Notes: a model not told the origin generated them from the letters alone. Positions 1 to 64,000 are shown, counted from the first letter of the stretch. The stretch is DNA of 64,000 bases from Candidatus Fraserbacteria bacterium (GCA_037440025.1 JBBIUX010000001.1:11700-75699), one strand, 5' to 3'. Translations and numbers: made by a program.

Positions 1-188
1 TGGCTGAGTAAGAGAATCTTATCGGCTTCGTAGCCGGGCTCGCCCTCTTCGGCGTTCACAATCAGAGTCTTTGTCGGGCTAAAATACTTAAAGTACGTGG
101 GGAAGCCGGCGCCTCCGGCGCCGATCAGCCCCATCTCGCGAAAGAGTTTTATCGCGTCTTCCCGTGTCTGTACCGTTGTTGTCGCCAT
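1..188 (-). CDS. RnfC/PduS-like electron-transfer subunit, N-terminal 62 aa only (gene runs off window start)
   Basis: Hand translation from ATG at 186-188: MATTTVQTREDAIKLFREMGLIGAGGAGFPTYFKYFSPTKTLIVNAEEGEPGYEADKILL. GxGGAGFPT and NAEExEP motifs resemble RnfC/NuoF-type N-termini. AAAGGTGA SD-like sequence upstream. Confidence 0.5.
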   Translation of the reverse strand, partial: MATTTVQTREDAIKLFREMGLIGAGGAGFPTYFKYFSPTKTLIVNAEEGEPGYEADKILLLS

Positions 189-295
189 AGCGTAGAATCA
201 CCTTTCTGATCTGTCCCTGCGCTCTTTTCCTTCAGAGATGGGCTCGGGTGTGGGATCACCTCTAGCATAGAAGAAACTCATCGCGCTGGCAAAGT

Positions 296-823
296 TTAGC
301 GAGAAGCCTTTGCCAGCACCGCTCGTCCAGCGGCCAGGGCCGCGCTTTTGAGGGTCTCACCATCGGCTGGCTCTTCTCCCGCGGGCGCGCTCACGAAGAT
401 CGCGACAAAGAGCGCGCCATGTTGCCAGAACAACCCCACGCCGTCGGGTTCGGGAGCCAGCTCTGCCGTGCGCCCGTCTAGATTGAGAGATTCCGTCTGA
501 GCGCCTTGAAGCAAGAGATCGCGCGCCTCTGAGATCTTCGTCGGGTCTTTAAATTGAAAGATCGTGATGCCCAGACGCTCTATTCTCCCGCTCCAGGGTC
601 CGTTGGGCGCGGGCGTATAAAACGCATGTGAAGAGTACGCTTCACCGGGGAAGACCGGTTCGATGCGCGCCTCTTTGGTCACCAAGATAAAGCCCTCAAC
701 AGCATCGGGAATGAGCGTTTCGGGGGCTGGCCCGGCAGGCGGGCTTGAGCTCAAAAAGAAGACAACCCCGGCGACGACTGCCACACCAACGGCTAACAAC
801 ACCCACAAAATTGGATTGTTCAT
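296..823 (-). CDS. hypothetical membrane-anchored protein
   Basis: 175-aa ORF with N-terminal hydrophobic helix ILWVLLAVGVAVVAGVVFFL followed by a Pro-rich linker. No recognisable domain. Confidence 0.5.
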   Translation of the reverse strand: MNNPILWVLLAVGVAVVAGVVFFLSSSPPAGPAPETLIPDAVEGFILVTKEARIEPVFPGEAYSSHAFYTPAPNGPWSGRIERLGITIFQFKDPTKISEARDLLLQGAQTESLNLDGRTAELAPEPDGVGLFWQHGALFVAIFVSAPAGEEPADGETLKSAALAAGRAVLAKASR

Positions 824-900
824 AGTCCTCCTACGCCATCAAGATTCTCTGTATACTGATACAGCTTAAAGCAGACGAGCCAGCGACGTCAACTACAGAG

Positions 901-929
901 TTGCCAGACAGCTTAAATCCCTTTAGAAT
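901..929 (+). promoter_or_regulatory. sigma70-like promoter for the 941 transporter gene
   Basis: TTGCCA (901-906), 17-nt spacer, TAGAAT (924-929), 11 nt before the ATG at 941 (near-leaderless). Confidence 0.4.
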
Positions 930-940
930 ACAAACCGAAA

Positions 941-2248
941 ATGGATCGCTACATCGCGCTCTTCGTCTTTATTGCTGCTTATGCGCTTTTCGTGCTCCTG
1001 CCCAGATATCGCTCATGGACGGCTGCCGCCGGGGCGCTTATAGTAGTGCTGGCGGGGGTGGTCTCCCCAAGTTTGGTCTTGTGGGGTGAGGGGGGGAAAG
1101 AGCCTCTCATTAGCTGGAACGTGATGGGAATTTTCGTAGGTACTCTGATCTTAGCTGATCTCTTGATCTGGTCCCGCGTGCCCCATTACGTTGCCGAAAG
1201 ATTAGTGAATAGATCGCGTAGTGTCTGCTGGGCCATGGTGAAGGTCTGTGCGTTTTCAGGGTTTCTCTCGATCTTTGCCGAGAACGTTGCTGTCGTCTTG
1301 ATCGTCGCGCCGATAGCGTTTGCGCTCGCTGAAAAACTCAAGACGAGCCCAGTCCCGTTAATTATCGGGGTAACGATTTCTTCCAATCTTCAGGGAACAG
1401 CGACTCTCATCGGCGACCCGGCGAGCATGATCTTCGCTGAGTACGCGAACGTTTCTTTTAATGACTTCTTCTGGTACAAAGAGCAGGGGCTTGGCATCTT
1501 TTTCGCCATTCAATTGGGCTTTTTGACGTCACTGCCCGTGCTCTATTGGGCCTTTCGCAAGCTCAATCAGAAAGTCGGTCTGATTGCCGAAGAACGGGTC
1601 ATTAGTTGGGGACCTACGGCTTTTCTAGCGACGATGATCGGCGCATTGGCTATCGCTTCGTCGCTGCAAGCCCACGACCTAGTAGGGGCTATTTGTATGC
1701 TCTGGGGGCTTGGCGGTCTGGCCTGGTACGAGATGCTGAGCCGCAAGAACCGTGAGCGCTTCCCAGACACCCCCTGGCAGATTCTCAAGAGACTTGACTG
1801 GGACTCGGCACTCTTTCTGATGGGCGTCTTTGTCTTGGTGGGCACATTGGTCGAAAAAGACTGGATCACGCTCTTTGCCGACTGGTTAAAGTCCGTGCTT
1901 GGGGCGAATCTGCTCGTCTCGTACATTGCGATTATCTTATTGTCAATGCTCGTGTCGGCCTTTGTGGACAACATTCCCTATCTGATGGCGATGATCCCTG
2001 TCGCGATGCAGTTGGCTGCCCCTGGGGCAGGACAAGAAGCGTTGCTCTTTGGGCTCTTAATCGCTGCGAGCTTGGGGGGGAATATTACGCCCATCGGAGC
2101 GTCGGCCAATATTGTCGGTGCGGGGCAGTTGCGCCAGCGTGGGTATATTCTGGGCTTTCGGGAGTTTGGGATAATCGGGCTGCCGTTCACGCTCGCGGCG
2201 ACGATCCCCGCTGCGACCTTTCTCTATCTGCTCTGGGTGACCTTGTGA
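941..2248 (+). CDS. ArsB/NhaD-superfamily ion transporter (permease)
   Basis: 435-aa ORF, polytopic with about 10-12 hydrophobic segments. Overall resemblance to arsenite/citrate-type permeases; family call by eye only. Confidence 0.6.
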   Translation: MDRYIALFVFIAAYALFVLLPRYRSWTAAAGALIVVLAGVVSPSLVLWGEGGKEPLISWNVMGIFVGTLILADLLIWSRVPHYVAERLVNRSRSVCWAMVKVCAFSGFLSIFAENVAVVLIVAPIAFALAEKLKTSPVPLIIGVTISSNLQGTATLIGDPASMIFAEYANVSFNDFFWYKEQGLGIFFAIQLGFLTSLPVLYWAFRKLNQKVGLIAEERVISWGPTAFLATMIGALAIASSLQAHDLVGAICMLWGLGGLAWYEMLSRKNRERFPDTPWQILKRLDWDSALFLMGVFVLVGTLVEKDWITLFADWLKSVLGANLLVSYIAIILLSMLVSAFVDNIPYLMAMIPVAMQLAAPGAGQEALLFGLLIAASLGGNITPIGASANIVGAGQLRQRGYILGFREFGIIGLPFTLAATIPAATFLYLLWVTL

Positions 2249-2296
2249 AATAATCCCCAAGACTCTTCGCCCCAAATTGGGTAGAATAAATACGCT

Positions 2297-2950
2297 ATGA
2301 ACACCCCTTCACTGGGTCGTCGCCTCTGGCATCATATTTATTCTCGGATGCTGACGGGTGTGGTCTTCGTCGTGCCCGTCATACTGACTATTTGGGTCTT
2401 GCAGTTGCTCTATAATCTCTTGGACGGCCCGCTGCGCTCGCTGCTCAACACAATGCTCAAATACACCCTGGGGTGGGAGTTGCCCTCCGGGGTCGGGTTG
2501 GTGCTGACGCTGCTGGCTCTGTATGTGACGGGTGTGCTGGCAGCCAATATGTTAGGGCGCCGGTTTTTGGAGTTTTGGGAGTCAGTACTGCAGAAGATGC
2601 CCATCGTCAACAGCATCTACAATGCCGCGCGGCAGGTGGTGCGCACGCTTTCTCAGCCTCAAGAAAAAGCGTTTCAACGAGTAGTCTTGATCGAATTCCC
2701 TTCCAAGGGCCTGTGGACCGTAGCGTTTCAAGTGGGCACCATCCAGGCGAGTGACGGGCGGGAGTGGGTGCGGGTCTATGTGCCGACGACGCCGAATCCC
2801 ACGTCGGGGTTCTTGCAATTTCTCCCCAAGGAGAGCGTGCAGCCGACTGCGATCCCCGTGGACGAGGCCCTGAAGATGGTCGTCTCTGGGGGAATTCTCT
2901 CCCCAGAACGATTGGATATGGGCTTATCGAAGATAGATCAGAGCTCGTAG
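2297..2950 (+). CDS. DUF502-family membrane protein
   Basis: 217 aa. Two N-terminal TM helices followed by the GRRFLEFWE..MPIVNSIY..FPSKGLWTVAF pattern typical of DUF502. Confidence 0.55.
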   Translation: MNTPSLGRRLWHHIYSRMLTGVVFVVPVILTIWVLQLLYNLLDGPLRSLLNTMLKYTLGWELPSGVGLVLTLLALYVTGVLAANMLGRRFLEFWESVLQKMPIVNSIYNAARQVVRTLSQPQEKAFQRVVLIEFPSKGLWTVAFQVGTIQASDGREWVRVYVPTTPNPTSGFLQFLPKESVQPTAIPVDEALKMVVSGGILSPERLDMGLSKIDQSS

Positions 2951-3708
2951 CGTTCGATCAGCTTCTTCTCCTCCCCGGCGATCTCCGCACGAATCTCGAA
3001 GTATTCTGCCAGTCCGGAGTGCCTGAGCTTCTCTTTTAAGAGATTATCTATCTGAAAGATGCCCGCCGAGTTGGACATCTTTATTGCAATACAGACGGGG
3101 CGCTTTTCACCCTTGCGCAACTGCACGTCTTCAATGGCTAATGCCGAGACGGCGTGGATGGTCGCCGAGCCGGCCTTGAACGGGATGCGCGCGCGCCCCT
3201 CTTCCATGTCTAAAGCGTCGGCGATCTTGACGACCCCAGCTTCGACAGTGAGCGGCTCGACTTCCGTCTCGTGCGCGTAGATGGCGTGCAGCACTTCTGA
3301 CGTGATAATAGTCCGCTCACGCTCTGAATAGATATCTCTTAACAGATCGGGCAGTAAATCTGCTGCGAGAGCGACCGAAAAGGGCTCGTGATGCGTGCGA
3401 TGGACGATATGCCCGATATCGTGCAGGCACGCTGCGAGCACGACGATCACTTCGGCATCTTCTTTCGTGAGCTTGTGATCTTTTTCGACGCTGGGCTGTA
3501 CGCTGGCTTCGATGAGCATTCGCAGGATTTTCAGAGCGAGATTGGCAACGATTCTGATGTGCACTGGGCCATGATCGTTGACGCTGAGCCGGTCAATCGC
3601 GTTGATGTTCGAGCAGTACCAATAGGTGTTCAGCGTGATGTTCTCGTTGACGCGGGCGGCGACGGCCTCTAGCTTCTTGTTCTCTCGGACGGGGACGTTG
3701 AGCGTCAT
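2938..3708 (-). CDS. HD-domain phosphohydrolase
   Basis: 256 aa with HD motif LAACLHDIGHIVHR. Lies 3 nt upstream of the NMNAT gene on the same strand. Confidence 0.6.
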   Translation of the reverse strand: MTLNVPVRENKKLEAVAARVNENITLNTYWYCSNINAIDRLSVNDHGPVHIRIVANLALKILRMLIEASVQPSVEKDHKLTKEDAEVIVVLAACLHDIGHIVHRTHHEPFSVALAADLLPDLLRDIYSERERTIITSEVLHAIYAHETEVEPLTVEAGVVKIADALDMEEGRARIPFKAGSATIHAVSALAIEDVQLRKGEKRPVCIAIKMSNSAGIFQIDNLLKEKLRHSGLAEYFEIRAEIAGEEKKLIERYEL

Positions 3709-3711
3709 AGC

Positions 3712-4245
3712 TTAAGAGTGCTTATCGGTTTTCTGGATATGGCGCAGGCGCTCCACGCCTCCGATCTCCTCGATCACGCGGGCGACGATGGGCGGCACAT
3801 AGGCTTTCCAGTCTTCGCCGCGCACCATCAGCTCACGGATCTTCGTGCCGTCCCACTGGGCGCGCTCGACGTAGGGCAGTGGACGCACGGTGATCCCGCG
3901 TTCGGCAAAGAGCCGCTGCACTAAAGAGTTATTGGAGTAGACGATCTCAAACGGCGGGGTCAAGCTGCGAATGTGCGCCACATACAACGAGTTGCGCGCG
4001 ATGTCTTCGATGGGCAGCACATAGGTTGTGATGGGGGGCTTTAGGTCTTCTAATGCTTTGGTGATCATCATGATTCGCTCACCGGCGGTGAAGGGGTCTT
4101 TCAGCGTGTGGCTCTCCTGGGCCGAGCCGATAGCGATGATCAGCTCGTCTATCTCTTTTCTCTGAAAGATTTGTCGGATAACGGCGTGGTGGCCGTTATG
4201 ATAGGGTTGGAAGCGTCCCAAGAACAAGCCGCGTTTGGCTTTCAT
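3712..4245 (-). CDS. nadM: nicotinamide-nucleotide adenylyltransferase, archaeal type
   Basis: GRFQPYHNGH (HxGH nucleotidyltransferase motif), IGSAQESHTLKDPFTAGER, SLTPPFEIVYSNN. Near-colinear with my recollection of archaeal NMNAT. Start moved to MKAKRG (ATG 4243-4245), preceded by AGAGGAGAGG. Confidence 0.85.
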   Translation of the reverse strand: MKAKRGLFLGRFQPYHNGHHAVIRQIFQRKEIDELIIAIGSAQESHTLKDPFTAGERIMMITKALEDLKPPITTYVLPIEDIARNSLYVAHIRSLTPPFEIVYSNNSLVQRLFAERGITVRPLPYVERAQWDGTKIRELMVRGEDWKAYVPPIVARVIEEIGGVERLRHIQKTDKHS

Positions 4246-4613
4246 GAAGACCTCTCCTCTAGGCCCTCCCCCCGGCTGCGCCACCCCTCTCCCGTGTCAT
4301 TCTGCGCGTTAGCGAAGAATCTAGACCCTTCGCTTCGCTCAGGGTGACAGAGGGGCTGGGGGTGAGGGCCTTTCGCTAAGAACTGACTGACAGCTTGCGC
4401 AACTCTTTCGGCATTGGGGAGGCCCTCGTCGCCCATTTGAATGATAAGAATATCATCGGCGGTCACGCGGAAGACCCCGTCGTGGCCGGGCTTGAGCGCC
4501 ACAGCTTCCAGCTTGTCAGCGTGGGCGTTTAAGATCTTTTGTGCGGCTTCCAATGCTGGCTTCAGATACATACATTCGTCGCAGTATTCGATAGTCACCG
4601 TGGGCTTTCTCAT
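4242..4613 (-). CDS. Rdx (SelW/SelT-like) CxxC redox protein with repeat-encoded C-terminal tail
   Basis: VTIEYCDECMYLKP..GVFRV matches the Rdx fold pattern. The last ~40 aa (..CHPERSEGSRFF..GEGWRSRGEG) are a translation of the 4261-4370 palindromic element. Confidence 0.6.
   Translation of the reverse strand: MRKPTVTIEYCDECMYLKPALEAAQKILNAHADKLEAVALKPGHDGVFRVTADDILIIQMGDEGLPNAERVAQAVSQFLAKGPHPQPLCHPERSEGSRFFANAQNDTGEGWRSRGEGLEERSS
4261..4370. repeat. composite palindromic MITE-like element (GC-rich outer arms plus GTCATTCTG..CAGGGTGAC hairpin)
   Basis: Outer arms GGCCCTC..GAGGGCC, CCCCTCTCCCGT..ACAGAGGGG. Inner GTGTCATTCTGCGCGTTAGCGAAGAATC..CTTCGCTTCGCTCAGGGTGACA (4294-4349). Related copies at 38063, 53554 and 60622. 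Confidence 0.8.
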
Positions 4614-4696
4614 TGAGTTTATTGTACACGTGATGGACTGGCTCGTCCAGCGGGTGATTTGTCTGGTATGTTCAGTCTGGGTAGACTGTAAAAGCC

Positions 4697-4990
4697 ATGA
4701 GCACTAAAGAAGAGATTGTGCAAAAACTGAAAGCTCTCAAGCCGGAGCTGCAAGCCTGCTACAGAGTGCGCGAGATCGGGCTCTTTGGCTCCTTTGCACG
4801 TGAGGAGCATCACAAGACAAGCGACATTGATATTCTCGTGGATTTCACGGAAGATGCGAGCCTGTTTGATTTGGTGAGATTAGCGAACTTCCTTGAGGAG
4901 AAGTTGCAGCGCCGGGTAGATATTGTCACAAAGGATTCGCTCCGGGTTGAGCTGCGCGAATCTGTTCTAAGAGAGACCGTAACAATATGA
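4697..4990 (+). CDS. mntA: MNT-type nucleotidyltransferase antitoxin (MntA-like)
   Basis: 97 aa with GLFGSFAREEHHKTSDIDILVDF (GS-X10-DxD minimal nucleotidyltransferase motif). Confidence 0.8.
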   Translation: MSTKEEIVQKLKALKPELQACYRVREIGLFGSFAREEHHKTSDIDILVDFTEDASLFDLVRLANFLEEKLQRRVDIVTKDSLRVELRESVLRETVTI

Positions 4991-5046
4991 GGGACTATCG
5001 GCTCTATCTCAAAGATATTCTAGAAGCGGTAGAGAGCATTGAGTAA
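4987..5046 (+). pseudogene. HepT (DUF86) toxin remnant, 19 codons
   Basis: ATGA overlap with the mntA stop. Translation MRDYRLYLKDILEAVESIE* resembles a DUF86 N-terminus and then terminates. Confidence 0.55.
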
Positions 5047-5089
5047 GCTCACAATTACAGTTATAATTGCCCCATCGAGGTGATTTCTC

Positions 5090-5603
5090 ATGCTCAAATA
5101 CGGCGACCAAGCCCCAGACTTCCAGCTCAAAGGTGTAGACGGGGTGATCTATAAGCTTTCAGACTACAAAAGCAAAAAAGCCGTTGCGGTGGTCTTCAGC
5201 TGCAACCACTGCCCCTATGTGAAAGCCTACGAAGACCGCATGATCGCCCTGGCGAGAGAATATGAACCCAAGGGTGTGCAGTTTTTGGTGCTCAACCCCA
5301 ATGACCCAACGAAATACCCCGAAGACAGCTTCGACAATATGATCCAGCGGGCCACAGAGAAGGGCTATCCCTTCCCCTATCTGTATGACGAAACACAGCA
5401 GGTCGCCAAGGCCTACAGTGCCCAGCGTACCCCAGAAATCTTTCTCTTTGATTCAGCGATGAAACTGCGCTACCACGGCACGATTGATGATCACTACGAA
5501 GACCCAACCAAGGTGACCAAGCGTTATCTGAAAGACGCGCTCGAGGCCGTGCTCGCCGGCAAAGACCCTGGCCTCAAAGACACCCAGCCGGTGGGCTGTA
5601 CGA

Positions 5604-5617
<14 letters not shown>
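5090..5617 (+). CDS. thioredoxin-fold thiol-disulfide oxidoreductase (AhpC/TSA-TlpA-like)
   Basis: 175 aa. CNHCP redox motif in a [15 protein letters not shown] context. RBS-like GAGGTGA upstream. Confidence 0.7.
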
Positions 5618-6215
<598 letters not shown>

Positions 6216-6344
6216 AACGGCCTCCTTTCACACGGATATAGACTCTTTTTATCCTAACAGATTGCCAAGCCGGTGTCCAGCTACAGCAGCCCCCCCATCT
6301 CTCGCGCACTCGTCTTTCGAGGCGGGGGGGGTTCACTCGTCTGG

Positions 6345-6959
6345 TTACACGACAACACGGGCGTGGCGCTTGGCCCACGTAACGCCCTCTGCAAAGGCCA
6401 GATGGTTCAGCTCGAGCGTCTTGGGCGGGACAAGCTCAACGATCGCTTGTCGCCATTCTTCCTGAGGGAGGTCAAGAAATGTCGAGAGGGCGCCGAGCAA
6501 AACTGTGTTGGCGAGCGCGGGGTTGCCCAATCCTTGGGCGATTTCCAACCCCGGCACGATGAGCACCGTTCCAGCTCGACGATGCAGTGTCTCTTTTATT
6601 TTCGCATCTTCAGGATACGAAGCGAGCTTGAGAGACTCTACACTCGGCGCGATGCGTTGATCGTTGACCAACGCGAGGCCGTCTACTTTGAGATAGCTCA
6701 GATAGCGCAACGCCTCGAGCTTTTCAAAGGCGAGCAAGACATCGGCTTCGCCTTCGGGCACGGCAGGCGAGAAGACTTCGGAGCCGTAGCGCACCGTAGA
6801 AAACACAGAGCCGCCCCGCTGAGCCATGCCGTGCACTTCTGAAGTCGCTACGGACAGCCCCGCCAGCGTCGCCACCCGCGCGATGATCTGCCCGGCCAAA
6901 AGAGAGCCCTGCCCGCCCACGCCAGCGAGCACTATATTTTTGACATGTCGCTCGCTCAT
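6345..6959 (-). CDS. iorB: indolepyruvate:ferredoxin oxidoreductase beta subunit
   Basis: NIVLAGVGGQGSLLAG..HGMAQRGGSV pattern. 4-nt overlap with the upstream iorA-like gene. Confidence 0.8.
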   Translation of the reverse strand: MSERHVKNIVLAGVGGQGSLLAGQIIARVATLAGLSVATSEVHGMAQRGGSVFSTVRYGSEVFSPAVPEGEADVLLAFEKLEALRYLSYLKVDGLALVNDQRIAPSVESLKLASYPEDAKIKETLHRRAGTVLIVPGLEIAQGLGNPALANTVLLGALSTFLDLPQEEWRQAIVELVPPKTLELNHLAFAEGVTWAKRHARVVV

Positions 6960-9900
6960 CGTTTCGCGCCCTTTCGTTGCAGATACCCAGCTACGGCCCC
7001 AGCAACCCGACGCCCCGTCGAGATGCTCTGTGTAACAGTGCCGTACCCGAACGCGACATCTCCGCAGGCGAAAACCCCCGGCTGAGAGGAGACCCCGGCG
7101 AAGGTCACTCCGATCTTGTGGTTGAACCGTACTCCGCTCCCTCTCAGAAACTCTAGGTCCGCCCTCTCCCCGATGGCAAAGATGACCGTGTCTATCTCGA
7201 CGTGAAATTCGCTATTGGGGACCGGCACGGGCTGGCGCCGCCCGCTGGCATCGAGCGGCCCCGGCTGCATATGGACCAGATCGAGGCCACAGACTCGACC
7301 GTCCTGTGTCGCCAGTCGGATCGGCATAGCCTGGAACTCGAAGTGCACGTCTTCTAAAATAGCTTCGTCTATCTCTTCGCGGATCGCGGGCATCTCGTCG
7401 GCGGTGCGCCGGTAATAGACCGTCACGCTTGCTCCGAGGCGTCGCGCCGCGCGGGCGCAGTCAATGGCCGTGTTGCCCCCGCCGATGACTGCCACCCGGC
7501 GTCCCAATTTGATCTTGCGCCCTCGGTTGACACTTCGGAGAAAATCCAAGCCGTAGAGCAAGCCATCACGTGTCTCGCCGGTGGCTTCCAGGTGCAGTGC
7601 TTGCGGGGCCGAGTCGCCTACCGCAATGACCACGGCATCGTATTCTTTCTGTATCTCAGCGAAGCTGACATCGCGTCCCACGTGGACCCCACACTGGATC
7701 TCGGCGCCCATCATAGAGAGCCGATCAATCTCGCGATCTACGATCTCCTTGGGCAGCCGGAAAGCAGGGATGCCGTAGCGCATCATGCCTCCGGGTTTTT
7801 CGAACGATTCTAAGACCGTCACTTGAAAACCGCGTCGTCGGAGATAGAACGCAGCCGACAGCCCTGCAGGCCCAGAGCCAATAATCACGGCTCTTTCGGG
7901 GCGCTCTTCTGTTGGCTTGAATTCAGCTCCGCTGAAGTGCTCGATCCCGTAGTCTCCTAAGAATCTCTCGACGTCACGGACGGAGAGCTTGGCCGGGTGC
8001 CCCGGCGTGGGGAATTCTTTCACAAGCTCGGGATAGCGTTCAGCGTAGAGTTTCTCTTGTGGCCAGCCTAACGCATTGATTTCGTGATCGCACGGGTGTG
8101 GGCAGACCCGCCCGGCGACCGCCGGGAAGGGGTTCGTTCGCATCAGCACTTTGAATGCGTCAGCGTAGCGTTTTTGATGGACAAGCTCTAGCACTTGGGG
8201 GATGTCAATCCCAGCGTTACAGTCTGCGCAGGCTTGTTGACAGTGTGTGCACGCGACACAGAGCAATTTATTGATCTCGATGTGGCCGTCTTGGATTCCA
8301 ATAGCTGGACAGCCCAGCCCTGTGCAGGCATGACAGTCGGTGCACTTCTTGAAGTCTACGGAGACGATCTCGCCGAAGCGGCGCTTCTCTTTGAGCACGC
8401 AGGGCGCGTCGGCAACGATGACGGACGGCTCTTTGCGACGAAGCGCTTCGTCTATTGTGCGCCAGGCTACCAGAAGATCATACGGATCTACGCGACGGAC
8501 ATGCTTGATCCCTAAGCCCTTCACTAAGGGCTCGATCTCGATAGCTTTGGCTGGGTCGCCCTTGATGGTGTACCCGGTGCCGGGATGCTCTTGGTGGCCG
8601 GTCATGGCCGTCGTGTGGTTATCTAAGATCACTGTGACCGTCTGGCCGCCGTTGTAGAGAATATCTACCAAAGCTGGGATGCCGGAGTGATAGAACGTCG
8701 AGTCGCCGATGACGGCGACCAGTCTCTTTTTCTCTTCTTCAGAAAAGACCTTGGCCATGCCGTGGGCCATAGAGAGCGAAGCGCCCATGTTCATGCATGT
8801 GTCCATGGCGTCTAACGGTGCCAGCGCGCCCAGGGTATAGCAGCCGATGTCGCCCGAAACTATAGCTGCTAGCTGTTTGAGCACATAAAAAATCCCGCGA
8901 TGCATGCAGCCGGCACAGAGAATCGGGGGGCGCGGCGGCAGGAGGGGCAGCTCGACGGGAGGAGGGGTGACCCCGTCGCTGACGCGCTGCACCGCCTGCC
9001 GTAGCAGCCCTACTGACAGTTCGCCAAAACGCGGGAGATGGATCTCTTCAAGAGCGATCCCCAAGGCGCGGACTTGTTCGGTCAAGTACGGTTCGAGCTC
9101 CTCGATGACGACGATGCGATGCTTGCCCTGGGCGAAGTTTTTAATCAACTCTCTGGGCAGGGGGTGGGTCATGCCCAATTTGAGCATCGTTGAGTTTGGA
9201 AAGGCCTCGCGAGCGTAGAGAAAGGCTGCCCCAGCAGTGATAACCGCCAGGTCGTCTGAGCCCTCGAAAATCTGAGCCCAGCGTTCGGCCTCTTTTTTTA
9301 ATGCGGGGATACGTTCGGTCTCGATCCGTTGGTGACGGATGCGCCCGTGGGCCGGGAGAACTACGTTCTTTGGGACGTTTTTGCGATAAGGCCGACGGGG
9401 GATTTCCTGCCGGTCGCCCAACGTGACTTGGCTCTTGCCGTGCGAGACGCGAGTGGTTGTTCTCAGCAAGACGGGGGTATCGTACCGTTCGGAGATCTCA
9501 AAGGCTGCGGCCGTAAAGTCTTTGCACTCTTGCGTTGTGGCGGGTTCAAGCATGGCCACGCGCGCGGCCCGCGCTAACAATCTGTTATCTTGCTCGTTTT
9601 GTGATGAGTGCATCCCCGGATCGTCGGCTGAGACGACGACCAGCCCCGCGTTCACTCCCATATAAGCGACGGAGAAAAACGGATCAGCGGCGACGTTGAG
9701 CCCCACGTGTTTCATTGTCGCGATGGCTCGTCCGCCCGCCAGCGCTGCACCCACGGCAACCTCGAGGGCGACTTTTTCGTTGGTGGACCACTCGCAGTTC
9801 ACTTCGGGGTAGTGAGCGAGTGTCTCCAGGATCTCTGTGCTCGGTGTGCCGGGATAGCCGCAGCCGACGCGCACGCCCGCCTCCCACGCGCCGCGGGCAA

Positions 9901-9970
9901 TCGCTTCGTTGCCCGACAGCAAAACCGCGCATCGTTTCTCAGTTTTCGCGGCGAGCGCCTCGTTGGGCAT
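6956..9970 (-). CDS. iorA: IorA-like TPP subunit fused to a GltD-like NAD(P)H:FAD oxidoreductase domain
   Basis: 1004 aa. N-terminal ~620 aa is IorA-like (GNEAIARGAWEAGV, GYPGTPSTEI, GDSTFYHSG, Cys clusters CTDCHAC..CVACTHC). C-terminal ~380 aa is GltD-like (NPFPAVAGRVCPHPC, VIIGSGPAGLSAA, VAVIGGGNTAIDCA, FACGD). Confidence 0.8.
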   Translation of the reverse strand: MPNEALAAKTEKRCAVLLSGNEAIARGAWEAGVRVGCGYPGTPSTEILETLAHYPEVNCEWSTNEKVALEVAVGAALAGGRAIATMKHVGLNVAADPFFSVAYMGVNAGLVVVSADDPGMHSSQNEQDNRLLARAARVAMLEPATTQECKDFTAAAFEISERYDTPVLLRTTTRVSHGKSQVTLGDRQEIPRRPYRKNVPKNVVLPAHGRIRHQRIETERIPALKKEAERWAQIFEGSDDLAVITAGAAFLYAREAFPNSTMLKLGMTHPLPRELIKNFAQGKHRIVVIEELEPYLTEQVRALGIALEEIHLPRFGELSVGLLRQAVQRVSDGVTPPPVELPLLPPRPPILCAGCMHRGIFYVLKQLAAIVSGDIGCYTLGALAPLDAMDTCMNMGASLSMAHGMAKVFSEEEKKRLVAVIGDSTFYHSGIPALVDILYNGGQTVTVILDNHTTAMTGHQEHPGTGYTIKGDPAKAIEIEPLVKGLGIKHVRRVDPYDLLVAWRTIDEALRRKEPSVIVADAPCVLKEKRRFGEIVSVDFKKCTDCHACTGLGCPAIGIQDGHIEINKLLCVACTHCQQACADCNAGIDIPQVLELVHQKRYADAFKVLMRTNPFPAVAGRVCPHPCDHEINALGWPQEKLYAERYPELVKEFPTPGHPAKLSVRDVERFLGDYGIEHFSGAEFKPTEERPERAVIIGSGPAGLSAAFYLRRRGFQVTVLESFEKPGGMMRYGIPAFRLPKEIVDREIDRLSMMGAEIQCGVHVGRDVSFAEIQKEYDAVVIAVGDSAPQALHLEATGETRDGLLYGLDFLRSVNRGRKIKLGRRVAVIGGGNTAIDCARAARRLGASVTVYYRRTADEMPAIREEIDEAILEDVHFEFQAMPIRLATQDGRVCGLDLVHMQPGPLDASGRRQPVPVPNSEFHVEIDTVIFAIGERADLEFLRGSGVRFNHKIGVTFAGVSSQPGVFACGDVAFGYGTVTQSISTGRRVAGAVAGYLQRKGAKR

Positions 9971-9983
9971 GGCGTACCTCCTC

Positions 9984-10877
9984 CTAAAAAGATGCGGCGT
10001 TCTTTCGGAGCTGCTCCCACCGAGCGTTCACGACCGTTTGCATCGCCTGAATCTCCTCTTCTGTGAGATGGCTGAACCGCCCCTGGAGCTTGAGATACTC
10101 GTTCACGGGGGCTCCAGCTTGGATTTCTCGACCAGGTTCGTTTAACGTATAGCGCTCTCCCCCCTCAACTTCATAGAGTGGGAAGACCTTCGTTTGCACC
10201 GCCAAGCGAGCGAGCTTGATCGCTAACTCGGATGGCGCCTTCCAGCCCGGCGGGCAGGGCGCCAGCACGTGCAGAAACTTCGTGCCGTATATGCTTTTTG
10301 CTTTCTGCACCTTACGGATGAAGTCGTCCGGGTACGCAATCGTCGCTGTCGCTGCGTAGGGAACACGATGAGCAACCATAATGGCCATAATATCTTTCTT
10401 CGGTTCGGTCTTTGGGGTCTTTTCGGGCGTGGTCGTCGTCCAAGCCAAGAAAGGCGTTGCGCCACTGCGCTGAACCCCTGTGTTCATATAGGCTTCGTTG
10501 TCGTAACAGATATAGATAATATTCTCGTTGCGCTCAGCTGCTCCGGAGAGCGCCTGTAACCCAATATCGAAAGTTCCCCCGTCACCGGCCCATGCGAGCA
10601 CGGTCGTCTCGGTGTCGCCTTGGACGTCGAGCGCGGCACGCACCCCAGAAGCCGCGACAGCAGCCGTCTCAAAGGCCGCGTGCAGCATCGGGACTTTGAG
10701 CGACGTGTAGGGAAACGGTCCTGCGATGATCGTCCAGCAGCACGCCGGAATGACAATGACTGTATTTTCTCCCACGGCTTTGAGCGCATAGCGCATGGCT
10801 AACGCGCCGCCGCACCCTTGGCAGCCTAGATGGCCTGAGACCATCAATTCAGTAGACGGCAGAGTGAAATTCCTCAT
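9984..10877 (-). CDS. porB: pyruvate/2-oxoacid:ferredoxin oxidoreductase beta (TPP-binding) subunit
   Basis: CQGCGGALAMRY..GDGGTFDIGLQALSGAAERNENIIYICYDNEAYMNTG. Confidence 0.9.
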   Translation of the reverse strand: MRNFTLPSTELMVSGHLGCQGCGGALAMRYALKAVGENTVIVIPACCWTIIAGPFPYTSLKVPMLHAAFETAAVAASGVRAALDVQGDTETTVLAWAGDGGTFDIGLQALSGAAERNENIIYICYDNEAYMNTGVQRSGATPFLAWTTTTPEKTPKTEPKKDIMAIMVAHRVPYAATATIAYPDDFIRKVQKAKSIYGTKFLHVLAPCPPGWKAPSELAIKLARLAVQTKVFPLYEVEGGERYTLNEPGREIQAGAPVNEYLKLQGRFSHLTEEEIQAMQTVVNARWEQLRKNAASF

Positions 10878-12046
10878 CTTTTCACCCCGATCCAGATGAG
10901 ATCTTCGGGCTCATCGTGATTTTCTGTATAGTCAATGATTTCGCGAATGACCGCGGGGGTGATGTCTCGCCCTCCCAAGCCGGCGACAAACCCGAAGATC
11001 GAAGGACGCTGGTGTACGTTGTACAGAGCCGACTTGATCTCTTGGGCGAAAATTCCTCCCATCCCAAAACTGATATTTCTGTCTATGACAGCGACCTTGG
11101 CAACACCAGAGAGCGCCTGCCGCAGAAGTTCTTTGGGAAAGGGTCGAAAGAGTCGGACCTTCAGAAGCCCTATCTTGCGCCCCTCAGCCTGCAGCTCATC
11201 AATGACTTCGCGGGCGGTGCTTGTGACAGTACCAGAAGTGACTAAGATTAAATCAGCGTCGTCGGCGCGATAGGGCTCGATCAACCCGTAGCAACGTCCG
11301 AAAAATTTTTCGAACTCTTCGTCAGCTCGCGCGAATTCTTCCAAAGCGTCTTCCATCGCTTGGTGCATTTTGTAGCGCAGTTCCATATAGACATCAGGCG
11401 GCGCGAGAGCTCCAAAAGAGCGCGGGCTGTTCACATCGAGCTTGTAGAGCGGCTGATAGAGCGGCAAATACTGGTCTACCAACGCTTGATCGGGAATCTC
11501 TACTTGCTCGGCGGTGTGTGAGAGCACAAACGCGTCCAGCACCAGCATCGCGGGCATCAAGACTCTCTCGGCGACCTTGTACGCTTGAATGACTGTATCT
11601 AGGACTTCCTGGTTGCTCTCACAGTATAGTTGCATCCAGCCCGTGTCGCGCTGGGCTAAGCTGTCGTTTTGATCGGTCCAGACGGACCAGGGCGGACCCA
11701 TCGCTCTGTTAATATCGGCCAGGACGATGGGCAGTCTCGCTCCGGCGGCCCAGTGGAGCATCTCATGCATGAGGGCTAGGCCGTGAGCGCTCGTCGCTGT
11801 GAAGGTACGTGCGCCGGTGCTTGCCGCGCCGACCAGCGCAGCCATTGCCGAGTGCTCCGATTCGACTTTGATGAACTTGGCACGAAGTGCCCCGTTGGCA
11901 CACAGTTCGCTCAAGAGTTCGACGACTTGCGTCTGCGGCGTGATAGGGTAAGCAGAAATAACTTGCACACGCGAGAGCATCGCCCCATATGAGACGGCGT
12001 GGTTTCCCGTAACGACCTTTTTTGTGCCGGTCAGAACAGTCGTCAT
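10874..12046 (-). CDS. porA: pyruvate/2-oxoacid:ferredoxin oxidoreductase alpha subunit
   Basis: TGNHAVSYGA..ISAYPITPQT..ESEHSAMAA..TATSAHGLALM. 4-nt overlaps on both sides. Confidence 0.9.
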   Translation of the reverse strand: MTTVLTGTKKVVTGNHAVSYGAMLSRVQVISAYPITPQTQVVELLSELCANGALRAKFIKVESEHSAMAALVGAASTGARTFTATSAHGLALMHEMLHWAAGARLPIVLADINRAMGPPWSVWTDQNDSLAQRDTGWMQLYCESNQEVLDTVIQAYKVAERVLMPAMLVLDAFVLSHTAEQVEIPDQALVDQYLPLYQPLYKLDVNSPRSFGALAPPDVYMELRYKMHQAMEDALEEFARADEEFEKFFGRCYGLIEPYRADDADLILVTSGTVTSTAREVIDELQAEGRKIGLLKVRLFRPFPKELLRQALSGVAKVAVIDRNISFGMGGIFAQEIKSALYNVHQRPSIFGFVAGLGGRDITPAVIREIIDYTENHDEPEDLIWIGVKR

Positions 12047-13698
12047 AGCTCCTCCTCAGCGAGCGAGATCACGCTGCGCGGACACTCTTCGGCGCAGATT
12101 CCGCATCCTTTGCAGAAATCAAAGTCTATCTCATAGCCGCCGTTCACCCGCGCGATGGCCGCATCGGGGCAGAAGAGCCAGCAGTTATCACAATAATTAC
12201 AGACGCCGCAGGAGAAGCAGCGCCCGGCTTCGGCGCGTGCCAGCTCTGCCGAGATAGGCTGTTTGCTTTCAGAGAAGTTTGTGATGCGCTCAGAGGCAGG
12301 GAGGTGCTCTGTCGGCACTCTGGGCAGGTGCGCGAAATAACTGAAATTCACGCGCAGGGCCTCTTCGAGCTTCACGGCTTTGGGCTTGCGCTCGCCACGT
12401 AAGAAGCTTTGAATAGCGCGGGCGGCTTCCTTGCCCGCTCCAATCGCTTGCACCACGGTGCTTGGGCCGGTCTGCGCGTCGCCGCCTATAAAAATCCCCG
12501 TGCGCTCTAAGAGCTCTTGAGAACGATCAATGATAATGCCTTCGCTCGTCTCTAAGCTCTGGGACAGGAACGGGAGCTCAGGCTCCTCGCCCACGGCCTT
12601 CAGCACGGCGTCAGCTCTTAAAACAAATGCAGAGCCGGGGATCGGGACCGGTCGGCGGCGCCCGCTCTGGTCGGGCTCGCCCAACTGCATCCGAATGAAC
12701 TGGACTTCTAGCTGTCCGTTGAGACGTCGGATCACCTGCGGCGCCGCCAAGAATTCGAACTGGATTCCCTCATGCTCGGCCTCTTCGATCTCTTCGGAGA
12801 TCGCGGGCATCTCTCCTCGTGTGCGGCGATAGACAACCACGGGGCGAGCGCCCAGTCGCAACGCGGTGCGCGCCGCGTCCATGGCAGTATTGCCCCCGCC
12901 GATCACTAAGACTTTTGTGCCGATCTGTACGGACCTCCCGACGTTGATTGTCTTGAGAAATTCCAATCCCGTCAGAGCCAGCTCTTCGCCGGGGATGCCC
13001 AGTGGTCGGCTGCGATGCGCGCCGGTCGCGATGAAGACGGCATCGTGTTGCTCCCAGAGTTTTTCCAAATCCATGTCGCGTCCGATACGGGTATTGACAG
13101 TGAACTCTACTCCCCAGCGTGCGATCAGCTCGATCTCTCGATCCAGAATTTCACGCGGCAGACGGTATGGGGGAATGCCGACTCGCAACATGCCGCCCGG
13201 CTCGCTCTCAGCCTCGAAGACCGTCACGGAGTAGCCGTCTTTCGCCAAAAAATACGCGCATGTCAGCCCCGCTGGCCCTGAGCCGACGACGGCCACTCGT
13301 TCGGCCCGACGTGCTCGCGAGGGAATTTCGTCTTCGAGGTCGAAGCACTCGTCAGCGACGAAGCGCTCGATGGCCGCTACAGAAAGAGCCTCGTCGAAAT
13401 CTTTTCGGTTACAGGCGCTCTCGCAGGGATGGTAGCAGACCCGCCCGCAGACTCCGGGTAAGGGGCTTGTCTGACGGAAGAGCCGCCAGGCGTCTCTATA
13501 TCGGCCTTCAGCGACCAAGCTCATGATCCGGGGAATATCGTTTCCGGCAGGGCAAGCTCCTGTGCAAGGTGCGAGTTTTTCGCTATAGATCGGACGTAGA
13601 TAGCGCCAGCTCCCCGTTCGGTTGTGGCCCATGTCGGCGAGCGAGACGGCCATCGGCGGCATCTCTTGCTCGCTCGTGAAAACGATGGGGTGCTTCAT
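12043..13698 (-). CDS. GltD-like NAD(P)H:FAD oxidoreductase fused to PorD-like 2x[4Fe-4S] ferredoxin domain
   Basis: 551 aa. CTGACPAGNDIP..GVCGRVCYHPCESAC, VAVVGSGPAGLTCA, VLVIGGGNTAMDAA. C-terminal CFSCGVCNYCDNCWLFCP..CKGCGICAEECP. Clearly paralogous by eye to the C-terminal half of 6956-9970 (identity not computed). Confidence 0.8.
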   Translation of the reverse strand: MKHPIVFTSEQEMPPMAVSLADMGHNRTGSWRYLRPIYSEKLAPCTGACPAGNDIPRIMSLVAEGRYRDAWRLFRQTSPLPGVCGRVCYHPCESACNRKDFDEALSVAAIERFVADECFDLEDEIPSRARRAERVAVVGSGPAGLTCAYFLAKDGYSVTVFEAESEPGGMLRVGIPPYRLPREILDREIELIARWGVEFTVNTRIGRDMDLEKLWEQHDAVFIATGAHRSRPLGIPGEELALTGLEFLKTINVGRSVQIGTKVLVIGGGNTAMDAARTALRLGARPVVVYRRTRGEMPAISEEIEEAEHEGIQFEFLAAPQVIRRLNGQLEVQFIRMQLGEPDQSGRRRPVPIPGSAFVLRADAVLKAVGEEPELPFLSQSLETSEGIIIDRSQELLERTGIFIGGDAQTGPSTVVQAIGAGKEAARAIQSFLRGERKPKAVKLEEALRVNFSYFAHLPRVPTEHLPASERITNFSESKQPISAELARAEAGRCFSCGVCNYCDNCWLFCPDAAIARVNGGYEIDFDFCKGCGICAEECPRSVISLAEEEL

Positions 13699-14390
13699 GG
13701 CCCTCTCCTTTCATGGAAGACCTCTTTCCCTGCTCCTCTCTGAACCTCTCCCCCGGCCCCTCCCCTAAAGTGGGAGGGGAGCCCCTTCCCTTTAGTAGGG
13801 AAGGGGGTGGGGGTAGGTAGGGTGAGGGTGTTCGGTCTGGCGATGGTAACGCGCTCGTAGGCTTCACGAGCGGCGGCTTGATTTCTCTCTTGCTGGCGAG
13901 CTGGGATTCTTTCGGCAATAGACTCTACAATGGCCTCCACGCTCACAAAGCCGGTGACCCGGGCGAAGGCCCCTAAAATAGCTGTATTGACAATGGGATT
14001 GGTTCGTGTGCCCAATTCATGCGCGACGGCAATAGCCCCCGCAGGCACGGTGGCGACCCGAAATGTGTTAAAGGTCGCAAAACTCTCCGGGGTGCGGTCG
14101 CTGTTGATGAGAATCGAGCCCCCCGGCTTGAGCCCCACGGTGACGTCCACCGCAGAGAGCAACGTCGGGTCGAGGACAACGACGTGATCGGGTTCGTAAA
14201 TCTGGCAGCGGCGGCGGATCGGAGCGGTATCAAATCTTAAAAAAGCCATAACAGGGGCACCGCGACGCTCGACGCCGAAGGCCGGAAACGCCTGGACGAA
14301 CTTCCCTTCTTTGAAGAGGGCTGTCGCTAAGATTTCTGACGCCACGACTGCCCCTTGGCCGCCCCGTCCGTGAAATCTCACTTCGATCAT
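13695..14390 (-). CDS. porG: pyruvate/2-oxoacid:ferredoxin oxidoreductase gamma subunit with repeat-encoded tail
   Basis: MIEVRFHGRGGQGAVVASEIL..FPAFGVERRGAP. The last ~45 aa (..LPTPTPFPTKGKGLPSHFRGGAGGE..) translate the 13745-13832 repeat. ATGA overlap with the next gene. Confidence 0.85.
   Translation of the reverse strand: MIEVRFHGRGGQGAVVASEILATALFKEGKFVQAFPAFGVERRGAPVMAFLRFDTAPIRRRCQIYEPDHVVVLDPTLLSAVDVTVGLKPGGSILINSDRTPESFATFNTFRVATVPAGAIAVAHELGTRTNPIVNTAILGAFARVTGFVSVEAIVESIAERIPARQQERNQAAAREAYERVTIARPNTLTLPTPTPFPTKGKGLPSHFRGGAGGEVQRGAGKEVFHERRGP
13745..13832. repeat. GC-rich tandem-hairpin repeat
   Basis: Hairpins CCCCTCCC-N7-GGGAGGGG (13757-13779) and CCCCTTCCC-TTTAGTA-GGGAAGGGG (13782-13806), ending in a GGTGAGGG motif. 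Boundaries approximate. Confidence 0.7.
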
Positions 14391-14650
14391 TGGGAATCAA
14401 CTCCCGTCGGTTTCATCTTCATCCTAACGTTGATAGGGTTGAAAACTCAATGATCTGGGCCAGCTGAAAAACTGCTCTTCGTCATATGAGACCAAAGGAG
14501 AGAGCTTGGCATCGGGAGTGATTGCCTGATGCGTGGCAGCCTAGAATATGATCGGCGACATTGCTGATTGGAAAGAAGGAGACTAGACTGATGGGGAACG
14601 TTGGGGTGTACGGGACGTCGCGTCGCAACGTTCTCAGGAAGGAGACGTCT

Positions 14651-14956
14651 ATGGCAGGCTTTCGGCTGCGCGATGGAATTGGGATTGAGCTCTTTCTCCA
14701 ACGCCTTGTGGATGTGACTTTAGCAGAGATCGAACAACAGTACGGCCCTCCGATGCCAGAGTTCAAGTCCTGCATCGAGCGTGCCCTCAAGCGCGTGCTC
14801 CATTATGAGATGGAGGCCTCGCCGTTGTGCGGGCTCTCGACGACGTGCAGCCCTGCTGAGGGAATGCGCGCGCGCCCTTGGTCACATCAGGCAGCAGCGT
14901 GGGGGTTGGTTTCGAAACCCGATCCCGAGTTGGAGGAACTGGCGAAACGCTCTTAG
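14651..14956 (+). CDS. hypothetical protein
   Basis: ATG at 14651 preceded by AGGAAGGAGA. 101 aa with no recognisable domain. Start chosen inside the 14561 ORF. Confidence 0.3.
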   Translation: MAGFRLRDGIGIELFLQRLVDVTLAEIEQQYGPPMPEFKSCIERALKRVLHYEMEASPLCGLSTTCSPAEGMRARPWSHQAAAWGLVSKPDPELEELAKRS

Positions 14957-14957
14957 A

Positions 14958-15584
14958 TCAGTGCCCAAGCTCGATGCTGAAAGTGACGGTCGCTTGGTCA
15001 ATGATCTCGCCGGCTTGGTCGCGCAAAATCGCGACAAATTGTGTTGGTCCAGGTGGAAAGCGTTTGGGAGTGGCGGCAAAGCCGACGGGCAGCCGAAGCG
15101 TCTGTGCTCGTCCCAGCCGAATGGAGCGGGGGCCAAAGAGTTTTTCGGTCGTCCCATCGCCTTTGGCAACGTAAAGCTCACCGATGACCCGCCAGTCGCT
15201 CGTCTGAACATTGATGAGGGTAGCGACGAACTCGATCCGCCCTGAGAGCGGGACGCTTAGGGCGCTGACGGGGTCAAGCCGAACGGCGCGGCCGGGGACG
15301 ATGGGCGTGCTTTGGGACAAAGAGTTACCAGCGGCAGCGGGGTGTTCCGCAACAGATGGTCTTTCAGTGGCCGGGGGTCGAGCGGAGCTTGTCCTGAACC
15401 GTTGTGGATCAATGAAGTCATTGCCCAAAGCATCTTCTCTTGAGCTGTTCTGTAAGAACGGGGTGCTCTTACTTGGTATCAAGCCCCCTTCGTGAGGCAT
15501 CGGCCGAGAGACCGACCACCCCAAGCTCAAGGTCGTCGCTAAGAGCAGTACGCTCCAGCGTTGCGCCCGTTTCTTACCGTTCAT
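14958..15584 (-). CDS. hypothetical secreted protein
   Basis: 208 aa. Signal-peptide-like MNGKKRAQRWSVLLLATTLSLGWSVS. No domain recognised. Confidence 0.5.
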   Translation of the reverse strand: MNGKKRAQRWSVLLLATTLSLGWSVSRPMPHEGGLIPSKSTPFLQNSSREDALGNDFIDPQRFRTSSARPPATERPSVAEHPAAAGNSLSQSTPIVPGRAVRLDPVSALSVPLSGRIEFVATLINVQTSDWRVIGELYVAKGDGTTEKLFGPRSIRLGRAQTLRLPVGFAATPKRFPPGPTQFVAILRDQAGEIIDQATVTFSIELGH

Positions 15585-15684
15585 AGTGAGCTTATCTTAC
15601 TCTAGAAGGGCGTCTGGCCTGAAGAGAGAGAGCCCCATAGTGTGACGAAGTCCGGCACCCTTCTTTGGGACAGGGGGCCCAAAT

Positions 15685-15750
15685 CCCTCATCCTTACACC
15701 TTCACTCCTAGCCTCTCTCCCCTCTGAGGGAGAGGGGGAGGGGGTGAGGG
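15685..15750. repeat. GC-rich nested palindrome (CCCTCA..CTCTCCCCTC-TGA-GGGAGAGGGG..GGGTGAGGG)
   Basis: Read directly. Same arm motifs as 4261, 21203 and 60323. Confidence 0.7.
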
Positions 15751-15927
15751 TCAAAAAGAGCGACCCCCCGGCTTGCTTCAGCCAGGGGGCTGCTGATCGG
15801 AGGTTTCCGCCAATGTTTAGAAGATGTCTGAAGTATAAAAGTCTTTCAGAGAAAAAGAGAGGAGCCCTGTCTGCTCGGAGCGCATGAACCCAAGACCTCT
15901 TTGGAGGACAAGGGCGTGTAATGAGGA

Positions 15928-16554
15928 TTACGAAGCGCGCATTAGGAGTTCTGTGAAAAGTTTGCGCGCGCACTCGAGAGACTCTTCAATAGTGCCTGAA
16001 GTATCGAGCACGAAGTCGGCTTTGGCAGCAAGTAGCTCCGGGGGCGTTTGGGCTTCGACGCGGCGACGGGCTTCTTCAGACGAGAGGCCACTACGGGTTA
16101 TGAGTCTCTCAATTTGGGCCTCAGGGGAGGCGCGCACGAGCACGATATAATCGAAAAAATCGCGTTTCACGTACGGTGATTCAAGCAAGAGCGCCGCTTC
16201 AATGATTAATACTTTCGCGCTCTGAGCACGGTGAAGTTCGGCTTCTCTTTGCAATGCGTTGTGTACTGCCGGATGCACGATAGTATTTAAGAATTCGCGC
16301 GCCTGTGGGTCACGAAAGACCAACGCGCCCAATTTCTTCCGGTCAATCTCGCCGTCTGCTGTGAGAATTTTCTCGCCGAAGCGCGCCACGAGCTTTTTGT
16401 ATGTCTCTGTATTTTTTTTATACGTCTCCCAAGCAATCTTGTCCGCGTCAACGACGGCAACGCCGGGCAGCTTCGCTGCTTCTTGCGCGATGAGGCTCTT
16501 GCCTGTGGCGATGCCTCCCGCCAGGCCGACGATCAACATTTCTTTAGTTTTCAA
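15928..16554 (-). CDS. coaE: dephospho-CoA kinase
   Basis: GLAGGIATGKS P-loop at the N-terminus. 208 aa with typical CoaE layout. Confidence 0.85.
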   Translation of the reverse strand: MKTKEMLIVGLAGGIATGKSLIAQEAAKLPGVAVVDADKIAWETYKKNTETYKKLVARFGEKILTADGEIDRKKLGALVFRDPQAREFLNTIVHPAVHNALQREAELHRAQSAKVLIIEAALLLESPYVKRDFFDYIVLVRASPEAQIERLITRSGLSSEEARRRVEAQTPPELLAAKADFVLDTSGTIEESLECARKLFTELLMRAS

Positions 16555-17236
16555 AGCTCAAAAACTCGCGCCAGCGCTGATAAAGCTCGGCGGTCGCGCG
16601 CACGTCATCAAAACAGTATTGGGCGATCTCGCGGTACTTGCCCTCGTTGAAAAGCGCGTTCATCTGCGGCCCGGAGAACCGGCCTTTGGGGCTTGCTATT
16701 CCGAATGCTTTACAGTAAAAATCGAGATTGAACTTTCGGATCGCGCCATAAAACGTCAGTTGATCTAACAGATCGCAATGAATATCGGCGCTAAACCGAG
16801 GAGGCATCAGATTGCGACTGGGCTTGATGCCCAACAGGGCCGAGCGCAGCAATAAAAATGGGCAATCGAAGCCGCGACCGTTAAAGCTAATAAATTGTCT
16901 GTACGAGCGCACGTCCTCCCAAAATCTTTTCAGAATTTCTGTTTCGCTACCTGACTCATACTCGACACGGCCATCCTCCGAGCGCCACGACTCTTTCGTT
17001 GGGGCCTGATAGTAGACGCGGCCCTTCTGGCTTTCGATGTTGAGCATCCCGATGGCGACGACTTGGGCAGTGAACGGATAGAGATTGAGCTGAGCGATGA
17101 GTTCTTCGCGCTTGCGTTGTTGAAGTTCAGGCGTCTCTTCGCGCTCTGCCCATTTCAAAAGATATTGTTGCTGAGCTTCGTCAAAAGATTCTAACGGCAT
17201 TCCGACGGTCTCGATATCGAAGACGAGTTGGGCCAT
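16544..17236 (-). CDS. RNase H-fold 3'-5' exonuclease (PolB-exo-like, DEDD)
   Basis: MAQLVFDIETVG (ExoI), ..ISFNGRGFDCPFL (ExoII-like), ..CFDDVRAT (ExoIII-like). Confidence 0.6.
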   Translation of the reverse strand: MAQLVFDIETVGMPLESFDEAQQQYLLKWAEREETPELQQRKREELIAQLNLYPFTAQVVAIGMLNIESQKGRVYYQAPTKESWRSEDGRVEYESGSETEILKRFWEDVRSYRQFISFNGRGFDCPFLLLRSALLGIKPSRNLMPPRFSADIHCDLLDQLTFYGAIRKFNLDFYCKAFGIASPKGRFSGPQMNALFNEGKYREIAQYCFDDVRATAELYQRWREFLSFEN

Positions 17237-17243
17237 AGAGCTA

Positions 17244-18047
17244 TTATAATTCTTGGTGGGCTTGCTCGACCAGTCGCGCCCAGTCTATGGGCACACCGTG
17301 AGACGGCTCGTTGCGAATGTGCATAAAAAACTCGATATTCCCTGCCGGGCCTTTGATCGGAGAGAACGTCGCGTTCACGACCGAGAGCTTTAATTGATCT
17401 TGTGCGAAGCGCATGAGGTCTTCTAAGACATGCTGATGGGTGACAGAGTCTTTGACCACGCCGCCGCGCTGGACGTGCTCTCTGCCCGCTTCAAATTGGG
17501 GCTTGACCAGACAGATCAGATCGCCCTTGGGCGTGACGATCTCTTTGAGCGGGGGCAAGATCAATTTCAGCGAGATGAACGAGACATCGACAGTCGCGAT
17601 ATCGACGGGTTCGCCGATCTGGTCGGGTGTGAGATACCGAGCGTTGATCTCTTCTAAGACCGTAACTCTAGGGTCGGTGCGCAGCTTCCAATCTAATTGT
17701 CCCTTGCCCACGTCTACGGCGTAAACTTTTCTGGCCCCGTGTTGCAGAAGGCAGTCGGTGAAGCCACCGGTCGAAGCGCCGACATCGAGACAGACTTTGT
17801 CCGTGATGTCTAAATGAAATGCGCGAAGCGCTTTTTCTAATTTGAGGCCGCCCTGGCCGACGTAGCGCTGCTGCTCTTTGACTGCGATGGGGGCATCAAT
17901 GGGGACTTGGGCGCCGGGTTTGTCTATGATCTGTCCGGCGACGGAGACTTGCCCGGCGAGGATAGCGCGTTGGGCTTCAGTGCGTGATCTAACAAGGCCG
18001 CGCTCTACCAGCAAGAGATCAAGACGTAATTTCTTAAATAAGAGCAC
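17244..18047 (-). CDS. tlyA: TlyA-family rRNA 2'-O-methyltransferase
   Basis: N-terminal S4-like RLDLLLVERGLVRSRTEAQRAI. FtsJ-type SAM motif CLDVGASTGGFTDCLL. Confidence 0.85.
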   Translation of the reverse strand: MLLFKKLRLDLLLVERGLVRSRTEAQRAILAGQVSVAGQIIDKPGAQVPIDAPIAVKEQQRYVGQGGLKLEKALRAFHLDITDKVCLDVGASTGGFTDCLLQHGARKVYAVDVGKGQLDWKLRTDPRVTVLEEINARYLTPDQIGEPVDIATVDVSFISLKLILPPLKEIVTPKGDLICLVKPQFEAGREHVQRGGVVKDSVTHQHVLEDLMRFAQDQLKLSVVNATFSPIKGPAGNIEFFMHIRNEPSHGVPIDWARLVEQAHQEL

Positions 18048-19248
18048 TTGTTGTCTTCGTATACGCCTGCAACCCCTCTCGCAAAATTCTCATTGCTTTT
18101 TTCAGCGCATCTGTGTTGAGCACATACGCAATTCTCACTTCGTCGCGGCCCTTGCCCGGTGTGGCGTAGAACTCTGCTGCAGGCGCAAGCATCACCGTTT
18201 CGTTTTCGAGAGCAAAATCCGTCAGCAACCAGCGAGCAAAGTGCTCGGCGTCTTCGACGGGGAGTCTGGCGATCACATAAAACGCTCCTTGGGGCTTGGG
18301 ACAGAGCACGCCCGGCATCTTCTGGAGCTCTGAGTAAACCAAATCTCGGCGCCGCGCGAACTCCGCGATCATCTCGCGCACGAACTTCTGATAGTGTGAA
18401 GATCGTAAGAGATGGACAAGGCCGGCTTGCTCCAGCGTCGGCGGGGAGAGCCGCGCCTGCGCGAACTTCAATGCTGACTCCATCACCGAAGCGTTCTTGC
18501 TCGCGATCACGCCCACTCGTGCTCCACAGGCCGAAAATCGCTTGGAAATGCTATCTACTAAAATCGCGCGATCTTCTATCCCTGACAATTGTAAGATGCT
18601 GATCGCCTGGGCGCCGTCGTAGGTGAACTCACGGTAGACTTCGTCGGAGATCAGATAGAGGTTGTGGGCGCGCGCGATCTCTGCAAGCATTTCTAGCTCA
18701 GCGCGGGTGTAGACGACGCCGGTGGGGTTGCCAGGATTGCAGAAGAGTATGGCTTTCGTCTTAGGGGTGATCTTCGCTTCTATATACTTTCTGTCTGGGA
18801 GCCGGAAGCCATCTTCAGCGCGCGTCTCAATGGGCACGATCTGAATCCCTGTGATCTGGGCGTAGGAGTTATAGTTAGTGTAGAACGGCTCAGGGACTAA
18901 GATAGCATCGCCGACGTCGGTGGCGGCGAGCAAGGCGAACGTGATCGCTTCGCTGCCCCCGGTGGTGACGATCAGCTCATCACGGCTCAGGTGGATGTCG
19001 AACGTGCGATAGTACTCGGAGAGCGCGTCGAGCGTCTCATCCAGCCCCTGCGAGGGGCTGTAGGCTAAGACGCCTTGAGCAGCTTGACGAATGCCGTCAA
19101 AATACTCTTTCGGTGTTGGGATGTCGGGTTGGCCGATATTTACGTGATAGACTTTCTTTCCGGCGTGTTTGGCTTGATCGGCTAAGGGTTTGAGTTTGCG
19201 GATGGGCGAGGCCTGGACGATCCGCGCTCGCCAACTGATGGACGGCAT
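18034..19248 (-). CDS. class I/II PLP-dependent aminotransferase
   Basis: ASPIRKL..NIGQPD..NPGNPTG..SISKRFSACGARVG (PLP lysine). Start moved to ATG 19246-19248 behind AAAGGAGGAC; the longer ORF would overlap tRNA-Ser. Confidence 0.85.
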   Translation of the reverse strand: MPSISWRARIVQASPIRKLKPLADQAKHAGKKVYHVNIGQPDIPTPKEYFDGIRQAAQGVLAYSPSQGLDETLDALSEYYRTFDIHLSRDELIVTTGGSEAITFALLAATDVGDAILVPEPFYTNYNSYAQITGIQIVPIETRAEDGFRLPDRKYIEAKITPKTKAILFCNPGNPTGVVYTRAELEMLAEIARAHNLYLISDEVYREFTYDGAQAISILQLSGIEDRAILVDSISKRFSACGARVGVIASKNASVMESALKFAQARLSPPTLEQAGLVHLLRSSHYQKFVREMIAEFARRRDLVYSELQKMPGVLCPKPQGAFYVIARLPVEDAEHFARWLLTDFALENETVMLAPAAEFYATPGKGRDEVRIAYVLNTDALKKAMRILREGLQAYTKTTSALI

Positions 19249-19454
19249 GAGTCCTCCTTTTGAAGTCGGCTCGGGCCGGCCCGCTCCAGAAACAGCGCCC
19301 GCAGGGACCGTCTTACCGTTGCTCCCTTCCGGGCCTGGCGGGGTTCGTCGGCCTGCGCCGCCGCTCCACAGCGAGCCGACCCCAGCCAGACTTCGTCTGG
19401 ACTGTTCGCCGTGCCGCCAAAGGCGGCACGATGAACGGTGCAGGCGAAGCCTGC

Positions 19455-19544
19455 TGGCGGAGAGGGTGGGATTCGAACCCACGACCGACTTTCGCCGGTA
19501 CGTGCTCTCCAGGCACGCCCCTTAGTCCACTCGGACACCTCTCC
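19455..19544 (-). tRNA. tRNA-Ser (anticodon GGA), CCA encoded
   Basis: Minus strand GGAGAGGTGTCCGAGTGG..CGTGC-CTGGAGA-GCACG..long variable arm..GTGGGTTCGAATCCCAC-CCTCTCC-G-CCA. Folded by eye. Confidence 0.9.
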
Positions 19545-19613
19545 GGAGATTACAGTGTAGCCCATAGCGCGGCGCTTTGCAACGACTCTGGACTTTCCTA
19601 TACACTATGCCCG

Positions 19614-20438
19614 ATGAAACTCATCTGGCATCCGAAGTGTTTAGAGTACAGCGCCCCTGGACACCCAGAGAGCCCTGAACGCTTAAGCCGCGCCTACGCC
19701 TTCTTGAGCGATCCCCAACTCGGCTATGAGTTCGTCGAGGCTGAGCCGGCTACCGAAGAAGACCTCTTGCGCGTTCACTCAGCAAGACACATCGAAGATG
19801 TGAAGAAGCTCCGCTTCTACGATCCCGACTCCCCCAGATACCCCAATATTTTTGAGTACGCGCTGCTCTCCGCAGGAGCGGCGATCCAAGCGATGAAACT
19901 CAACGGCTTCTCGCTGATGCGCCCGCCGGGGCATCACGCGGCGAAGGAGCGCGTCGCCGGGTTCTGCTATTTCAATAATATTGCGATCGCCGTCAGAGCC
20001 TCAGCGAAAAAGACTCTCATTGTAGACATAGACGGCCACCACGGCGACGGCACCCAAGCTATTTTTCTCGGCGATCCCCAAGTGCTTTATATCTCGCTGC
20101 ACAGCTTTCCCAACTACCCCGGCACGGGTCTGCGCCCTGAGCAAAACTGCTATAATTATCCGTTGCCCTTCAATTGCGGAGACGAAGTCTATCTGAAGAC
20201 GCTGGACGGAGCTCTCGAATCTGTGAATACGCCGGGGATCGAGCAGGTGGCTGTTTCGGCGGGGTTTGACACGTACTATAAAGACCCGCTGGCGTCGCTG
20301 GGGGTAACGGGCTATAAAGAGATCGGGATGCGCCTGAGCAAGTTGGGCTTACCGGTCTTTGGGGTTCTGGAAGGCGGGTATCAGGTCGAAGACCTGGGAC
20401 GGAACATTCATGCGCTGTTGAGTGGGATGAAATCCTAG
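19614..20438 (+). CDS. histone deacetylase-family (AcuC/HDAC-like) deacetylase
   Basis: RPPGHHA, DIDGHHGDGTQ, ..GGY motifs. Start moved to MKLIWHP (ATG 19614) to clear the tRNA. Confidence 0.8.
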   Translation: MKLIWHPKCLEYSAPGHPESPERLSRAYAFLSDPQLGYEFVEAEPATEEDLLRVHSARHIEDVKKLRFYDPDSPRYPNIFEYALLSAGAAIQAMKLNGFSLMRPPGHHAAKERVAGFCYFNNIAIAVRASAKKTLIVDIDGHHGDGTQAIFLGDPQVLYISLHSFPNYPGTGLRPEQNCYNYPLPFNCGDEVYLKTLDGALESVNTPGIEQVAVSAGFDTYYKDPLASLGVTGYKEIGMRLSKLGLPVFGVLEGGYQVEDLGRNIHALLSGMKS

Positions 20439-21589
20439 AGCCTCAATGCCCCGTACTCATACTGACAGGGCGGCCCGCTCGCGATAGCAAAAATTTTCTC
20501 AGTTAAGTCCATCACGACCGAAATGACGCTCTGATAGCGCTCTTCGGGCGGGAAGTTCTCGTCGGGATGGCGACAGAGCGAGTACGGGAAATCGTCGTGA
20601 TCGCGCAAGATCTCGATAGCTCGCTCAAGAGAAAGCTGAGAGCTTGTGCGCAGCAGATGCTGGACGCGAGCGAGTCGCTGTTTGGTGCTAGGGCGTTTGG
20701 AGGGCTGCACTTCGCGCGTCAATCCGACGGCTTGCGGCTGGAGAAAGTGATTGGTGTGTGCGAGCCACCCATCGTGCGCAAAAAACTGACTAATTCCCGT
20801 GGGTGCAGTCTCTAGATTGATTACTCTGTCAGGCGTCTGGGCGATGATGAAATTTGCAGAAACGCCGCGCTCGCCCTCGGTGACGACGCGCACCGCCTGA
20901 TCAAACTCTGTGCAGCGCAAGATCTCCCAACACCGCACATGGAAGGGCTTCGCCAGCAGCGCCCAGTTGTCGTGCTCCGAGTTCAACCCGTTTATAGCTA
21001 ATCCCAAGCCCGCTGAGTTGAGCCCGATCTTGCCCCCCACGATCCCCGCTTCGGTGAAACAGAGAATATCGGGTACGCCCGGCTCGTGAATCTTCAGAAT
21101 GAGCCCGTGAACGTCGGGAATCCAATCCCAGTTCTCAGCTACAAGTAGGTGTCCGTTGGCGGTCTTTGGGGGCAGCACGGCAAAGCTGGTGCAGCCGTCG
21201 GGGGCCCTCACCCCCAACCCCTCTCCCGTGGATGACCCACGGGAGAGGGGTGGCGAAGCCGGGGTGAGGGCCTGTCGCGTCACTTCGCTATAAATCAACT
21301 CGTAGCGCGCATTGAGCGCCGCGATCTCTAAGAGCTCCGCTCCAGAGCCTTCGGCCACCCCACGCATGGCTTCAGCGTGCTGCGGCGCGAGCTTTTCGAT
21401 GACGCGCAAATAGAGCCCGGCGCGTCGCAGCACTTCGGCCTTGGGGAGTTTCGTTTCGCGCTCGAAACGGTGAAAATAAATTCTGAGATTGTGCGCGATC
21501 TCTGCTCGCGCGTGTCGGCCGTGCGCGAGCCCTTGCTCGTAAGAAGAGCCTTCAAGATGCAGCATGGGCAGAGTCGTCGCGGCGCGCAT
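20435..21589 (-). CDS. peptidase C45 / acyl-CoA:6-APA acyltransferase-like Ntn hydrolase
   Basis: LEGSSYEQGLAHG N-terminus, nucleophile context DGCTSFAV. Alternative start MLHLEG at 21565. Contains the in-frame repeat 21203-21272. Confidence 0.65.
   Translation of the reverse strand: MRAATTLPMLHLEGSSYEQGLAHGRHARAEIAHNLRIYFHRFERETKLPKAEVLRRAGLYLRVIEKLAPQHAEAMRGVAEGSGAELLEIAALNARYELIYSEVTRQALTPASPPLSRGSSTGEGLGVRAPDGCTSFAVLPPKTANGHLLVAENWDWIPDVHGLILKIHEPGVPDILCFTEAGIVGGKIGLNSAGLGLAINGLNSEHDNWALLAKPFHVRCWEILRCTEFDQAVRVVTEGERGVSANFIIAQTPDRVINLETAPTGISQFFAHDGWLAHTNHFLQPQAVGLTREVQPSKRPSTKQRLARVQHLLRTSSQLSLERAIEILRDHDDFPYSLCRHPDENFPPEERYQSVISVVMDLTEKIFAIASGPPCQYEYGALRL
21203..21272. repeat. GC-rich nested palindrome inside the C45 CDS
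   Basis: GGCCCTCACCCCCAACCCCTCTCCCGTG-GATGACC-CACGGGAGAGGGGTGGCGAAGCCGGGGTGAGGGCC, translated as ..PASPPLSRGSSTGEGLGVRAP.. Confidence 0.8.
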
Positions 21590-21590
21590 C

Positions 21591-21779
21591 TCAGAACTCT
21601 TTGGCAAACGTAATCCAATCAGCAACGTAGCGTTTGAAGAGATATTTGCTTCGATCAAATTTCTCGTCGTCATAGCGGATCTCTTCGGCGCTGTAGCGAT
21701 ATTCGGGGTAGATCGCGTTGCCGATCTCGGCGATCGCTGGGTAGTCGCTTGGCTGAAACTCGCGCAGTTGTAAACTCAT
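21591..21779 (-). pseudogene. GNAT acetyltransferase N-terminal fragment (62 aa)
   Basis: MSLQLREFQPSDYPAIAEIGNAIYPEY..AEEIRY resembles a GNAT N-terminus, but the ORF stops after 62 aa, abutting the C45 start. Confidence 0.4.
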
Positions 21780-21828
21780 AAGCGAATGCTGTCCCTAAAG
21801 ATTATGCCCCTGAGTTTACTGGAACGAC

Positions 21829-21849
21829 CTGATCTCTTCAAGAGATCAG
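21829..21849 (-). terminator. perfect 10-bp-stem hairpin overlapping the DUF499 stop codon
   Basis: CTGATCTCTT-C-AAGAGATCAG. No clear U-tract, so terminator function is uncertain. Confidence 0.35.
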
Positions 21850-24536
21850 TCTTCGAAGGTGTGAGAGACGCCGTAATCGCTGAGCAGCTTCTCCAGTTCT
21901 TGTTTGAGTGTCGGCGGAATTCCGTCGGTCTCGATGACGAGTTGTACTCGGCCGGAGAGCTGCTTGAGCTGTTCCGCAGCCTTGAGGATGGGATAGAGCA
22001 TCTGGGTGTGGGTTGAGATCGTCAGGCGCTTGGGCAGGGGCGAGCCCGCTTCAGTCTTTGGTGGCAACGACTGACTAGGCGTCGTTGGAGCTTCTCCCTC
22101 AGCTACGACTGTCCCAAGATGCTCTGGGCGGGCGATCCACTGAGCTGCTTTCTCCGGTCGGATGAGCCAACCTGTGTCAAGATCTATCAGCCCTGTGCTG
22201 AGCTCTTCGTTGAACGTCACGTTCTCCAAGGGATCGCTGTGGCTCTTGCGCGTAGCGTAGCCGAATGTTCCGGCCTTCACGCCCTGAGCGACGGCGCTTC
22301 TCAGAACACCCTCATCAGCAAGCAAGGGCAACCCGGGTGTGCTGAGAAACGCTTGGTAGGCGGCCTTCAGTGCGACTTCTCCCTGCTCTTTGCCCCAGAC
22401 GAACTCTTTGATAAAGTCCGGCGCGAGCGCCTCGACCAAAAGCCCTTGATCTTTCAGAGCCTGCCAAGCCCGATCTGCCAATATGGCAGCAGCACTCAAA
22501 CTCTCTCGTGAGGTCAAACGCACTTCTTTGAGGCCCTCGCGAGTTGGGCGCACCAGTACGTTGTAGGCGCGCCGGAGCGCTTCTTGTAGCTCCTTTTGTG
22601 ACTGCTTGAAGCGCGCGTGCACGTCTGTTTGGTCCTCGTCATCGAGAGAGCGAAACTGCGCCGACGCTTTGAAAGCTTCGAGGGCTTTTTGCTTGCGGGC
22701 TTTGCTGCGCGCTGTGGCCAGCTCGCTCTGGTCAGCCAGGAGAAAGACCAGCTCGTTCTTGTGCACACGATAGCCTGAGCCACACGACTGCACGAATGAC
22801 TCCAGTTGCTTCTTGCCCTCTTCACTGGCGCTCCCTTGGGAGTGGACAATAACGAGCGTGGGCTCCGGGCGGTCTTCGATGTCACGGCTTTCCTTGGGCC
22901 ATAAAGACACGCGAAAATTCGCGCGACCGGCGATTGCACTGAGCGTTTCGCCAATGGTCTCTTCGATCCGCTCGTCGGTGACGCCGGCTTCGTAGTCTTG
23001 TAAAACTTTATTGAGATTGGGCCGGGACTCGAAGCGATAGCGCTGGTCTTTATAGACAAGATACCAGAGTCGGTCGCGCAGGCGATTGAGGGCTTCGGTG
23101 GCCAGTGCTGGGTTGAGGCCGGGGCGCAGCAAAGCCATATTAAGCTCTTCGGGTGAGGCCCCTCTATCTTGGGCAGCCGCCGAGATGCTGTAGAGAAAGA
23201 TGCTGCCGGCCAAGCCGCGCGCCAACTTCTCTCTATAATAATCGCCTCTCAACTCTTCATCTATAGCGCGGCCCTTCTCCAGAACATCGCTGGTGACGAC
23301 GGTATCGAACTCGCTCCCTAACAGTTTGACCACCTCGGAGCGCGTCGTGCGGTCGGCAAGGTCCCCATGACAGAGTTGAATGAGATAGGCAGAGCCAGGA
23401 CGCTCATGCCACAGCCGTCGGATCACTAGCGCCAAGAGTCTTAAGGCCCCGCGCGTCCGCTGAAACTGCGGATGCGGCCCCCAGCGCTGATAGAGCAAGT
23501 CAATCAGCTCAGGATGAAACGGGTAGGCTTGTTCCATGCGATTGCGATAGGCCAGCGTTCGCACGTCATCAGGGAAGGAGCGCGCATGGTCGTCGTAGTA
23601 GCTACGAAAAGCATCGGAGACGGCGCGAATCTCTTTGTTGGAGGGCAGGGTGCGAAAGAGTCGCTTCTGCAAGACCCCGAAGACCTCATCTTGCGCTACT
23701 GGGGTCTCGACCTTCTCGACGCGCCCGAAGATCTTTTTACTATAGTCGAATAATCTTTGGGCTTCTTCGGGCGTGCCCCCTGCAATTTCTAGCACGGAGG
23801 CGGGCAGCGAGACGACCAACACACAATTGGAGAGCCCTGAGGCAGCCACACTCAGCTCATGTAGAAAAGCCTGAGTCTGCTCTGAAAGATCACCTGTGCC
23901 TACGGGTACACCCTTCGCTTTGACCAGATACTGCAAGACCTCGTCCATCAAGATGAGGGCGGGGGCTGAAGCCCGTAATAGTTTCGTCAGTAGCTCGCTG
24001 CCAGGCGCGGTGCGGGCTTCATCGGCCTCACGCACCAGCTCATAGAGGGCTTTGCCGCCCAGCTTATAAGCCAATTCGCCCCAGAGCGTGCGCAGCTCTA
24101 AGCCGTCCACTTTACGGCCCTGTGGGCTGAGGGCTACGCCATCGAGAACCGCCACGGCGATGGGCTTGGAAGGCAAGGGCAACTCTCTCTTGAGAACCTC
24201 GCTCAGCAGCCTAGGCTGCCGTGCGGCGTGGTAGAGCGCCACGAGCGTGTGGGTCTTGCCGCCGCCGAAGGGTGTCTGCAGCTGCAAAACGGGCGCGCCC
24301 TTGTCTTTCTCGCCCGAGAGCCGCCCCAGCACGCCCTCTAAAAGATTCTCCAAGCTCTTCGTCATGAAAGTTTTCTCAAAGAAGCGTTCGGGCTCGGTGT
24401 AGTCTGAAGAAGCTTCGCCCGTTTCGACTTGATGGAGACTCGCGGCGAAGAGCGCCAGATTTAATTCTCCTGAAAAGACGTCGGGATGGGGCTCGCAGAG
24501 CTCCCAGACTCTGGGAATAGATTTCTTCTTGCCCAT
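21846..24536 (-). CDS. DUF499 (COG1483) AAA-type ATPase, defence-operon component
   Basis: 896 aa. N-terminus ..PHPDVFSGELNLALFAASLHQV..DYTEPERFFEKTFMT, Walker A TPFGGGKTHTLVALYH, Walker B LILMDEVLQY. Confidence 0.8.
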   Translation of the reverse strand: MGKKKSIPRVWELCEPHPDVFSGELNLALFAASLHQVETGEASSDYTEPERFFEKTFMTKSLENLLEGVLGRLSGEKDKGAPVLQLQTPFGGGKTHTLVALYHAARQPRLLSEVLKRELPLPSKPIAVAVLDGVALSPQGRKVDGLELRTLWGELAYKLGGKALYELVREADEARTAPGSELLTKLLRASAPALILMDEVLQYLVKAKGVPVGTGDLSEQTQAFLHELSVAASGLSNCVLVVSLPASVLEIAGGTPEEAQRLFDYSKKIFGRVEKVETPVAQDEVFGVLQKRLFRTLPSNKEIRAVSDAFRSYYDDHARSFPDDVRTLAYRNRMEQAYPFHPELIDLLYQRWGPHPQFQRTRGALRLLALVIRRLWHERPGSAYLIQLCHGDLADRTTRSEVVKLLGSEFDTVVTSDVLEKGRAIDEELRGDYYREKLARGLAGSIFLYSISAAAQDRGASPEELNMALLRPGLNPALATEALNRLRDRLWYLVYKDQRYRFESRPNLNKVLQDYEAGVTDERIEETIGETLSAIAGRANFRVSLWPKESRDIEDRPEPTLVIVHSQGSASEEGKKQLESFVQSCGSGYRVHKNELVFLLADQSELATARSKARKQKALEAFKASAQFRSLDDEDQTDVHARFKQSQKELQEALRRAYNVLVRPTREGLKEVRLTSRESLSAAAILADRAWQALKDQGLLVEALAPDFIKEFVWGKEQGEVALKAAYQAFLSTPGLPLLADEGVLRSAVAQGVKAGTFGYATRKSHSDPLENVTFNEELSTGLIDLDTGWLIRPEKAAQWIARPEHLGTVVAEGEAPTTPSQSLPPKTEAGSPLPKRLTISTHTQMLYPILKAAEQLKQLSGRVQLVIETDGIPPTLKQELEKLLSDYGVSHTFED

Positions 24537-24548
24537 GGCATACTCCCT

Positions 24549-24821
24549 TCAGTAGACATCGCCTCGTGACGAAATTACCTCGACAGAGACAACCTTCTTC
24601 TCCTGATCCACCTTGTACACCACGCGGAGTTTGCCTACCCGATAGCGCAACCTGCCCTTGAGTCTGCCCCAAAGCCGCTTGATGCCGTGATGCTCAAAGT
24701 CGAAAGGATCATGTTCCAAGGCTGCAAAGCATTCGTCGAGTCTCTGAGCTGTGCTCTTATCCACACGCTGGTAATAGTTTGCAGCATTCTTCGATAGCTC
24801 GACGCGATACTTAGCGTGCAT
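24549..24821 (-). CDS. relE: RelE/ParE-family toxin
   Basis: MHAKYRVELSKNA..LKGRLRYRVGKLRVVYKVDQEKKVVSVEVISSRGDVY. Start moved to ATG 24819-24821, giving an 11-nt overlap with the antitoxin. Confidence 0.75.
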   Translation of the reverse strand: MHAKYRVELSKNAANYYQRVDKSTAQRLDECFAALEHDPFDFEHHGIKRLWGRLKGRLRYRVGKLRVVYKVDQEKKVVSVEVISSRGDVY

Positions 24822-25032
24822 TGCTGCGCTTGATCTTCCGCCATGGGATAGTCTCACCGCGCTCGACCTCGGCCTTGCCTTTTTCCCAAGCTTTCATAAA
24901 AGTTTCATCTTCGAGGAGTTCTAGCGTTGCGCCCCACTCCTCCAAGCGCTCCATCAACATCAACAGATCGCGCACCATTTCGTTCGGCAGTTCGTCAATG
25001 ATTGCTTTAGCCCGCTCTTTGACCGTCATCAC
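24811..25032 (-). CDS. antitoxin (Phd/YefM- or RelB-like) partner of RelE
   Basis: 73 aa, acidic, ..ATLELLEDETFMKAWEKGKAEVERGETIPW. GTG/ATG start overlaps the methylase TGA. Confidence 0.6.
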   Translation of the reverse strand: MMTVKERAKAIIDELPNEMVRDLLMLMERLEEWGATLELLEDETFMKAWEKGKAEVERGETIPWRKIKRSNAR

Positions 25033-27782
25033 CGATCACCTTTCTCTTCAAACAACCCCTTCTGCCCGCGCGGGGTTTCGCGCAGCGACTCTCTTCTGAG
25101 CAGCCCCTCGCGCGCGGGCATCAACTGCTCCAACAGCTTACGCTCTTCGTCGCCCTCAGGCAAGACACTCACTAAAGCCTGCGCTGCCCGCCAGAAACGC
25201 TCCGCCTCTAATAATCCCTCTTCTGCTAAGAACTTCTGCAAATTCTCCAGATCGCCCTTCTCCCAGAGCACCAGCGCTTTGTGCAACCCATTGATGAGTA
25301 GGGGCACAGCGTGCTGTGCCTCTACAGGACCTTCTTGTCTTTCAAAAGATTTCGGATCGCGGTCGAGAGCCGCCAGCACTCGCACTTTGTCTTTGAGTTT
25401 CTTCGCTAAGCCCACGTGAGCCAGCGCATCCAGCTCAACTCCCAGCACCTGCGAGAGTTTTCGGGCATCATCGTAGGGCACCTCGTTGGCGTCGTAGGCC
25501 CAGCGGAAGAGCACATAGAAGCGCGTGGGCGCGTCCACTTGGCCGACGCCCTCGGTCTTTAAGATCATCTCCAGCGCGAAGTCGGCCACAAGCCGGCGCA
25601 CTTCATCTAAGAGTTCGCTCACGGTGATCGTCTCTCCCGACGGGTGTAAGACTTTGTCGTAGCGTCCGAAGATTTCTACGGCGGGGCCGATGGCGGACAC
25701 AAAGAAATCAGCGCCACTGATGCCGACTTCCCAAAATTTTTTCAGTCGGTCGCGCACGCGGGCTTCCAGTTGGGGCTTCAACTCGTGATACCAAGCCGTG
25801 GTTGATTTCGTGGGGCGTTTTCGGCACGCGAGCAGAATCGTCGAGACGATAGAACCCTTGCCACGGGTGTGGGTGCTGGCCTCCATTTCTGTGTGCACAG
25901 GCCAAGAGGCAGTTGGATAGAGTCCGGCGTTCAAGAGGCTCTGAATGAGACTTTCCCAAGCTGCTGTTGATTTATGCGTGAACATGATGACGGCAAGTCC
26001 CTCGTCTTTGAGCACGCGATGGATCTCTTGAAATGACTGGGTGAGCAAGCGTTCGTAGTGGCGGTGGGAGATGCATTTTGCGCAAGCGCAGTTGGGGTTG
26101 TCGTCTTGGTGTCGTTTGGACTTGGCCGCCGTAGCCCATCTTGCCGGGTTGTGAACGATCTCTTCGTCCTTGGGCGTCAGCTGAGTCTGAAACGCATCGG
26201 GGTAGAGATGGCCGACGGAGCGTTTGAGCCAGACGTAGAAGAAGTCTGAGAGATCGGCGTAGGGCACGTTGTCGTAGTAGGGCGGGTCGATGACGACGGC
26301 GTGTAAGCTGGAGTCTATGAAATTGCTGAGCGAAGCTGCTGAGCCGACCATGGCATTAGAGCAACTTCGCGTGCTGATTGCCTCACGAGAAACTGCAGCT
26401 TTTATCCAGTCAATGGCTCCTTCAAAGCCACCTGTGGAGATGCTGAAAGGATCAATTTCGGTGTAATCCCAAATCATGTGAAGATGATGTCCAGAAAAGG
26501 TGTTTCTGATTAGCTCTCGGCTCGTATGCCAGCTGCAAAGAATTGAGTTGTAGTCACCCAACCGATCAACCGCTAACCCCAAATACGTCGCCACGGCCTT
26601 GGCGTAGTCGTCGTTGCAGCACTCTTTTTTGATTTCTTCATGGGCTTCTCTCACCAATCTCGCAAAGGTCGCCAGCGCCAAGGCTTGACGGGGGTTGAAG
26701 TATTTGCCCCACTCCGTAAGCCCATACGTGGGACGCTGTGAGGCTCCTTGACCAATCGTGCCGGGGCTTGGCTCATCGGGAACCAGCGATAACTCGTCCT
26801 TGTGATTAGCTTTCAGCTCTTCGAGCCTTCTCGCTGCCTTCTTGAACGCCTCTATGTGCTTCGAGTTTGCGACTGCATACTGACGCCCGCTGCCACGGCC
26901 CGTGGTCTTCACGACGGCTACTAATCTATGGCCCATGCGCTCTGCCTGCGCTTCGCTTCGCAAATAATCATCATCTGCCGTCCCACCGCAGAGCAAGCAA
27001 TGGGCCGTGGCCCTTCTGACGGTTCCCTGCGACGGCCAGTCTTCGTTCGCGCCCACGGTCACGACTTCAAAATCCACTCGCTTATCGTAGTGATTCACGA
27101 TGGGCTTGAGCGCGATGCGCTTGTTGGGTTTCTTGGCGAGCCAGAACTGGCGAAAGAGCGGAATCTCTGCGCCGCACGCGGGATTGGGACAGCGCACCGT
27201 GCGCGACCAGATATATGCGATGGGCGTTGCGCCATCAGGCTCTTTGGGGTAGAATTCCGCAAGCTCCGCTCGCGCCCGCTCCAGCACCCATTTGCCCCAG
27301 CGCTCCACGTCTTCATGTAGGGGCGAACGGCCGTTCGCCCCTACACCATATCTCTGCGGGTACTCCAAGGTCGCTTTCAGAATGAGATACGCCACAGGGT
27401 TGTATTCGACGGCATATGCCTCGCAGCCCAATCTCAAAGCTTCAAGGGGAATAGAGCCGCCGCCCGCGAATGAATCTAAGACTTTGGGCGGCCCGTCGGG
27501 ATAATGCTGTCGCAAGAGTTTGCGGGCTTCTTCGATGAGCGATGGGTGCGCATCCCAGTTGCACAGATTGATGAGAAAGCGCTTCAAGCGCTCGCGCTCC
27601 TCCTCAGATTCCGGGGAGGGGAGCAGTGCTCCGAGCACCGCAGCGCGGGCCACAACCAGAGGGCGTCTGGCCCACCAGACGTGCAGCGTTGAGATGTGCC
27701 CGTGACGAATGGCCTTCTCGCGCTTGGCCTCTTTACTCAGCTCAGCCAAGGGCAAGAGGTCTTCGATGAGATAACGCTTCAT
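25029..27782 (-). CDS. DUF1156 (COG1743) Zn-ribbon N6-adenine DNA methyltransferase
   Basis: 917 aa. HISTLHVWWARRP, VLDSFAGGGSIPLEA (SAM motif I), CPNPACGAEIPL..CLLCGG, VVIDPPYYDNVPY (motif IV). Confidence 0.85.
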   Translation of the reverse strand: MKRYLIEDLLPLAELSKEAKREKAIRHGHISTLHVWWARRPLVVARAAVLGALLPSPESEEERERLKRFLINLCNWDAHPSLIEEARKLLRQHYPDGPPKVLDSFAGGGSIPLEALRLGCEAYAVEYNPVAYLILKATLEYPQRYGVGANGRSPLHEDVERWGKWVLERARAELAEFYPKEPDGATPIAYIWSRTVRCPNPACGAEIPLFRQFWLAKKPNKRIALKPIVNHYDKRVDFEVVTVGANEDWPSQGTVRRATAHCLLCGGTADDDYLRSEAQAERMGHRLVAVVKTTGRGSGRQYAVANSKHIEAFKKAARRLEELKANHKDELSLVPDEPSPGTIGQGASQRPTYGLTEWGKYFNPRQALALATFARLVREAHEEIKKECCNDDYAKAVATYLGLAVDRLGDYNSILCSWHTSRELIRNTFSGHHLHMIWDYTEIDPFSISTGGFEGAIDWIKAAVSREAISTRSCSNAMVGSAASLSNFIDSSLHAVVIDPPYYDNVPYADLSDFFYVWLKRSVGHLYPDAFQTQLTPKDEEIVHNPARWATAAKSKRHQDDNPNCACAKCISHRHYERLLTQSFQEIHRVLKDEGLAVIMFTHKSTAAWESLIQSLLNAGLYPTASWPVHTEMEASTHTRGKGSIVSTILLACRKRPTKSTTAWYHELKPQLEARVRDRLKKFWEVGISGADFFVSAIGPAVEIFGRYDKVLHPSGETITVSELLDEVRRLVADFALEMILKTEGVGQVDAPTRFYVLFRWAYDANEVPYDDARKLSQVLGVELDALAHVGLAKKLKDKVRVLAALDRDPKSFERQEGPVEAQHAVPLLINGLHKALVLWEKGDLENLQKFLAEEGLLEAERFWRAAQALVSVLPEGDEERKLLEQLMPAREGLLRRESLRETPRGQKGLFEEKGDR
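27316..27343. repeat. perfect 28-bp palindrome inside the methylase CDS
   Basis: GTAGGGGCGAACGG|CCGTTCGCCCCTAC, translated VGANGRSPL. Sister palindrome at 47407-47434. Confidence 0.85.
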
Positions 27783-28093
27783 GGCAAATCCAGCGCGAAC
27801 TTGATCGCGTCGTTGACCGATTGGATTTTGGCTGTGTTGAGAAACGTGATTCGTCTTTGTAGCCAGACTTTACGCACCGTGATCAGATTGTCGAGATTGA
27901 CAGCGCAGCGGCGAGGTAGGCCATCTGAAGGCCCGAGCTCCACCTCGGCTCGAATGCCACGAATGTGCGTCGAAACCGGCGCCACCGTCACCCACTGGCG
28001 GATGCGATACGCTTCGTTACGGGAGACCAACACCACAGGCCGACGCCCAATAGGAGCAGGCAAGTCAGCCCACCAGACTTCGCCACGCCTCAC
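27779..28093 (-). CDS. mazF: MazF/PemK-family toxin
   Basis: (V)RRGEVWWADLPAPIGRRPVVLVSRNEAY..VAPVST. GTG 28091-28093 overlaps the antitoxin TGA (GTGA). Its own TGA overlaps the methylase ATG (ATGA). Confidence 0.8.
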   Translation of the reverse strand: MRRGEVWWADLPAPIGRRPVVLVSRNEAYRIRQWVTVAPVSTHIRGIRAEVELGPSDGLPRRCAVNLDNLITVRKVWLQRRITFLNTAKIQSVNDAIKFALDLP

Positions 28094-28356
28094 TTCTCCT
28101 CCCACTCGATTTCGGCCAAGAGTTGGCGGGCTATTTGATCGACCCCCGCCATCTCTTCTTCCGTCTCGGGATACTTCCGATAGCCTTCGATGTAGCGACG
28201 GACGTCTTCCGCTTCCCGCTGCGCCTTCAGCCAATGACGGATCGCATCGGCAATCACCGCGCTTCGGGACTTCTTGAGCTGCCGACGAAACTTCTCTACG
28301 GCCCGAAACTCTTCTTTGGGTAGGCTTACTGCAATCTTCACTGTATGAGCTGCCAT
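28090..28356 (-). CDS. ribbon-helix-helix (CopG/MazE-like) antitoxin
   Basis: 88 aa. VKIAVSLPKEEFRAVEKFRRQLKKSRSAVIADAIRHWL RHH signature. Confidence 0.75.
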   Translation of the reverse strand: MAAHTVKIAVSLPKEEFRAVEKFRRQLKKSRSAVIADAIRHWLKAQREAEDVRRYIEGYRKYPETEEEMAGVDQIARQLLAEIEWEEK

Positions 28357-28423
28357 GATTCACCTCACAGTATGAACAAATGCATACTCAGTATAACTCT
28401 GGCGGACGGGCACTGTCAAACGC

Positions 28424-31400
28424 TTAGTTTTCAGACTCCACAGCCTTCTTCCAGTCGGCAAAGACCACTTTCACCGTGCGTAGGATCTCTTCGGGCGCAG
28501 GGAGTTTTTCAGCCGGGTTCTGAATCCGCGTAAGCTGCGGGCTCGTCAACGCATTCTCGACGGCATAGACCCAATATTTGTCTCCCAATCTTTGGGCCAT
28601 CTGCCATTCGTGCAGCGTAAGTTGCAGCTCACCCGTCGTCTGAAAACCCTTCACTTCGATGTGGCGTGTCTCATCGGGCCCTTGCGAAAGAATATCATAG
28701 CCGCGGAATTCTAACGAGACGTCTTGTGGGGTTCGCCCTTGAGCACGCTCGTAGCTCATCGCGACCGCCATAGCCGTTCGCTCGATTCGTTTCTTGAGTT
28801 CTTCATCAGCAAGTGCAGCCGCGGCTTGCTCGGTGAAAGTTCCCTTAGGCACGACGAGCGCCACGGCGATCAGCTCCGGCTCTAAGCGCACTAAAGCCAT
28901 CTCGCGCTCCAGTGCCTTCAAGCGCTCTGTCTTCTCGCGTACCAGCGCTTTGAGATGCTTCTCTTCTTCTTCGATGACCAGTCGCATGTCCTCGCCCGCG
29001 TCCAAACGCTTCTGATAGTCAAGCAATTTGCGATTCGATTCTGCCATCAAGGTGTTGAATGATCTTTCGAGATAGTCGCGCTTGATGCGGGTATCGCGCT
29101 CGCGGCGCGCTTTAGCTTCTTCGAAGACGCGATCTGTATAACGAGCGACCTCGCTTCTGATGGCCTCTTGGGCTTGCGTTAAGCCCTCGATAAAGTGTTG
29201 CGGGATGGTGGCATCTGGTTCAGCTCCCTCGAATTCCCACAGTACGCGGGGATCTACGGCGCGCACCTCGGCGCTTGCTGAGTCATAGAAGAACGTCAGC
29301 AGTTGTTCGCGGGCCGTCTGGTTTTCCCCATCGAGCACCTGAGCGCAATAGAACCAGAGTGAACCCGACCGCCCTTTGGGATCGAGCAAGAGCGTGCGCA
29401 GGGGCTTCTCTTTGCCTTGTAGAAAGTGCTCACAGAGAGCCTCAAAGAGCGGATGCCCCGGCGCCAAAAGCTCCGGTAGCGTCTCAGCTTCTTTAATCAC
29501 TTTGCGCTCGAAGGCGACCCTCAGCCCGCGCACGAGAGAGTCGGGCAAGTGAAATTTTTTAGCGAACTCCCGCGGCACGGCGACCTTCCAGACGCCCTTG
29601 TCTTTCTTATCGGCCTGCATCGTCCCGCCGATTAGTCCCAGGGCTTCTCTGGTGAAGCGCTCGACGTCCCAGGGGACTAAACGCATCTCCAGCGAGCGCG
29701 TGTCCTCTTGTAAGATCGCCATGTGATCAATGTGATGGCTGGCCAGCGCGCTCTCTTCTAAAGCTCTTCTATATTGCTGAAAAGCCTGCTCAAGATCGCG
29801 CGTGAAAGTGACCTCGACTTCTTGCGGACTGTCCTTGAGCACGGCCTGCATCACTAACTGTTCGAGCTTTACGCCCTCTAAGAGCGTCCCCACGACATCG
29901 TAGACGCTGTCGCCCAACTGTTGGCGCATCTCGTTGAGCTTTTCCAAGAGCGTGTCCAGAACCTGCCCCTCGCGAGTTTGGTGGTAGAGCATGTTATAGA
30001 CAAAGCAATCGCGCTTCTGCCCGTAGCGATGGATGCGCCCCATGCGCTGTTCCAATCTATTGGGGTTCCACGGCAGATCGTAGTTGACCATCAGGCGACA
30101 GAATTGCAAATTTAAGCCTTCCCCAGCAGCCTCGGTAGCCACCATCACTTGGACGTCTGGGGCGCGAAAGCGGCGCTCTTGCTCGATGCGTTCTGAGAGC
30201 GTCATCTCGCCGTGAATTGTGGCCGTCTCATAGCCCCACTCGCGGAAGCGTTTGATCAGCCCGTAGAGCGTGTCTTTGAACTCCGTGAAGACGAGCAGCT
30301 TTTCATCAGAGTCGTTCTTCAGATGTCTTTCGACGAGTCCGCGCAGCTGCTCGGTCTTGGCTTCTTGACTGACTCTTGCGGCTTGCTGAGCAAGCTGGAT
30401 GAGCCGATCGAGGTGGCGGATCTCATCGCGCAGCTCTTCAGGGCTTTCGGCAGCGGTCAGCCCCTCGCGCTGCTCTTCAAAACGCTCACGCTCTTGAGCC
30501 GTATAGTCTTCGGGTTCTTCGTCTGGGGCGTCTGTGGGGAGTTCGTATTCGGTGTCGCGCACGGCTTCCCAGCGGTCCAAGAGCGTAAGCAGCTTCGCTC
30601 GGCGGCGCTTGAGCGATTCGCCAATGGCCGTCAGGCTCGAAGCTAAACGCCGTTGGAGCACGACCAAGGCCAAGCCGATGTTGCGGCTGCGACGGTCTTT
30701 CGCTGCGGCGACGCGCCCGTACCATTTCTTCACATAAGCTGTGACGGCTTCATAGAGCTTCGCTTCTTCGGAGGAGAGAGCCACCTTGAGGCTGCTGACC
30801 TCGCGTTTCTTGAAGAGCGGGTTACCCAAAAGATCTTTCGCTTGTTCTTTAGAGCGTCGCAGCACGAAGGGGAGCTGTCCTTGCGCTCGAGAGGTTTCTA
30901 ATAAATGCCATTCGTCGGCGAAGAGGTAGGGCGCCAGCAGCTCGATCAGCTTAAAATACGCGAAGTGATCGCCCTTGTGAGGGGTGGCCGTCAAGAGCAA
31001 CAGATGCGTGGTCGCCCGCGCGAGCGCCGCGCCCAGCTCGTAGCGCTGCGTGCGCTTTTCTTCTCGACCGTACTTGGCTGCCGAGAGCTCATGAGCTTCG
31101 TCGAAGATGACCAAGTCCCAGCGTCGGCGGCTGAGCAGTTGGGGGTAGGGCTCGCGCTTGGCGAAGTCTAATGAAGTGATCAATTGCGGGTTGCGTTCGA
31201 GAAAGTCATCCGAGCGGAGTTGCTCGGCAAGCCCGCGATCTATCTGGGTGAACTCTTCGCGGAACCAATCGCGCATCTCGCGGCACCATTGGTCTTGCAG
31301 ATGGGCGGGGACGACAAGTAAGACGCGCCGCACAACGCCGCGTACTTTCAGTTCTTTCATAAGCAGTCCGGCCATGATCGTCTTGCCCAAGCCGGGATCG

Positions 31401-31804
31401 TCTGTGAGAAGAAAGCGCACCTTGGGCAAGGGCAAGATATGCTTATAGACCGCGTCCACCTGATGGGGCAGGAGATCTACTTGGGTGACGCTGACAGCAT
31501 AGTGAGGGTCGAACGTATAAGCCAAGCGCATACGAAGCGCTTCCGCGTAGAGCAAGAAGGGCTTCTGAGGTAGCAGATTTCCTTGAGCGAACTGTTCTCT
31601 CAAAGAAGGGATAACCTTCACCCGCTGGGACAACTCTTCAGGGCTTAGGTAGAACGTTTCTGCGCGTTTGCTCTGCTGAAAGATGAGGCCGAGCCGGATC
31701 TTTTCCCCCACAGGTTCGCAGAGGAAGACTTGAGCAGTCTCCTCGAAGGGGGCTAGCCGAACCAGATCGCCGTGACGGAGTAAGGGCTTGGCTTGGGGTG
31801 TCAT
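28424..31804 (-). CDS. SNF2-family helicase with C-terminal DUF3883 nuclease-like domain
   Basis: 1126 aa. LLTDDPGLGKT, FDEAHEL, LLLTATPHKGD, QRMGRIHRYGQ. C-terminus GYDILSQG..RHIEVKG..LTLHEWQMAQRLGDKYWVYAV. Confidence 0.85.
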   Translation of the reverse strand: MTPQAKPLLRHGDLVRLAPFEETAQVFLCEPVGEKIRLGLIFQQSKRAETFYLSPEELSQRVKVIPSLREQFAQGNLLPQKPFLLYAEALRMRLAYTFDPHYAVSVTQVDLLPHQVDAVYKHILPLPKVRFLLTDDPGLGKTIMAGLLMKELKVRGVVRRVLLVVPAHLQDQWCREMRDWFREEFTQIDRGLAEQLRSDDFLERNPQLITSLDFAKREPYPQLLSRRRWDLVIFDEAHELSAAKYGREEKRTQRYELGAALARATTHLLLLTATPHKGDHFAYFKLIELLAPYLFADEWHLLETSRAQGQLPFVLRRSKEQAKDLLGNPLFKKREVSSLKVALSSEEAKLYEAVTAYVKKWYGRVAAAKDRRSRNIGLALVVLQRRLASSLTAIGESLKRRRAKLLTLLDRWEAVRDTEYELPTDAPDEEPEDYTAQERERFEEQREGLTAAESPEELRDEIRHLDRLIQLAQQAARVSQEAKTEQLRGLVERHLKNDSDEKLLVFTEFKDTLYGLIKRFREWGYETATIHGEMTLSERIEQERRFRAPDVQVMVATEAAGEGLNLQFCRLMVNYDLPWNPNRLEQRMGRIHRYGQKRDCFVYNMLYHQTREGQVLDTLLEKLNEMRQQLGDSVYDVVGTLLEGVKLEQLVMQAVLKDSPQEVEVTFTRDLEQAFQQYRRALEESALASHHIDHMAILQEDTRSLEMRLVPWDVERFTREALGLIGGTMQADKKDKGVWKVAVPREFAKKFHLPDSLVRGLRVAFERKVIKEAETLPELLAPGHPLFEALCEHFLQGKEKPLRTLLLDPKGRSGSLWFYCAQVLDGENQTAREQLLTFFYDSASAEVRAVDPRVLWEFEGAEPDATIPQHFIEGLTQAQEAIRSEVARYTDRVFEEAKARRERDTRIKRDYLERSFNTLMAESNRKLLDYQKRLDAGEDMRLVIEEEEKHLKALVREKTERLKALEREMALVRLEPELIAVALVVPKGTFTEQAAAALADEELKKRIERTAMAVAMSYERAQGRTPQDVSLEFRGYDILSQGPDETRHIEVKGFQTTGELQLTLHEWQMAQRLGDKYWVYAVENALTSPQLTRIQNPAEKLPAPEEILRTVKVVFADWKKAVESEN

Positions 31805-31853
31805 GATCCCTCAAGGCTTGGCACTCTGCGCTAGAAACTTTCAACTATCTTGC

Positions 31854-31930
31854 TGGTACGCCCGGGAGGACTTGAACCTCCGACCTCTGGCTCCGCAGGC
31901 CAGCGCTCTGATCCCCTGAGCTACGGGCGC
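31854..31930 (-). tRNA. tRNA-Arg (anticodon GCG), CCA encoded
   Basis: GCGCCCG-TA-GCTCAGGGGATCAGAGC-G-CTGGC-CTGCGGA-GCCAG-AGGTC-GGAGGTTCAAGTCCTCC-CGGGCGT-A-CCA. Closely resembles my recollection of E. coli tRNA-Arg. Confidence 0.9.
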
Positions 31931-31987
31931 GTGTGCACGGCTATTCTAACAGGCAAACAGAGGCTTGTCAACGGGCAAATCCCCCTC
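31865..31987. repeat. attL: 123-bp direct repeat (tRNA-Arg nt 1-66 plus 57 bp upstream)
   Basis: Identical by eye to 37879-38001. Confidence 0.9.
31943..31971 (-). promoter_or_regulatory. consensus sigma70 promoter of tRNA-Arg (lies inside the direct repeat)
   Basis: Minus strand TTGACA (31966-31971), 17 nt, TAGAAT (31943-31948), 12 nt before the mature 5' end. Identical copy at 37957-37985. Confidence 0.7.
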
Positions 31988-32065
31988 TACTCACCCTCGA
32001 CTCTCCAGAGGCCGTCTGAGCCATAAAAAGGGGGTAGGCCAGCGGTCTTTTTTCGGCCAACTTTT

Positions 32066-32995
32066 ATGGTCAGCGAGACAGTCAACCAGCGGACGTTCGG
32101 TCAGCTCTCGGCAGCGTTCGAGGGCTTTCAGTTGTATGCCAGAATCGAGGGACGGTCAGCGAAGACGTTGGAAGTCTATCGGGTGGCTTTCCAAGACGTG
32201 CTCAGTTTCCTTGGGGAGAGCATAGCCTTATCCGACGTGGCTGCAGGGGATATACGGCGCTGGATTGCCCATAAATTGGACGCTGGCTACTCCAAGACGA
32301 CTATCAATATCCGGCTGCGTGCTTTGCGCGCCTTTTTTAACTGGCTTGTCCGAGAAGGGTATATGACGGAGAGACCCTTAGCCAACGTCAAGCAACTGCG
32401 AACGCCAAGACAGTATCCTTACGTGCTCTCAGAGCAACAGGTCATGGCGCTGCTGAGGGTTATCAAGCGAGACTCTTGGACGGGCAAGCGCAACTGGGCA
32501 ATGGCGCTGACCATGCTCGACGCCATGCTCCGGCTCTCCGAGCTTATCCACCTAGAGCTTGCAGACGTGAACTTGCAAGCTCGCTCAATAAGAGTGCGTC
32601 ACGGCAAGGGGGATAAAGAGCGCGTGGTCTTTATGGGCCGCCGTCTCACAAGGGCCATGCACGACTGGCTTGCGGTGAGAGGCTATCACGTCGGGGAAGA
32701 TAGAGTCTTTGTCACCCGTCAAGGCACAAAGCTCGACAGCCGCAACGTGCAACGGATACTCGAACGGTATGCAGCCAAGGCGAAACTGACGGACGTGCGG
32801 GTCAGCCCGCACACATTGAGACACACCGGCGCGACGCTCTTTATCAGATACGGCGGCGACCCCTTTAGCCTGCAAAAGCTCTTAGGTCACAGCACTGTCA
32901 CCGTGACAGAGATTTATGTGCACATGGCGGGCACGGCTTTGAGGGAAGCGCACGCCAAGGCGAGCCCGGTGGATAGGCTGTTGGAGGGGAGCTAA
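32066..32995 (+). CDS. tyrosine recombinase/integrase (XerC/D-like)
   Basis: 309 aa. N-terminal SAM-like core-binding domain (LRALRAFFNWLVREGY). Catalytic ..MLRLSEL..GKGDKER..SPHTLRHTGAT..LLGHSTVTVTEIYVH. Confidence 0.9.
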   Translation: MVSETVNQRTFGQLSAAFEGFQLYARIEGRSAKTLEVYRVAFQDVLSFLGESIALSDVAAGDIRRWIAHKLDAGYSKTTINIRLRALRAFFNWLVREGYMTERPLANVKQLRTPRQYPYVLSEQQVMALLRVIKRDSWTGKRNWAMALTMLDAMLRLSELIHLELADVNLQARSIRVRHGKGDKERVVFMGRRLTRAMHDWLAVRGYHVGEDRVFVTRQGTKLDSRNVQRILERYAAKAKLTDVRVSPHTLRHTGATLFIRYGGDPFSLQKLLGHSTVTVTEIYVHMAGTALREAHAKASPVDRLLEGS

Positions 32996-33087
32996 AACGA
33001 GAGTTTACCATTGTCCCCGGCTTAAAGGTCAGTCTTCCTTCATTTTCAGTGTAATGACCTAATAGAGTTCTAAGTTGGAGTGATTTT

Positions 33088-33810
33088 GTGCGGATAGTAG
33101 CTATATCTTTAATAGGTATGTTTTGGGCTGGTCTGCTCATTAGCTGTACACCTCAGCAGCCCTCCAACCAGAGCCCTGTGGCTGCAATCGAAGCTTCTGT
33201 TACCAGCGGCGAGGCTCCACTCACGGTAGTTCTGAGCGGGGCACGCTCGTATGACCCGGATGGGACAATCACCCGATATGAATGGGATTTGGGCAACGGA
33301 GATAAGTCGAGCGGGGTTTCTGTCACGCACATTTATCAGCAATCGGCCACTTTCACAGTAGGCCTTAGCGTGACCGACGATAAAGGAGCTACAGCTTCAG
33401 CCACAATTTCAATCACAGTTGCGAAGGCTAGCTGTCCGCGTGATAGCACAAGCAATGGACAACTTCGACTTGCGGTACGGTCTATAAGCGTGGCGAGTGA
33501 ACTCGGGATTTGGCAGCCAAGTGAGGGCAACAGATTCTTAATTGTGGACGTGTCGATAGAATCTCTAGCGGACGACCAGCTAGCGAATGCGTTACTCTTC
33601 AAAATTGAAGAAGAAGACGGTACAGCGCACGATATCAGTATAGCAACTGCTTCTCTTCCTAAACCATTTGAGTCTGTCACATTAGACCGTGGACAAAAAA
33701 CTGGCGGACAGCTTGCTTTTGAAGTCGGCCTTTCGGTTCGCCAAGTGAAACTGCACTATAAACCTCTGCTGACCGGCCAGAAAATGAAGTTATGTCTTAG
33801 CGTGCCGTAA
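33088..33810 (+). CDS. lipoprotein with PKD domain and DUF4352-like Ig-fold domain
   Basis: Lipobox LLISC. PKD pattern PLTVVLSGARSYDPDGTITRYEWDLGNGD..VGLSVTDDKGA. C-terminus ..GNRFLIVDVSIESL.. Confidence 0.6.
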   Translation: MRIVAISLIGMFWAGLLISCTPQQPSNQSPVAAIEASVTSGEAPLTVVLSGARSYDPDGTITRYEWDLGNGDKSSGVSVTHIYQQSATFTVGLSVTDDKGATASATISITVAKASCPRDSTSNGQLRLAVRSISVASELGIWQPSEGNRFLIVDVSIESLADDQLANALLFKIEEEDGTAHDISIATASLPKPFESVTLDRGQKTGGQLAFEVGLSVRQVKLHYKPLLTGQKMKLCLSVP

Positions 33811-33921
33811 GGAGACTGTTGACTATCTCCCATGATTTGCGTCACTGTCAAATTCGTCTACCTGTGTATCGTGAACAATCCTTGAGTGAGCGGCCCCCAA
33901 ACATTCAGAATCCCTTGACCG

Positions 33922-34662
33922 TCAGGCAAACAATCCATTGGCCAGAGGCCCCAACTCTCTCTCGACCTCTTCCCTGGTCACTATGCCCTCTCTTACAGCC
34001 TGCACTATCTCCTTTCGCCAATCCGATACTGCAATGTTATCCGTTGATTGACCAGCAGCAAGCCGCGCAGTCTTTAATGCTTCGCTGAGCACTTCGCAGT
34101 AGCGCTTGGACGCCGACGCAATCTGACAAAGCACGGCGACACTATTCTTATCTTGAGCCCTCAACTCCTCCAATAGCTTGCCACACTCTCGCGCTCCCTC
34201 ACGCGCTATCTGCATAGCTTCCAAGGCGCCCTCTACGGAAAGTAGGTTTATTTCGGCTAACGCGTCACCGACGGTTTCAACGGTTTTTTGCTGTGCTCGC
34301 GCTGCAATAGCTCTTTGGTTCTGTTCTCGCAGCTCGTTCCACTTTTCGGCCTTAATTCTGTCTGCCAGCGTGCGAGAGCTGATGCCCCAGCGCTTCTCAA
34401 TGTCCCGACAGGTAGGGTAGACCCTGTTGCCAGCCTCGTCTTCCCAGCCCAGCGTGTAGGCAGCTTTTATCTCGTCCCAGGGTATCCTGCGAAAGCCCAT
34501 TTTCACCCTGTCAATCGCTACGCAAATCCACCCGTTACCCGCACACGGGGCACCGGCCCGACTGACGAACCAGCGCGACACTAGCCCATTCTGAGGTTGG
34601 GCATACCCGCTGCCATAACCCTTGCAAGCGTCACACACTTGCAAGCCCGATACGTTGGCCAA
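33922..34662 (-). CDS. hypothetical protein (HTH-like segment; weak resemblance to phage small-terminase/regulator proteins)
   Basis: 246 aa. CDACKGYG near the N-terminus, RDIEKRWGISSRTLADRIKAEKW HTH-like, coiled C-terminal half. True start may be internal (MGFRRIPW). Confidence 0.4.
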   Translation of the reverse strand: MANVSGLQVCDACKGYGSGYAQPQNGLVSRWFVSRAGAPCAGNGWICVAIDRVKMGFRRIPWDEIKAAYTLGWEDEAGNRVYPTCRDIEKRWGISSRTLADRIKAEKWNELREQNQRAIAARAQQKTVETVGDALAEINLLSVEGALEAMQIAREGARECGKLLEELRAQDKNSVAVLCQIASASKRYCEVLSEALKTARLAAGQSTDNIAVSDWRKEIVQAVREGIVTREEVERELGPLANGLFA

Positions 34663-34717
34663 TTCGGCGGGATTGGCGACCCTCCGACACCGTTGCAGCT
34701 ATCTTATCCCAGATTTG

Positions 34718-34770
34718 TTTCGATTACTAGCCAATTCCATTGCGATTACTCTCAGCCTATTTTGATTCAC
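34718..34770. repeat. three iteron-like direct repeats, 20-22 bp spacing
   Basis: TTTCGATTACT (34718), TTGCGATTACT (34740), TTTTGATTCAC (34760), between the prim-pol stop and the start of 33922-34662. Confidence 0.45.
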
Positions 34771-34842
34771 AAGCAAATCCCCTCTTCTTTCCCTTGTGGG
34801 ACAGTTGCATTTCAAAATCCGCTTTTGAAGCCCTTTTTTTCT

Positions 34843-35754
34843 TCAAGTGTCCCGCTTACTAGTTGAGAGAGACATTGAAGACGTTGACGTGGCTATTGAC
34901 GCAAGACGTGAGACTGTTGACTTTGAAACTCCAGCAAGTCGCGCAATTTCGCGCCGAGAGAGCTTTGAATTTGCGAGTGCGACGCGCAGAACTTTGGAGA
35001 TTTTGTCTTCCGCGTCGCGTCGTTTCGCAGCTTCTTTTCGCGCAATACACTCGAAAGTGTAGTGAAGCTGCTTTTCAGAAAGCGGCGGGCGGTTTTGTAA
35101 GTTCCAGCCGCGCAAGAGCCGCCAGACAACCGTCTCCCAGTCGGATTGGTTAAAAGCACCGAGTAGCTTGCCCGCCATTTGAGCGGCGCTGACGTTGCGG
35201 TAGCCTTCGGGAACGCCGCGAACAATATCAGCAACGGTATCAGCTTTAGGACGGGCGCGGTGTCGCTTCAGCATTTCAAACAGCCAAGCTGGGCAGGGCG
35301 CGGGTTCGGCTTCGGTCGGTGGAATCACCCACTCGTAGACCTTGCCGGACGGGTGTATTGACGGCGGGGCGACGACGTAGCCGCCTTCACCACGCACGTC
35401 GAGACCGTCAGCAAGACTGGTCACACTGCGAATTGTCGCGTTCTGAAGCGAGAAATAGTAATGCTGCCCTCTTGCTGTCTCACAGAACGGCGTGACGGGC
35501 ACGCCCTTACCAAGCCGTTTTAGTGCCTCTTGCGCGTCGCAGTCAAGCACAAGCAAGTTGCTGATTTTCCCGCAGACGACGGCTATGTTTGCGTCCGCTT
35601 CTCTCTCAAAAAGCGTGACGATTTCGTCTTCGGTTAGCTTGCGCCGTTGAAACTCTTTCCAGCTGCGCGCCGGGGCCTTCGAGCAACGCGGGAGTGGAAA
35701 GACGTTGCAATTTAGCGTCTTGTGCAGTTCCAGCGCGGCTTCTAAAGCACTCAC
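34843..35754 (-). CDS. bifunctional DNA primase/polymerase (prim-pol N-terminal domain) protein
   Basis: 303 aa. ..NVFPLPRCSKAP..W..NIAVVCGKISNLLVLDCD..YYF..GLDVRGEGGYVVAPPSIHPSG pattern. C-terminal HTH (REIARLAGVSKSTVSRL). Confidence 0.75.
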   Translation of the reverse strand: MSALEAALELHKTLNCNVFPLPRCSKAPARSWKEFQRRKLTEDEIVTLFEREADANIAVVCGKISNLLVLDCDAQEALKRLGKGVPVTPFCETARGQHYYFSLQNATIRSVTSLADGLDVRGEGGYVVAPPSIHPSGKVYEWVIPPTEAEPAPCPAWLFEMLKRHRARPKADTVADIVRGVPEGYRNVSAAQMAGKLLGAFNQSDWETVVWRLLRGWNLQNRPPLSEKQLHYTFECIARKEAAKRRDAEDKISKVLRVALANSKLSRREIARLAGVSKSTVSRLASIATSTSSMSLSTSKRDT

Positions 35755-36128
35755 GCTCCCACCCCCGAAAAGAGCGGAAGCTGCTTAGCTCTTGCCTTTA
35801 CGCACAGTACTCTTTTCGCTGGAGCATGTGGATTCGGGCGACGCTCATACACTGCAAGCAGGGCTTCGAGAATTGGCCCCTTGTGCTCCGGCTTGAAGTG
35901 ATAAAGCTTGCGCCCAACGTAGCCCTCTTGAGGTTCACTGATAAACGGCAGCCCGACGTCATTACGACAGAGTTTCACGTCTGGATAGCGGAAAACATTG
36001 GCGTTGCCCTCGGTGATTGAAATGTCAGCAAAACAAAGCGCGTTACCCGTGCGACAATCCCAACGCACAAGCCTTTCGATTTCAACGGAAAGATTGCCTT
36101 GTGCAGGTTTTTCTGATAAAATTTTCAT
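35751..36128 (-). CDS. hypothetical protein (4-nt overlap with prim-pol)
   Basis: 125-aa ORF, translationally coupled to the downstream prim-pol gene. No recognisable domain. Confidence 0.45.
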   Translation of the reverse strand: MKILSEKPAQGNLSVEIERLVRWDCRTGNALCFADISITEGNANVFRYPDVKLCRNDVGLPFISEPQEGYVGRKLYHFKPEHKGPILEALLAVYERRPNPHAPAKRVLCVKARAKQLPLFSGVGA

Positions 36129-36186
36129 GTGCAGCCCCTTTGCCCCGTTTAGCTCGCGGGGCTTTTACTTTTATTCACACCTCAGT

Positions 36187-36369
36187 CTATCTCTCTGTTG
36201 GAGCTTGCTCGTTGCCAATCGCTTTGACAATCACCATTCGCGCGAACGAACTGACAGATAGACCGCGCTGCTGCGCAGCACGCCGGACACGCTCTTTCAG
36301 GTCAGGGTGCAAACGTACCCAGATATCGAATTCCGCGAACCGCTTGAAGGCTTGCTTATTCGTTTGCAT
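36187..36369 (-). CDS. ribbon-helix-helix (Arc/CopG-like) DNA-binding protein
   Basis: 60 aa. FDIWVRLHPDLKERVRRAAQQRGLSVSSFARMVIVKAI. Confidence 0.6.
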   Translation of the reverse strand: MQTNKQAFKRFAEFDIWVRLHPDLKERVRRAAQQRGLSVSSFARMVIVKAIGNEQAPTER

Positions 36370-36411
36370 AGTGATACTATTTTATGACTCTTTTAAGCTT
36401 GGGTGAAGGGA

Positions 36412-36933
36412 ATGTCAGCAAATCGGGAAACGATTACCAGAAGAGCACTTTTGAGCCGGTTCAAGCAGGAAATAGCGCAAAGCAAGAACTGGGACATGGC
36501 CGATTGGTGGCTTGAAGTCCAACAAGAGATTCTCCAATTAGGTTTCAATCCCCACGACTGTGAACACTTCGTCTCTACTAAGGGCCGCCTGTACGTTATC
36601 GCGTACTGCTCGGACAAAGAAAAGCTCAACGCTTTGGAAGAACGACTCAATGCCGTGATATTACTGCCCCGCAAGGTAGCAGCGCGATACTTAGGAATCA
36701 GTGTATCAGCTTTGGACAAGGCGTTAGAACGTGGCCGACTCTCTGCTATTGTCGGTTGGAGTGGTAGCGCTACTGCGGGGGAGCTTTTCCGCGAACGCCT
36801 CACTCAACGAGACAAAGACTCCAAGAAACGATATAAAGGCAAGCTATTCTCCAAAGTGTATTTTTTCAAGAGCGCATTAGACAGGTACCGGAAGAAGCGC
36901 TGGCATAGCCTGCAAAAGCCACCCCCAGAGTGA
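36412..36933 (+). CDS. HTH protein, excisionase/MerR-like C-terminal domain
   Basis: ..LLPRKVAARYLGISVSALDKALERGRLSAIVGW..KVYFFKSALDRY. ATG 36412 behind GAAGGGA (the ORF track starts at GTG 36403). Divergent from the RHH gene. Confidence 0.5.
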   Translation: MSANRETITRRALLSRFKQEIAQSKNWDMADWWLEVQQEILQLGFNPHDCEHFVSTKGRLYVIAYCSDKEKLNALEERLNAVILLPRKVAARYLGISVSALDKALERGRLSAIVGWSGSATAGELFRERLTQRDKDSKKRYKGKLFSKVYFFKSALDRYRKKRWHSLQKPPPE

Positions 36934-37246
36934 AAAGCCGGTATACCAGCAAGCCAGTAAGCTGGAAAATTTACCGAAGCTTGCGAAGGCCTTGAAAGTT
37001 CTGCCGAGCGAGCTAGTCGAGCTGTTCCCCGAAGGCAAGCGCTGGTTTTGGGTGCTGGTCAAGGCGTCTGTGAGAGATAAGGAACTGAACGATGCCCTAA
37101 TGAAACTTCGTGGGCTTCTTGCCCTACAAGAGCCCTAGCCTTTTACCCTTTACGCTGGGCGCGGCGGTCGCTCCAGAGAGCATAAAGAGCAAAGGCTGTG
37201 CCTGCAAGCAGGACGCCTAAGAGTAGGACGACTCCGGGCCAAATAT

Positions 37247-37438
37247 TCATTGCTTCTCTCCTTCCTTTAAGATTAGCACGCCGATAAGGTAGAAGCCAAT
37301 CCAGATTCCGAGGCCGCTGGCTGTCCAGAGCCAGTCGAACTCCTTGGCTAAGAATTGTCCGAGCAAGAGCGCACCGACGGCCAAGTTGGCGACTTCGCGT
37401 AGTCCTTCAGCAAGATACTCCTTTTGGCGCTGGGTCAT
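37247..37438 (-). CDS. small two-TM membrane protein
   Basis: MTQRQKEYLAEGLREVANLAVGALLLGQFL..WIGFYLIGVLIL. ATG 37436-37438 preferred over TTG 37444. Confidence 0.4.
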   Translation of the reverse strand: MTQRQKEYLAEGLREVANLAVGALLLGQFLAKEFDWLWTASGLGIWIGFYLIGVLILKEGEKQ

Positions 37439-37878
37439 GCTCAATCACTCACAATCCTGAGCCGTCGCACGCGCCGCAAATCTTCAACACTCACGCCGAG
37501 CTTCTTTGCTAGTTGGCGGGCCTTCTCTTCGGCCAGCACGGGTTTGACGCCGATATAGGCGACGTATTCTTGCCGTTGCGCTCTAGCTTCTTTATCCCAG
37601 ACGTTGCGCTTGAGCACGTGGTATTTTGCGTTCCGTCCTGCTTTGGCGAGAAATAAACTTATAACGTTCTCAGTATAGCACCGGTAACGGATAAAATCAA
37701 GTCTCGAAAAGGTGACGAATTTCCCCGTCTTCCCCGGCCCCTTGATTTGACGCCAGCGGGGGGTGGGCTACAATTTTGCTTACTGTCAAAAACAGATAGG
37801 CCAGCGGTCTTTGGCATGTCAGGCAGAAGAGCTAAACGAGGGGAAAAACCTGTTGGCAAGAGGGTTATCGCGCTTGCT

Positions 37879-38001
37879 GGAGGACTTGAACCTCCGACCT
37901 CTGGCTCCGCAGGCCAGCGCTCTGATCCCCTGAGCTACGGGCGCGTGTGCACGGCTATTCTAACAGGCAAACAGAGGCTTGTCAACGGGCAAATCCCCCT
38001 C
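37879..38001. repeat. attR: 123-bp direct repeat containing a 3'-truncated pseudo-tRNA-Arg (37879-37944, minus) and its promoter copy (37957-37985)
   Basis: Identical to 31865-31987. Lacks the last 11 nt (3' acceptor strand, discriminator, CCA); the sequence continues as AGCAAGCGCG on the minus strand. Confidence 0.9.
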
Positions 38002-38062
38002 ATGAACGAAGAGCCTTTGTACCCACTTGAGCAAGTCAACCAACCTCCAGTAGTGCGCCTAA

Positions 38063-38163
38063 TACTAATTCTACTTCATCGTGTCACTTTGTCATTCTGA
38101 GCAAAGCGAAGAATCCAGACCATTCGCTTCCGCTCAGGGTGACACCATGAATCGAGATTAGTA
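38063..38163. repeat. ~100-bp MITE-like element with terminal inverted repeats (family with 60622-60721)
   Basis: TACTAATTCTACTTCATCGTGTCA..GTCATTCTGAGCAAAGCGAAGAATC..TTCGCTTCCGCTCAGGGTGACACCATGAATCGAGATTAGTA. Confidence 0.8.
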
Positions 38164-38242
38164 TAACTCGCTCACCTCCAGAGCTGAGCATAGCACACCC
38201 ACCCCCGGCGCGGGCAAATCCGAGTCCTGCGATCCGCGTGCT

Positions 38243-38887
38243 CTAGGGTGTGCTTCCCTTTGAAGTCTTCGGGCGATAGTCACGCCGATCCAGACACGCA
38301 TCGTAGGTAGCACGATCAATCTGCATCCAGTCCGTCTTCTCAATTCCCCTCTTGTTCCGAGTCGTGGGACTGAAGGGGAAAGCACTCGCCACCTTGATCC
38401 AGCGGCCTTGCTCTTTGGCAATCACCCGGACTTCCGCTGCCACTTCCGAGAGGTATTGGTCCTGGCTGAAGATCAGAGCCACGTCATACTCGTTGCGGTG
38501 AGCGAGACGAATGACATCTATCGCCATGCGCACGTCAATCCCCTTCTCTTCTCCAGCGAGAAACGTATGCTCAGTGCCATCGGGAAGCTTCACCCGTTGG
38601 TTGCGATACCGAAGCGTGCGAGAGAAGACGTGAACACCCTGCCAGCTCAGAAACCTCAATTTTGCAGCCCAAAACTGATTCCAGAAGGGGTCATCGCTTA
38701 TGTCAGGGATGCCAGTATAGAAGCGCACTTGCTTTAACTGCCAACCTTTGAAGTTGCACAGAGAGTTTGCTAAGCACATAGGGTCATAGTTGGGGTAGGT
38801 ATAACCAAAGGCTTCACGGGCGGCGTGAAAGAGATTCTGCCCGTCAAAGAAGGCTACTGTGCGTTTTGCAGTTGGTTCTGTAGGCAT
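38243..38887 (-). CDS. NYN-domain (LabA-like) protein
   Basis: VAFFDGQNLFHAA..EKGIDVRMAIDV..YDVALIFSQDQYL. Start moved to MPTEPT (ATG 38885-38887). Confidence 0.65.
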   Translation of the reverse strand: MPTEPTAKRTVAFFDGQNLFHAAREAFGYTYPNYDPMCLANSLCNFKGWQLKQVRFYTGIPDISDDPFWNQFWAAKLRFLSWQGVHVFSRTLRYRNQRVKLPDGTEHTFLAGEEKGIDVRMAIDVIRLAHRNEYDVALIFSQDQYLSEVAAEVRVIAKEQGRWIKVASAFPFSPTTRNKRGIEKTDWMQIDRATYDACLDRRDYRPKTSKGSTP

Positions 38888-39189
38888 AGCTCCCCGTAAA
38901 AGATAACTCCGCCCGGGCCTTGCGGCATGTCGAGCGGAGAGCAACTTCTGAGCATATTAAAGCACACCGAGGGCCTTTTGTCAAGATTCCAGCCCGCGAT
39001 TTAAGATCATTCAACAGATAGAAAAGAACGCGGCACTCACCTTCAATGGAGTTCGTCGCTCAGTTTCCGAGCTTACCCCCAAATCAAGGGGGTGGGAACC
39101 TGAGGCCCGGAACCTGCGTTTTAATTATATTCATCTCGCACCCAACTACATCGAGCCTCTGGCGGATGGTAAGCCGGCTTTGCCCTATC

Positions 39190-39264
39190 TGGTGGGTGGT
39201 AGAGGATTTGAACCTCTGACCTTCTGCACGTCAAGCAGACGCTCTTCCGCTGAGCTAACCACCC
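39190..39264 (-). tRNA. tRNA-Val (anticodon GAC), CCA encoded
   Basis: GGGTGGT-TA-GCTCAGCGGAAGAGC-G-TCTGC-TTGACGT-GCAGA-AGGTC-AGAGGTTCAAATCCTCT-ACCACCC-A-CCA. Confidence 0.9.
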
Positions 39265-39273
39265 CAATAAGTG

Positions 39274-39348
<75 letters not shown>

Positions 39349-39427
39349 ATCAGTGATGTATTGTAACGCTCCCCATCGGACTTGTCAAACCCTCGATGGG
39401 ATGATTCAAAGTTGCCAGTTGAGGCTC

Positions 39428-39570
39428 TGTAGAAAACCTCCCTTGGACCGGCGACTCAAGTCGCCGGCTCAGCAGGTGGAAGCGTGCTCAAGCACGCTCA
39501 CCAGCCCGCTTCAGCGGGCTTCCATCTCCTGAGCCGTCTGCTTGAGCATCCGGCTTCAAGGATTTCTACA
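39428..39570. repeat. multi-hairpin repeat element bounded by TGTAGAAA..TTTCTACA
   Basis: Hairpins CCGGCGACTCAAGTCGCCGG (39448-39467), AGCGTGCTCAAGCACGCT (39481-39498), AGCCCGCTTCAGCGGGCT (39503-39520). Shares GGGCTTCCATC and CTTGAGCATCCGG with 61778-61884. Confidence 0.7.
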
Positions 39571-39683
39571 AAGCCCCAGTTGAAAGTTACAAGTTCTGAA
39601 CTTGGAACCGCCCCGCGGCTTCGGTTAAACTAGAGTGCAGCTCATTTCAGAGAGCGTGAGACACGCTTGAAAAGGAGGACGAC

Positions 39684-41048
39684 ATGAAACGAGCCTCTCT
39701 GTTCGTTGTTCTGGTCGCATTGATGGTCGGCGGAGTTGGAGGGTCCCAGCAAAGTGCTGTTGGCCCGAATGTAACGATCTATAGCGACTTAGCGCTTATC
39801 GAGGAGCTGCGCGTGCTCACCGTCTCCCAGGGAGAGGGTGTCCATCTGGTCGAAGACCTGCCGGAGGCCATCTGGCCCAATTCGGTCGTCTTTCGCCCCA
39901 GCGAGCCTAGCGTCAGAATCCTCGAACAGGAGTTCTTACCCGCGCAGACCATAAGCAGCTCTGGATTGCTGGAAAGCTATATCGGCCGAGAAGTCGAAGT
40001 AACCGTCGCTCGCGGTTTGGTCCCCAAGACCTACCGCGGCACGCTCTTGAGCATCGAAGACGGCCTCGTCCTGCAAGAGAGTTTCGGGAAAGTTCAACTG
40101 ATCCGTGAGTACAGCGAGATCGCGCTTGCGAAACTCCCAGACTATCGCAAAGAACCGGCGCTTTCGTGGCGAGTGCAGAGCGATTCTGCTAGGGATATCC
40201 AAGGTCATTTGAGTTACCTGACGGGGGGGCTCGGTTGGTCGGCGTATTACACAACGATTCTCAACGAAGCCGAGAACCAGATGGCCTTGAGCAGTTGGGT
40301 AACGCTCTCCAATCACAGTGGGCGCGAGTACAAGGACGCGAGGTTGACGCTAATCGCTGGCGAGCTGCGCCGCGTGACGCCACCACCACCGGTGATTCCG
40401 TATGAAGCACGAGCAGAGCTGGCACCAGCTCCCGCGAAAGACATCGAGACACGCCCGACGTTTGAGTATCACGAATATAAACTGTCCCGCCCGGCGACGC
40501 TAAAAGACAAACAGACCCTTCAGCTCTCGTTCTTAAAATCTGACGCGATCACCGTATCGAAACACTATGTCTACGAAGCTACAGTCTCGCCTCAAGTTCG
40601 GATCGAGATCCGCTTCACTAACGACGAGGCCAGCGGCCTGGGCGTTGCACTGCCCGCAGGCACCGTTCGCCTGTATAAAGAAGCAGCAGACTCGCTACAG
40701 CTGATTGGCGAAGATACTTTAGCTCACACCCCCAAAAACGAGAAGATAACACTCGCGCCAGGGATGGCTTTTGATCTCAAAGCCGAGCGAGTTCTCAAAG
40801 ATAGACAAGTCATTGATCGGGATCAGTACGGGCGGGAAACCTATCGAGAGACGTATGAGATCTCCTTGCGCAACCAGAAGAGCACCGATGTTCTTATCGA
40901 AGTGAGAGAACGACTGCAGGGCACCTGGAAGATCGTCTCAGCTGAGCCTAACTATGAAAAGCTCGATGCGAATACCGTTTTGTTTCAAGCCCCGGTAAAA
41001 GCCGAGGGAGCAGCGATAGTCACTTACACCGTGGAGTGGAAGTATTGA
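39684..41048 (+). CDS. DUF4139-family secreted protein
   Basis: 454 aa. Signal peptide MKRASLFVVLVALMVGG. ..LSYLTGGLGWSAYYT.. pattern resembles DUF4139; call by eye. Confidence 0.5.
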   Translation: MKRASLFVVLVALMVGGVGGSQQSAVGPNVTIYSDLALIEELRVLTVSQGEGVHLVEDLPEAIWPNSVVFRPSEPSVRILEQEFLPAQTISSSGLLESYIGREVEVTVARGLVPKTYRGTLLSIEDGLVLQESFGKVQLIREYSEIALAKLPDYRKEPALSWRVQSDSARDIQGHLSYLTGGLGWSAYYTTILNEAENQMALSSWVTLSNHSGREYKDARLTLIAGELRRVTPPPPVIPYEARAELAPAPAKDIETRPTFEYHEYKLSRPATLKDKQTLQLSFLKSDAITVSKHYVYEATVSPQVRIEIRFTNDEASGLGVALPAGTVRLYKEAADSLQLIGEDTLAHTPKNEKITLAPGMAFDLKAERVLKDRQVIDRDQYGRETYRETYEISLRNQKSTDVLIEVRERLQGTWKIVSAEPNYEKLDANTVLFQAPVKAEGAAIVTYTVEWKY

Positions 41049-41052
41049 TGCT

Positions 41053-41331
41053 ATGGAAGAGCTTCTGACACAGCCCGATGACGAGTATCTGACGGATGCG
41101 ATACAGAACTACGCTCGGGCGATTGAAAAGGTGCTCGCGGAAGTGCCGGTGGTCAACGGCACAGTTGACCTAGAGACGATCTGGATGGAGCTGGCACTGC
41201 CGCGCGACTTGCTGATCGAAGTCTTTCAGACGATGCCCATTCGCCTGCCAGCGCATGTAGAAAGAGTGATCACGCGCGACGGTCGCGTGTTGGCGCAACA
41301 GAAACCAGCTGAACCGGGCACGGCTCTCTGA
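41053..41331 (+). CDS. hypothetical protein
   Basis: 92-aa ORF whose stop overlaps the start of the next gene (TGATGATG). Confidence 0.35.
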   Translation: MEELLTQPDDEYLTDAIQNYARAIEKVLAEVPVVNGTVDLETIWMELALPRDLLIEVFQTMPIRLPAHVERVITRDGRVLAQQKPAEPGTAL

Positions 41332-42806
41332 TGATGGACACGGTTTGCTTTGGGACTGACGGCTGGCGCGGCGTGATCGCCCGCGATTTTACGTTTGCCA
41401 ACGTGGGCCGCGTCGCCGGGGCCATCGCTGCGTATCTGAAAAGCCCGCAGCGACGCTCGTTAGAAGTCTACAAAAAATGGGGCGTGGCGTATCGCCCGCC
41501 GGAGCGCGGCGTCGTCATCGGCTACGACACGCGCTTTCTCTCCAAAGAGTTTGCTGTGCACATCGGGCGCGTGCTCCAAGACGCAGAGATTCCCGTCTGG
41601 ATCGCGCACGAGCCCGTCCCCACCCCGACGCTCTCCTACGCTGTCTCCCATCACCAAGCAGCCCTCGGCGTGATGGTCACAGCCAGCCACAACCCGCCCG
41701 AATACAATGGGGTTAAGATTAAGATAGAATACGCAAGCTCCGCCCCGCCCAGCGTCACCCAGCTCATCGAATCTCTCGTCCCTTCAGAGGCGCCGACGCC
41801 CAAGACCCCAGCGAGTGCGCTCAACTTTGCAGACTTCAAAAGCCCGTATCTTGCACGTATCCACCAGCTTATTGACACCGAGCTGCTGCGCCAGAGCGAT
41901 CTGTGCGTCCTGATTGACGCGATGTACGGGGCAGCGCGAGGGTACGTCGCGGAGATTCTCAAAGAGCTGGGTGTAGAGTTTCTCACGGTGCGTCACGGCG
42001 ATAACCCGCGCTTTGGCGGAAAGAACCCTGAACCCATCGAGAAAAATCTAGGCCCCCTGCGGGCGGTGATCGCCAGCGAGCGCCAGAGAAAATTCAAGAG
42101 TGCCAAGTGCTTGCTCGGGGTCATCACCGACGGCGACGGTGATCGTGTCGCGGCGATGGACGAACTCGGACAGGTGATAGATTCTCATCGCTGCTTCGCG
42201 CTCATGCTGAAGTACTTAGTAACAAAAGGCTGGCGCGGAAAGGTCGTCAAGTCGTTCACGCTCTCCGATATGATAGATACGCTCGCCGTCAAAAATAATT
42301 TAGAGCTGGACGAAGTCCCCGTCGGGTTCAAATATATTTGTGAAAAGATGGTGCGCGAAGACGTCTTAATTGGGGGCGAAGAATCGGGCGGGATCGCCAT
42401 AAAAAATCACATTCCCGAACGAGACGGGGTCTTAAATTCGCTCTTGCTCTGCGAGGTCGCCGCGCGGGCGAAAAAGCCCACAAGCGAGATCATCAACGAT
42501 CTGTTAGCTGAAGTTGGCCCGCACTGGTACGACCGGCGCGACCTGCGTCTAGAGAGCCGTTTAGAAGTCGTCGAGCACGTGAAGCGTCGGCCACCTCAGC
42601 AGATCGCTGGGCTCAAAGTTATCAAAACAGAGATGCTTGACGGAGTGAAGCTGCGATTTTCACACGGCTGGTTGCTGCTGCGAGCCAGCGGGACCGAGCC
42701 GCTCTTGAGGCTCTATTGCGAGCTGGACTCGTTGGAGAAAGTGCATGAAGTCTTAGACGAAGCGGAGCGCTTCGCGCGGGGCGATCTGAGCTTATGGGTG
42801 AAATAA
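41331..42806 (+). CDS. phosphoglucomutase/phosphomannomutase-family phosphohexomutase
   Basis: TASHNPPEYNGVKI (active-site Ser), ITDGDGDRVA (Mg site), GGEESGG (sugar-binding loop). Confidence 0.9.
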   Translation: MMDTVCFGTDGWRGVIARDFTFANVGRVAGAIAAYLKSPQRRSLEVYKKWGVAYRPPERGVVIGYDTRFLSKEFAVHIGRVLQDAEIPVWIAHEPVPTPTLSYAVSHHQAALGVMVTASHNPPEYNGVKIKIEYASSAPPSVTQLIESLVPSEAPTPKTPASALNFADFKSPYLARIHQLIDTELLRQSDLCVLIDAMYGAARGYVAEILKELGVEFLTVRHGDNPRFGGKNPEPIEKNLGPLRAVIASERQRKFKSAKCLLGVITDGDGDRVAAMDELGQVIDSHRCFALMLKYLVTKGWRGKVVKSFTLSDMIDTLAVKNNLELDEVPVGFKYICEKMVREDVLIGGEESGGIAIKNHIPERDGVLNSLLLCEVAARAKKPTSEIINDLLAEVGPHWYDRRDLRLESRLEVVEHVKRRPPQQIAGLKVIKTEMLDGVKLRFSHGWLLLRASGTEPLLRLYCELDSLEKVHEVLDEAERFARGDLSLWVK

Positions 42807-42818
42807 CCTATGCGGGTG

Positions 42819-42897
42819 GCGCGCCCATTCGACGCTCTTCTCCTTCGGCTGGCCGAACAGCTCTGGATGCAAATAGAAGCCTCGTTCTGGCTTCATC
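42819..42897. repeat. cassette-boundary repeat, copy A
   Basis: GCGCGCCCATTCGACGCTCTTCTCC..GGCTGGCCGAACA..GGCTTCATC. The minus strand reads MKPERGFYLHPELFGQPKEKSVEWARHP. Confidence 0.75.
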
Positions 42898-43009
42898 CCT
42901 TTTTCATCCCGGAGTGCCCCACGTCTACACCTATCTGCCGCACGCGGATCCGCCAACCGTGCAACAAGCGACGTTGGCCCTCCGGGATGTTTTCATCGAG
43001 GAGATACAT
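42893..43009 (-). pseudogene. DUF5615 (PIN-like) toxin, truncated to 38 aa
   Basis: MYLLDENIPEGQRRLLHGWRIRVRQIG.. then a stop where repeat copy A begins. TAATG overlap with the upstream DUF433 gene. Confidence 0.6.
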
Positions 43010-43260
43010 TAGCTGATTGTTTCTGCCGCGAATTCCGGCGCATGGACAGCCAAGGCCTCCCGCGCCAGGCGGACTGCTTCGGCGATGGCCTGCTTGGTCA
43101 GCGCCCCGTGCCATTCTTCTATAATAGCTTCCCAGGCCATACCGAAGGCTACTTGTTCAAGCACATCGGTGACCAGAACACGCGTGCCACGGAAAGTGGG
43201 CTGGCCATGGCAGATCGCGGGATCGACGACGATATATCGCCCTAAGGCTTTGGCGGCCAT
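43009..43260 (-). CDS. DUF433 antitoxin-like protein
   Basis: 83 aa. YIVVDPAICHGQPTFRGTRVLVTDVLE hallmark. Confidence 0.75.
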   Translation of the reverse strand: MAAKALGRYIVVDPAICHGQPTFRGTRVLVTDVLEQVAFGMAWEAIIEEWHGALTKQAIAEAVRLAREALAVHAPEFAAETIS

Positions 43261-43317
43261 ACAGGGTCACCCGGCACGATTGTACGCTCTTCCTGTCTCT
43301 CCGGCAAGCGTTTGATT

Positions 43318-43378
43318 ATCTCAGGGTTGCGCGCCCATTTCGACACTCTGGGTCTCCGGCTTCATCTCTTCGACCGGG
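43318..43378. repeat. cassette-boundary repeat, copy B (internally deleted)
   Basis: ATCTCAGGGTTGCGCGCCCATTTCGACACTCT..GGTCTCCGGCTTCATCTCTTCGACCGGG. Begins 4 nt after the HTH gene stop. Confidence 0.7.
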
Positions 43379-43381
43379 ATT

Positions 43382-43717
43382 CTATGAGCCGGCCCGAGCG
43401 ATGCGACGAGGGACCAAATCGATTCTGAGTTCCGCCTGCAACGCCCGCGCGATCTGTTCGAGCGTCTTCAGCTCTACGTTCCCGCCGTTCTCCACGCGCG
43501 AGATCACCGAAGGGCTCGTGTGCAACAGAGCGGCGAGCTGCGTTTGCGTCAATCCCAGCTTCACCCGCAACGCGGCGATGCGGACGCCTAACCGTACCAA
43601 CTCCAGCCCTTCTTCATAAGCCTGGCGAAATTCGGGATTAGCCAGCTGCTGCTTCTTGTACTCTTCGTACCGGGTCACTTGGCGCTCCGCAACCTTTTGA
43701 GCCTTCGACTGAGCCAT
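43382..43717 (-). CDS. XRE-family HTH antitoxin (HigA-like)
   Basis: 111 aa. LRVKLGLTQTQLAALLHTSPSVISRVENGG. Confidence 0.75.
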   Translation of the reverse strand: MAQSKAQKVAERQVTRYEEYKKQQLANPEFRQAYEEGLELVRLGVRIAALRVKLGLTQTQLAALLHTSPSVISRVENGGNVELKTLEQIARALQAELRIDLVPRRIARAGS

Positions 43718-43720
43718 GCT

Positions 43721-43819
43721 TCAACCTCCCTTCTTCTGCTGGTGCGGCAGCGAGTCGAGAAACTCCTCGACCGGACAGCGGCCTTCGTCATCCTCGTAGA
43801 AGGCAATCCGCCAAGACAC
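43721..43819 (-). pseudogene. HigB/Gp49-like toxin remnant (32 aa)
   Basis: Hand translation (V)SWRIAFYEDDEGRCPVEEFLDSLPHQQKKGG*. The N-terminus matches Gp49-type toxins and the body is missing. Its end supplies the GGGAGG RBS for the antitoxin. Confidence 0.5.
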
Positions 43820-43885
43820 AGCTTATATGATATAGCAGAAAAGATAGAAACGCCAGGTCTGCGCGAAGGCCCCGTCGCGATCCAC

Positions 43886-43975
43886 TCAACGGAGCCCCAA
43901 GACGATCTCGACGGGGATGCGGGGCTTGCCGTGGCAGATGTTCGGATCAACCTCGATGCGCTCGGCGATCTTCAT
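43886..43975 (-). pseudogene. DUF433 remnant (29 aa)
   Basis: Hand translation MKIAERIEVDPNICHGKPRIPVEIVLGLR*. Confidence 0.5.
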
Positions 43976-44117
43976 AGGGCACCACCGCCTGGGATTGTAG
44001 CAAGGGCGAGCGAGTCCGGCCACCCGCTTTCTGGCCTTGAGCCTTGGAATCACGGCAGGCTTGGCCTCCGTGCTCCTCTGTGCCTTCCGTGGTTCAAGAG
44101 AGGGTCACGCCGCCAGC

Positions 44118-44303
44118 TTAGGGCTTCGGTATGCCCAGGTCTTTACAAATCTTACTGACCAGCTTTTCACGAATCTCGCGATGTCGCGGCACTGATGAAA
44201 TTCTTCTATTGGCCGGGTTCCAATAGATAGTATGCCTGGGCCCCTCGCGCAGAAACTGACAGCCATGCTGTTCCAGGTGTCGGAGCAGATCGCGACGCTT
44301 CAT
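44118..44303 (-). CDS. hicA: HicA toxin
   Basis: 61 aa. MKRRDLLRHLEQHGCQFLREGPRHTIYWNP. Confidence 0.8.
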   Translation of the reverse strand: MKRRDLLRHLEQHGCQFLREGPRHTIYWNPANRRISSVPRHREIREKLVSKICKDLGIPKP

Positions 44304-44525
44304 TTACGTCGTGACTACCAGCTTTTCTTTAAGGACCGGCTTGTCAGCGATCTCGCGCTCGGCCAGCTCTCGATTGGCTGCCAGCACCAAAGCGACGGCT
44401 TCTTTCAGATTCGCGCGCGCTTCTTCGAGTGTTCGTCCTTGGGTGTTCGCGCCGGGCAACTCTTCTACGTAGGCAATCCACCAATCGTCGTCTTGTTCGA
44501 AGACGGCCGTGAAGCAGTTCTCCAT
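44304..44525 (-). CDS. hicB: HicB antitoxin (UPF0150-type)
   Basis: MENCFTAVFEQDDDWWIAYVEELPGANTQGRTLEEARANLKEAVALVL. Start moved to ATG 44523-44525. Directly abuts hicA. Confidence 0.75.
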   Translation of the reverse strand: MENCFTAVFEQDDDWWIAYVEELPGANTQGRTLEEARANLKEAVALVLAANRELAEREIADKPVLKEKLVVTT

Positions 44526-44651
44526 TGTCGAGATCACCCTTGGTTTCAGTTTAACTGTTGCAGTCCTATAGGGCAAGTTGATCAGGATCACGGAAAGCGC
44601 GGAAGTCGTTTTCCGTGTCTCCCGTGCTGCTCCGTGCATTCCGTGGTTCTA

Positions 44652-44790
44652 TTACTTTGGCATCCCCTGCAACTGCTTCATCATGTCTGGATTATGTGCC
44701 CCTTCGACGCTCTTCTCCTCCGGCTGGCCGAACAACTCCGGGTGCAGATAGAAGCCCCGCTCCTTCTCGGGCTTCATCTCTTTGACCGGG
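44652..44790. repeat. cassette-boundary repeat, copy C
   Basis: The minus strand reads ..LPVKEMKPEKERGFYLHPELFGQPEEKSVEGAHNPDMMKQLQGMPK* (part of ORF 44652-44849). Confidence 0.75.
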
Positions 44791-44830
44791 AGGCGCTGGG
44801 CGTTGGCGTAGGCGTCCTGGCGGATGCCCG

Positions 44831-45049
44831 TCAGCGCCGTCGCAAGCAAAAGCGATCCCGGCGATACTCCACGAGAAAGTGTTCCAAAACCCCGGCTCGC
44901 CCCAACACCACCGGCACGCGCTCCTCAGGCACGAAGATCACGGGCAGCTCAAAGGGATGCTTCAATAACTCAGCATGCACCGTTCGACCGCCCCCAAGCC
45001 AGCGGTAAACTCGGGGGTATAGGGAAAGCAGCGGGCACGGGCCATTCAC
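44831..45049 (-). CDS. hypothetical protein (possible C-terminal fragment of a retropepsin-like protein)
   Basis: 72 aa. GTGA overlap with the DUF5678 gene. ..PVIFVPEERVPVVLGRAGVLEHFLVEY resembles the C-terminal half of bacterial retropepsin-like proteins, but no DTG/DSG motif is present. Confidence 0.25.
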   Translation of the reverse strand: MNGPCPLLSLYPRVYRWLGGGRTVHAELLKHPFELPVIFVPEERVPVVLGRAGVLEHFLVEYRRDRFCLRRR

Positions 45050-45264
45050 AGCACCAGAGCGTCCTCCGTCGGCGGGAAGTACTTGAGCACCGGGTCACTG
45101 TCAGGGTATCTTCGCTTGGCTTGCGCGTAAGCCTCTTGAGCCGTAGCGCCATAGCCTGCTACTTCTCGGCCGACGAGGGCTACGAACCGGCCAGCATACT
45201 GCTGAGAGAGCTGCAAGCCCTGCTCCTGGAGAAACGCGAACTCTTCGATCTTTCGGAGCCCCAT
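45046..45264 (-). CDS. DUF5678-like small protein
   Basis: 72 aa. ..YAGRFVALVGREVAGYGATAQEAYAQAKRRYPDSDPVLKYFP. TATAAT about 10 nt upstream of the ATG (possibly leaderless). Confidence 0.5.
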   Translation of the reverse strand: MGLRKIEEFAFLQEQGLQLSQQYAGRFVALVGREVAGYGATAQEAYAQAKRRYPDSDPVLKYFPPTEDALVL

Positions 45265-45279
45265 AGCGCTCTGATTATA

Positions 45280-45456
45280 CTATTTCTTCGCCTCACCTGC
45301 CTTCCGCTCCTCCTCCCACTGCTTGCGCATCTCCTGCATCTGTCTCATCATCTCAGGGTTGCGCGCCCATTCGACGCTCTTCTCCTCCGGCTAGCCAAAG
45401 AGTTCCGGGTGCAAACAGTAGCCCCGCTCTTGCTCGGGCTTCATTTCTTCGACTGG
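45280..45456. repeat. cassette-boundary repeat, copy D (longest; in-frame TAG)
   Basis: The minus strand reads PVEEMKPEQERGYCLHPELFG*PEEKSVEWARNPEMMRQMQEMRKQWEEERKAGEAKK*. Confidence 0.75.
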
Positions 45457-45495
45457 CAGGCCCGATCTCCGAGGCGGCCATCAAAAGCCGAAGTC

Positions 45496-45723
45496 CTATG
45501 ACAGCAGGGCGACGAATCCCTCTACCGTCAGACCGGCTTTGCGGATCAGGCTGCGCACGAGGCCCCTGTCCAGCTCCTTGTGATTGGGCACAGAGAGCGA
45601 GTAAGGACTGCCCGACTGGCTAAGCACAAAGTGATTCCGCTGGCTCAGCCGGTCGAGGGTCCACCCAGCCTTGACGAACGCTCTCACCGCTTCTTCCCCG
45701 CTAACTCGTGGGAGACGAGGCAA
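45496..45723 (-). CDS. hicA: HicA-family (YcfA-like) toxin
   Basis: 75 aa. RVSGEEAVRAFVKAGWTLDRLSQRNHFVL..VPNHKELDRGLVRSLIRKAGLTVEGF. Confidence 0.75.
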   Translation of the reverse strand: MPRLPRVSGEEAVRAFVKAGWTLDRLSQRNHFVLSQSGSPYSLSVPNHKELDRGLVRSLIRKAGLTVEGFVALLS

Positions 45724-45954
45724 CTAGACGACCACCTCGACTTCGCGGGTCTCGACGGTCAACGGCATACCTTGCCGCTTGCGCACTTCCAGGCAGGCGA
45801 GGATTGCGTCCTTGATGTTCTCCAACGCTTCTTCCTGGGTGCGGCCTTGGGACATGCACCCAGGAATGGCCGGGCACTCGGCAATGATATAGCCGTCCTC
45901 GCCGGGCTCCAGGGTGACGAGGAGTTTCAAGACTTGGCGGCGCTGCTTAGCCAT
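45724..45954 (-). CDS. hicB: HicB antitoxin (UPF0150-type)
   Basis: 76 aa. GYIIAECPAIPGCMSQGRTQEEALENIKDAI. Confidence 0.75.
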   Translation of the reverse strand: MAKQRRQVLKLLVTLEPGEDGYIIAECPAIPGCMSQGRTQEEALENIKDAILACLEVRKRQGMPLTVETREVEVVV

Positions 45955-46293
45955 AACGATTCTTCCCCGATGAGATTATAGCCCGTGGGCTTCTCGTCGG
46001 CCACTCGTCAGGCTCCTGTTGACTCACCGGAGCCGGGCAGCTTTCAGCATCACTTCTGTGGCCGCGCCTCCATCGCCTGCTCCAGCGCCTGAAGCCGCTC
46101 CCATCCCGTGTGGGCTACACCCTCCGCATCCACTTTGAATTCCTCGAATTCCTCTGGCTGCTGGTCAACCAAAATCTGGGGGCAGCGTGAAGGGCTCCGC
46201 CCCGCGGGCCTTGAGGTCTTGGCGGATCCCCGAACAGTCACAGGACACCTCAAGACTTGGCGAGATCGCCAGCCTTGAGGTAGAATCAAAACC

Positions 46294-46503
46294 ATGAAGA
46301 AGTGGATCGTTTCAGACCCAGAGCATCTGGGGGGCGCTCTTAGGGTGCGCGGCACGCGGATCTCTATCGCCCTGCTGCTGGAGCTTCTATCCTGCGGTAT
46401 GACCATGGCTGAGATTGTGCAGGAATACCCCAGCCTCAGCGAGGAAGCTATCCGCGGGGCCTTAGAGGAGTTGGCTCACTCCGAGCTGCTGGCTGTCCCA
46501 TGA
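46294..46503 (+). CDS. DUF433 antitoxin-like protein
   Basis: 69 aa. IVSDPEHLGGALRVRGTRISIALLLELL. Promoter-like TTGGCG-18-TAGAAT at 46257-46286. Confidence 0.7.
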   Translation: MKKWIVSDPEHLGGALRVRGTRISIALLLELLSCGMTMAEIVQEYPSLSEEAIRGALEELAHSELLAVP

Positions 46504-46550
46504 AGATCCTGCTCGACGAGAACTTGCCCGAATGTGCGTCAGATGAGTAG
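46500..46550 (+). pseudogene. DUF5615 toxin remnant (16 aa)
   Basis: ATGA overlap with the DUF433 stop. MKILLDENLPECASDE* and then the convergent gene begins. Confidence 0.55.
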
Positions 46551-46576
46551 TCGCTCCAAGACGAAGCTGTTACGGG

Positions 46577-47368
46577 TCATCCTGCCGCAGCAGCCAGCCC
46601 AACCTCCCGCCCCCACACCCGCAGCCGCAGCGCCTCCGTTCGCGTCACCCCCTCAAGACTCTGCCCATTGCTCAGATAAATTTGCACGTGTAGCCCCTCA
46701 GAGCGCAACACCGTCAGCTGCCGCAGCTCGCTCTTGAGAAACTTCCGGACCTCCCCAGAGCGGAGCTGAACCGAAAACTCTTGCGTCAGCACTTCGCCGG
46801 AAAACACGCCGCCCGCTTGCGTCGCGATCAACTCGGCTCGTGTGCGCACCTGCTGAAAACTGAAGATCGCCCGGCTCAACAGACGCGCTTGCACGGTCAA
46901 CGGCAGTCTGTGATAGACCCCCCGCACCACAAAAGACTCTACCTGCTCCGGCTCGATCGAGAGCTCGAAGGGCTCTTGGACGAGCACGCGCATCGCCAAG
47001 GGCGAGACGAGCTGCCCAGCCCTAAGCTCAAACTCCCCATTGACAAAGAGCAGCACGCGCGGTTCTTCTCCGAAAGCGGGCAGATACCCCACGACCTCGC
47101 CCACGGGCGCCTCCCACCTCTGAGGGCCCCGGCCCGTCTCGATCTCAAACTGCAAACGCTCGCTCACGAGACAGCCCTGAAGAATCTGCCCGTCGGCCAG
47201 CACACCGTCCAAGCGGGCTAACTCGGAGAAGAAGCGCGTCTCGGGGGAAAGCTCTGCGCCGGGCTTTTCGGGCAGCGCCGGCCCCGGACAGCTCGGCAGT
47301 TGGCCAAAAGTGACTGCGCTCGGAAGCAGCGCCAGTGCAACGGCTAGAACGAAGATAATGGCTCTCAT
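46577..47368 (-). CDS. hypothetical secreted protein
   Basis: 263 aa. Signal peptide MRAIIFVLAVALALLPSAVTFG, GGAGG RBS. No domain recognised. Confidence 0.55.
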   Translation of the reverse strand: MRAIIFVLAVALALLPSAVTFGQLPSCPGPALPEKPGAELSPETRFFSELARLDGVLADGQILQGCLVSERLQFEIETGRGPQRWEAPVGEVVGYLPAFGEEPRVLLFVNGEFELRAGQLVSPLAMRVLVQEPFELSIEPEQVESFVVRGVYHRLPLTVQARLLSRAIFSFQQVRTRAELIATQAGGVFSGEVLTQEFSVQLRSGEVRKFLKSELRQLTVLRSEGLHVQIYLSNGQSLEGVTRTEALRLRVWGREVGLAAAAG

Positions 47369-47381
47369 GGTACCTCCTGGT

Positions 47382-47474
47382 GAGACCTAACCCCCGACCC
47401 CTTCCCGTAGGGGCACGGCATGCCGTGCCCCTACACCCCTCCCTCTTTAGGGGAGGGGCTAGGGGAGAGGTCTC
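47382..47474. repeat. GC-rich nested palindrome containing a perfect 28-bp palindrome
   Basis: Outer arms GAGACCT..AGGTCTC. Core GTAGGGGCACGGCA|TGCCGTGCCCCTAC (47407-47434). CCCCTCCCTCTTTAGGGGAGGGG hairpin. Confidence 0.8.
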
Positions 47475-47760
47475 AAAATACTTGCAACTGATACCATCCC
47501 GACCCCGAGGCCGCCACGACCTTCAGATAATAAATAGAGTCCGTCGCGGTGAGATCGCATCGGGGCAGCCATAGGCCGTCGAGCTGCGAATTTGATTGAG
47601 ATGACGGTCTAACAGATACAGATCGAAATCGTTCCCGAAGGTACAGAGCAAGGTCGCCGTGTAGCTGGTGCCGGAACTTGTACTCAGACGATAGAGATGA
47701 CTCTCGCCCTTGCTGATAAAGCGCGTGGGGGAGCTGGGCGCACTGAGAGACTCGTCTGTT

Positions 47761-47821
47761 TGTAGGGGCGTACGCACCTACAAACGGCAGATTGATCCGT
47801 CGGGGGAATTTCTACAAAGCC
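47761..47821. repeat. short palindromic repeat (TGTAGG..CCTACA plus GAATTTCTACAAAGCC)
   Basis: Shares TTTCTACAAAGCC with the right end of 39428-39570. Confidence 0.5.
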
Positions 47822-47826
47822 ACAGC

Positions 47827-50223
47827 CTATACCGTGACAGTTTGGTGCTTCAGTTCCTGCTCTTTCTCCGCGATCAACAGTCGCGTCTTAATGACCGTGT
47901 CGGGGTTGAGCGAGATGCTGTCAATCCCGCACTCGACTAAGAACTCTGCAAATTCCGGAAAATCCGAGGGCGCCTGCCCGCAAATCCCGATCTTGCGCCC
48001 CTTGCGACGCGCCACGTCAATGACGTGCCTGACTAAACGCTTCACAGCTTCGTTGCGCTCGTCGTAAATATGGGCAACTAATTCCGAGTCGCGATCCAAT
48101 CCCAATGCCAACTGGGTGAGATCGTTGCTCCCGATGGAAAAACCGTCAAAGATCTCGGCGAACTCTTCAGCTAAGAGCACATTGCTTGGGATCTCGCACA
48201 TCACGTAGACTTCGAGACCGTTCTCGCCCTGGCGCAGCCCAAACTCGGCCATCGTCTTGATGACTTTACGCCCTTCTTCGGGCGTCCGACAGAAGGGGAT
48301 CATCACTTTGATGTTTTTCAATCCCATCTCGTCGCGGGCTTTCTTGAGCGCTTGGCATTCTAGACCAAAGGCGTCTTTGTATTTGGGATCGTAATAGCGC
48401 GACGCCCCCCGCCAGCCGATCATCGGATTCGATTCCGACGGCTCGTAGAGCACGCCTCCGATGAGACTCGCATACTCGTTGCTCTTGAAGTCTGAGAGTC
48501 TCACAATGACGTCGTTGGGCCAGAAGGCCGCAGCGATCTGGGCGACCCCCGACGCGAGCCTGTCCACAAAGAACTGGGCTTTATCGCGATAGCCGACCGT
48601 TCTCTCGTCAATCTGTCTGACGATCTGGGCGATCTTCTCGTCGTGGGCCGCGCGAGCTTGAAGCTGCTCGTACTCCAAGAGCGCCTTGGGGTGAATGCCG
48701 ATGTGCGAACTAATAATAAACTCTTCGCGGGCCAGCCCGACGCCATCGTTGGGGATACGAGCTTGGGCAAAGGCCATCTCCGGGATGCCCACGTTCATCA
48801 TGATCTTTGTGCGTGTGCGGGGCAGCTGCGCCACATCAATGCGATCTACCCTGAACTTCAAGCGTCCAGCGAAGACGCGCCCTTCGCCCTGGGAGCAGTC
48901 TACCGTGATCTCTTGTCCGGTCTGAATCTTTTGTGTAGCGCCCTCAGCGCCGATGACGCAGGGGATGCCCAGCTCACGCGACACTATAGCGGCGTGACAT
49001 GTGCGGCCCCCGCGCTCGGTCACGATCGCTGAAGCGATCTTCATAATGGGCTCCCAATCGGGGTCAGTCATCTCAGTCACTAAGACCTCACCGGCGCGGA
49101 AACGCCCGATCTCTGAGACGTCACGGATGACGTGCGCTGGACCTTGTCCGATCTTGCTCCCCACAGGCTCACCACGCACTATGAGCTTCCCAGTCTCCTC
49201 AAGCACGCAGTTTTCTAATGTGCTTGCACTGTTAGCTCCATGCACGGTCTCCGGCCGCGCCTGCACAACGAAGAGTCTTTGAGTGACTCCGTCCTTGGCC
49301 CACTCGATGTCCATGGGACGCCCATAGTGCGCTTCGATCTGCATGGCCCAGCGCGCCAATTGCAAGACTTCGTCGTCACTGATGGAAAAACGCTGCTGCT
49401 CCTCAGAGCTGACGATCTCTTCGCGCAGGGCGCCGTTGGCGCAGACGAGCTTCTTCTGCTTGCTGCCCAGACGCTTCTCAATCAGTGCTTTGTAATTCTT
49501 TCTCAGTCCCGGCTTGAAGACGTAGAACTGATCGGGGTTGACCCGCCCCTGCACCACCAGTTCGCCGAAGCCGTAGGATGACGTCACATAGACGACGTTC
49601 TCAGCCCCTGACTCGGGGTCAATCGTAAAGAGCACGCCGGACGCTGCCAAATCCGAGCGAACGAGCTGTTGGACGACGACAGCGATATCGACGTCGCCGT
49701 TGGTGAAGCCGCGGTCGCGGCGATACGAAATCGCCCGGTCAGTGAAGAGGCTGGCGAAGCAGCGCCGCACTCGGTTCAGCAGCATCTCCTCGCCTTTGAT
49801 ATTCAAAAAAGTGTCGTGCTGGCCCGCGAACGAATGCTCTGCGGAGTCTTCGATAGTCGCCGACGAGCGCACGGCGACATCGGGGCTGCCGGTCTTTTGG
49901 ACAAGCTGGCGATATGCTTGGCGAATCTCGCCTTCAAGATCAGACGGCAGCGGCGCCTCGACAATCAAACGCCGGATTTTTTGTCCTTGGTCCGCGAGCA
50001 TCTGAACATCGCTCGTGTCCACCTCGGTGATAAGGGCGCGAATCTGCGTGTCAAGTCCTGTGCGACTCATAAAAGAACGATAGGCTTCGGCCGTGATCAC
50101 AAAACCGTCGGGAACTGGAATCCCCCGTAGAGTCTGGCGCATCTCCCCCAGTGATGCCCCTTTCCCTCCAACCAAGCCGACATCGGCTTGGCCCACCTCA
50201 TCCAACCATGCGATGCTTTTCAC
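47827..50223 (-). CDS. ppsA: phosphoenolpyruvate synthase (pyruvate, water dikinase)
   Basis: 798 aa. GGKGASLGEM, TERGGRTCHAAIVSRELGIPCVIG (phospho-His), C-terminal PEP-utilising domain GFSIGSNDLTQL. Confidence 0.95.
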   Translation of the reverse strand: MKSIAWLDEVGQADVGLVGGKGASLGEMRQTLRGIPVPDGFVITAEAYRSFMSRTGLDTQIRALITEVDTSDVQMLADQGQKIRRLIVEAPLPSDLEGEIRQAYRQLVQKTGSPDVAVRSSATIEDSAEHSFAGQHDTFLNIKGEEMLLNRVRRCFASLFTDRAISYRRDRGFTNGDVDIAVVVQQLVRSDLAASGVLFTIDPESGAENVVYVTSSYGFGELVVQGRVNPDQFYVFKPGLRKNYKALIEKRLGSKQKKLVCANGALREEIVSSEEQQRFSISDDEVLQLARWAMQIEAHYGRPMDIEWAKDGVTQRLFVVQARPETVHGANSASTLENCVLEETGKLIVRGEPVGSKIGQGPAHVIRDVSEIGRFRAGEVLVTEMTDPDWEPIMKIASAIVTERGGRTCHAAIVSRELGIPCVIGAEGATQKIQTGQEITVDCSQGEGRVFAGRLKFRVDRIDVAQLPRTRTKIMMNVGIPEMAFAQARIPNDGVGLAREEFIISSHIGIHPKALLEYEQLQARAAHDEKIAQIVRQIDERTVGYRDKAQFFVDRLASGVAQIAAAFWPNDVIVRLSDFKSNEYASLIGGVLYEPSESNPMIGWRGASRYYDPKYKDAFGLECQALKKARDEMGLKNIKVMIPFCRTPEEGRKVIKTMAEFGLRQGENGLEVYVMCEIPSNVLLAEEFAEIFDGFSIGSNDLTQLALGLDRDSELVAHIYDERNEAVKRLVRHVIDVARRKGRKIGICGQAPSDFPEFAEFLVECGIDSISLNPDTVIKTRLLIAEKEQELKHQTVTV

Positions 50224-50279
50224 GCTGACTGCCTCCTTCTTATGAGCATCCCGTACTCATAACTGAGTCAACTATTATT

Positions 50280-50309
50280 ACTATAAAATATTCACAAAGT
50301 GAATGTCAA
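50280..50309 (-). promoter_or_regulatory. ppsA promoter with embedded palindromic operator
   Basis: Minus strand CTTGACA-TTCACTTTGTGAATATTT-TATAGT. -35 at 50304-50309, -10 at 50280-50285, 18-nt spacer. Palindrome ATTCACAAAGTGAAT at 50290-50304. Confidence 0.5.
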
Positions 50310-50395
50310 GCGTCGAAAACGCTCTTTCGATCTGGGCTTTCCAACGCAAGCTCCTGAGGCATAAACTCGATAAGGGGTGTGCTCTACTCAGATGC

Positions 50396-50425
50396 TTGAC
50401 AAAGTGAATATTTGTGGGCTAAACT
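50396..50425 (+). promoter_or_regulatory. promoter of the HTH-GalU-like regulator with related operator box
   Basis: TTGACA (50396-50401), 18 nt, TAAACT (50420-50425). GTGAATATTT at 50404-50413 matches the box in the ppsA promoter. Confidence 0.5.
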
Positions 50426-50446
50426 TAATGACCGTGTGGAGGTGCT

Positions 50447-51595
50447 ATGGCCGTAAGAGATTCAAAGAAGTTGGCACGTCTTCTGCAAGAGCACCGTAAA
50501 CGGATCGGGCTGACCAAAGCCCAGCTTTCCCAACGTGCGGGGGTCTCGGCCAGCTTTCTGACATATTTAGAACAAGAGCGTCGCCACCCTTCTCCCTCTC
50601 TGTTAACGCGGCTGATGCAGGCACTCGACCTGACAGCCCGTGAGAAGAAAGAACTACTCAGTGCTGCCGGCTATCAACCCATAGAAGAGATGACGCCGCG
50701 CCTCCGGGACATCACAGAACTGCTGGCCGACCTGCCCCGGGCGGAGCGCGATGAGCTGACCGAAGAGTTTTCCAGACTGATCGGGCGGTGGAGGGAATTG
50801 CGCCACAAGCGCGTGCGCCGCGCCGTCATCCCCATAGCCGGCTGGCAACCACGCTTGCTCTCTCCAGAGCAATTGGGCAAGATGCTCCGTCCCGCCCTCG
50901 AAGAGACAGCTCTCGCTGGGCTTACCGAAGTCGTGCTCGTGCTCGCACCGGGCAAGACTGCACCCCTCTTAAAGCTTCCCCGCCAGCTCAAGGTGCGCAC
51001 GGTTGTCCAAGAGCCGCAGTTGGGTCTGGGTCATGCGATCTTGATCACTCGCGGCGTGATCGGCGACGAGCCCTTCGCCGTGATCTTGCCCGACGATATT
51101 CTCTTGGGCGAAGGCCGCCGCTGCCTGCGACAGATGGTGGAACTCTATAGAAAATATTACTGCAGTGTGCTCGCAGTCACCGGCATCGAAGGGGCAGCCG
51201 ATTTCAAAAACTATGGCATTGCTCAGCTCGACCAGCCCCTGCAAGAGAACGTTCATCTTATAGAAGAGCTTCAAGAGAAGCCAACTGACGGCAGCCGAAC
51301 GGGCCTAACTATCGTCGGCCGCTATGTGCTGACGCCTCAGATTTTTGAGGCGCTCCAGGCCACACCGCCGGACAAGAACAACGAACTGCAGTTGACCGAC
51401 GCGTTAAATATACTCTTGCGCCGCCAACGGATCTGTGCCTTGATCTATGAAGAGAAACTCTTCCGGGTGACCCCCATTAAAATGCTCTTAGAGCAATTGA
51501 TTGACGCGCTCGACGAGTCGCGCCCCGAACGGCTCGAACGAGCTATGCAGATCACACGGAAAGCGTTGCAAGCGTTGACCGCCCTGCGGTCTTGA
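50447..51595 (+). CDS. XRE-type HTH fused to a GalU-like (UTP-glucose-1-P uridylyltransferase fold) domain with degenerate catalytic loop
   Basis: N-terminus IGLTKAQLSQRAGVSASFLTYLEQERR. C-terminal domain colinear with GalU (GLGHAILITRGVIGDEPFAVILPDDIL, IVGRYVLTPQIF..ELQLTDAL), but the G-x-G-T-R-x-L-P-x-T-K loop reads AGWQPRLLSPEQ. Confidence 0.7.
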   Translation: MAVRDSKKLARLLQEHRKRIGLTKAQLSQRAGVSASFLTYLEQERRHPSPSLLTRLMQALDLTAREKKELLSAAGYQPIEEMTPRLRDITELLADLPRAERDELTEEFSRLIGRWRELRHKRVRRAVIPIAGWQPRLLSPEQLGKMLRPALEETALAGLTEVVLVLAPGKTAPLLKLPRQLKVRTVVQEPQLGLGHAILITRGVIGDEPFAVILPDDILLGEGRRCLRQMVELYRKYYCSVLAVTGIEGAADFKNYGIAQLDQPLQENVHLIEELQEKPTDGSRTGLTIVGRYVLTPQIFEALQATPPDKNNELQLTDALNILLRRQRICALIYEEKLFRVTPIKMLLEQLIDALDESRPERLERAMQITRKALQALTALRS

Positions 51596-51660
51596 GTCTC
51601 TTGCATCCTGTGCTCGAACTCGATAGACTTTGGCCCCACTCACATCGAACGACAGAGCAC

Positions 51661-52458
51661 ATGATTTATATTGCGCTCTTTCAGAAGAGCTTTCAGCGAA
51701 TGATGACGTACCGCGCGGCGACCATTGCGGGCATTGCGACGAATTTCTTTTTCGGCTTGCTGCGGGCGTATCTCTTCATTGCTGTCTTTGAAGCCAGCGG
51801 GCAGGCTCAGATCGGCGGCTACACGCTGCGCGATGCGATCACCTACACAGCGCTCACCCAAGCTATTGGCACACCTATTGCTATTCTGAGCTGGTGGTGG
51901 GAGGTCATGCGCGCGATCCGCTCAGGTGAGATTGTCTCCGATCTGACCAAGCCCTTTCACTACTTCGGTTTTTGGCTGGCGCGCGACGTGGGACGGGCAA
52001 CCTTTCACTTCATCTTTCGCGGGCTTCCGATCTTTCTGTTCTTCCCCTTCTTCTTTGAGCTGACATTGCCCAGTTCAGTGACACAGTGGGGGCTCTTTTT
52101 TCTGAGCGTGGTGCTGGCCGTCTTCATCAGTTTCTGTTGGCGCTTTCTCGTTAATCTCTCGGCCTTTTGGTTCTTAGATGCCATGGGCATCGGGCGGTTC
52201 GCCTGGCTTGTCATGACGTTCCTTTCGGGGTTTATCGTTCCCGTGGCGTTTTTCCCTGAATGGCTTAAATTCGCGGTTGCTCTGACGCCTCTGCCGGCGA
52301 TGATCAACACGCCCATCGAAGTCTATCTAGGGATCGCCCAAGGCGCAGGGCTATGGATGGCATTGGGGAGTCAGCTCGCCTGGGCTATCGGAATGGCACT
52401 ACTCTGTGCGTGGGTCTACCGTCGCGGAGTGCAGAAGCTTATCATTCAAGGAGGCTGA
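51661..52458 (+). CDS. ABC-2-type transporter permease
   Basis: About 6 TM segments. Start moved to MIYIALFQ (ATG 51661). Same-strand cluster with a second permease and an ATPase. Confidence 0.6.
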   Translation: MIYIALFQKSFQRMMTYRAATIAGIATNFFFGLLRAYLFIAVFEASGQAQIGGYTLRDAITYTALTQAIGTPIAILSWWWEVMRAIRSGEIVSDLTKPFHYFGFWLARDVGRATFHFIFRGLPIFLFFPFFFELTLPSSVTQWGLFFLSVVLAVFISFCWRFLVNLSAFWFLDAMGIGRFAWLVMTFLSGFIVPVAFFPEWLKFAVALTPLPAMINTPIEVYLGIAQGAGLWMALGSQLAWAIGMALLCAWVYRRGVQKLIIQGG

Positions 52459-52459
52459 G

Positions 52460-53254
52460 GTGCTCTCGCTCTACTTTGTCTTGATCGGTGCGCGGCTGCG
52501 CTCGCAAATGCAATATAAATTTTCGTTCATCGCCGATTTTCTGGCGACGTTCATCGGGATGGGCTTGGAGTTTGCCGGGGTTTTAGTATTATTTACACAC
52601 ATGCCGGCGCTGGGCGGCTGGACGCTCCCCGAAGTCGCCTTGCTCTACGGGACGGCAGAGCTTTCTTTCGCGCTGGCCAATATGACTGCGGAGGGATTTG
52701 ACGGTTTCGCGGGGGTCATACGCTTGGGAGAGTTTGATCGGCTTCTGTTGCGTCCGCGCAGCGTCTTCTTTCAGGTGCTCGCGTCGGAGTTTGCTTTGCG
52801 GCGCTTGGGGCGTGTGGCGCAGGCCGTGCTCGTGCTCAGCGCAGGGCTATGGCTCCTGCGAGCAGAGTGGGGTTTAGAGAGATGGCTCTTTCTCGGTTGG
52901 ACAGTGCTTGGCGGGACGGTCTTCTTTATTGGGCTTTTTGTGATCGGTGCGACGTTTTCGTTCTGGACGGTCGAAGGCTTAGAGGCTGTCAATATCTTCA
53001 CGCACGGCGGGGTGACGATGGCCAGCTACCCGCTCAATATCTTCGCTGAATGGCTGCGCAATTTCTTCGTCTTTGTGCTGCCCTTGGCGTTCGTCAACTT
53101 CTACCCTATGCTCTTTCTATTAGAGAAACCTGATCCGTTCGGGCTGCCGGGTTTTATGCCCTTTCTGGCGTTCCCGTTGTGTTCGTTAGTACTCTTGGTG
53201 GGAGTGTATTTTTGGCGTGTGGGCGTGCGGCATTATCAGAGTACGGGACACTAA
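52460..53254 (+). CDS. ABC-2-type transporter permease (second subunit)
   Basis: GTG 52460 behind AAGGAGG, 1 nt after the previous stop. Polytopic. Confidence 0.6.
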   Translation: MLSLYFVLIGARLRSQMQYKFSFIADFLATFIGMGLEFAGVLVLFTHMPALGGWTLPEVALLYGTAELSFALANMTAEGFDGFAGVIRLGEFDRLLLRPRSVFFQVLASEFALRRLGRVAQAVLVLSAGLWLLRAEWGLERWLFLGWTVLGGTVFFIGLFVIGATFSFWTVEGLEAVNIFTHGGVTMASYPLNIFAEWLRNFFVFVLPLAFVNFYPMLFLLEKPDPFGLPGFMPFLAFPLCSLVLLVGVYFWRVGVRHYQSTGH

Positions 53255-53264
53255 GGAGTGAATC

Positions 53265-53657
53265 ATGAAGCAGTACTATGTCTACATAATGACAAATAGA
53301 TCTAGAACACTCTATACGGGAGTGACCAATAATCTGGAGCGACGCGTGTACGAGCACAAGCAGAAGTTGATACCTGGCTTTACGAAAAAATACAATATCA
53401 CGCGATTGGTCTACTACGAGGTTTCCGATGACATTCGTGAAGCTATCAAACGAGAGAAGCAAATTAAAGGTTGGCTGCGAATCAAAAAAGTGGCTCTAAT
53501 AGAGTCTGTCAACCCTCACTGGAAGGACTTAGCAGAAAAATGGTGGCCTGTTTGTCATCCTGAGCGCAGCGAAGGATCTCAACAACAAGGGGATTCTTCG
53601 CTAACGCTCAGAATGACATGGAAGAAGGAGCTTTATGGCCCTAATAGAAGTCCGTGA
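53265..53657 (+). CDS. GIY-YIG nuclease-family protein with repeat-encoded tail
   Basis: YYVYIMTNRSRTLYTGVTNNLERRVYEH..IKREKQIKGW. After ..DLAEKWW the ORF reads through the 53554-53617 repeat (VCHPERSEGS..) and overlaps the ATPase start. Confidence 0.75.
   Translation: MKQYYVYIMTNRSRTLYTGVTNNLERRVYEHKQKLIPGFTKKYNITRLVYYEVSDDIREAIKREKQIKGWLRIKKVALIESVNPHWKDLAEKWWPVCHPERSEGSQQQGDSSLTLRMTWKKELYGPNRSP
53554..53617. repeat. GTCATCCTGAGCG..CGCTCAGAATGAC hairpin repeat (core of the MITE family)
   Basis: GTCATCCTGAGCGCAGCGAAGGATC-N14-GATTCTTCGCTAACGCTCAGAATGAC. Confidence 0.8.
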
Positions 53658-54627
53658 ACTGAGCAAGCACTTTTTTATAGCCAAACACCGGCACGGCGTG
53701 CTGGGCGCGCTCAGAAATCTCCTCTCGCGCGAACGGCTTGTTGTCAAAGCTGTAGATAGTGTCTCGTTCGCCATCGAGCGCGGCGAGCTCGTTGGGTATC
53801 TTGGCCCCAACGGCGCCGGTAAGTCTACTACTATAAAGATGCTCACGGGGATTCTGGTGCCGACCGCAGGCTCACTGACTGTCAATGGACTGGTGCCGTG
53901 GAGAAAACGCGTCGAATACACCCGGCGCATCGGCGTCGTCTTCGGGCAGCGCACCAATCTCTGGTGGGACCTGCCCGTCATCGAAAGTCTTGATCTGCTC
54001 AAGCATATCTACAACATCCCCCGCGACCGCTATGACCGAAATCTCAAGATGTTCACGGAGCTCCTCGACTTGGAAGAGTTTTTAAATACGCCGGTGCGCA
54101 ATCTCAGTCTAGGGCAGCGCATGAGGGCCGATCTCGCAGCAGCCCTCCTGCACGATCCGGAAGTGGTCTTTCTCGATGAGCCGACGATTGGGTTGGATGT
54201 CGTCGCCAAAGAGCGCATTCGTGCTTTTATTCGGGAGATGAACGCCCAGCGCGGCGTCACAGTCATTCTGACGACGCACGACTTAGGTGACGTCGAAAAG
54301 CTCTGCAAAAGGGTCTTGATGATTGATCACGGGCAATTGCTCTTTGATGGTCTCTTGAGCGAGTTGCAAGAACGCTTTGGCGGTGAGCGTGAGCTGGTTG
54401 TTGATTTCGCTGAAGATTATTCAGATATTTCTATTGACGGCGCGACGGTCATCGTCCGCGAAGGGAACCACGTCACCTATCGCTTCCCGCGCGGGCAGCT
54501 GAGCGCCTCTGAGTTAATCAGAAGGCTGGCATCGCGCTATCGCATCGCAGACCTGACGGTGCGTGAGCCGGAAATTGAGGACACCGTGCGAAGAATTTAC
54601 GAAGAGCGCCTGCTCAGCCTGCGCTAG
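53635..54627 (+). CDS. ABC transporter ATP-binding protein
   Basis: GPNGAGKST (Walker A), LSLGQRMR (signature), VVFLDEPT (Walker B), TTHD (H-loop). Confidence 0.9.
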   Translation: MALIEVRELSKHFFIAKHRHGVLGALRNLLSRERLVVKAVDSVSFAIERGELVGYLGPNGAGKSTTIKMLTGILVPTAGSLTVNGLVPWRKRVEYTRRIGVVFGQRTNLWWDLPVIESLDLLKHIYNIPRDRYDRNLKMFTELLDLEEFLNTPVRNLSLGQRMRADLAAALLHDPEVVFLDEPTIGLDVVAKERIRAFIREMNAQRGVTVILTTHDLGDVEKLCKRVLMIDHGQLLFDGLLSELQERFGGERELVVDFAEDYSDISIDGATVIVREGNHVTYRFPRGQLSASELIRRLASRYRIADLTVREPEIEDTVRRIYEERLLSLR

Positions 54628-56788
54628 CTCTCGGTTTCGTCTGTGCCAGGCGCAGCGCGTTCCCCGTGACTGCCAGCGAAGCCCCCATGTCTCCCGCCAA
54701 CACCGCCAGCACCAGCGTCACATAGCCGGGAAAGACCCCGGCTCCTAAACTGAACTTCGTGAGCACAGAGAACCAGATATTCTGTTGAATGACGCAGCGC
54801 GCCCGACGGCTCAACTCGACAAGATACGGCAACTTGCTGAGATCATCGGCCATCAGTGCGACATTTGCCGTCTCCAGAGCCGTATCCGTACCTGCCGCGC
54901 CCATGGCGATGCCCACAGTCGCCGTTGCCAGCGCCGGCGCGTCATTCACCCCATCGCCGATCATCGCGACTTTACCGTGCTTTTTTAAGAGTCTTTCTAC
55001 GGCAGCGGCTTTGCCCTCTGGCAGCACCCCGGCCTGATAATCGGCGATGCCTACCTGGCGCGCGACGGCCCGCGCCGTGCCCTCGTTATCCCCAGTAAGC
55101 ATCACGACTTTCAGACCAAACTCGTTCAGTCTTGCGATGGCCTCTGAAGCCTGAGGCCGGATCTGGTCGGCCACAGCAATTATCCCGAACGCTTGCTGCT
55201 CCGTTCCCACGAGAACGACTGTCTTCGCCTGGGATTGGAGCTGGGCCAGTTGGGGCAATTCTCCAGCCTGTGCGAATAGTTCCGGCTTACCCACCAGATA
55301 GACCTGCGATCCGATCTGAGCTTTCAAGCCTTGCCCCGTGAGCGACTGCACCCCTTGAGCTTCCAGCAGGGATTTTCTGGCGGCCGTCTGCTCGTAGTGT
55401 CGCACAATCGCTTGGGCAATGGGGTGCTGGCTCTTGCTCTCCAGAGAGGCCGCGATCTGCAAGAGCTCTTCAGCCGTGTGTCCAGGGAATGCGATCACGT
55501 CCGTGACGGCCAGTTGCCCGGTGGTGAGCGTGCCCGTCTTGTCAAAAACGATAGCCTTGACCTGCCCAAGCTCTTCGAGATAGACGCCGCCCTTGATGAG
55601 CACGCCGTGGTGTGCCGCGCTGGTGATCGCCGAGACGATGGAGACCGGGGTGGAGATCACCAGGGCGCACGGGCACGCGATCACCAAGAGCACCAGCGCT
55701 CGAGCGAACCACTCCGAAAACGGCGCACCCCACAGCACGGGTGGCCCCAGCGCCACCCCAACGGCCACGGCGACGACACCCGGCGTATAGTATCGGGCGA
55801 AGCGATCAACGAAACGCTCCGAGGGGGCTCTCTGCGCTTCAGCCTCCTCGACGAGATGAATGATCTTAGCTAGAGTCGTGTCCCGTGCTCGCTTGGTGAC
55901 TTTGATCTCTAAGTATCCCTCTTGGCTGATCGTCCCGGCGAAGACGCTATCGCCGACTCGCTTTTCTACGGGCACGGACTCCCCCGTGATGGGCGCTTGA
56001 TTGACCGTCGAATGTCCGACGGTCACCTCGCCATCAAGAGCGATGCGCTCCCCCGGGTTGACGGTAATCACTTCGCCGACCCGAATCTGTTCAATGGGCA
56101 GCACTACTTCTCGACCGTCGCGGCGAGTGCGCGCTTCATTCGGGACCAACTTCATCAGTTCGCGCAACGAACGCCGCGCTCGCTCTACGGAGTACCCTTC
56201 CAAAAGCTCCGCTAAGGCGAAGAGAAAGGCCAGGCTCGCCCCTTCAATGTACTCCCCAAGGAGCATGGCTCCCACCACAGCGATGCTCATCAAGAAGCTG
56301 ATATTCAATTGTCGCGCGAGCAACGCCTGCCAGCCCTGCCGCGCAAACTGCGCGCCGCCTACTCCAGCCGCCGTAAGATAGCACAGCACTGCCAGCGAGA
56401 GAGATCTCCCCTCCACTGTCAGCAAGGCCCTATCAAGACGGATCAATTCTAGCACTAGTCCCGCTCCAATGAGCACGCCGGAGATCACCGTAAGCACCGC
56501 CCGACGGCTTCGCCAAAGCGACGGAGGGGCCACCTGCAAGGTGTGGCCTTGGTGCACCGTGTAGCCGATGCGCTCGACGTGCTGGACCAGCTCGTCACGC
56601 CCCAGCTTCTGGGCGTCGTAGCGCACGCGCAGTTTCCCCGCAGCAAAGTTTACTTGCGCCTGCGAGACCCCATTGAGACGTCCAACGGACTCCTGCAGGT
56701 CATCAGCGCAACTGGCACAATGTAAGTTGCTGACACTCAACTCTTCGGTTTGCTCGTCCATGGGCACCGCTCCCTGAAATGAGTCCAT
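54614..56788 (-). CDS. heavy-metal P1B-type ATPase (Zn/Cd/Pb-like signature)
   Basis: HMA domain CASCADDL, TM CPCALVISTP, DKTGTLT, SQHPIAQAI, GDGVNDAPAL, C-terminal TM DMGASLAVTGNALRL. Confidence 0.9.
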   Translation of the reverse strand: MDSFQGAVPMDEQTEELSVSNLHCASCADDLQESVGRLNGVSQAQVNFAAGKLRVRYDAQKLGRDELVQHVERIGYTVHQGHTLQVAPPSLWRSRRAVLTVISGVLIGAGLVLELIRLDRALLTVEGRSLSLAVLCYLTAAGVGGAQFARQGWQALLARQLNISFLMSIAVVGAMLLGEYIEGASLAFLFALAELLEGYSVERARRSLRELMKLVPNEARTRRDGREVVLPIEQIRVGEVITVNPGERIALDGEVTVGHSTVNQAPITGESVPVEKRVGDSVFAGTISQEGYLEIKVTKRARDTTLAKIIHLVEEAEAQRAPSERFVDRFARYYTPGVVAVAVGVALGPPVLWGAPFSEWFARALVLLVIACPCALVISTPVSIVSAITSAAHHGVLIKGGVYLEELGQVKAIVFDKTGTLTTGQLAVTDVIAFPGHTAEELLQIAASLESKSQHPIAQAIVRHYEQTAARKSLLEAQGVQSLTGQGLKAQIGSQVYLVGKPELFAQAGELPQLAQLQSQAKTVVLVGTEQQAFGIIAVADQIRPQASEAIARLNEFGLKVVMLTGDNEGTARAVARQVGIADYQAGVLPEGKAAAVERLLKKHGKVAMIGDGVNDAPALATATVGIAMGAAGTDTALETANVALMADDLSKLPYLVELSRRARCVIQQNIWFSVLTKFSLGAGVFPGYVTLVLAVLAGDMGASLAVTGNALRLAQTKPRASAG

Positions 56789-56789
56789 A

Positions 56790-58394
56790 TTAAGGGGTTC
56801 GGGCTGTTACTTCAAAAAAAGCTCTGAAATCGTCAAGGCGATCACGGAGCCGCACCTGCACTGCAATCTGCCAGCGACCTGCCAAGCTCAGATAGGAGCC
56901 GACTGCCCCGAAGTCGCCTGTGCTGTTCTCCGGAGCGACAGTAGACAGCATACCCAGTTCTTGGCCCTCTGCGTAGATAAACTTCAGCGTCACACGCTGC
57001 ACGGCAGAGATGGGCTGCCCTTGCGCATCTCTGAGCTGCACTGTGAAGCGCGCCGGTCCAACGCGCAGCGAACTGATCGTCAGGACGACTCGAATTCCTC
57101 CCGTCTCGTGCGCTAAGACCGTCGGCAGCTCAGCCCCTTGCGCTGCCGTTGGCCGATGCGCGGGCGGCGAGAGCGTCAGCGCCCCGGCGGCTCCCAACAC
57201 AAGCACTATCGTGAAAAACTCTCCCCAGACCCGGCGGCGCAACGGGGTGAAACCCGTCTGCCCGTAGTCACCCCGGAAGTCGCGACGCACCTGGCGAAAG
57301 TTGAGCGCCGCCATCGCTAGAATTGCCACCAGCATGGCTATCTTGAGCACTAAGAACCGCCCATAGTTCGAGCTCCAGAGTGCTGCGAGCGAGCCGACGT
57401 GCTTGAACGAGAGATAGATACCGCTTCCGATGATGACCATCACACTGAGCAGCGCCCACTGGGAAAAACGCGGCAGCACCACACCCCAGGGGATACCCTC
57501 TCGGCTCCTCCACGCCAAAAGTCCCAACGAGAGCAAGCCCCCCGCCCAGATCGCAACAGCCACCAGATGCAGTCCATCAAAGACCAAGGCCAGCGGGTCC
57601 CGCAGAGCCGCACTATGGCTGCTCTGCACGCCGGAGATCAACGCTCCCACTCCAATCACCAGCCCCACCCTTGCCCAGAGCCTCTTGCGATGCCAGAGCA
57701 TTGTCGGTCCCACCATCGCGAGCAACCCTATTTTCACCGACCAGAGCAGACCGACTTGGGTGCCAAAAAGAACTCTTGCGCTCAGCTCGCCGACACTTTG
57801 GGCATACAGCAAAAGCTCGCTGCAAGACGTCAGGATCGCTAGCCCCCAGGTGCCCAACAGAACACGGGTGAACGGTTGTTCTGCGAGGATGAACCGTGTA
57901 AAGATGAGCATCCCCACCAGCGTTACCAGCGACAGATAGTGCAGCCAGCGCGAGAGCACTCTGACGGGATCGAGCGCCGTTCCAGTTCCGGTGACTGGCT
58001 CCGTGGGAGCGTGGGAACTGTGTTCGGCATGCGCTCCAACCCCAAACGGATAGACGCCCTTGGTGATATGGCCGTCTATCGCCGAAAGCACCTTCCAGGC
58101 GATAGTATAGACGCCGTCGGGAAGCTCTTCTAGAGAGAGCACGACGCGCCGGTCGTCCTCTTCGAGCGTGAAAGCCAAGTCTTTCAGGAGCTGACCGTGC
58201 GCGTCGTAGAGCGTGAACGAACTGAATTTCGGCTCGATCTCCTCACTGAAGAGAAAAACGACTTTTTCTGGGCTGAGAGAGAGCGCAGCTGCTGCTGGCG
58301 GGTCGGCTTGTATCAGATACGCATGAGCCCAGAGAGCCGTACTAGAGCTAGCTATCCCGAGCACGAGCACGAGTCCGCCAGCGAGCAGCCGCAT
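56790..58394 (-). CDS. CopC-CopD fusion copper-resistance membrane protein (YcnJ-like)
   Basis: Signal peptide, then AHAYLIQADPP..VVFLFSEEIE (CopC fold), about 8 TM segments (CopD), and a C-terminal extracytoplasmic domain. Confidence 0.75.
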   Translation of the reverse strand: MRLLAGGLVLVLGIASSSTALWAHAYLIQADPPAAAALSLSPEKVVFLFSEEIEPKFSSFTLYDAHGQLLKDLAFTLEEDDRRVVLSLEELPDGVYTIAWKVLSAIDGHITKGVYPFGVGAHAEHSSHAPTEPVTGTGTALDPVRVLSRWLHYLSLVTLVGMLIFTRFILAEQPFTRVLLGTWGLAILTSCSELLLYAQSVGELSARVLFGTQVGLLWSVKIGLLAMVGPTMLWHRKRLWARVGLVIGVGALISGVQSSHSAALRDPLALVFDGLHLVAVAIWAGGLLSLGLLAWRSREGIPWGVVLPRFSQWALLSVMVIIGSGIYLSFKHVGSLAALWSSNYGRFLVLKIAMLVAILAMAALNFRQVRRDFRGDYGQTGFTPLRRRVWGEFFTIVLVLGAAGALTLSPPAHRPTAAQGAELPTVLAHETGGIRVVLTISSLRVGPARFTVQLRDAQGQPISAVQRVTLKFIYAEGQELGMLSTVAPENSTGDFGAVGSYLSLAGRWQIAVQVRLRDRLDDFRAFFEVTARTP

Positions 58395-58402
58395 AAGTCT
58401 TT

Positions 58403-58813
58403 CTATTTGACAGCGAAGCTGTAGCTTCCCTCAGCAAAGCCATCATCTGGCACAGAGACAGCGACCCATCTGATGTAATAGACCCCTGGTCCGAGCTTGG
58501 GGAGCTTGGCCACCATCATGTCTCGTCCTGGTGCACTCAGATCAACTCTCCCCAAGGCGACAACCGTGGAGCTGTCTTCCTTCACGACCCAGAAGAAGCT
58601 GAGATTGGGGTCAAGCCCCGTTTCGTTGGCGGCGAGCAGAAAGGCAAGGCGCGCTTCCGGCGGGGACGTCGTCAGCAGATCGCCGGGCTTGGGGTTTGTT
58701 GGGTCTACGACCTTGAGCCTCGGGTGTGCCAACACAATACTGCCAACCCACACAGCTGCTCCAGCAGCCACGAGCAGCCCCAAAAGCTTCAGCATTCTTT
58801 TCCAGTGCAGCAT
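58403..58813 (-). CDS. CopC-domain periplasmic/extracytoplasmic protein
   Basis: TM anchor then AHPRLKVVDP..GDLL..PPEARLAF..GVYYIRWVAVSVPDDGF. Confidence 0.6.
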   Translation of the reverse strand: MLHWKRMLKLLGLLVAAGAAVWVGSIVLAHPRLKVVDPTNPKPGDLLTTSPPEARLAFLLAANETGLDPNLSFFWVVKEDSSTVVALGRVDLSAPGRDMMVAKLPKLGPGVYYIRWVAVSVPDDGFAEGSYSFAVK

Positions 58814-58819
58814 CGCGTA

Positions 58820-59233
58820 TCACTCCCTAACGGAAAAGGTGACAACGCCCTCGGTAAACCCGGCGTCTTCCTCTGCCACGGCGATCCAACGAATCTGATA
58901 GATACCTGGCTTGAGGTCTTTGATAGTGACTGTAAGTATGCCATTTTCACCATCTTTGCTGACAGAGGGATCGCCTTGATCAGCGACGACAGCACCTTCG
59001 ACCTTGATGACGTACACCGTACTGCGTTTCTCGTTGAGATGCTCGCTGAACTTCAGCCACACTTGCGCGGGGACTTCAGCGGCTGCCAGGACCTGACCGT
59101 TCTTGATGTTGGAACCCACCAACTTGACATGGCCAAAGACCAACAGATTGCCCGTCACCAGGCCGACCAGCGTTCCAATGCCTACAATCGCTCCGACTAC
59201 GACAGCCAGCTTTGCCATATATGAAAGCTTCAT
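58820..59233 (-). CDS. CopC-domain protein (second copy)
   Basis: Start ATG 59231-59233 behind GAAGGAGG. ..GHVKLVGSN..PAQVWLKFSE..GIYQIRWIAVAEEDAGF. Confidence 0.6.
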   Translation of the reverse strand: MKLSYMAKLAVVVGAIVGIGTLVGLVTGNLLVFGHVKLVGSNIKNGQVLAAAEVPAQVWLKFSEHLNEKRSTVYVIKVEGAVVADQGDPSVSKDGENGILTVTIKDLKPGIYQIRWIAVAEEDAGFTEGVVTFSVRE

Positions 59234-59316
59234 TGCGAAAAACCTCCTTCGTGAATGAGAATGCAAGGGGGCACATCGCCCCTACGTAAGGGAGCAAAAT
59301 AGCGACTAATCGCTAG

Positions 59317-59694
59317 TCACTCTATGGAGAAGATGGGTGGTTTGGGAAAGATTTTTAAGAGAGTCCTTTCGTAGAAGAAATCGCCAACAGTGGTCAATCT
59401 CTCTCCGGACAGAACGCCAAGGAGCGTTATGGAGCTGGGATCATCACAGAAGCAATCGAAACCGGGCACCACGCGCAGCATGACCGCCGGCGTCCCCTGA
59501 AGGCTGCACTCTTCGTGACTGTGAGGACCAGATGTGGGACCGGAAGCCCCTAGAGAAACGTTATGATAGCGGTGGTGATGCTGAGCCGTCGGCAGAACCC
59601 AATGCTCCGCGCAGGTCAGCGCCAGCGAGGCCACCTGGAGGCCGGAGACGACAGCTAGAATGATGAACGATCGCACCCATAAGCCTCGACGCAT
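59317..59694 (-). CDS. membrane-anchored His/Cys-rich hypothetical protein
   Basis: MRRGLWVRSFIILAVVSGLQV.. then QHHHRYH, HSHEEC, CFCDD. Last gene of the metal cluster. Confidence 0.4.
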   Translation of the reverse strand: MRRGLWVRSFIILAVVSGLQVASLALTCAEHWVLPTAQHHHRYHNVSLGASGPTSGPHSHEECSLQGTPAVMLRVVPGFDCFCDDPSSITLLGVLSGERLTTVGDFFYERTLLKIFPKPPIFSIE

Positions 59695-59789
59695 CACACA
59701 GTCCTCCTGGACGGCTCGTATTATAGCGATCAGCTGGCAATACGTCAACGTTGCACGCGCTTAGCTTCACTTGGTATGGTAGAAGCCCT

Positions 59790-60608
59790 ATGGATACCCT
59801 GCGCGTCGGTACTCGAAATGTAGCCCCACAGCCCCGGGCGCTCCGCGAGATGCAGTCCGTCATTTTCGACAAAGAATGGCTACGCGGAGCCAACGTAGAT
59901 CAATCTCTCTATTTTATGTACCGTGACTGCGTTCTCCCAGAAGACCAAGAGATCGCGCGTCAATTGGAAATCCGCTACGATATCACGGTCTTACCGCCCA
60001 TGCACTTAGGGCAGGAATACAATAAGACCAAGGGGCACTATCACTCAGAGCGAGTGCCCGGTCTCTGTTATCCAGAGCTCTATCAAGTCTTAGAAGGCCA
60101 AGCCCATGTATTGCTGCAAAAACGCTCCGGCACGCTGATCAGCGATGTGATCGTCGTCATTGCCCAAGAAGGAGATCTCGTGCTCGTGCCCGCAAATTAC
60201 GGACACATCACGATCAATCCAAGTGAAAGAACTCTGAAGATGGCCAACTGGGTCTCGACGCGCGTGCAGAGCTTCTACGAGCCCTTCGAAGAAAAGGGCG
60301 GCGGCGCATACTTTGAAATTGAGCCCTCACCCGTAGTGACCTACGGGAGAGGGGCCGGGGCGAAGCGTTTTGATGCAGCATCTTTTTCAGAAAGCGGTCG
60401 CATCAAAACGCTTCGGGGTGAGGGCCTTTTCATTCCCAATCCCAACTATGGCCCTCTCCCGCCCCTGCGCGGTCTCCCAGCTCCAGAGTACACGCAGTTG
60501 GGCCTGCGCTGTGGACAGCCTATCTATGAGCTCATCAAGACCCCCAAGCTCCTGCGATTTTTAAGCTACCCCGAAGAGTTTGGCGATATCTTAAAGAACG
60601 TATACTGA
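59790..60608 (+). CDS. pgiA: cupin-type (archaeal-type) glucose-6-phosphate isomerase with in-frame repeat insertion
   Basis: Cupin motifs TKGHYHSERVPGLCYPELYQVLEG and GDLVLVPANYGHITINP (G-x5-P-x4-H-x3-N). Start taken as MDTLRV (ATG 59790). Confidence 0.65.
   Translation: MDTLRVGTRNVAPQPRALREMQSVIFDKEWLRGANVDQSLYFMYRDCVLPEDQEIARQLEIRYDITVLPPMHLGQEYNKTKGHYHSERVPGLCYPELYQVLEGQAHVLLQKRSGTLISDVIVVIAQEGDLVLVPANYGHITINPSERTLKMANWVSTRVQSFYEPFEEKGGGAYFEIEPSPVVTYGRGAGAKRFDAASFSESGRIKTLRGEGLFIPNPNYGPLPPLRGLPAPEYTQLGLRCGQPIYELIKTPKLLRFLSYPEEFGDILKNVY
60323..60425. repeat. ~103-bp nested palindrome inside the pgiA-like CDS
   Basis: GCCCTCACCC..GGGAGAGGGG..CGAAGCGTTTTGATGC-N21-GCATCAAAACGCTTCG-GGGTGAGGGC. 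Translated ..PSPVVTYGRGAGAKRFDAASFSESGRIKTLRGEG.. Confidence 0.8.
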
Positions 60609-60621
60609 TGAGTGATTATTA

Positions 60622-60721
60622 TACTAATTCTACTGCATCGTGTCATTCTGAGCGCAGCGAAGAATCTTTCCAGAGAGACCTTTCGCTTCGCTCAAGGTGA
60701 CACAATGAACTGGAATTAGTA
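60622..60721. repeat. ~100-bp MITE-like element with terminal inverted repeats
   Basis: TACTAATTCTACTGCATCGTGTCATTCTGAGCGCAGCGAAGAATC..TTCGCTTCGCTCAAGGTGACACAATGAACTGGAATTAGTA. Sister of 38063-38163. Confidence 0.8.
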
Positions 60722-60748
60722 TTAGTAGCTAGTGAACGGCATGAATCA

Positions 60749-61729
60749 CTAGCCACGGTCGCGCTCCAGCTTGTGCTGCTCGCGTCGCCTGGGCAGAAAG
60801 ATCGCCAACACCAAGCCCAACACAGCCCCGCCACCTGTGCCCCACAAGACCATACTCAAGCGATCTGGCCCGACCGGCCCCTGAGGCAGTTGGGCAGGCG
60901 TCACGATCTCCAGCGGCTCCCATTGGCTCTCCAACAGACGATGCGCCTCCAGTTGCGCACGCGACAATGACTCGACCTTTTCTTCGACAGCGAGTACATG
61001 CCCATACTCGCTCTCGAAAGCACGAATCCCACGGGCTCCAAAGAGATCGAGCTCGCGTTCAACCCCCTCCAGCCGCCGCAGCAGGGCTTCTAACTGGTTG
61101 CGATAGTACCAGCTCTCCAGCGTCGCTCCCTGCTCGCTGACCCGCATCTGTACCAGACGCGGCTTGAGAAAATCTTGAATCTCTTTCTGAATGTGTTCTC
61201 GCTGCGCCTGTAAGAGGGTCCGTCTCTCCTCCAGACGGCCTTCTAGAGTCTCGATCAGTTGTTTACGATAGCCCTCTAGCGCCGCTTGCAGATCGCTCAG
61301 CCGTCGGCTTTCCGCTTCAATAGTTGTGCGCAGATCACTCTTGAGCTTTTCTGCGGCTTGCTCCAAATATGCCGCGAGCGCATCACGCACAGCCCTCTGC
61401 TCAAAGCCGCCGCGCAGCTTGAGCGTGAGCAATCCGTCAGTCTCGTTGATCTCCAGGTGCTCGTACAGCCACGAGACAATCGGCCACGTCCCCTCAGGTT
61501 CGTCAGCGATCCGGATCTTTTTAGCGACTTGGACGGTCAATTCTGGGCTACGCAAAAAACCCGATCCCCAGCCCAAATCCAGCGAAAACTCCCGTGGAAG
61601 TGGCGGGGCTTTCAGCCGTATCAGGGCACTCGTTTCAAACTCCAACGGCTGGCGCAGCGCGTAGATCGCTGAGCCAATCAGTGCTGCCAGTACAGCTAGA
61701 ACAAATATCCAGCGTTTTTCTGAAGACAC
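60749..61729 (-). CDS. Wzz/GumC-like polysaccharide chain-length-determinant-type protein
   Basis: GTG 61727-61729 behind GAGGAG. N-terminal TM (WIFVLAVLAALIGSAIY), long coiled-coil, C-terminal TM (GGGAVLGLVLAIFL). The upstream part of the ORF track entry is repeat-derived. Confidence 0.55.
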   Translation of the reverse strand: MSSEKRWIFVLAVLAALIGSAIYALRQPLEFETSALIRLKAPPLPREFSLDLGWGSGFLRSPELTVQVAKKIRIADEPEGTWPIVSWLYEHLEINETDGLLTLKLRGGFEQRAVRDALAAYLEQAAEKLKSDLRTTIEAESRRLSDLQAALEGYRKQLIETLEGRLEERRTLLQAQREHIQKEIQDFLKPRLVQMRVSEQGATLESWYYRNQLEALLRRLEGVERELDLFGARGIRAFESEYGHVLAVEEKVESLSRAQLEAHRLLESQWEPLEIVTPAQLPQGPVGPDRLSMVLWGTGGGAVLGLVLAIFLPRRREQHKLERDRG

Positions 61730-61777
61730 GTTCTCATCTCCTCGCACTTTGCTCTCCGGCGAATCAATTTGCCGTTT

Positions 61778-61884
61778 GTAGGGGCAGACCTCCGTGTCTG
61801 CCCAGGGCGAACACGGGGGTTCGCCCCTACAAGAGCCCGACTCATCGGGCTTCCATCCGCTCAGACGGATGCTTGAGCATCCGG
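61778..61884. repeat. multi-hairpin repeat cluster
   Basis: GTAGGGGC[AGAC-CTCCGT-GTCTGCC][GGCGAAC-ACGGGGG-TTCGCC]CCTAC, then AGCCCGACTCATCGGGCT, CATCCGCTCAGACGGATG, CGGATGCTTGAGCATCCG. Confidence 0.75.
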
Positions 61885-61927
61885 CCACAGCTCACACAGA
61901 GACAATAACACAACTGAGCGAGCTTCG

Positions 61928-63058
61928 TCAAAGACGCTCGAGCAAAATTTTCACCATACGCTCAGCCGCGTGCCCATCTCCGAACGGGTTGACAGCTCGC
62001 GCCATTTTTTCGTAAGCGTCCTGATCTTCAAGGAGCCGTTGGGTCTCTCCAAAGATTCTCTCAGAGTCCGTGCCGACGAGCTGGGCTGTGCCCGCCTCGA
62101 TGGCTTCGGGGCGCTCGGTAACTTTTCTCATCACCAAGACGGGCACCCCCAGGGCTGGCGCTTCTTCTTGGATGCCGCCGGAGTCCGTCAAAATCAAAAA
62201 CGCCCGGCCCATCAGCCAGACGAATCTTTCATAGTCCAACGGCTCAATCAAGAAAATACGCTCTTGGTTTTTGAGAATCTTTTGCACCGGCGCACGCACG
62301 TTGGGGTTCAAGTGCACGGGATAGATCAAGATAACGTCGGGATTTTTCTGAGCGATCTCTTTGAGCCCCAGACAAATGCTTTCAAACTCCGGCCCAAAAC
62401 TCTCGCGCCGATGGCCGGTGACGAGCACCAGTTTTTTTTCAGATCGCTCGATCTGCGAAAATATCTCTTTGGGTACAGGAAATCTTTCTCGGAAATCCAA
62501 GTCTTTCACGCGCGCCCACATCTGCTGGAGCGCATCAATGACGGTGTTGCCTGTAACAAAAATATTTTCGCTCAAGATGCCCTCGCGGAGCAGATTCTGT
62601 TTGGCCCGCTCCGTGGGAGCAAAGTGCAGATCAGCGAGCTGATCGGCAAGCAAACGATTGATCTCTTCAGGGAATGGACTATATTTGTCATGTGTCCGCA
62701 AGCCCGCTTCGACGCGGGCGACTTGTATTTGAGCATAATACGCAGCAAGGCTTGCCATCAAAGCCGTCGTGGTGTCCCCTTGGGTGATGACGACGTCGGG
62801 CTTCTCTTTTCGAACGACGGGTTCTAAGCTGACGAGCACATCAGCGGTGACTCGGTAGAGACTTTGATTGGGGCGCATCAGATTTAAGTCATAGTCAGGC
62901 CGAATCTCAAAGATTTCTAAGACTTGGTCGAGCATTTCGCGGTGCTGGGCCGTGACGCAGACACGCGATTCGATCTGGGGGAACCTGTGAAGCTCTGTGA
63001 GCACAGGCGCGAGCTTGATCGCTTCCGGGCGCGTGCCAAAGACCGTCAGGGTTTTCAT
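61928..63058 (-). CDS. wecB: UDP-N-acetylglucosamine 2-epimerase (non-hydrolysing)
   Basis: [57 protein letters not shown]. Confidence 0.9.
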
Positions 63059-63145
63059 AAAGCTGGGAGTATGCTAAAGCTTGGGGGCTCATTTTGTCAA
63101 GGATGCCCCCTTGCGATTACAATGCCTCGGAAAGGGGGCGCTCAC

Positions 63146-63622
63146 ATGCGCGCAGTTTTGGTAATCGCACTGCTCAGCTTGGTCACGATAGCAAGCTACA
63201 GTTCTGTGGGAGAAGCTCGCCTGATCGGACTTGGTGGAGGCGCGTTGATTGACGTGACCGGGGCCTTGGGATTAAGCCTTCCCATTGTCCCGATGGCGCG
63301 ATTGTCAGTGGGGCTTTTCGTTTTGGGGGCCGATCTTGATCTGTGGTTTTTGCCCAGTTCGATCCAGTTTGTTCCAGCGTTGGCCGCCAGACTGCAAGCG
63401 TCACTATTTACTGTCATCGAGTTTTACGCGACCATCGCGCCGGTGAGCTTTCAGTTCTCTCCTGTGACTCAGATGATACCCCGGACGACGATCCGCTGGG
63501 GGGCCAATCTAGGATTTGGGCTGGTCTCGATCTTCAGCGAGCTAACGCTGTTGGCGCAGTGGGGCGTACCCATTGTCTGGCAAGGGCCGGGCTTGGGGTT
63601 GGGCGTGCAGGTGGGGTTTTAA
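63146..63622 (+). CDS. hypothetical secreted Gly/Leu-rich protein
   Basis: ATG 63146 behind GGAAAGGGGG. Signal peptide MRAVLVIALLSLVTIASYS. Alternating hydrophobic pattern, ends ..GLGVQVGF. Confidence 0.45.
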   Translation: MRAVLVIALLSLVTIASYSSVGEARLIGLGGGALIDVTGALGLSLPIVPMARLSVGLFVLGADLDLWFLPSSIQFVPALAARLQASLFTVIEFYATIAPVSFQFSPVTQMIPRTTIRWGANLGFGLVSIFSELTLLAQWGVPIVWQGPGLGLGVQVGF

Positions 63623-64000
63623 AAATTGAAGATCACAATCGCCACAGCACACAGCGCCGCCATGATTCCGTACAAGATCAGAACTGTCATGCGCTCGCTC
63701 AGCCCCAACGCTAAAATCTTGTGATGCACATGCCCACGATCAGCTTGGAGGATCGATCTCTTCTGTCTGAGACGACGCAGGATCGCCCAAGCTGTGTCAA
63801 AGATCGGCACGCCTAATAAGAGCATCGAGACGAGAAGCGGTACACCGTCAGCTCTTGCAGTATCAGCACTCTGCGTCGCTTGCACGGAGAGAACCGCGAG
63901 CCAGTAGCCGACATAGTGCGTCCCACCATCTCCCAGAAAGGCTGTCGCCGGTGCCCAGTTGAAGATCAAAAAGCCCAGCAAAACCCCGACAAAGCCCACC
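63619..64000 (-). CDS. MraY/WecA-family (GT4) polyprenyl-phosphate sugar-phosphate transferase, C-terminal part (gene runs off window end)
   Basis: ..FLGDGGTHYVGYWLAVLSV..VPIFDTAWAILRRL..RSILQADRGHVHHKIL. Confidence 0.75.
   Translation of the reverse strand, partial: VGFVGVLLGFLIFNWAPATAFLGDGGTHYVGYWLAVLSVQATQSADTARADGVPLLVSMLLLGVPIFDTAWAILRRLRQKRSILQADRGHVHHKILALGLSERMTVLILYGIMAALCAVAIVIFNF

Follow-up and report, generated by a model that had tools for sequence, protein, structure and literature searches.

Repeated gene-end relics between the cassettes of a toxin-antitoxin island in Bipolaricaulota

A 5.0-kb island of small toxin-antitoxin (TA) cassettes in a genome of the Bipolaricaulota is punctuated by four same-orientation copies of a repeat, here called tails A to D. 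These tails are decayed pseudogene fragments of a C-terminal family with the sequence 'VSWQVTGIRQD...ERGFYLHPELFGQPEEK..WARNPEMM'. They are the 5'-truncated 3' ends, of 30-60 codons, of diverged members of a single family of secreted-protein genes, and with moderate confidence they are interpreted as junction scars of a TA island that grew by accretion. The analysis covers a stretch of 64,000 nucleotides, referred to as the window, and all positions are counted from its first letter.

Results

The island lies between the convergent genes for phosphohexomutase (PGM) and ppsA (Table 1) and is lineage-specific. Nucleotide homology to relatives ends at 42802-42809 and restarts at 47846-47859. PGM and ppsA are adjacent or overlapping in four of the five relatives (L165, L167, L168 and L173), and the fifth (L166) carries a different insert of 1.3 kb with a PhdYeFM gene at this site. 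Among the relatives compared, a type II TA cluster is thus present or absent between core genes. The array is not an assembly artefact, since 2.2 kb of it recur with 100% identity in L004, a Logan assembly made independently.

Table 1. Features of the island and its tails in the window
Feature	Position	Strand	Evidence and remarks
Lineage-specific TA island, 5.0 kb	42808..47826	.	between convergent phosphohexomutase (ends 42806) and ppsA (ends 47827)
Tail copy A	42807..42908	-	'MKPE-RGFYLHPELFGQPKEKSVEWARHP'; translation; protein profile positions 176-206 of 224; nhmmer match 42807-42891, E = 1e-19
38-codon remnant of gene after DUF433 (putative DUF5615-like toxin)	42893..43009	-	sequence, ORF list
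DUF433 antitoxin-like gene, intact	43009..43260	-	Pfam PF04255, E = 5e-14
Tail copy B	43287..43389	-	'AHRIPVEEMKPE', then 'TQSVE..WARNPEIIKRL'; translation; nhmmer match in two pieces, 43351-43389 (E = 1e-3) and 43297-43346 (E = 0.03)
XRE/HigA-type antitoxin, intact	43382..43717	-	Pfam HTH_3, E = 2.5e-13
HigB/Gp49 toxin remnant	43721..43819	-	32 aa versus 116 aa in L170; alignment to L170 and L086
DUF433 N-terminal fragment	43886..44053	-	Pfam PF04255, E = 4e-5, on 29 aa
28-nt direct repeat, copy 1	44068..44095	.	closely follows HicA1 on the minus strand
HicA toxin 1, full-length match	44118..44303	-	Pfam PF07927, E = 2.4e-12, profile positions 2-58 of 58
HicB-like antitoxin 1	44304..44531	-	Pfam UPF0150 and HicB_lk_antitox, both below gathering scores; directly upstream of HicA1
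28-nt direct repeat, copy 2	44622..44649	.	between tail C stop and HicB1
Tail copy C	44652..44834	-	'LTGIRQDAYANAQRLPVKEMKPEKERGFYLHPELFGQPEEKSVEGAHNPDMMKQLQGMPK' (stop); protein profile positions 156-213 of 224; nhmmer match 44660-44833, E = 2e-42; longest and best preserved
Retropepsin-like aspartyl-protease gene remnant, DUF5678 partner	44831..45049	-	alignment to L002
DUF5678 gene, intact	45046..45264	-	Pfam PF18929, E = 1.8e-10; 93% nucleotide identity to L002
Tail copy D	45280..45460	-	'LPVEEMKPEQERGYCLHPELFG' (stop) 'PEEKSVEWARNPEMMRQMQEMRKQWEEERKAGEAKK' (stop); translation; nhmmer match 45322-45460, E = 5e-30
HicA toxin 2, full-length match	45496..45723	-	Pfam PF07927, E = 1.6e-10
HicB-like antitoxin 2	45724..45954	-	Pfam PF15919, E = 2e-6
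Tentative fifth tail relic E	~46216-46286	-	'..LEVSCDCSGIRQD..'; nhmmer E = 0.033, profile positions 6-72; borderline
Solitary DUF433 gene, opposite strand	46294..46503	+	Pfam PF04255, E = 1e-17
263-aa protein, signal-peptide-like N-terminus	46577..47368	-	within island

The TA content of the island comprises six TA-type modules or fragments, in which erosion has affected toxins first: the HigB gene and the putative toxin remnant at tail A are truncated, while the XRE and DUF433 genes are intact. Homologues of the XRE gene with 83-85% identity are paired with Gp49/HigB genes in three related contigs (L170-L172). The remnant at tail A is fused to this tail, and its stop codon falls inside it. 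No match to Pfam, nor by BLASTP to a relative's DUF5615 protein, was found for the encoded 38 amino acids; the TAATG-coupled place after DUF433 and the LLDEN-type start are the two features that suggest a DUF5615-like protein. The DUF5678 gene is also intact, and its protease partner has a 190-nt internal deletion relative to contig L002, where this gene encodes 135 aa with a weak match to Asp_protease_2. The HicBA1 cassette is bracketed by two 28-nt direct repeats, which agree at 25 of 28 positions and do not recur elsewhere in the window or in shuffles. The island also contains the gene of a 263-aa protein without a match in Pfam, NCBIfam or PADLOC. This gene has no demonstrated tie to the repeats and is absent at the PGM-ppsA junction of the relatives.

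The tails were scored with two profiles of the family, a DNA profile made from 166 full-length members and run with nhmmer, and a protein profile that covers the C-terminal 230 aa of 67 full-length members and was run against the six-frame translation of the window. The four copies described in an earlier note on this DNA proved to be real, on the same strand and close to the positions given there. Their pairwise nucleotide identity is 80-84%, and a 30-nt core of the repeat has three matches with at most one mismatch, compared to zero in 100 shuffles. Two of the coordinates had to be revised, since tail B spans the whole of the interval listed in Table 1 and tail C reaches further in the 5' direction, to 44834 ('LTGIRQDAYANAQR...').

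As had been noted, and as the ORF list and the Pfam matches bear out, each tail closes off a TA block on its downstream (minus-strand) side. The 5' edge of each tail coincides with, or shortly follows, the final gene of the cassette upstream, as for tail B at the XRE stop codon and for tail D about 36 nt past HicA2. A natural stop codon ends tails C and D, and tail C sits within a 65-aa ORF. Both ends of tail A are truncated, and the 3' one marks the edge of the island, abutting the phosphohexomutase stop codon (42804-42806) as described before. Further disabling lesions are a 45-nt internal deletion and a 1-nt insertion causing a frameshift in tail B, and in tail D the in-frame TAG already reported, which translation confirmed. 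The homology of tails A, C and D to full-length members has E-values from 1e-19 to 2e-42. The possible fifth relic, E, is far more decayed. It lies upstream of HicBA2, on the strand of the other tails, where tblastn also gives weak matches, and its match to the family profile falls directly before the position at which tail C begins.

The peptide encoded by the repeats is the extreme C-terminus of secreted proteins of 350-1000 aa. The earlier note had not assigned it to a family. These proteins form a very large family without a match in Pfam, NCBIfam, PHROG or PDB, with 7,748 representative clusters mostly from Acidobacteriota. The six-frame translation of the window matches the protein profile solely at positions 156-222 of 224, so that the repeats correspond to the last third of the C-terminal domain and are copies of the 3' end of the gene. 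No residue of positions 1-155 and no other part of the parent gene was found anywhere in the window. An intact parent gene is also absent from the head of the array, where HicBA2, relic E, the opposite-strand DUF433 gene and the gene of the 263-aa protein lie upstream of tail D. Among the Bipolaricaulota sequences searched, no full-length family member was found.

The tails diverged under protein-level selection. Between tails C and D, 13 synonymous and 11 non-synonymous changes were counted (omega 0.19, p = 9e-5), and the tail found in contig L086 gives an omega of 0.23 (p ~1e-4) against either C or D. Since the differences are mainly synonymous, the tails must have diverged as working genes, with decay coming later, and they represent separately evolving functional gene ends rather than a drifting non-coding repeat.

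Comparative evidence for turnover comes from two short metagenomic contigs, L002 (2.8 kb) and L086, in which units of cassette and tail occur beside other neighbours. L002 shares the unit of tail D, DUF5678, protease and tail C with the window at 90-92% identity, and other DNA is found on both flanks. Its tail C' begins at the protease stop. L086 represents another locus of a relative's genome, which has the HigB-XRE-tail arrangement and the XRE-to-tail junction in common with the window, next to different neighbours. In addition, a WD40-like gene end, together with 68 nt of flank, occurs in three copies that punctuate the TA island in L086, two of which are 96% identical. HigBA homologues in three other related contigs have no tail, and therefore the tail is not an obligatory part of the cassette.

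Tails D' and C' of L002 are identical across their full overlap of 37 nt, whereas C and D in the window differ at 7 of these 37 positions. This suggests recombination or conversion between tails. The identical segment falls in the most conserved stretch of the tail, and the local excess of divergence between D and D' is not significant by our own estimate (7/37 vs 12/125, p ~0.1).

Discussion

According to the favoured explanation of accretion at the 3' end of a gene, each TA cassette would have entered or moved by recombination within the conserved last 100-200 nt of a family gene, and each such event would leave the cassette between direct copies of the gene end. The likeliest route would be the Campbell-type integration of a circular molecule carrying a gene end plus a cassette, or an equivalent homology-driven exchange of tails. 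A cassette between two tails could then be excised and transferred to any other tail. The array or its ancestor would later have been placed between PGM and ppsA, and small deletions since then would have eroded the toxins first, and the tails too. The circular intermediate, homologous rather than site-specific recombination as the process behind cassette joining, and this order of events are what we infer. The same architecture is also seen with other sequences, namely the 28-nt repeats around HicBA1 and the WD40-like gene ends in L086. Against accretion by tail exchange stands the fact that several junctions are illegitimate, with a tail fragment joined to unrelated DNA. This is the case for tail A and the truncated toxin, for D' and a fragment of a solute-binding-protein gene in L002, and for C' and another cassette in the same contig.

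The main rival explanation, considered unlikely overall, is an eroded array of tandem paralogues. At least five full-length genes would have stood in tandem with TA cassettes in the gaps, and the gene bodies would have been deleted subsequently, with the 3' ends kept only because they adjoin the start of the next cassette. Full-length paralogues in tandem arrays with a spacing of 1.2-4 kb are indeed common in the parent family, with seven copies in L082 and four or five in L065, and this explanation predicts the paralogue-like divergence with an omega of about 0.2. Deletions abound in the island, as in HigB, the protease gene and the toxin at tail A, and in chromosomal TA islets toxins are known to erode first (PMC13617665). 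Furthermore, the next cassette begins 15-120 nt past each tail, so a promoter inside the tail end could limit the deletion, and promoter-like hexamers are present in tail B. However, the loss of profile positions 1-155 is complete, and the ends of the relics all fall within one stretch of about 25 codons. If deletion ends were random in genes of about 500 codons, the probability that all five relics lie in the last 80 codons would be approximately (80/500)^5 = 1e-4 by our own estimate. In addition, the TA genes of this island do not lie between paralogues at any of about 190 family loci from other phyla, and relatives with 86-92% PGM identity are empty at the site. Erosion of paralogues also leaves the 28-nt repeat of HicBA1 and the WD40-like repeats of L086 unexplained.

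A dedicated site-specific system is improbable. Here, the tail or its core would be an attachment site served by a recombinase in trans, as in integrons and integrase-less attC clusters (CALINs), in Xer-dependent dif modules, or in CIMEs, which are non-autonomous att-flanked elements that a related integrative conjugative element (ICE) mobilises. The small single-orientation cassettes, each followed by a repeat of 60-180 nt, would fit such a system, as would the perfect 37-nt direct repeat in L002 and the break points near 'GA(G/A)ATGAAGCC' (5' edge of A, 5' edge of D' in L002 and deletion start in B). A Xer-like tyrosine recombinase is encoded 10 kb away at 32066-32995. Nevertheless, its best matches are XerC, XerD and XerA, it reaches 95 bits on the integron-integrase model TIGR02249 with a cut-off of 265, and among the ten candidate ORFs scanned in the window it was the sole tyrosine recombinase, with no integron integrase found. 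Neither the island nor its immediate surroundings encode an integrase or other recombinase, and apart from TA components the island has ORFs for a protease remnant and an unknown protein. Tails A, C and D fold no better than shuffled sequences on either strand (z from -0.51 to +1.11, 200 shuffles), which gives no sign of an attC hairpin. A RYYYAAC...GTTRRRY (R''/R') pair with a spacing of 35-140 nt is absent from both strands of 42700-46600. Likewise, no dif-like 11-6-11 palindrome was found around the modules, as the 28-nt repeat of HicBA1 is direct and not palindromic and dyad symmetry is absent from the tails. With 5' edges that vary by up to 20 codons, the tails lack a fixed crossover point. 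Unrelated sequences fill the same flanking role elsewhere, and the repeat is plainly a coding remnant.

Least probable is that the tails are kept for a function, either as promoter or leader of the downstream cassette or as a small peptide (tail C in its 65-aa ORF, D' of L002 in a 54-aa ORF): DUF5678 and DUF433 start 15 nt and about 27 nt past a tail end, so that any promoter must overlap the tail, a TATAAT follows the tail D stop, two of the four sigma-70-like sites in the island (1.4 expected) are in tail B, although these sites were scored by sigma-70-like rules that may not be those of this phylum, and D and its orthologue D' have an omega of 0.34 (p = 0.03), but the stop in D, the frameshift in B and the truncation of A at both ends, the faster divergence of D and D' than of the adjacent gene (88% vs 93% nucleotide identity), the four out of four non-synonymous substitutions between C and its L002 orthologue, and the tail-free HigBA homologues, which function without it, all argue against this.

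These results partly support the interpretation in the earlier note, which had offered three options. Remnants of a gene end that repeatedly served as insertion target fit best, as the tails are 5'-truncated gene ends and the units recur beside different neighbours, but the parent gene at the head and an integrase are missing. A dedicated cassette system is not supported in its integron form. The tails are, as the third option had it, relics of paralogous genes, but those of a large and widespread family of big proteins and not of a small gene. Although a family of full-length homologues exists, the link between tails and cassette boundaries holds, and the relatives show turnover rather than stasis.

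It is possible, if doubtful, that the TA cassettes of this lineage move by way of a recombinase-independent 'pseudo-integron'. Any short gene end duplicated around a cassette would then act as a portable homology patch, allowing RecA-type excision of the cassette as a circle and its re-insertion at other patches, within and between genomes. If true, this would be a general mechanism of TA islet assembly without mobile-element genes. As a further outcome, the peptide is placed in a very large family of secreted proteins, the conserved C-terminal domain of which is missing from Pfam, NCBIfam, PHROGs and the PDB.

Comparison with known systems

Tandem accretion at gene 3' ends is known from ICEs and CIMEs at fda in Streptococcus thermophilus and from island arrays at tRNA and tmRNA genes. 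In both ICE/CIME accretion and the present island, the direct repeats are 5'-truncated gene 3' ends, one repeat stands between successive differing inserts, and non-autonomous inserts are flanked by repeats. In contrast, an integrase and an intact target gene are both missing here, and the inserts are bare TA modules of just 0.4-1.3 kb. The repeats are only 80-84% identical and have variable 5' edges, compared to the near-identical att cores of ICEs and CIMEs.

Integron arrays, including CALINs and sedentary chromosomal integrons, resemble the island in their small cassettes of one orientation, each with a 60-180-nt repeat, in their TA cargo and in a content that varies among relatives. A nearby IntI is not required of a CALIN. 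The island differs in having neither attC hairpins nor R''/R' boxes nor an integron integrase, and its repeat is decayed coding sequence. The pdif modules of Acinetobacter plasmids are small modules, often TA pairs, with short repeated sites, and they are shuffled between replicons. Both arrays consist of small modules bounded by repeats, but pdif sites are 28-bp imperfect palindromes (11-6-11) of alternating orientation, whereas those of the island are non-palindromic direct repeats of 60-180 nt that derive from coding sequence.

A comparable setting is provided by chromosomal TA islets, which Belot et al. (2026; PMC13617665) describe as located in high-turnover spots and eroding toxins first. 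The island shares with them a strain-specific type II TA cluster between core genes, the absence of mobile-element genes, and truncated toxins next to intact antitoxins. For such islets, this 2026 Photorhabdus study proposes recombination at flanking core genes (PMC13617665). The difference lies in the repeated gene-end relics between cassettes, which represent a footprint of cassette joining and are not mentioned in the abstract and passages of that study consulted here. The island bears on how bare TA modules reach chromosomal islets without mobile-element genes. Junction scars survive in it as repeated gene-end relics with a nested repeat of 28 nt, and a relative has repeats of a second type, which makes the joining mechanism testable from sequence in an uncultivated phylum.

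Results

The repeat copies and their parent family

The four minus-strand repeats described in the earlier note, here called tails A to D, were recovered by a repeat search, and the peptide reported for them was obtained from the minus-strand translation of all four copies. The translations also contain the described in-frame TAG of copy D and the deletion of copy B, which is accompanied by a frameshift. The 30-nt core of the repeat was found three times with at most one mismatch and not at all in 100 shuffles. An assembly artefact can be dismissed, since an independent Logan assembly matches the array with 100% identity over 2.2 kb. When 40-50 kb was scanned with Rfam, no RNA family was detected in the repeats, and one sub-threshold DUF3800-IX match lay outside them.

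A word-indexed protein search with a 60-aa consensus query returned six short proteins, some with added N-terminal sequence ('..NRFRIAGG..MEVSWQVTGIRQD..'), and their alignment was the starting point for genome-locus and profile searches. In species-representative genomes, 164 loci were confirmed, mostly in Acidobacteriota and also in Planctomycetota, Verrucomicrobiota, Bacteroidota and others. An exhaustive profile search yielded 7,748 representative clusters, in which the match is always located at the extreme C-terminus of proteins that are typically 350-1000 aa long. According to the ORFs around the genome matches, the family proteins consist of a signal peptide, a repeat-rich variable body and a conserved C-terminal domain of ~190 aa ('..GSFKIDHPLDPxNKYLYHSFVESPDMMNIYNG...DFRYQLT.IG...NRFKIAGG..VSWQVTGIRQDAWANAHRIPVEE.KPE.ERGYYLHPELYGQPEEK.IEWARNPEMM..'). 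Because the matches sit at the C-terminus, and neither the tail nor the parent C-terminal domain has a significant match in Pfam, NCBIfam, PHROGs or PDB sequences, the peptide that the earlier note could not place is the tail of an ordinary, very large and simply unannotated family of secreted proteins, with the domain as a candidate new domain family. At the family loci (L005-L164), members often form tandem arrays, the largest with 7 genes.

A metagenome scan for close relatives of the tail found only family members at 41-78% identity and no further arrays; all matches examined, except the related contig L086, were ordinary family genes, either full-length or conventionally disrupted. In a clade test on very short sequences, the tails of Bipolaricaulota resembled one another (79%) no more than they resembled outside members (74-82%). 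No full-length family member was seen among the available sequences of this uncultivated phylum.

Remnants of gene ends

The last 230 aa of 67 full-length members were built into a protein profile, which was searched against the six-frame translation of the whole window. Its matches are confined to profile positions 156-222, and no trace of the conserved domain's first two thirds or of any gene body is left in the window. The copies were also scored with a DNA profile built from 166 full-length relatives (see table). The borderline match, just upstream of HicBA2, corresponds to the profile part immediately 5' of the start of C and is a possible fifth relic, E.

Tails C and D differ by 13 synonymous and 11 non-synonymous changes at 23.7 and 105.3 sites, respectively (omega 0.19, binomial p = 9e-5), and comparing the L086 tail with C or D gave an omega of 0.23 (p about 1e-4). 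As the changes between copies are mostly synonymous, the copies are not a drifting non-coding repeat. These substitution patterns indicate that they descend from gene ends once under protein-level constraint and were disabled afterwards. Compared with the related metagenomic contig L002, D is 88% identical and the adjacent DUF5678 gene 93%, while all four substitutions in C are non-synonymous; the orthologous relics decay faster than the neighbouring gene.

The island and its cassettes

Phosphohexomutase (PGM) homologues name the lineage as Candidatus Bipolaricaulota (Acetothermia). The site was compared in five relatives with 86-92% identical PGM: convergent ppsA follows directly in four (L165, L167, L168, L173), and in L166 another insert, 1.3 kb long and carrying a PhdYeFM antitoxin gene, separates the two genes. 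Nucleotide homology to the relatives ends at 42802-42809 and restarts at 47846-47859, which places the repeats in an island of 5.0 kb that is specific to the lineage.

On the minus strand, the island comprises the tentative relic E, HicB2-HicA2, tail D, DUF5678 with an aspartyl-protease remnant, tail C, a 28-nt repeat, HicB1-HicA1, the second 28-nt repeat, a DUF433 fragment, a HigB remnant with XRE, tail B, DUF433 with a truncated partner gene, and tail A at the island edge. Between E and ppsA lie an opposite-strand DUF433 gene, a 263-aa gene without family match and a weak PPC-domain fragment. In three pairs the second gene is damaged (HigB, protease, DUF433 partner) and the first, an antitoxin or antitoxin-like partner, is intact. 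The truncated gene at copy A, previously read as a DUF5615 toxin, was not confirmed as such by Pfam or by BLASTP against a relative's DUF5615 protein. The DUF433 fragment has no nucleotide similarity to the downstream DUF433 gene, which would have indicated a flanking duplication.

The 28-nt direct repeat, which contains repeated CACGG motifs, exactly brackets the HicB1-HicA1 cassette; it has only these two copies in 64 kb and none in shuffles, and may have arisen as a scar of insertion or by duplication of an operator. Three copies of another gene end are spaced through the toxin-antitoxin (TA) island of L086; this gene end is a WD40-like '..IKLW..' fragment followed by 68 nt of downstream sequence, with the WD40 assignment weakly supported by Pfam. 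L086 also has two copies of a 25-nt piece from a Phd-like antitoxin gene.

Coordinates of features in the window and in compared loci
Feature	Position	Remark
Tail A		DNA profile E = 1e-19
Tail B		DNA profile, two pieces, E = 1e-3 and 0.03
Tail C		DNA profile E = 2e-42
Tail D		DNA profile E = 5e-30
Possible relic E	46216-46286	same strand as tails; DNA profile borderline, E = 0.033
28-nt direct repeat	44068-44095, 44622-44649	25/28 identical
263-aa protein gene	within 46577-47826	signal-peptide-like start
DUF3800-IX RNA match	47396-47476	23 bits, below 36.8 cut-off
PPC-domain fragment	47523-47777	E = 0.027
ppsA	47827-50223	
HmaC	21846-24536	PADLOC, Hma genes E = 1e-135 to 1e-183
HmaB methylase	25029-27782	
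HmaA SNF2 helicase	28424-31804	
Xer-like tyrosine recombinase	32066-32995	beside Hma system
Prim-Pol gene	34843-35754	beside Hma system
Integrase-bearing element	about 21800-36000	Prim-Pol
L173 integrase-bearing element	681-6985	D5 primase
L166 ppsA	12733-16377	1,214 aa
L086 WD40-like gene ends	9490-9531, 10870-10957, 11836-11923	two copies 96% identical
L086 Phd-like gene piece	11115-11139, 11925-11949	25 nt
L002 37-nt direct repeat	921-957, 1775-1811	perfect
L009 family member	5604-8294	example of a family locus

Turnover in relatives

L002, from a JGI metagenome, carries D', DUF5678, a full 135-aa protease gene and C' (D' and C' being the counterparts of tails D and C) at 90-92% identity to the window. 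Upstream of D', a solute-binding-protein gene fragment takes the place of HicBA, and C' ends after 'ERGFYL', followed by a different antitoxin-type gene. The 5'-truncated D' and the 3'-truncated C' overlap in a perfect 37-nt direct repeat; C and D of the window differ at 7/37 of the same positions, and the start of D' is of the C-type, not the D-type. Conservation along the tail is highest in this stretch, and the excess of divergence there does not reach significance. The identity hints at recombination or conversion between tails, and could stem from tail-by-tail recombination or, less likely, an assembly chimera.

L086 originates from the same genome as the island-free relative L167. Between unrelated genes, it contains HigB, an XRE gene that is largely deleted and, starting right after the XRE stop, a tail that is complete; this junction is the same as at tail B, and the cassettes on both sides differ. 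HigBA homologues with 83-85% identity on three related contigs (L170-L172) have no tail; HigBA cassettes therefore do not require it, and it does not belong to the TA module itself. In other phyla, none of these TA genes adjoins a family member, and 5'-truncated tails are rare (5/about 190). Of the two examined in detail, neither has a TA link, and one is a gene interrupted by an insertion sequence; ordinary events, insertion-sequence disruption among them, account for the few truncated tails elsewhere.

Recombination sites and neighbouring elements

An attC/integron reading was ruled out by folding, box motifs and integrase score. Neither strand of tails A, C and D folds better than shuffled sequence (z -0.5 to +1.1), the island contains no RYYYAAC...GTTRRRY pair, and the sole tyrosine recombinase among ten candidate ORFs, with XerC, XerD and XerA as best matches, reaches 95 bits against the integron-integrase model, below the cut-off of 265. 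It belongs with the Prim-Pol gene and the complete Hma defence system, and 21846-35754 probably represents a defence island or an integrated element. The tail edges vary too much for a fixed recombination core near 'GAGATGAAGCC', which was likewise rejected.

Integrase-bearing elements lie upstream of the conserved DUF4139-PGM pair in both L173 and the window and suggest that, a few kb away from the TA island, there is a second hotspot for insertions. The length of the L166 ppsA product (about 800 aa would be usual) and a faint LAGLIDADG match suggest that it carries an intein; the window's ppsA is without one.

Discussion

Accretion through gene-end recombination is the simplest account because the family gene is represented by its 3' ends alone, and we give it about even odds. 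It is favoured because the 5' edges of the tails are cassette-specific and lie right after the upstream cassette, the tails run on to the natural stop codon, they diverged under selection, relatives share cassette-plus-tail units while the neighbours change, and unrelated repeats flank cassettes elsewhere. A circular or transferred piece consisting of a gene-end fragment and a cassette would integrate in Campbell fashion into a resident gene end, leaving the gene end, the cassette and then a 5'-truncated gene end. Repeated integrations would give the observed array, and two tails could allow the intervening cassette to be excised. Among the readings in the earlier note, remnants of a gene repeatedly used as an insertion target thus fit best as far as accretion at a gene 3' end is concerned; the account is incomplete, since an intact parent gene and a recombinase are absent and several junctions plainly arose by illegitimate deletion.

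The main rival, a tandem paralogue array colonised by TA cassettes and then eroded, is unlikely. Tandem arrays are common in the family, and erosion explains both how the copies diverged and why deletions are so numerous, but it leaves unexplained the flanking repeats other than tails and the complete absence of other gene parts, for which we estimate a chance of about 1e-4 with five relics. A site-specific system acting in trans is more improbable still, and retention of the tails for a function is the most doubtful, the promoter idea drawing on consensus matches only.

The main value of the array lies in the sequence footprint it provides of TA islet assembly. The components are of known kinds, namely a TA islet at a site of turnover, relics of pseudogenes and direct repeats from gene-end insertion, and the toxin-first erosion of this island is the same as that reported for chromosomal TA islets (PMC13617665). 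What is unusual is that between one bare TA cassette of 0.4-1.3 kb and the next stands a diverged relic of one and the same gene end, that the array occurs in an uncultivated phylum without a sighted full-length family member, and that a relative shows the pattern again with another gene end.
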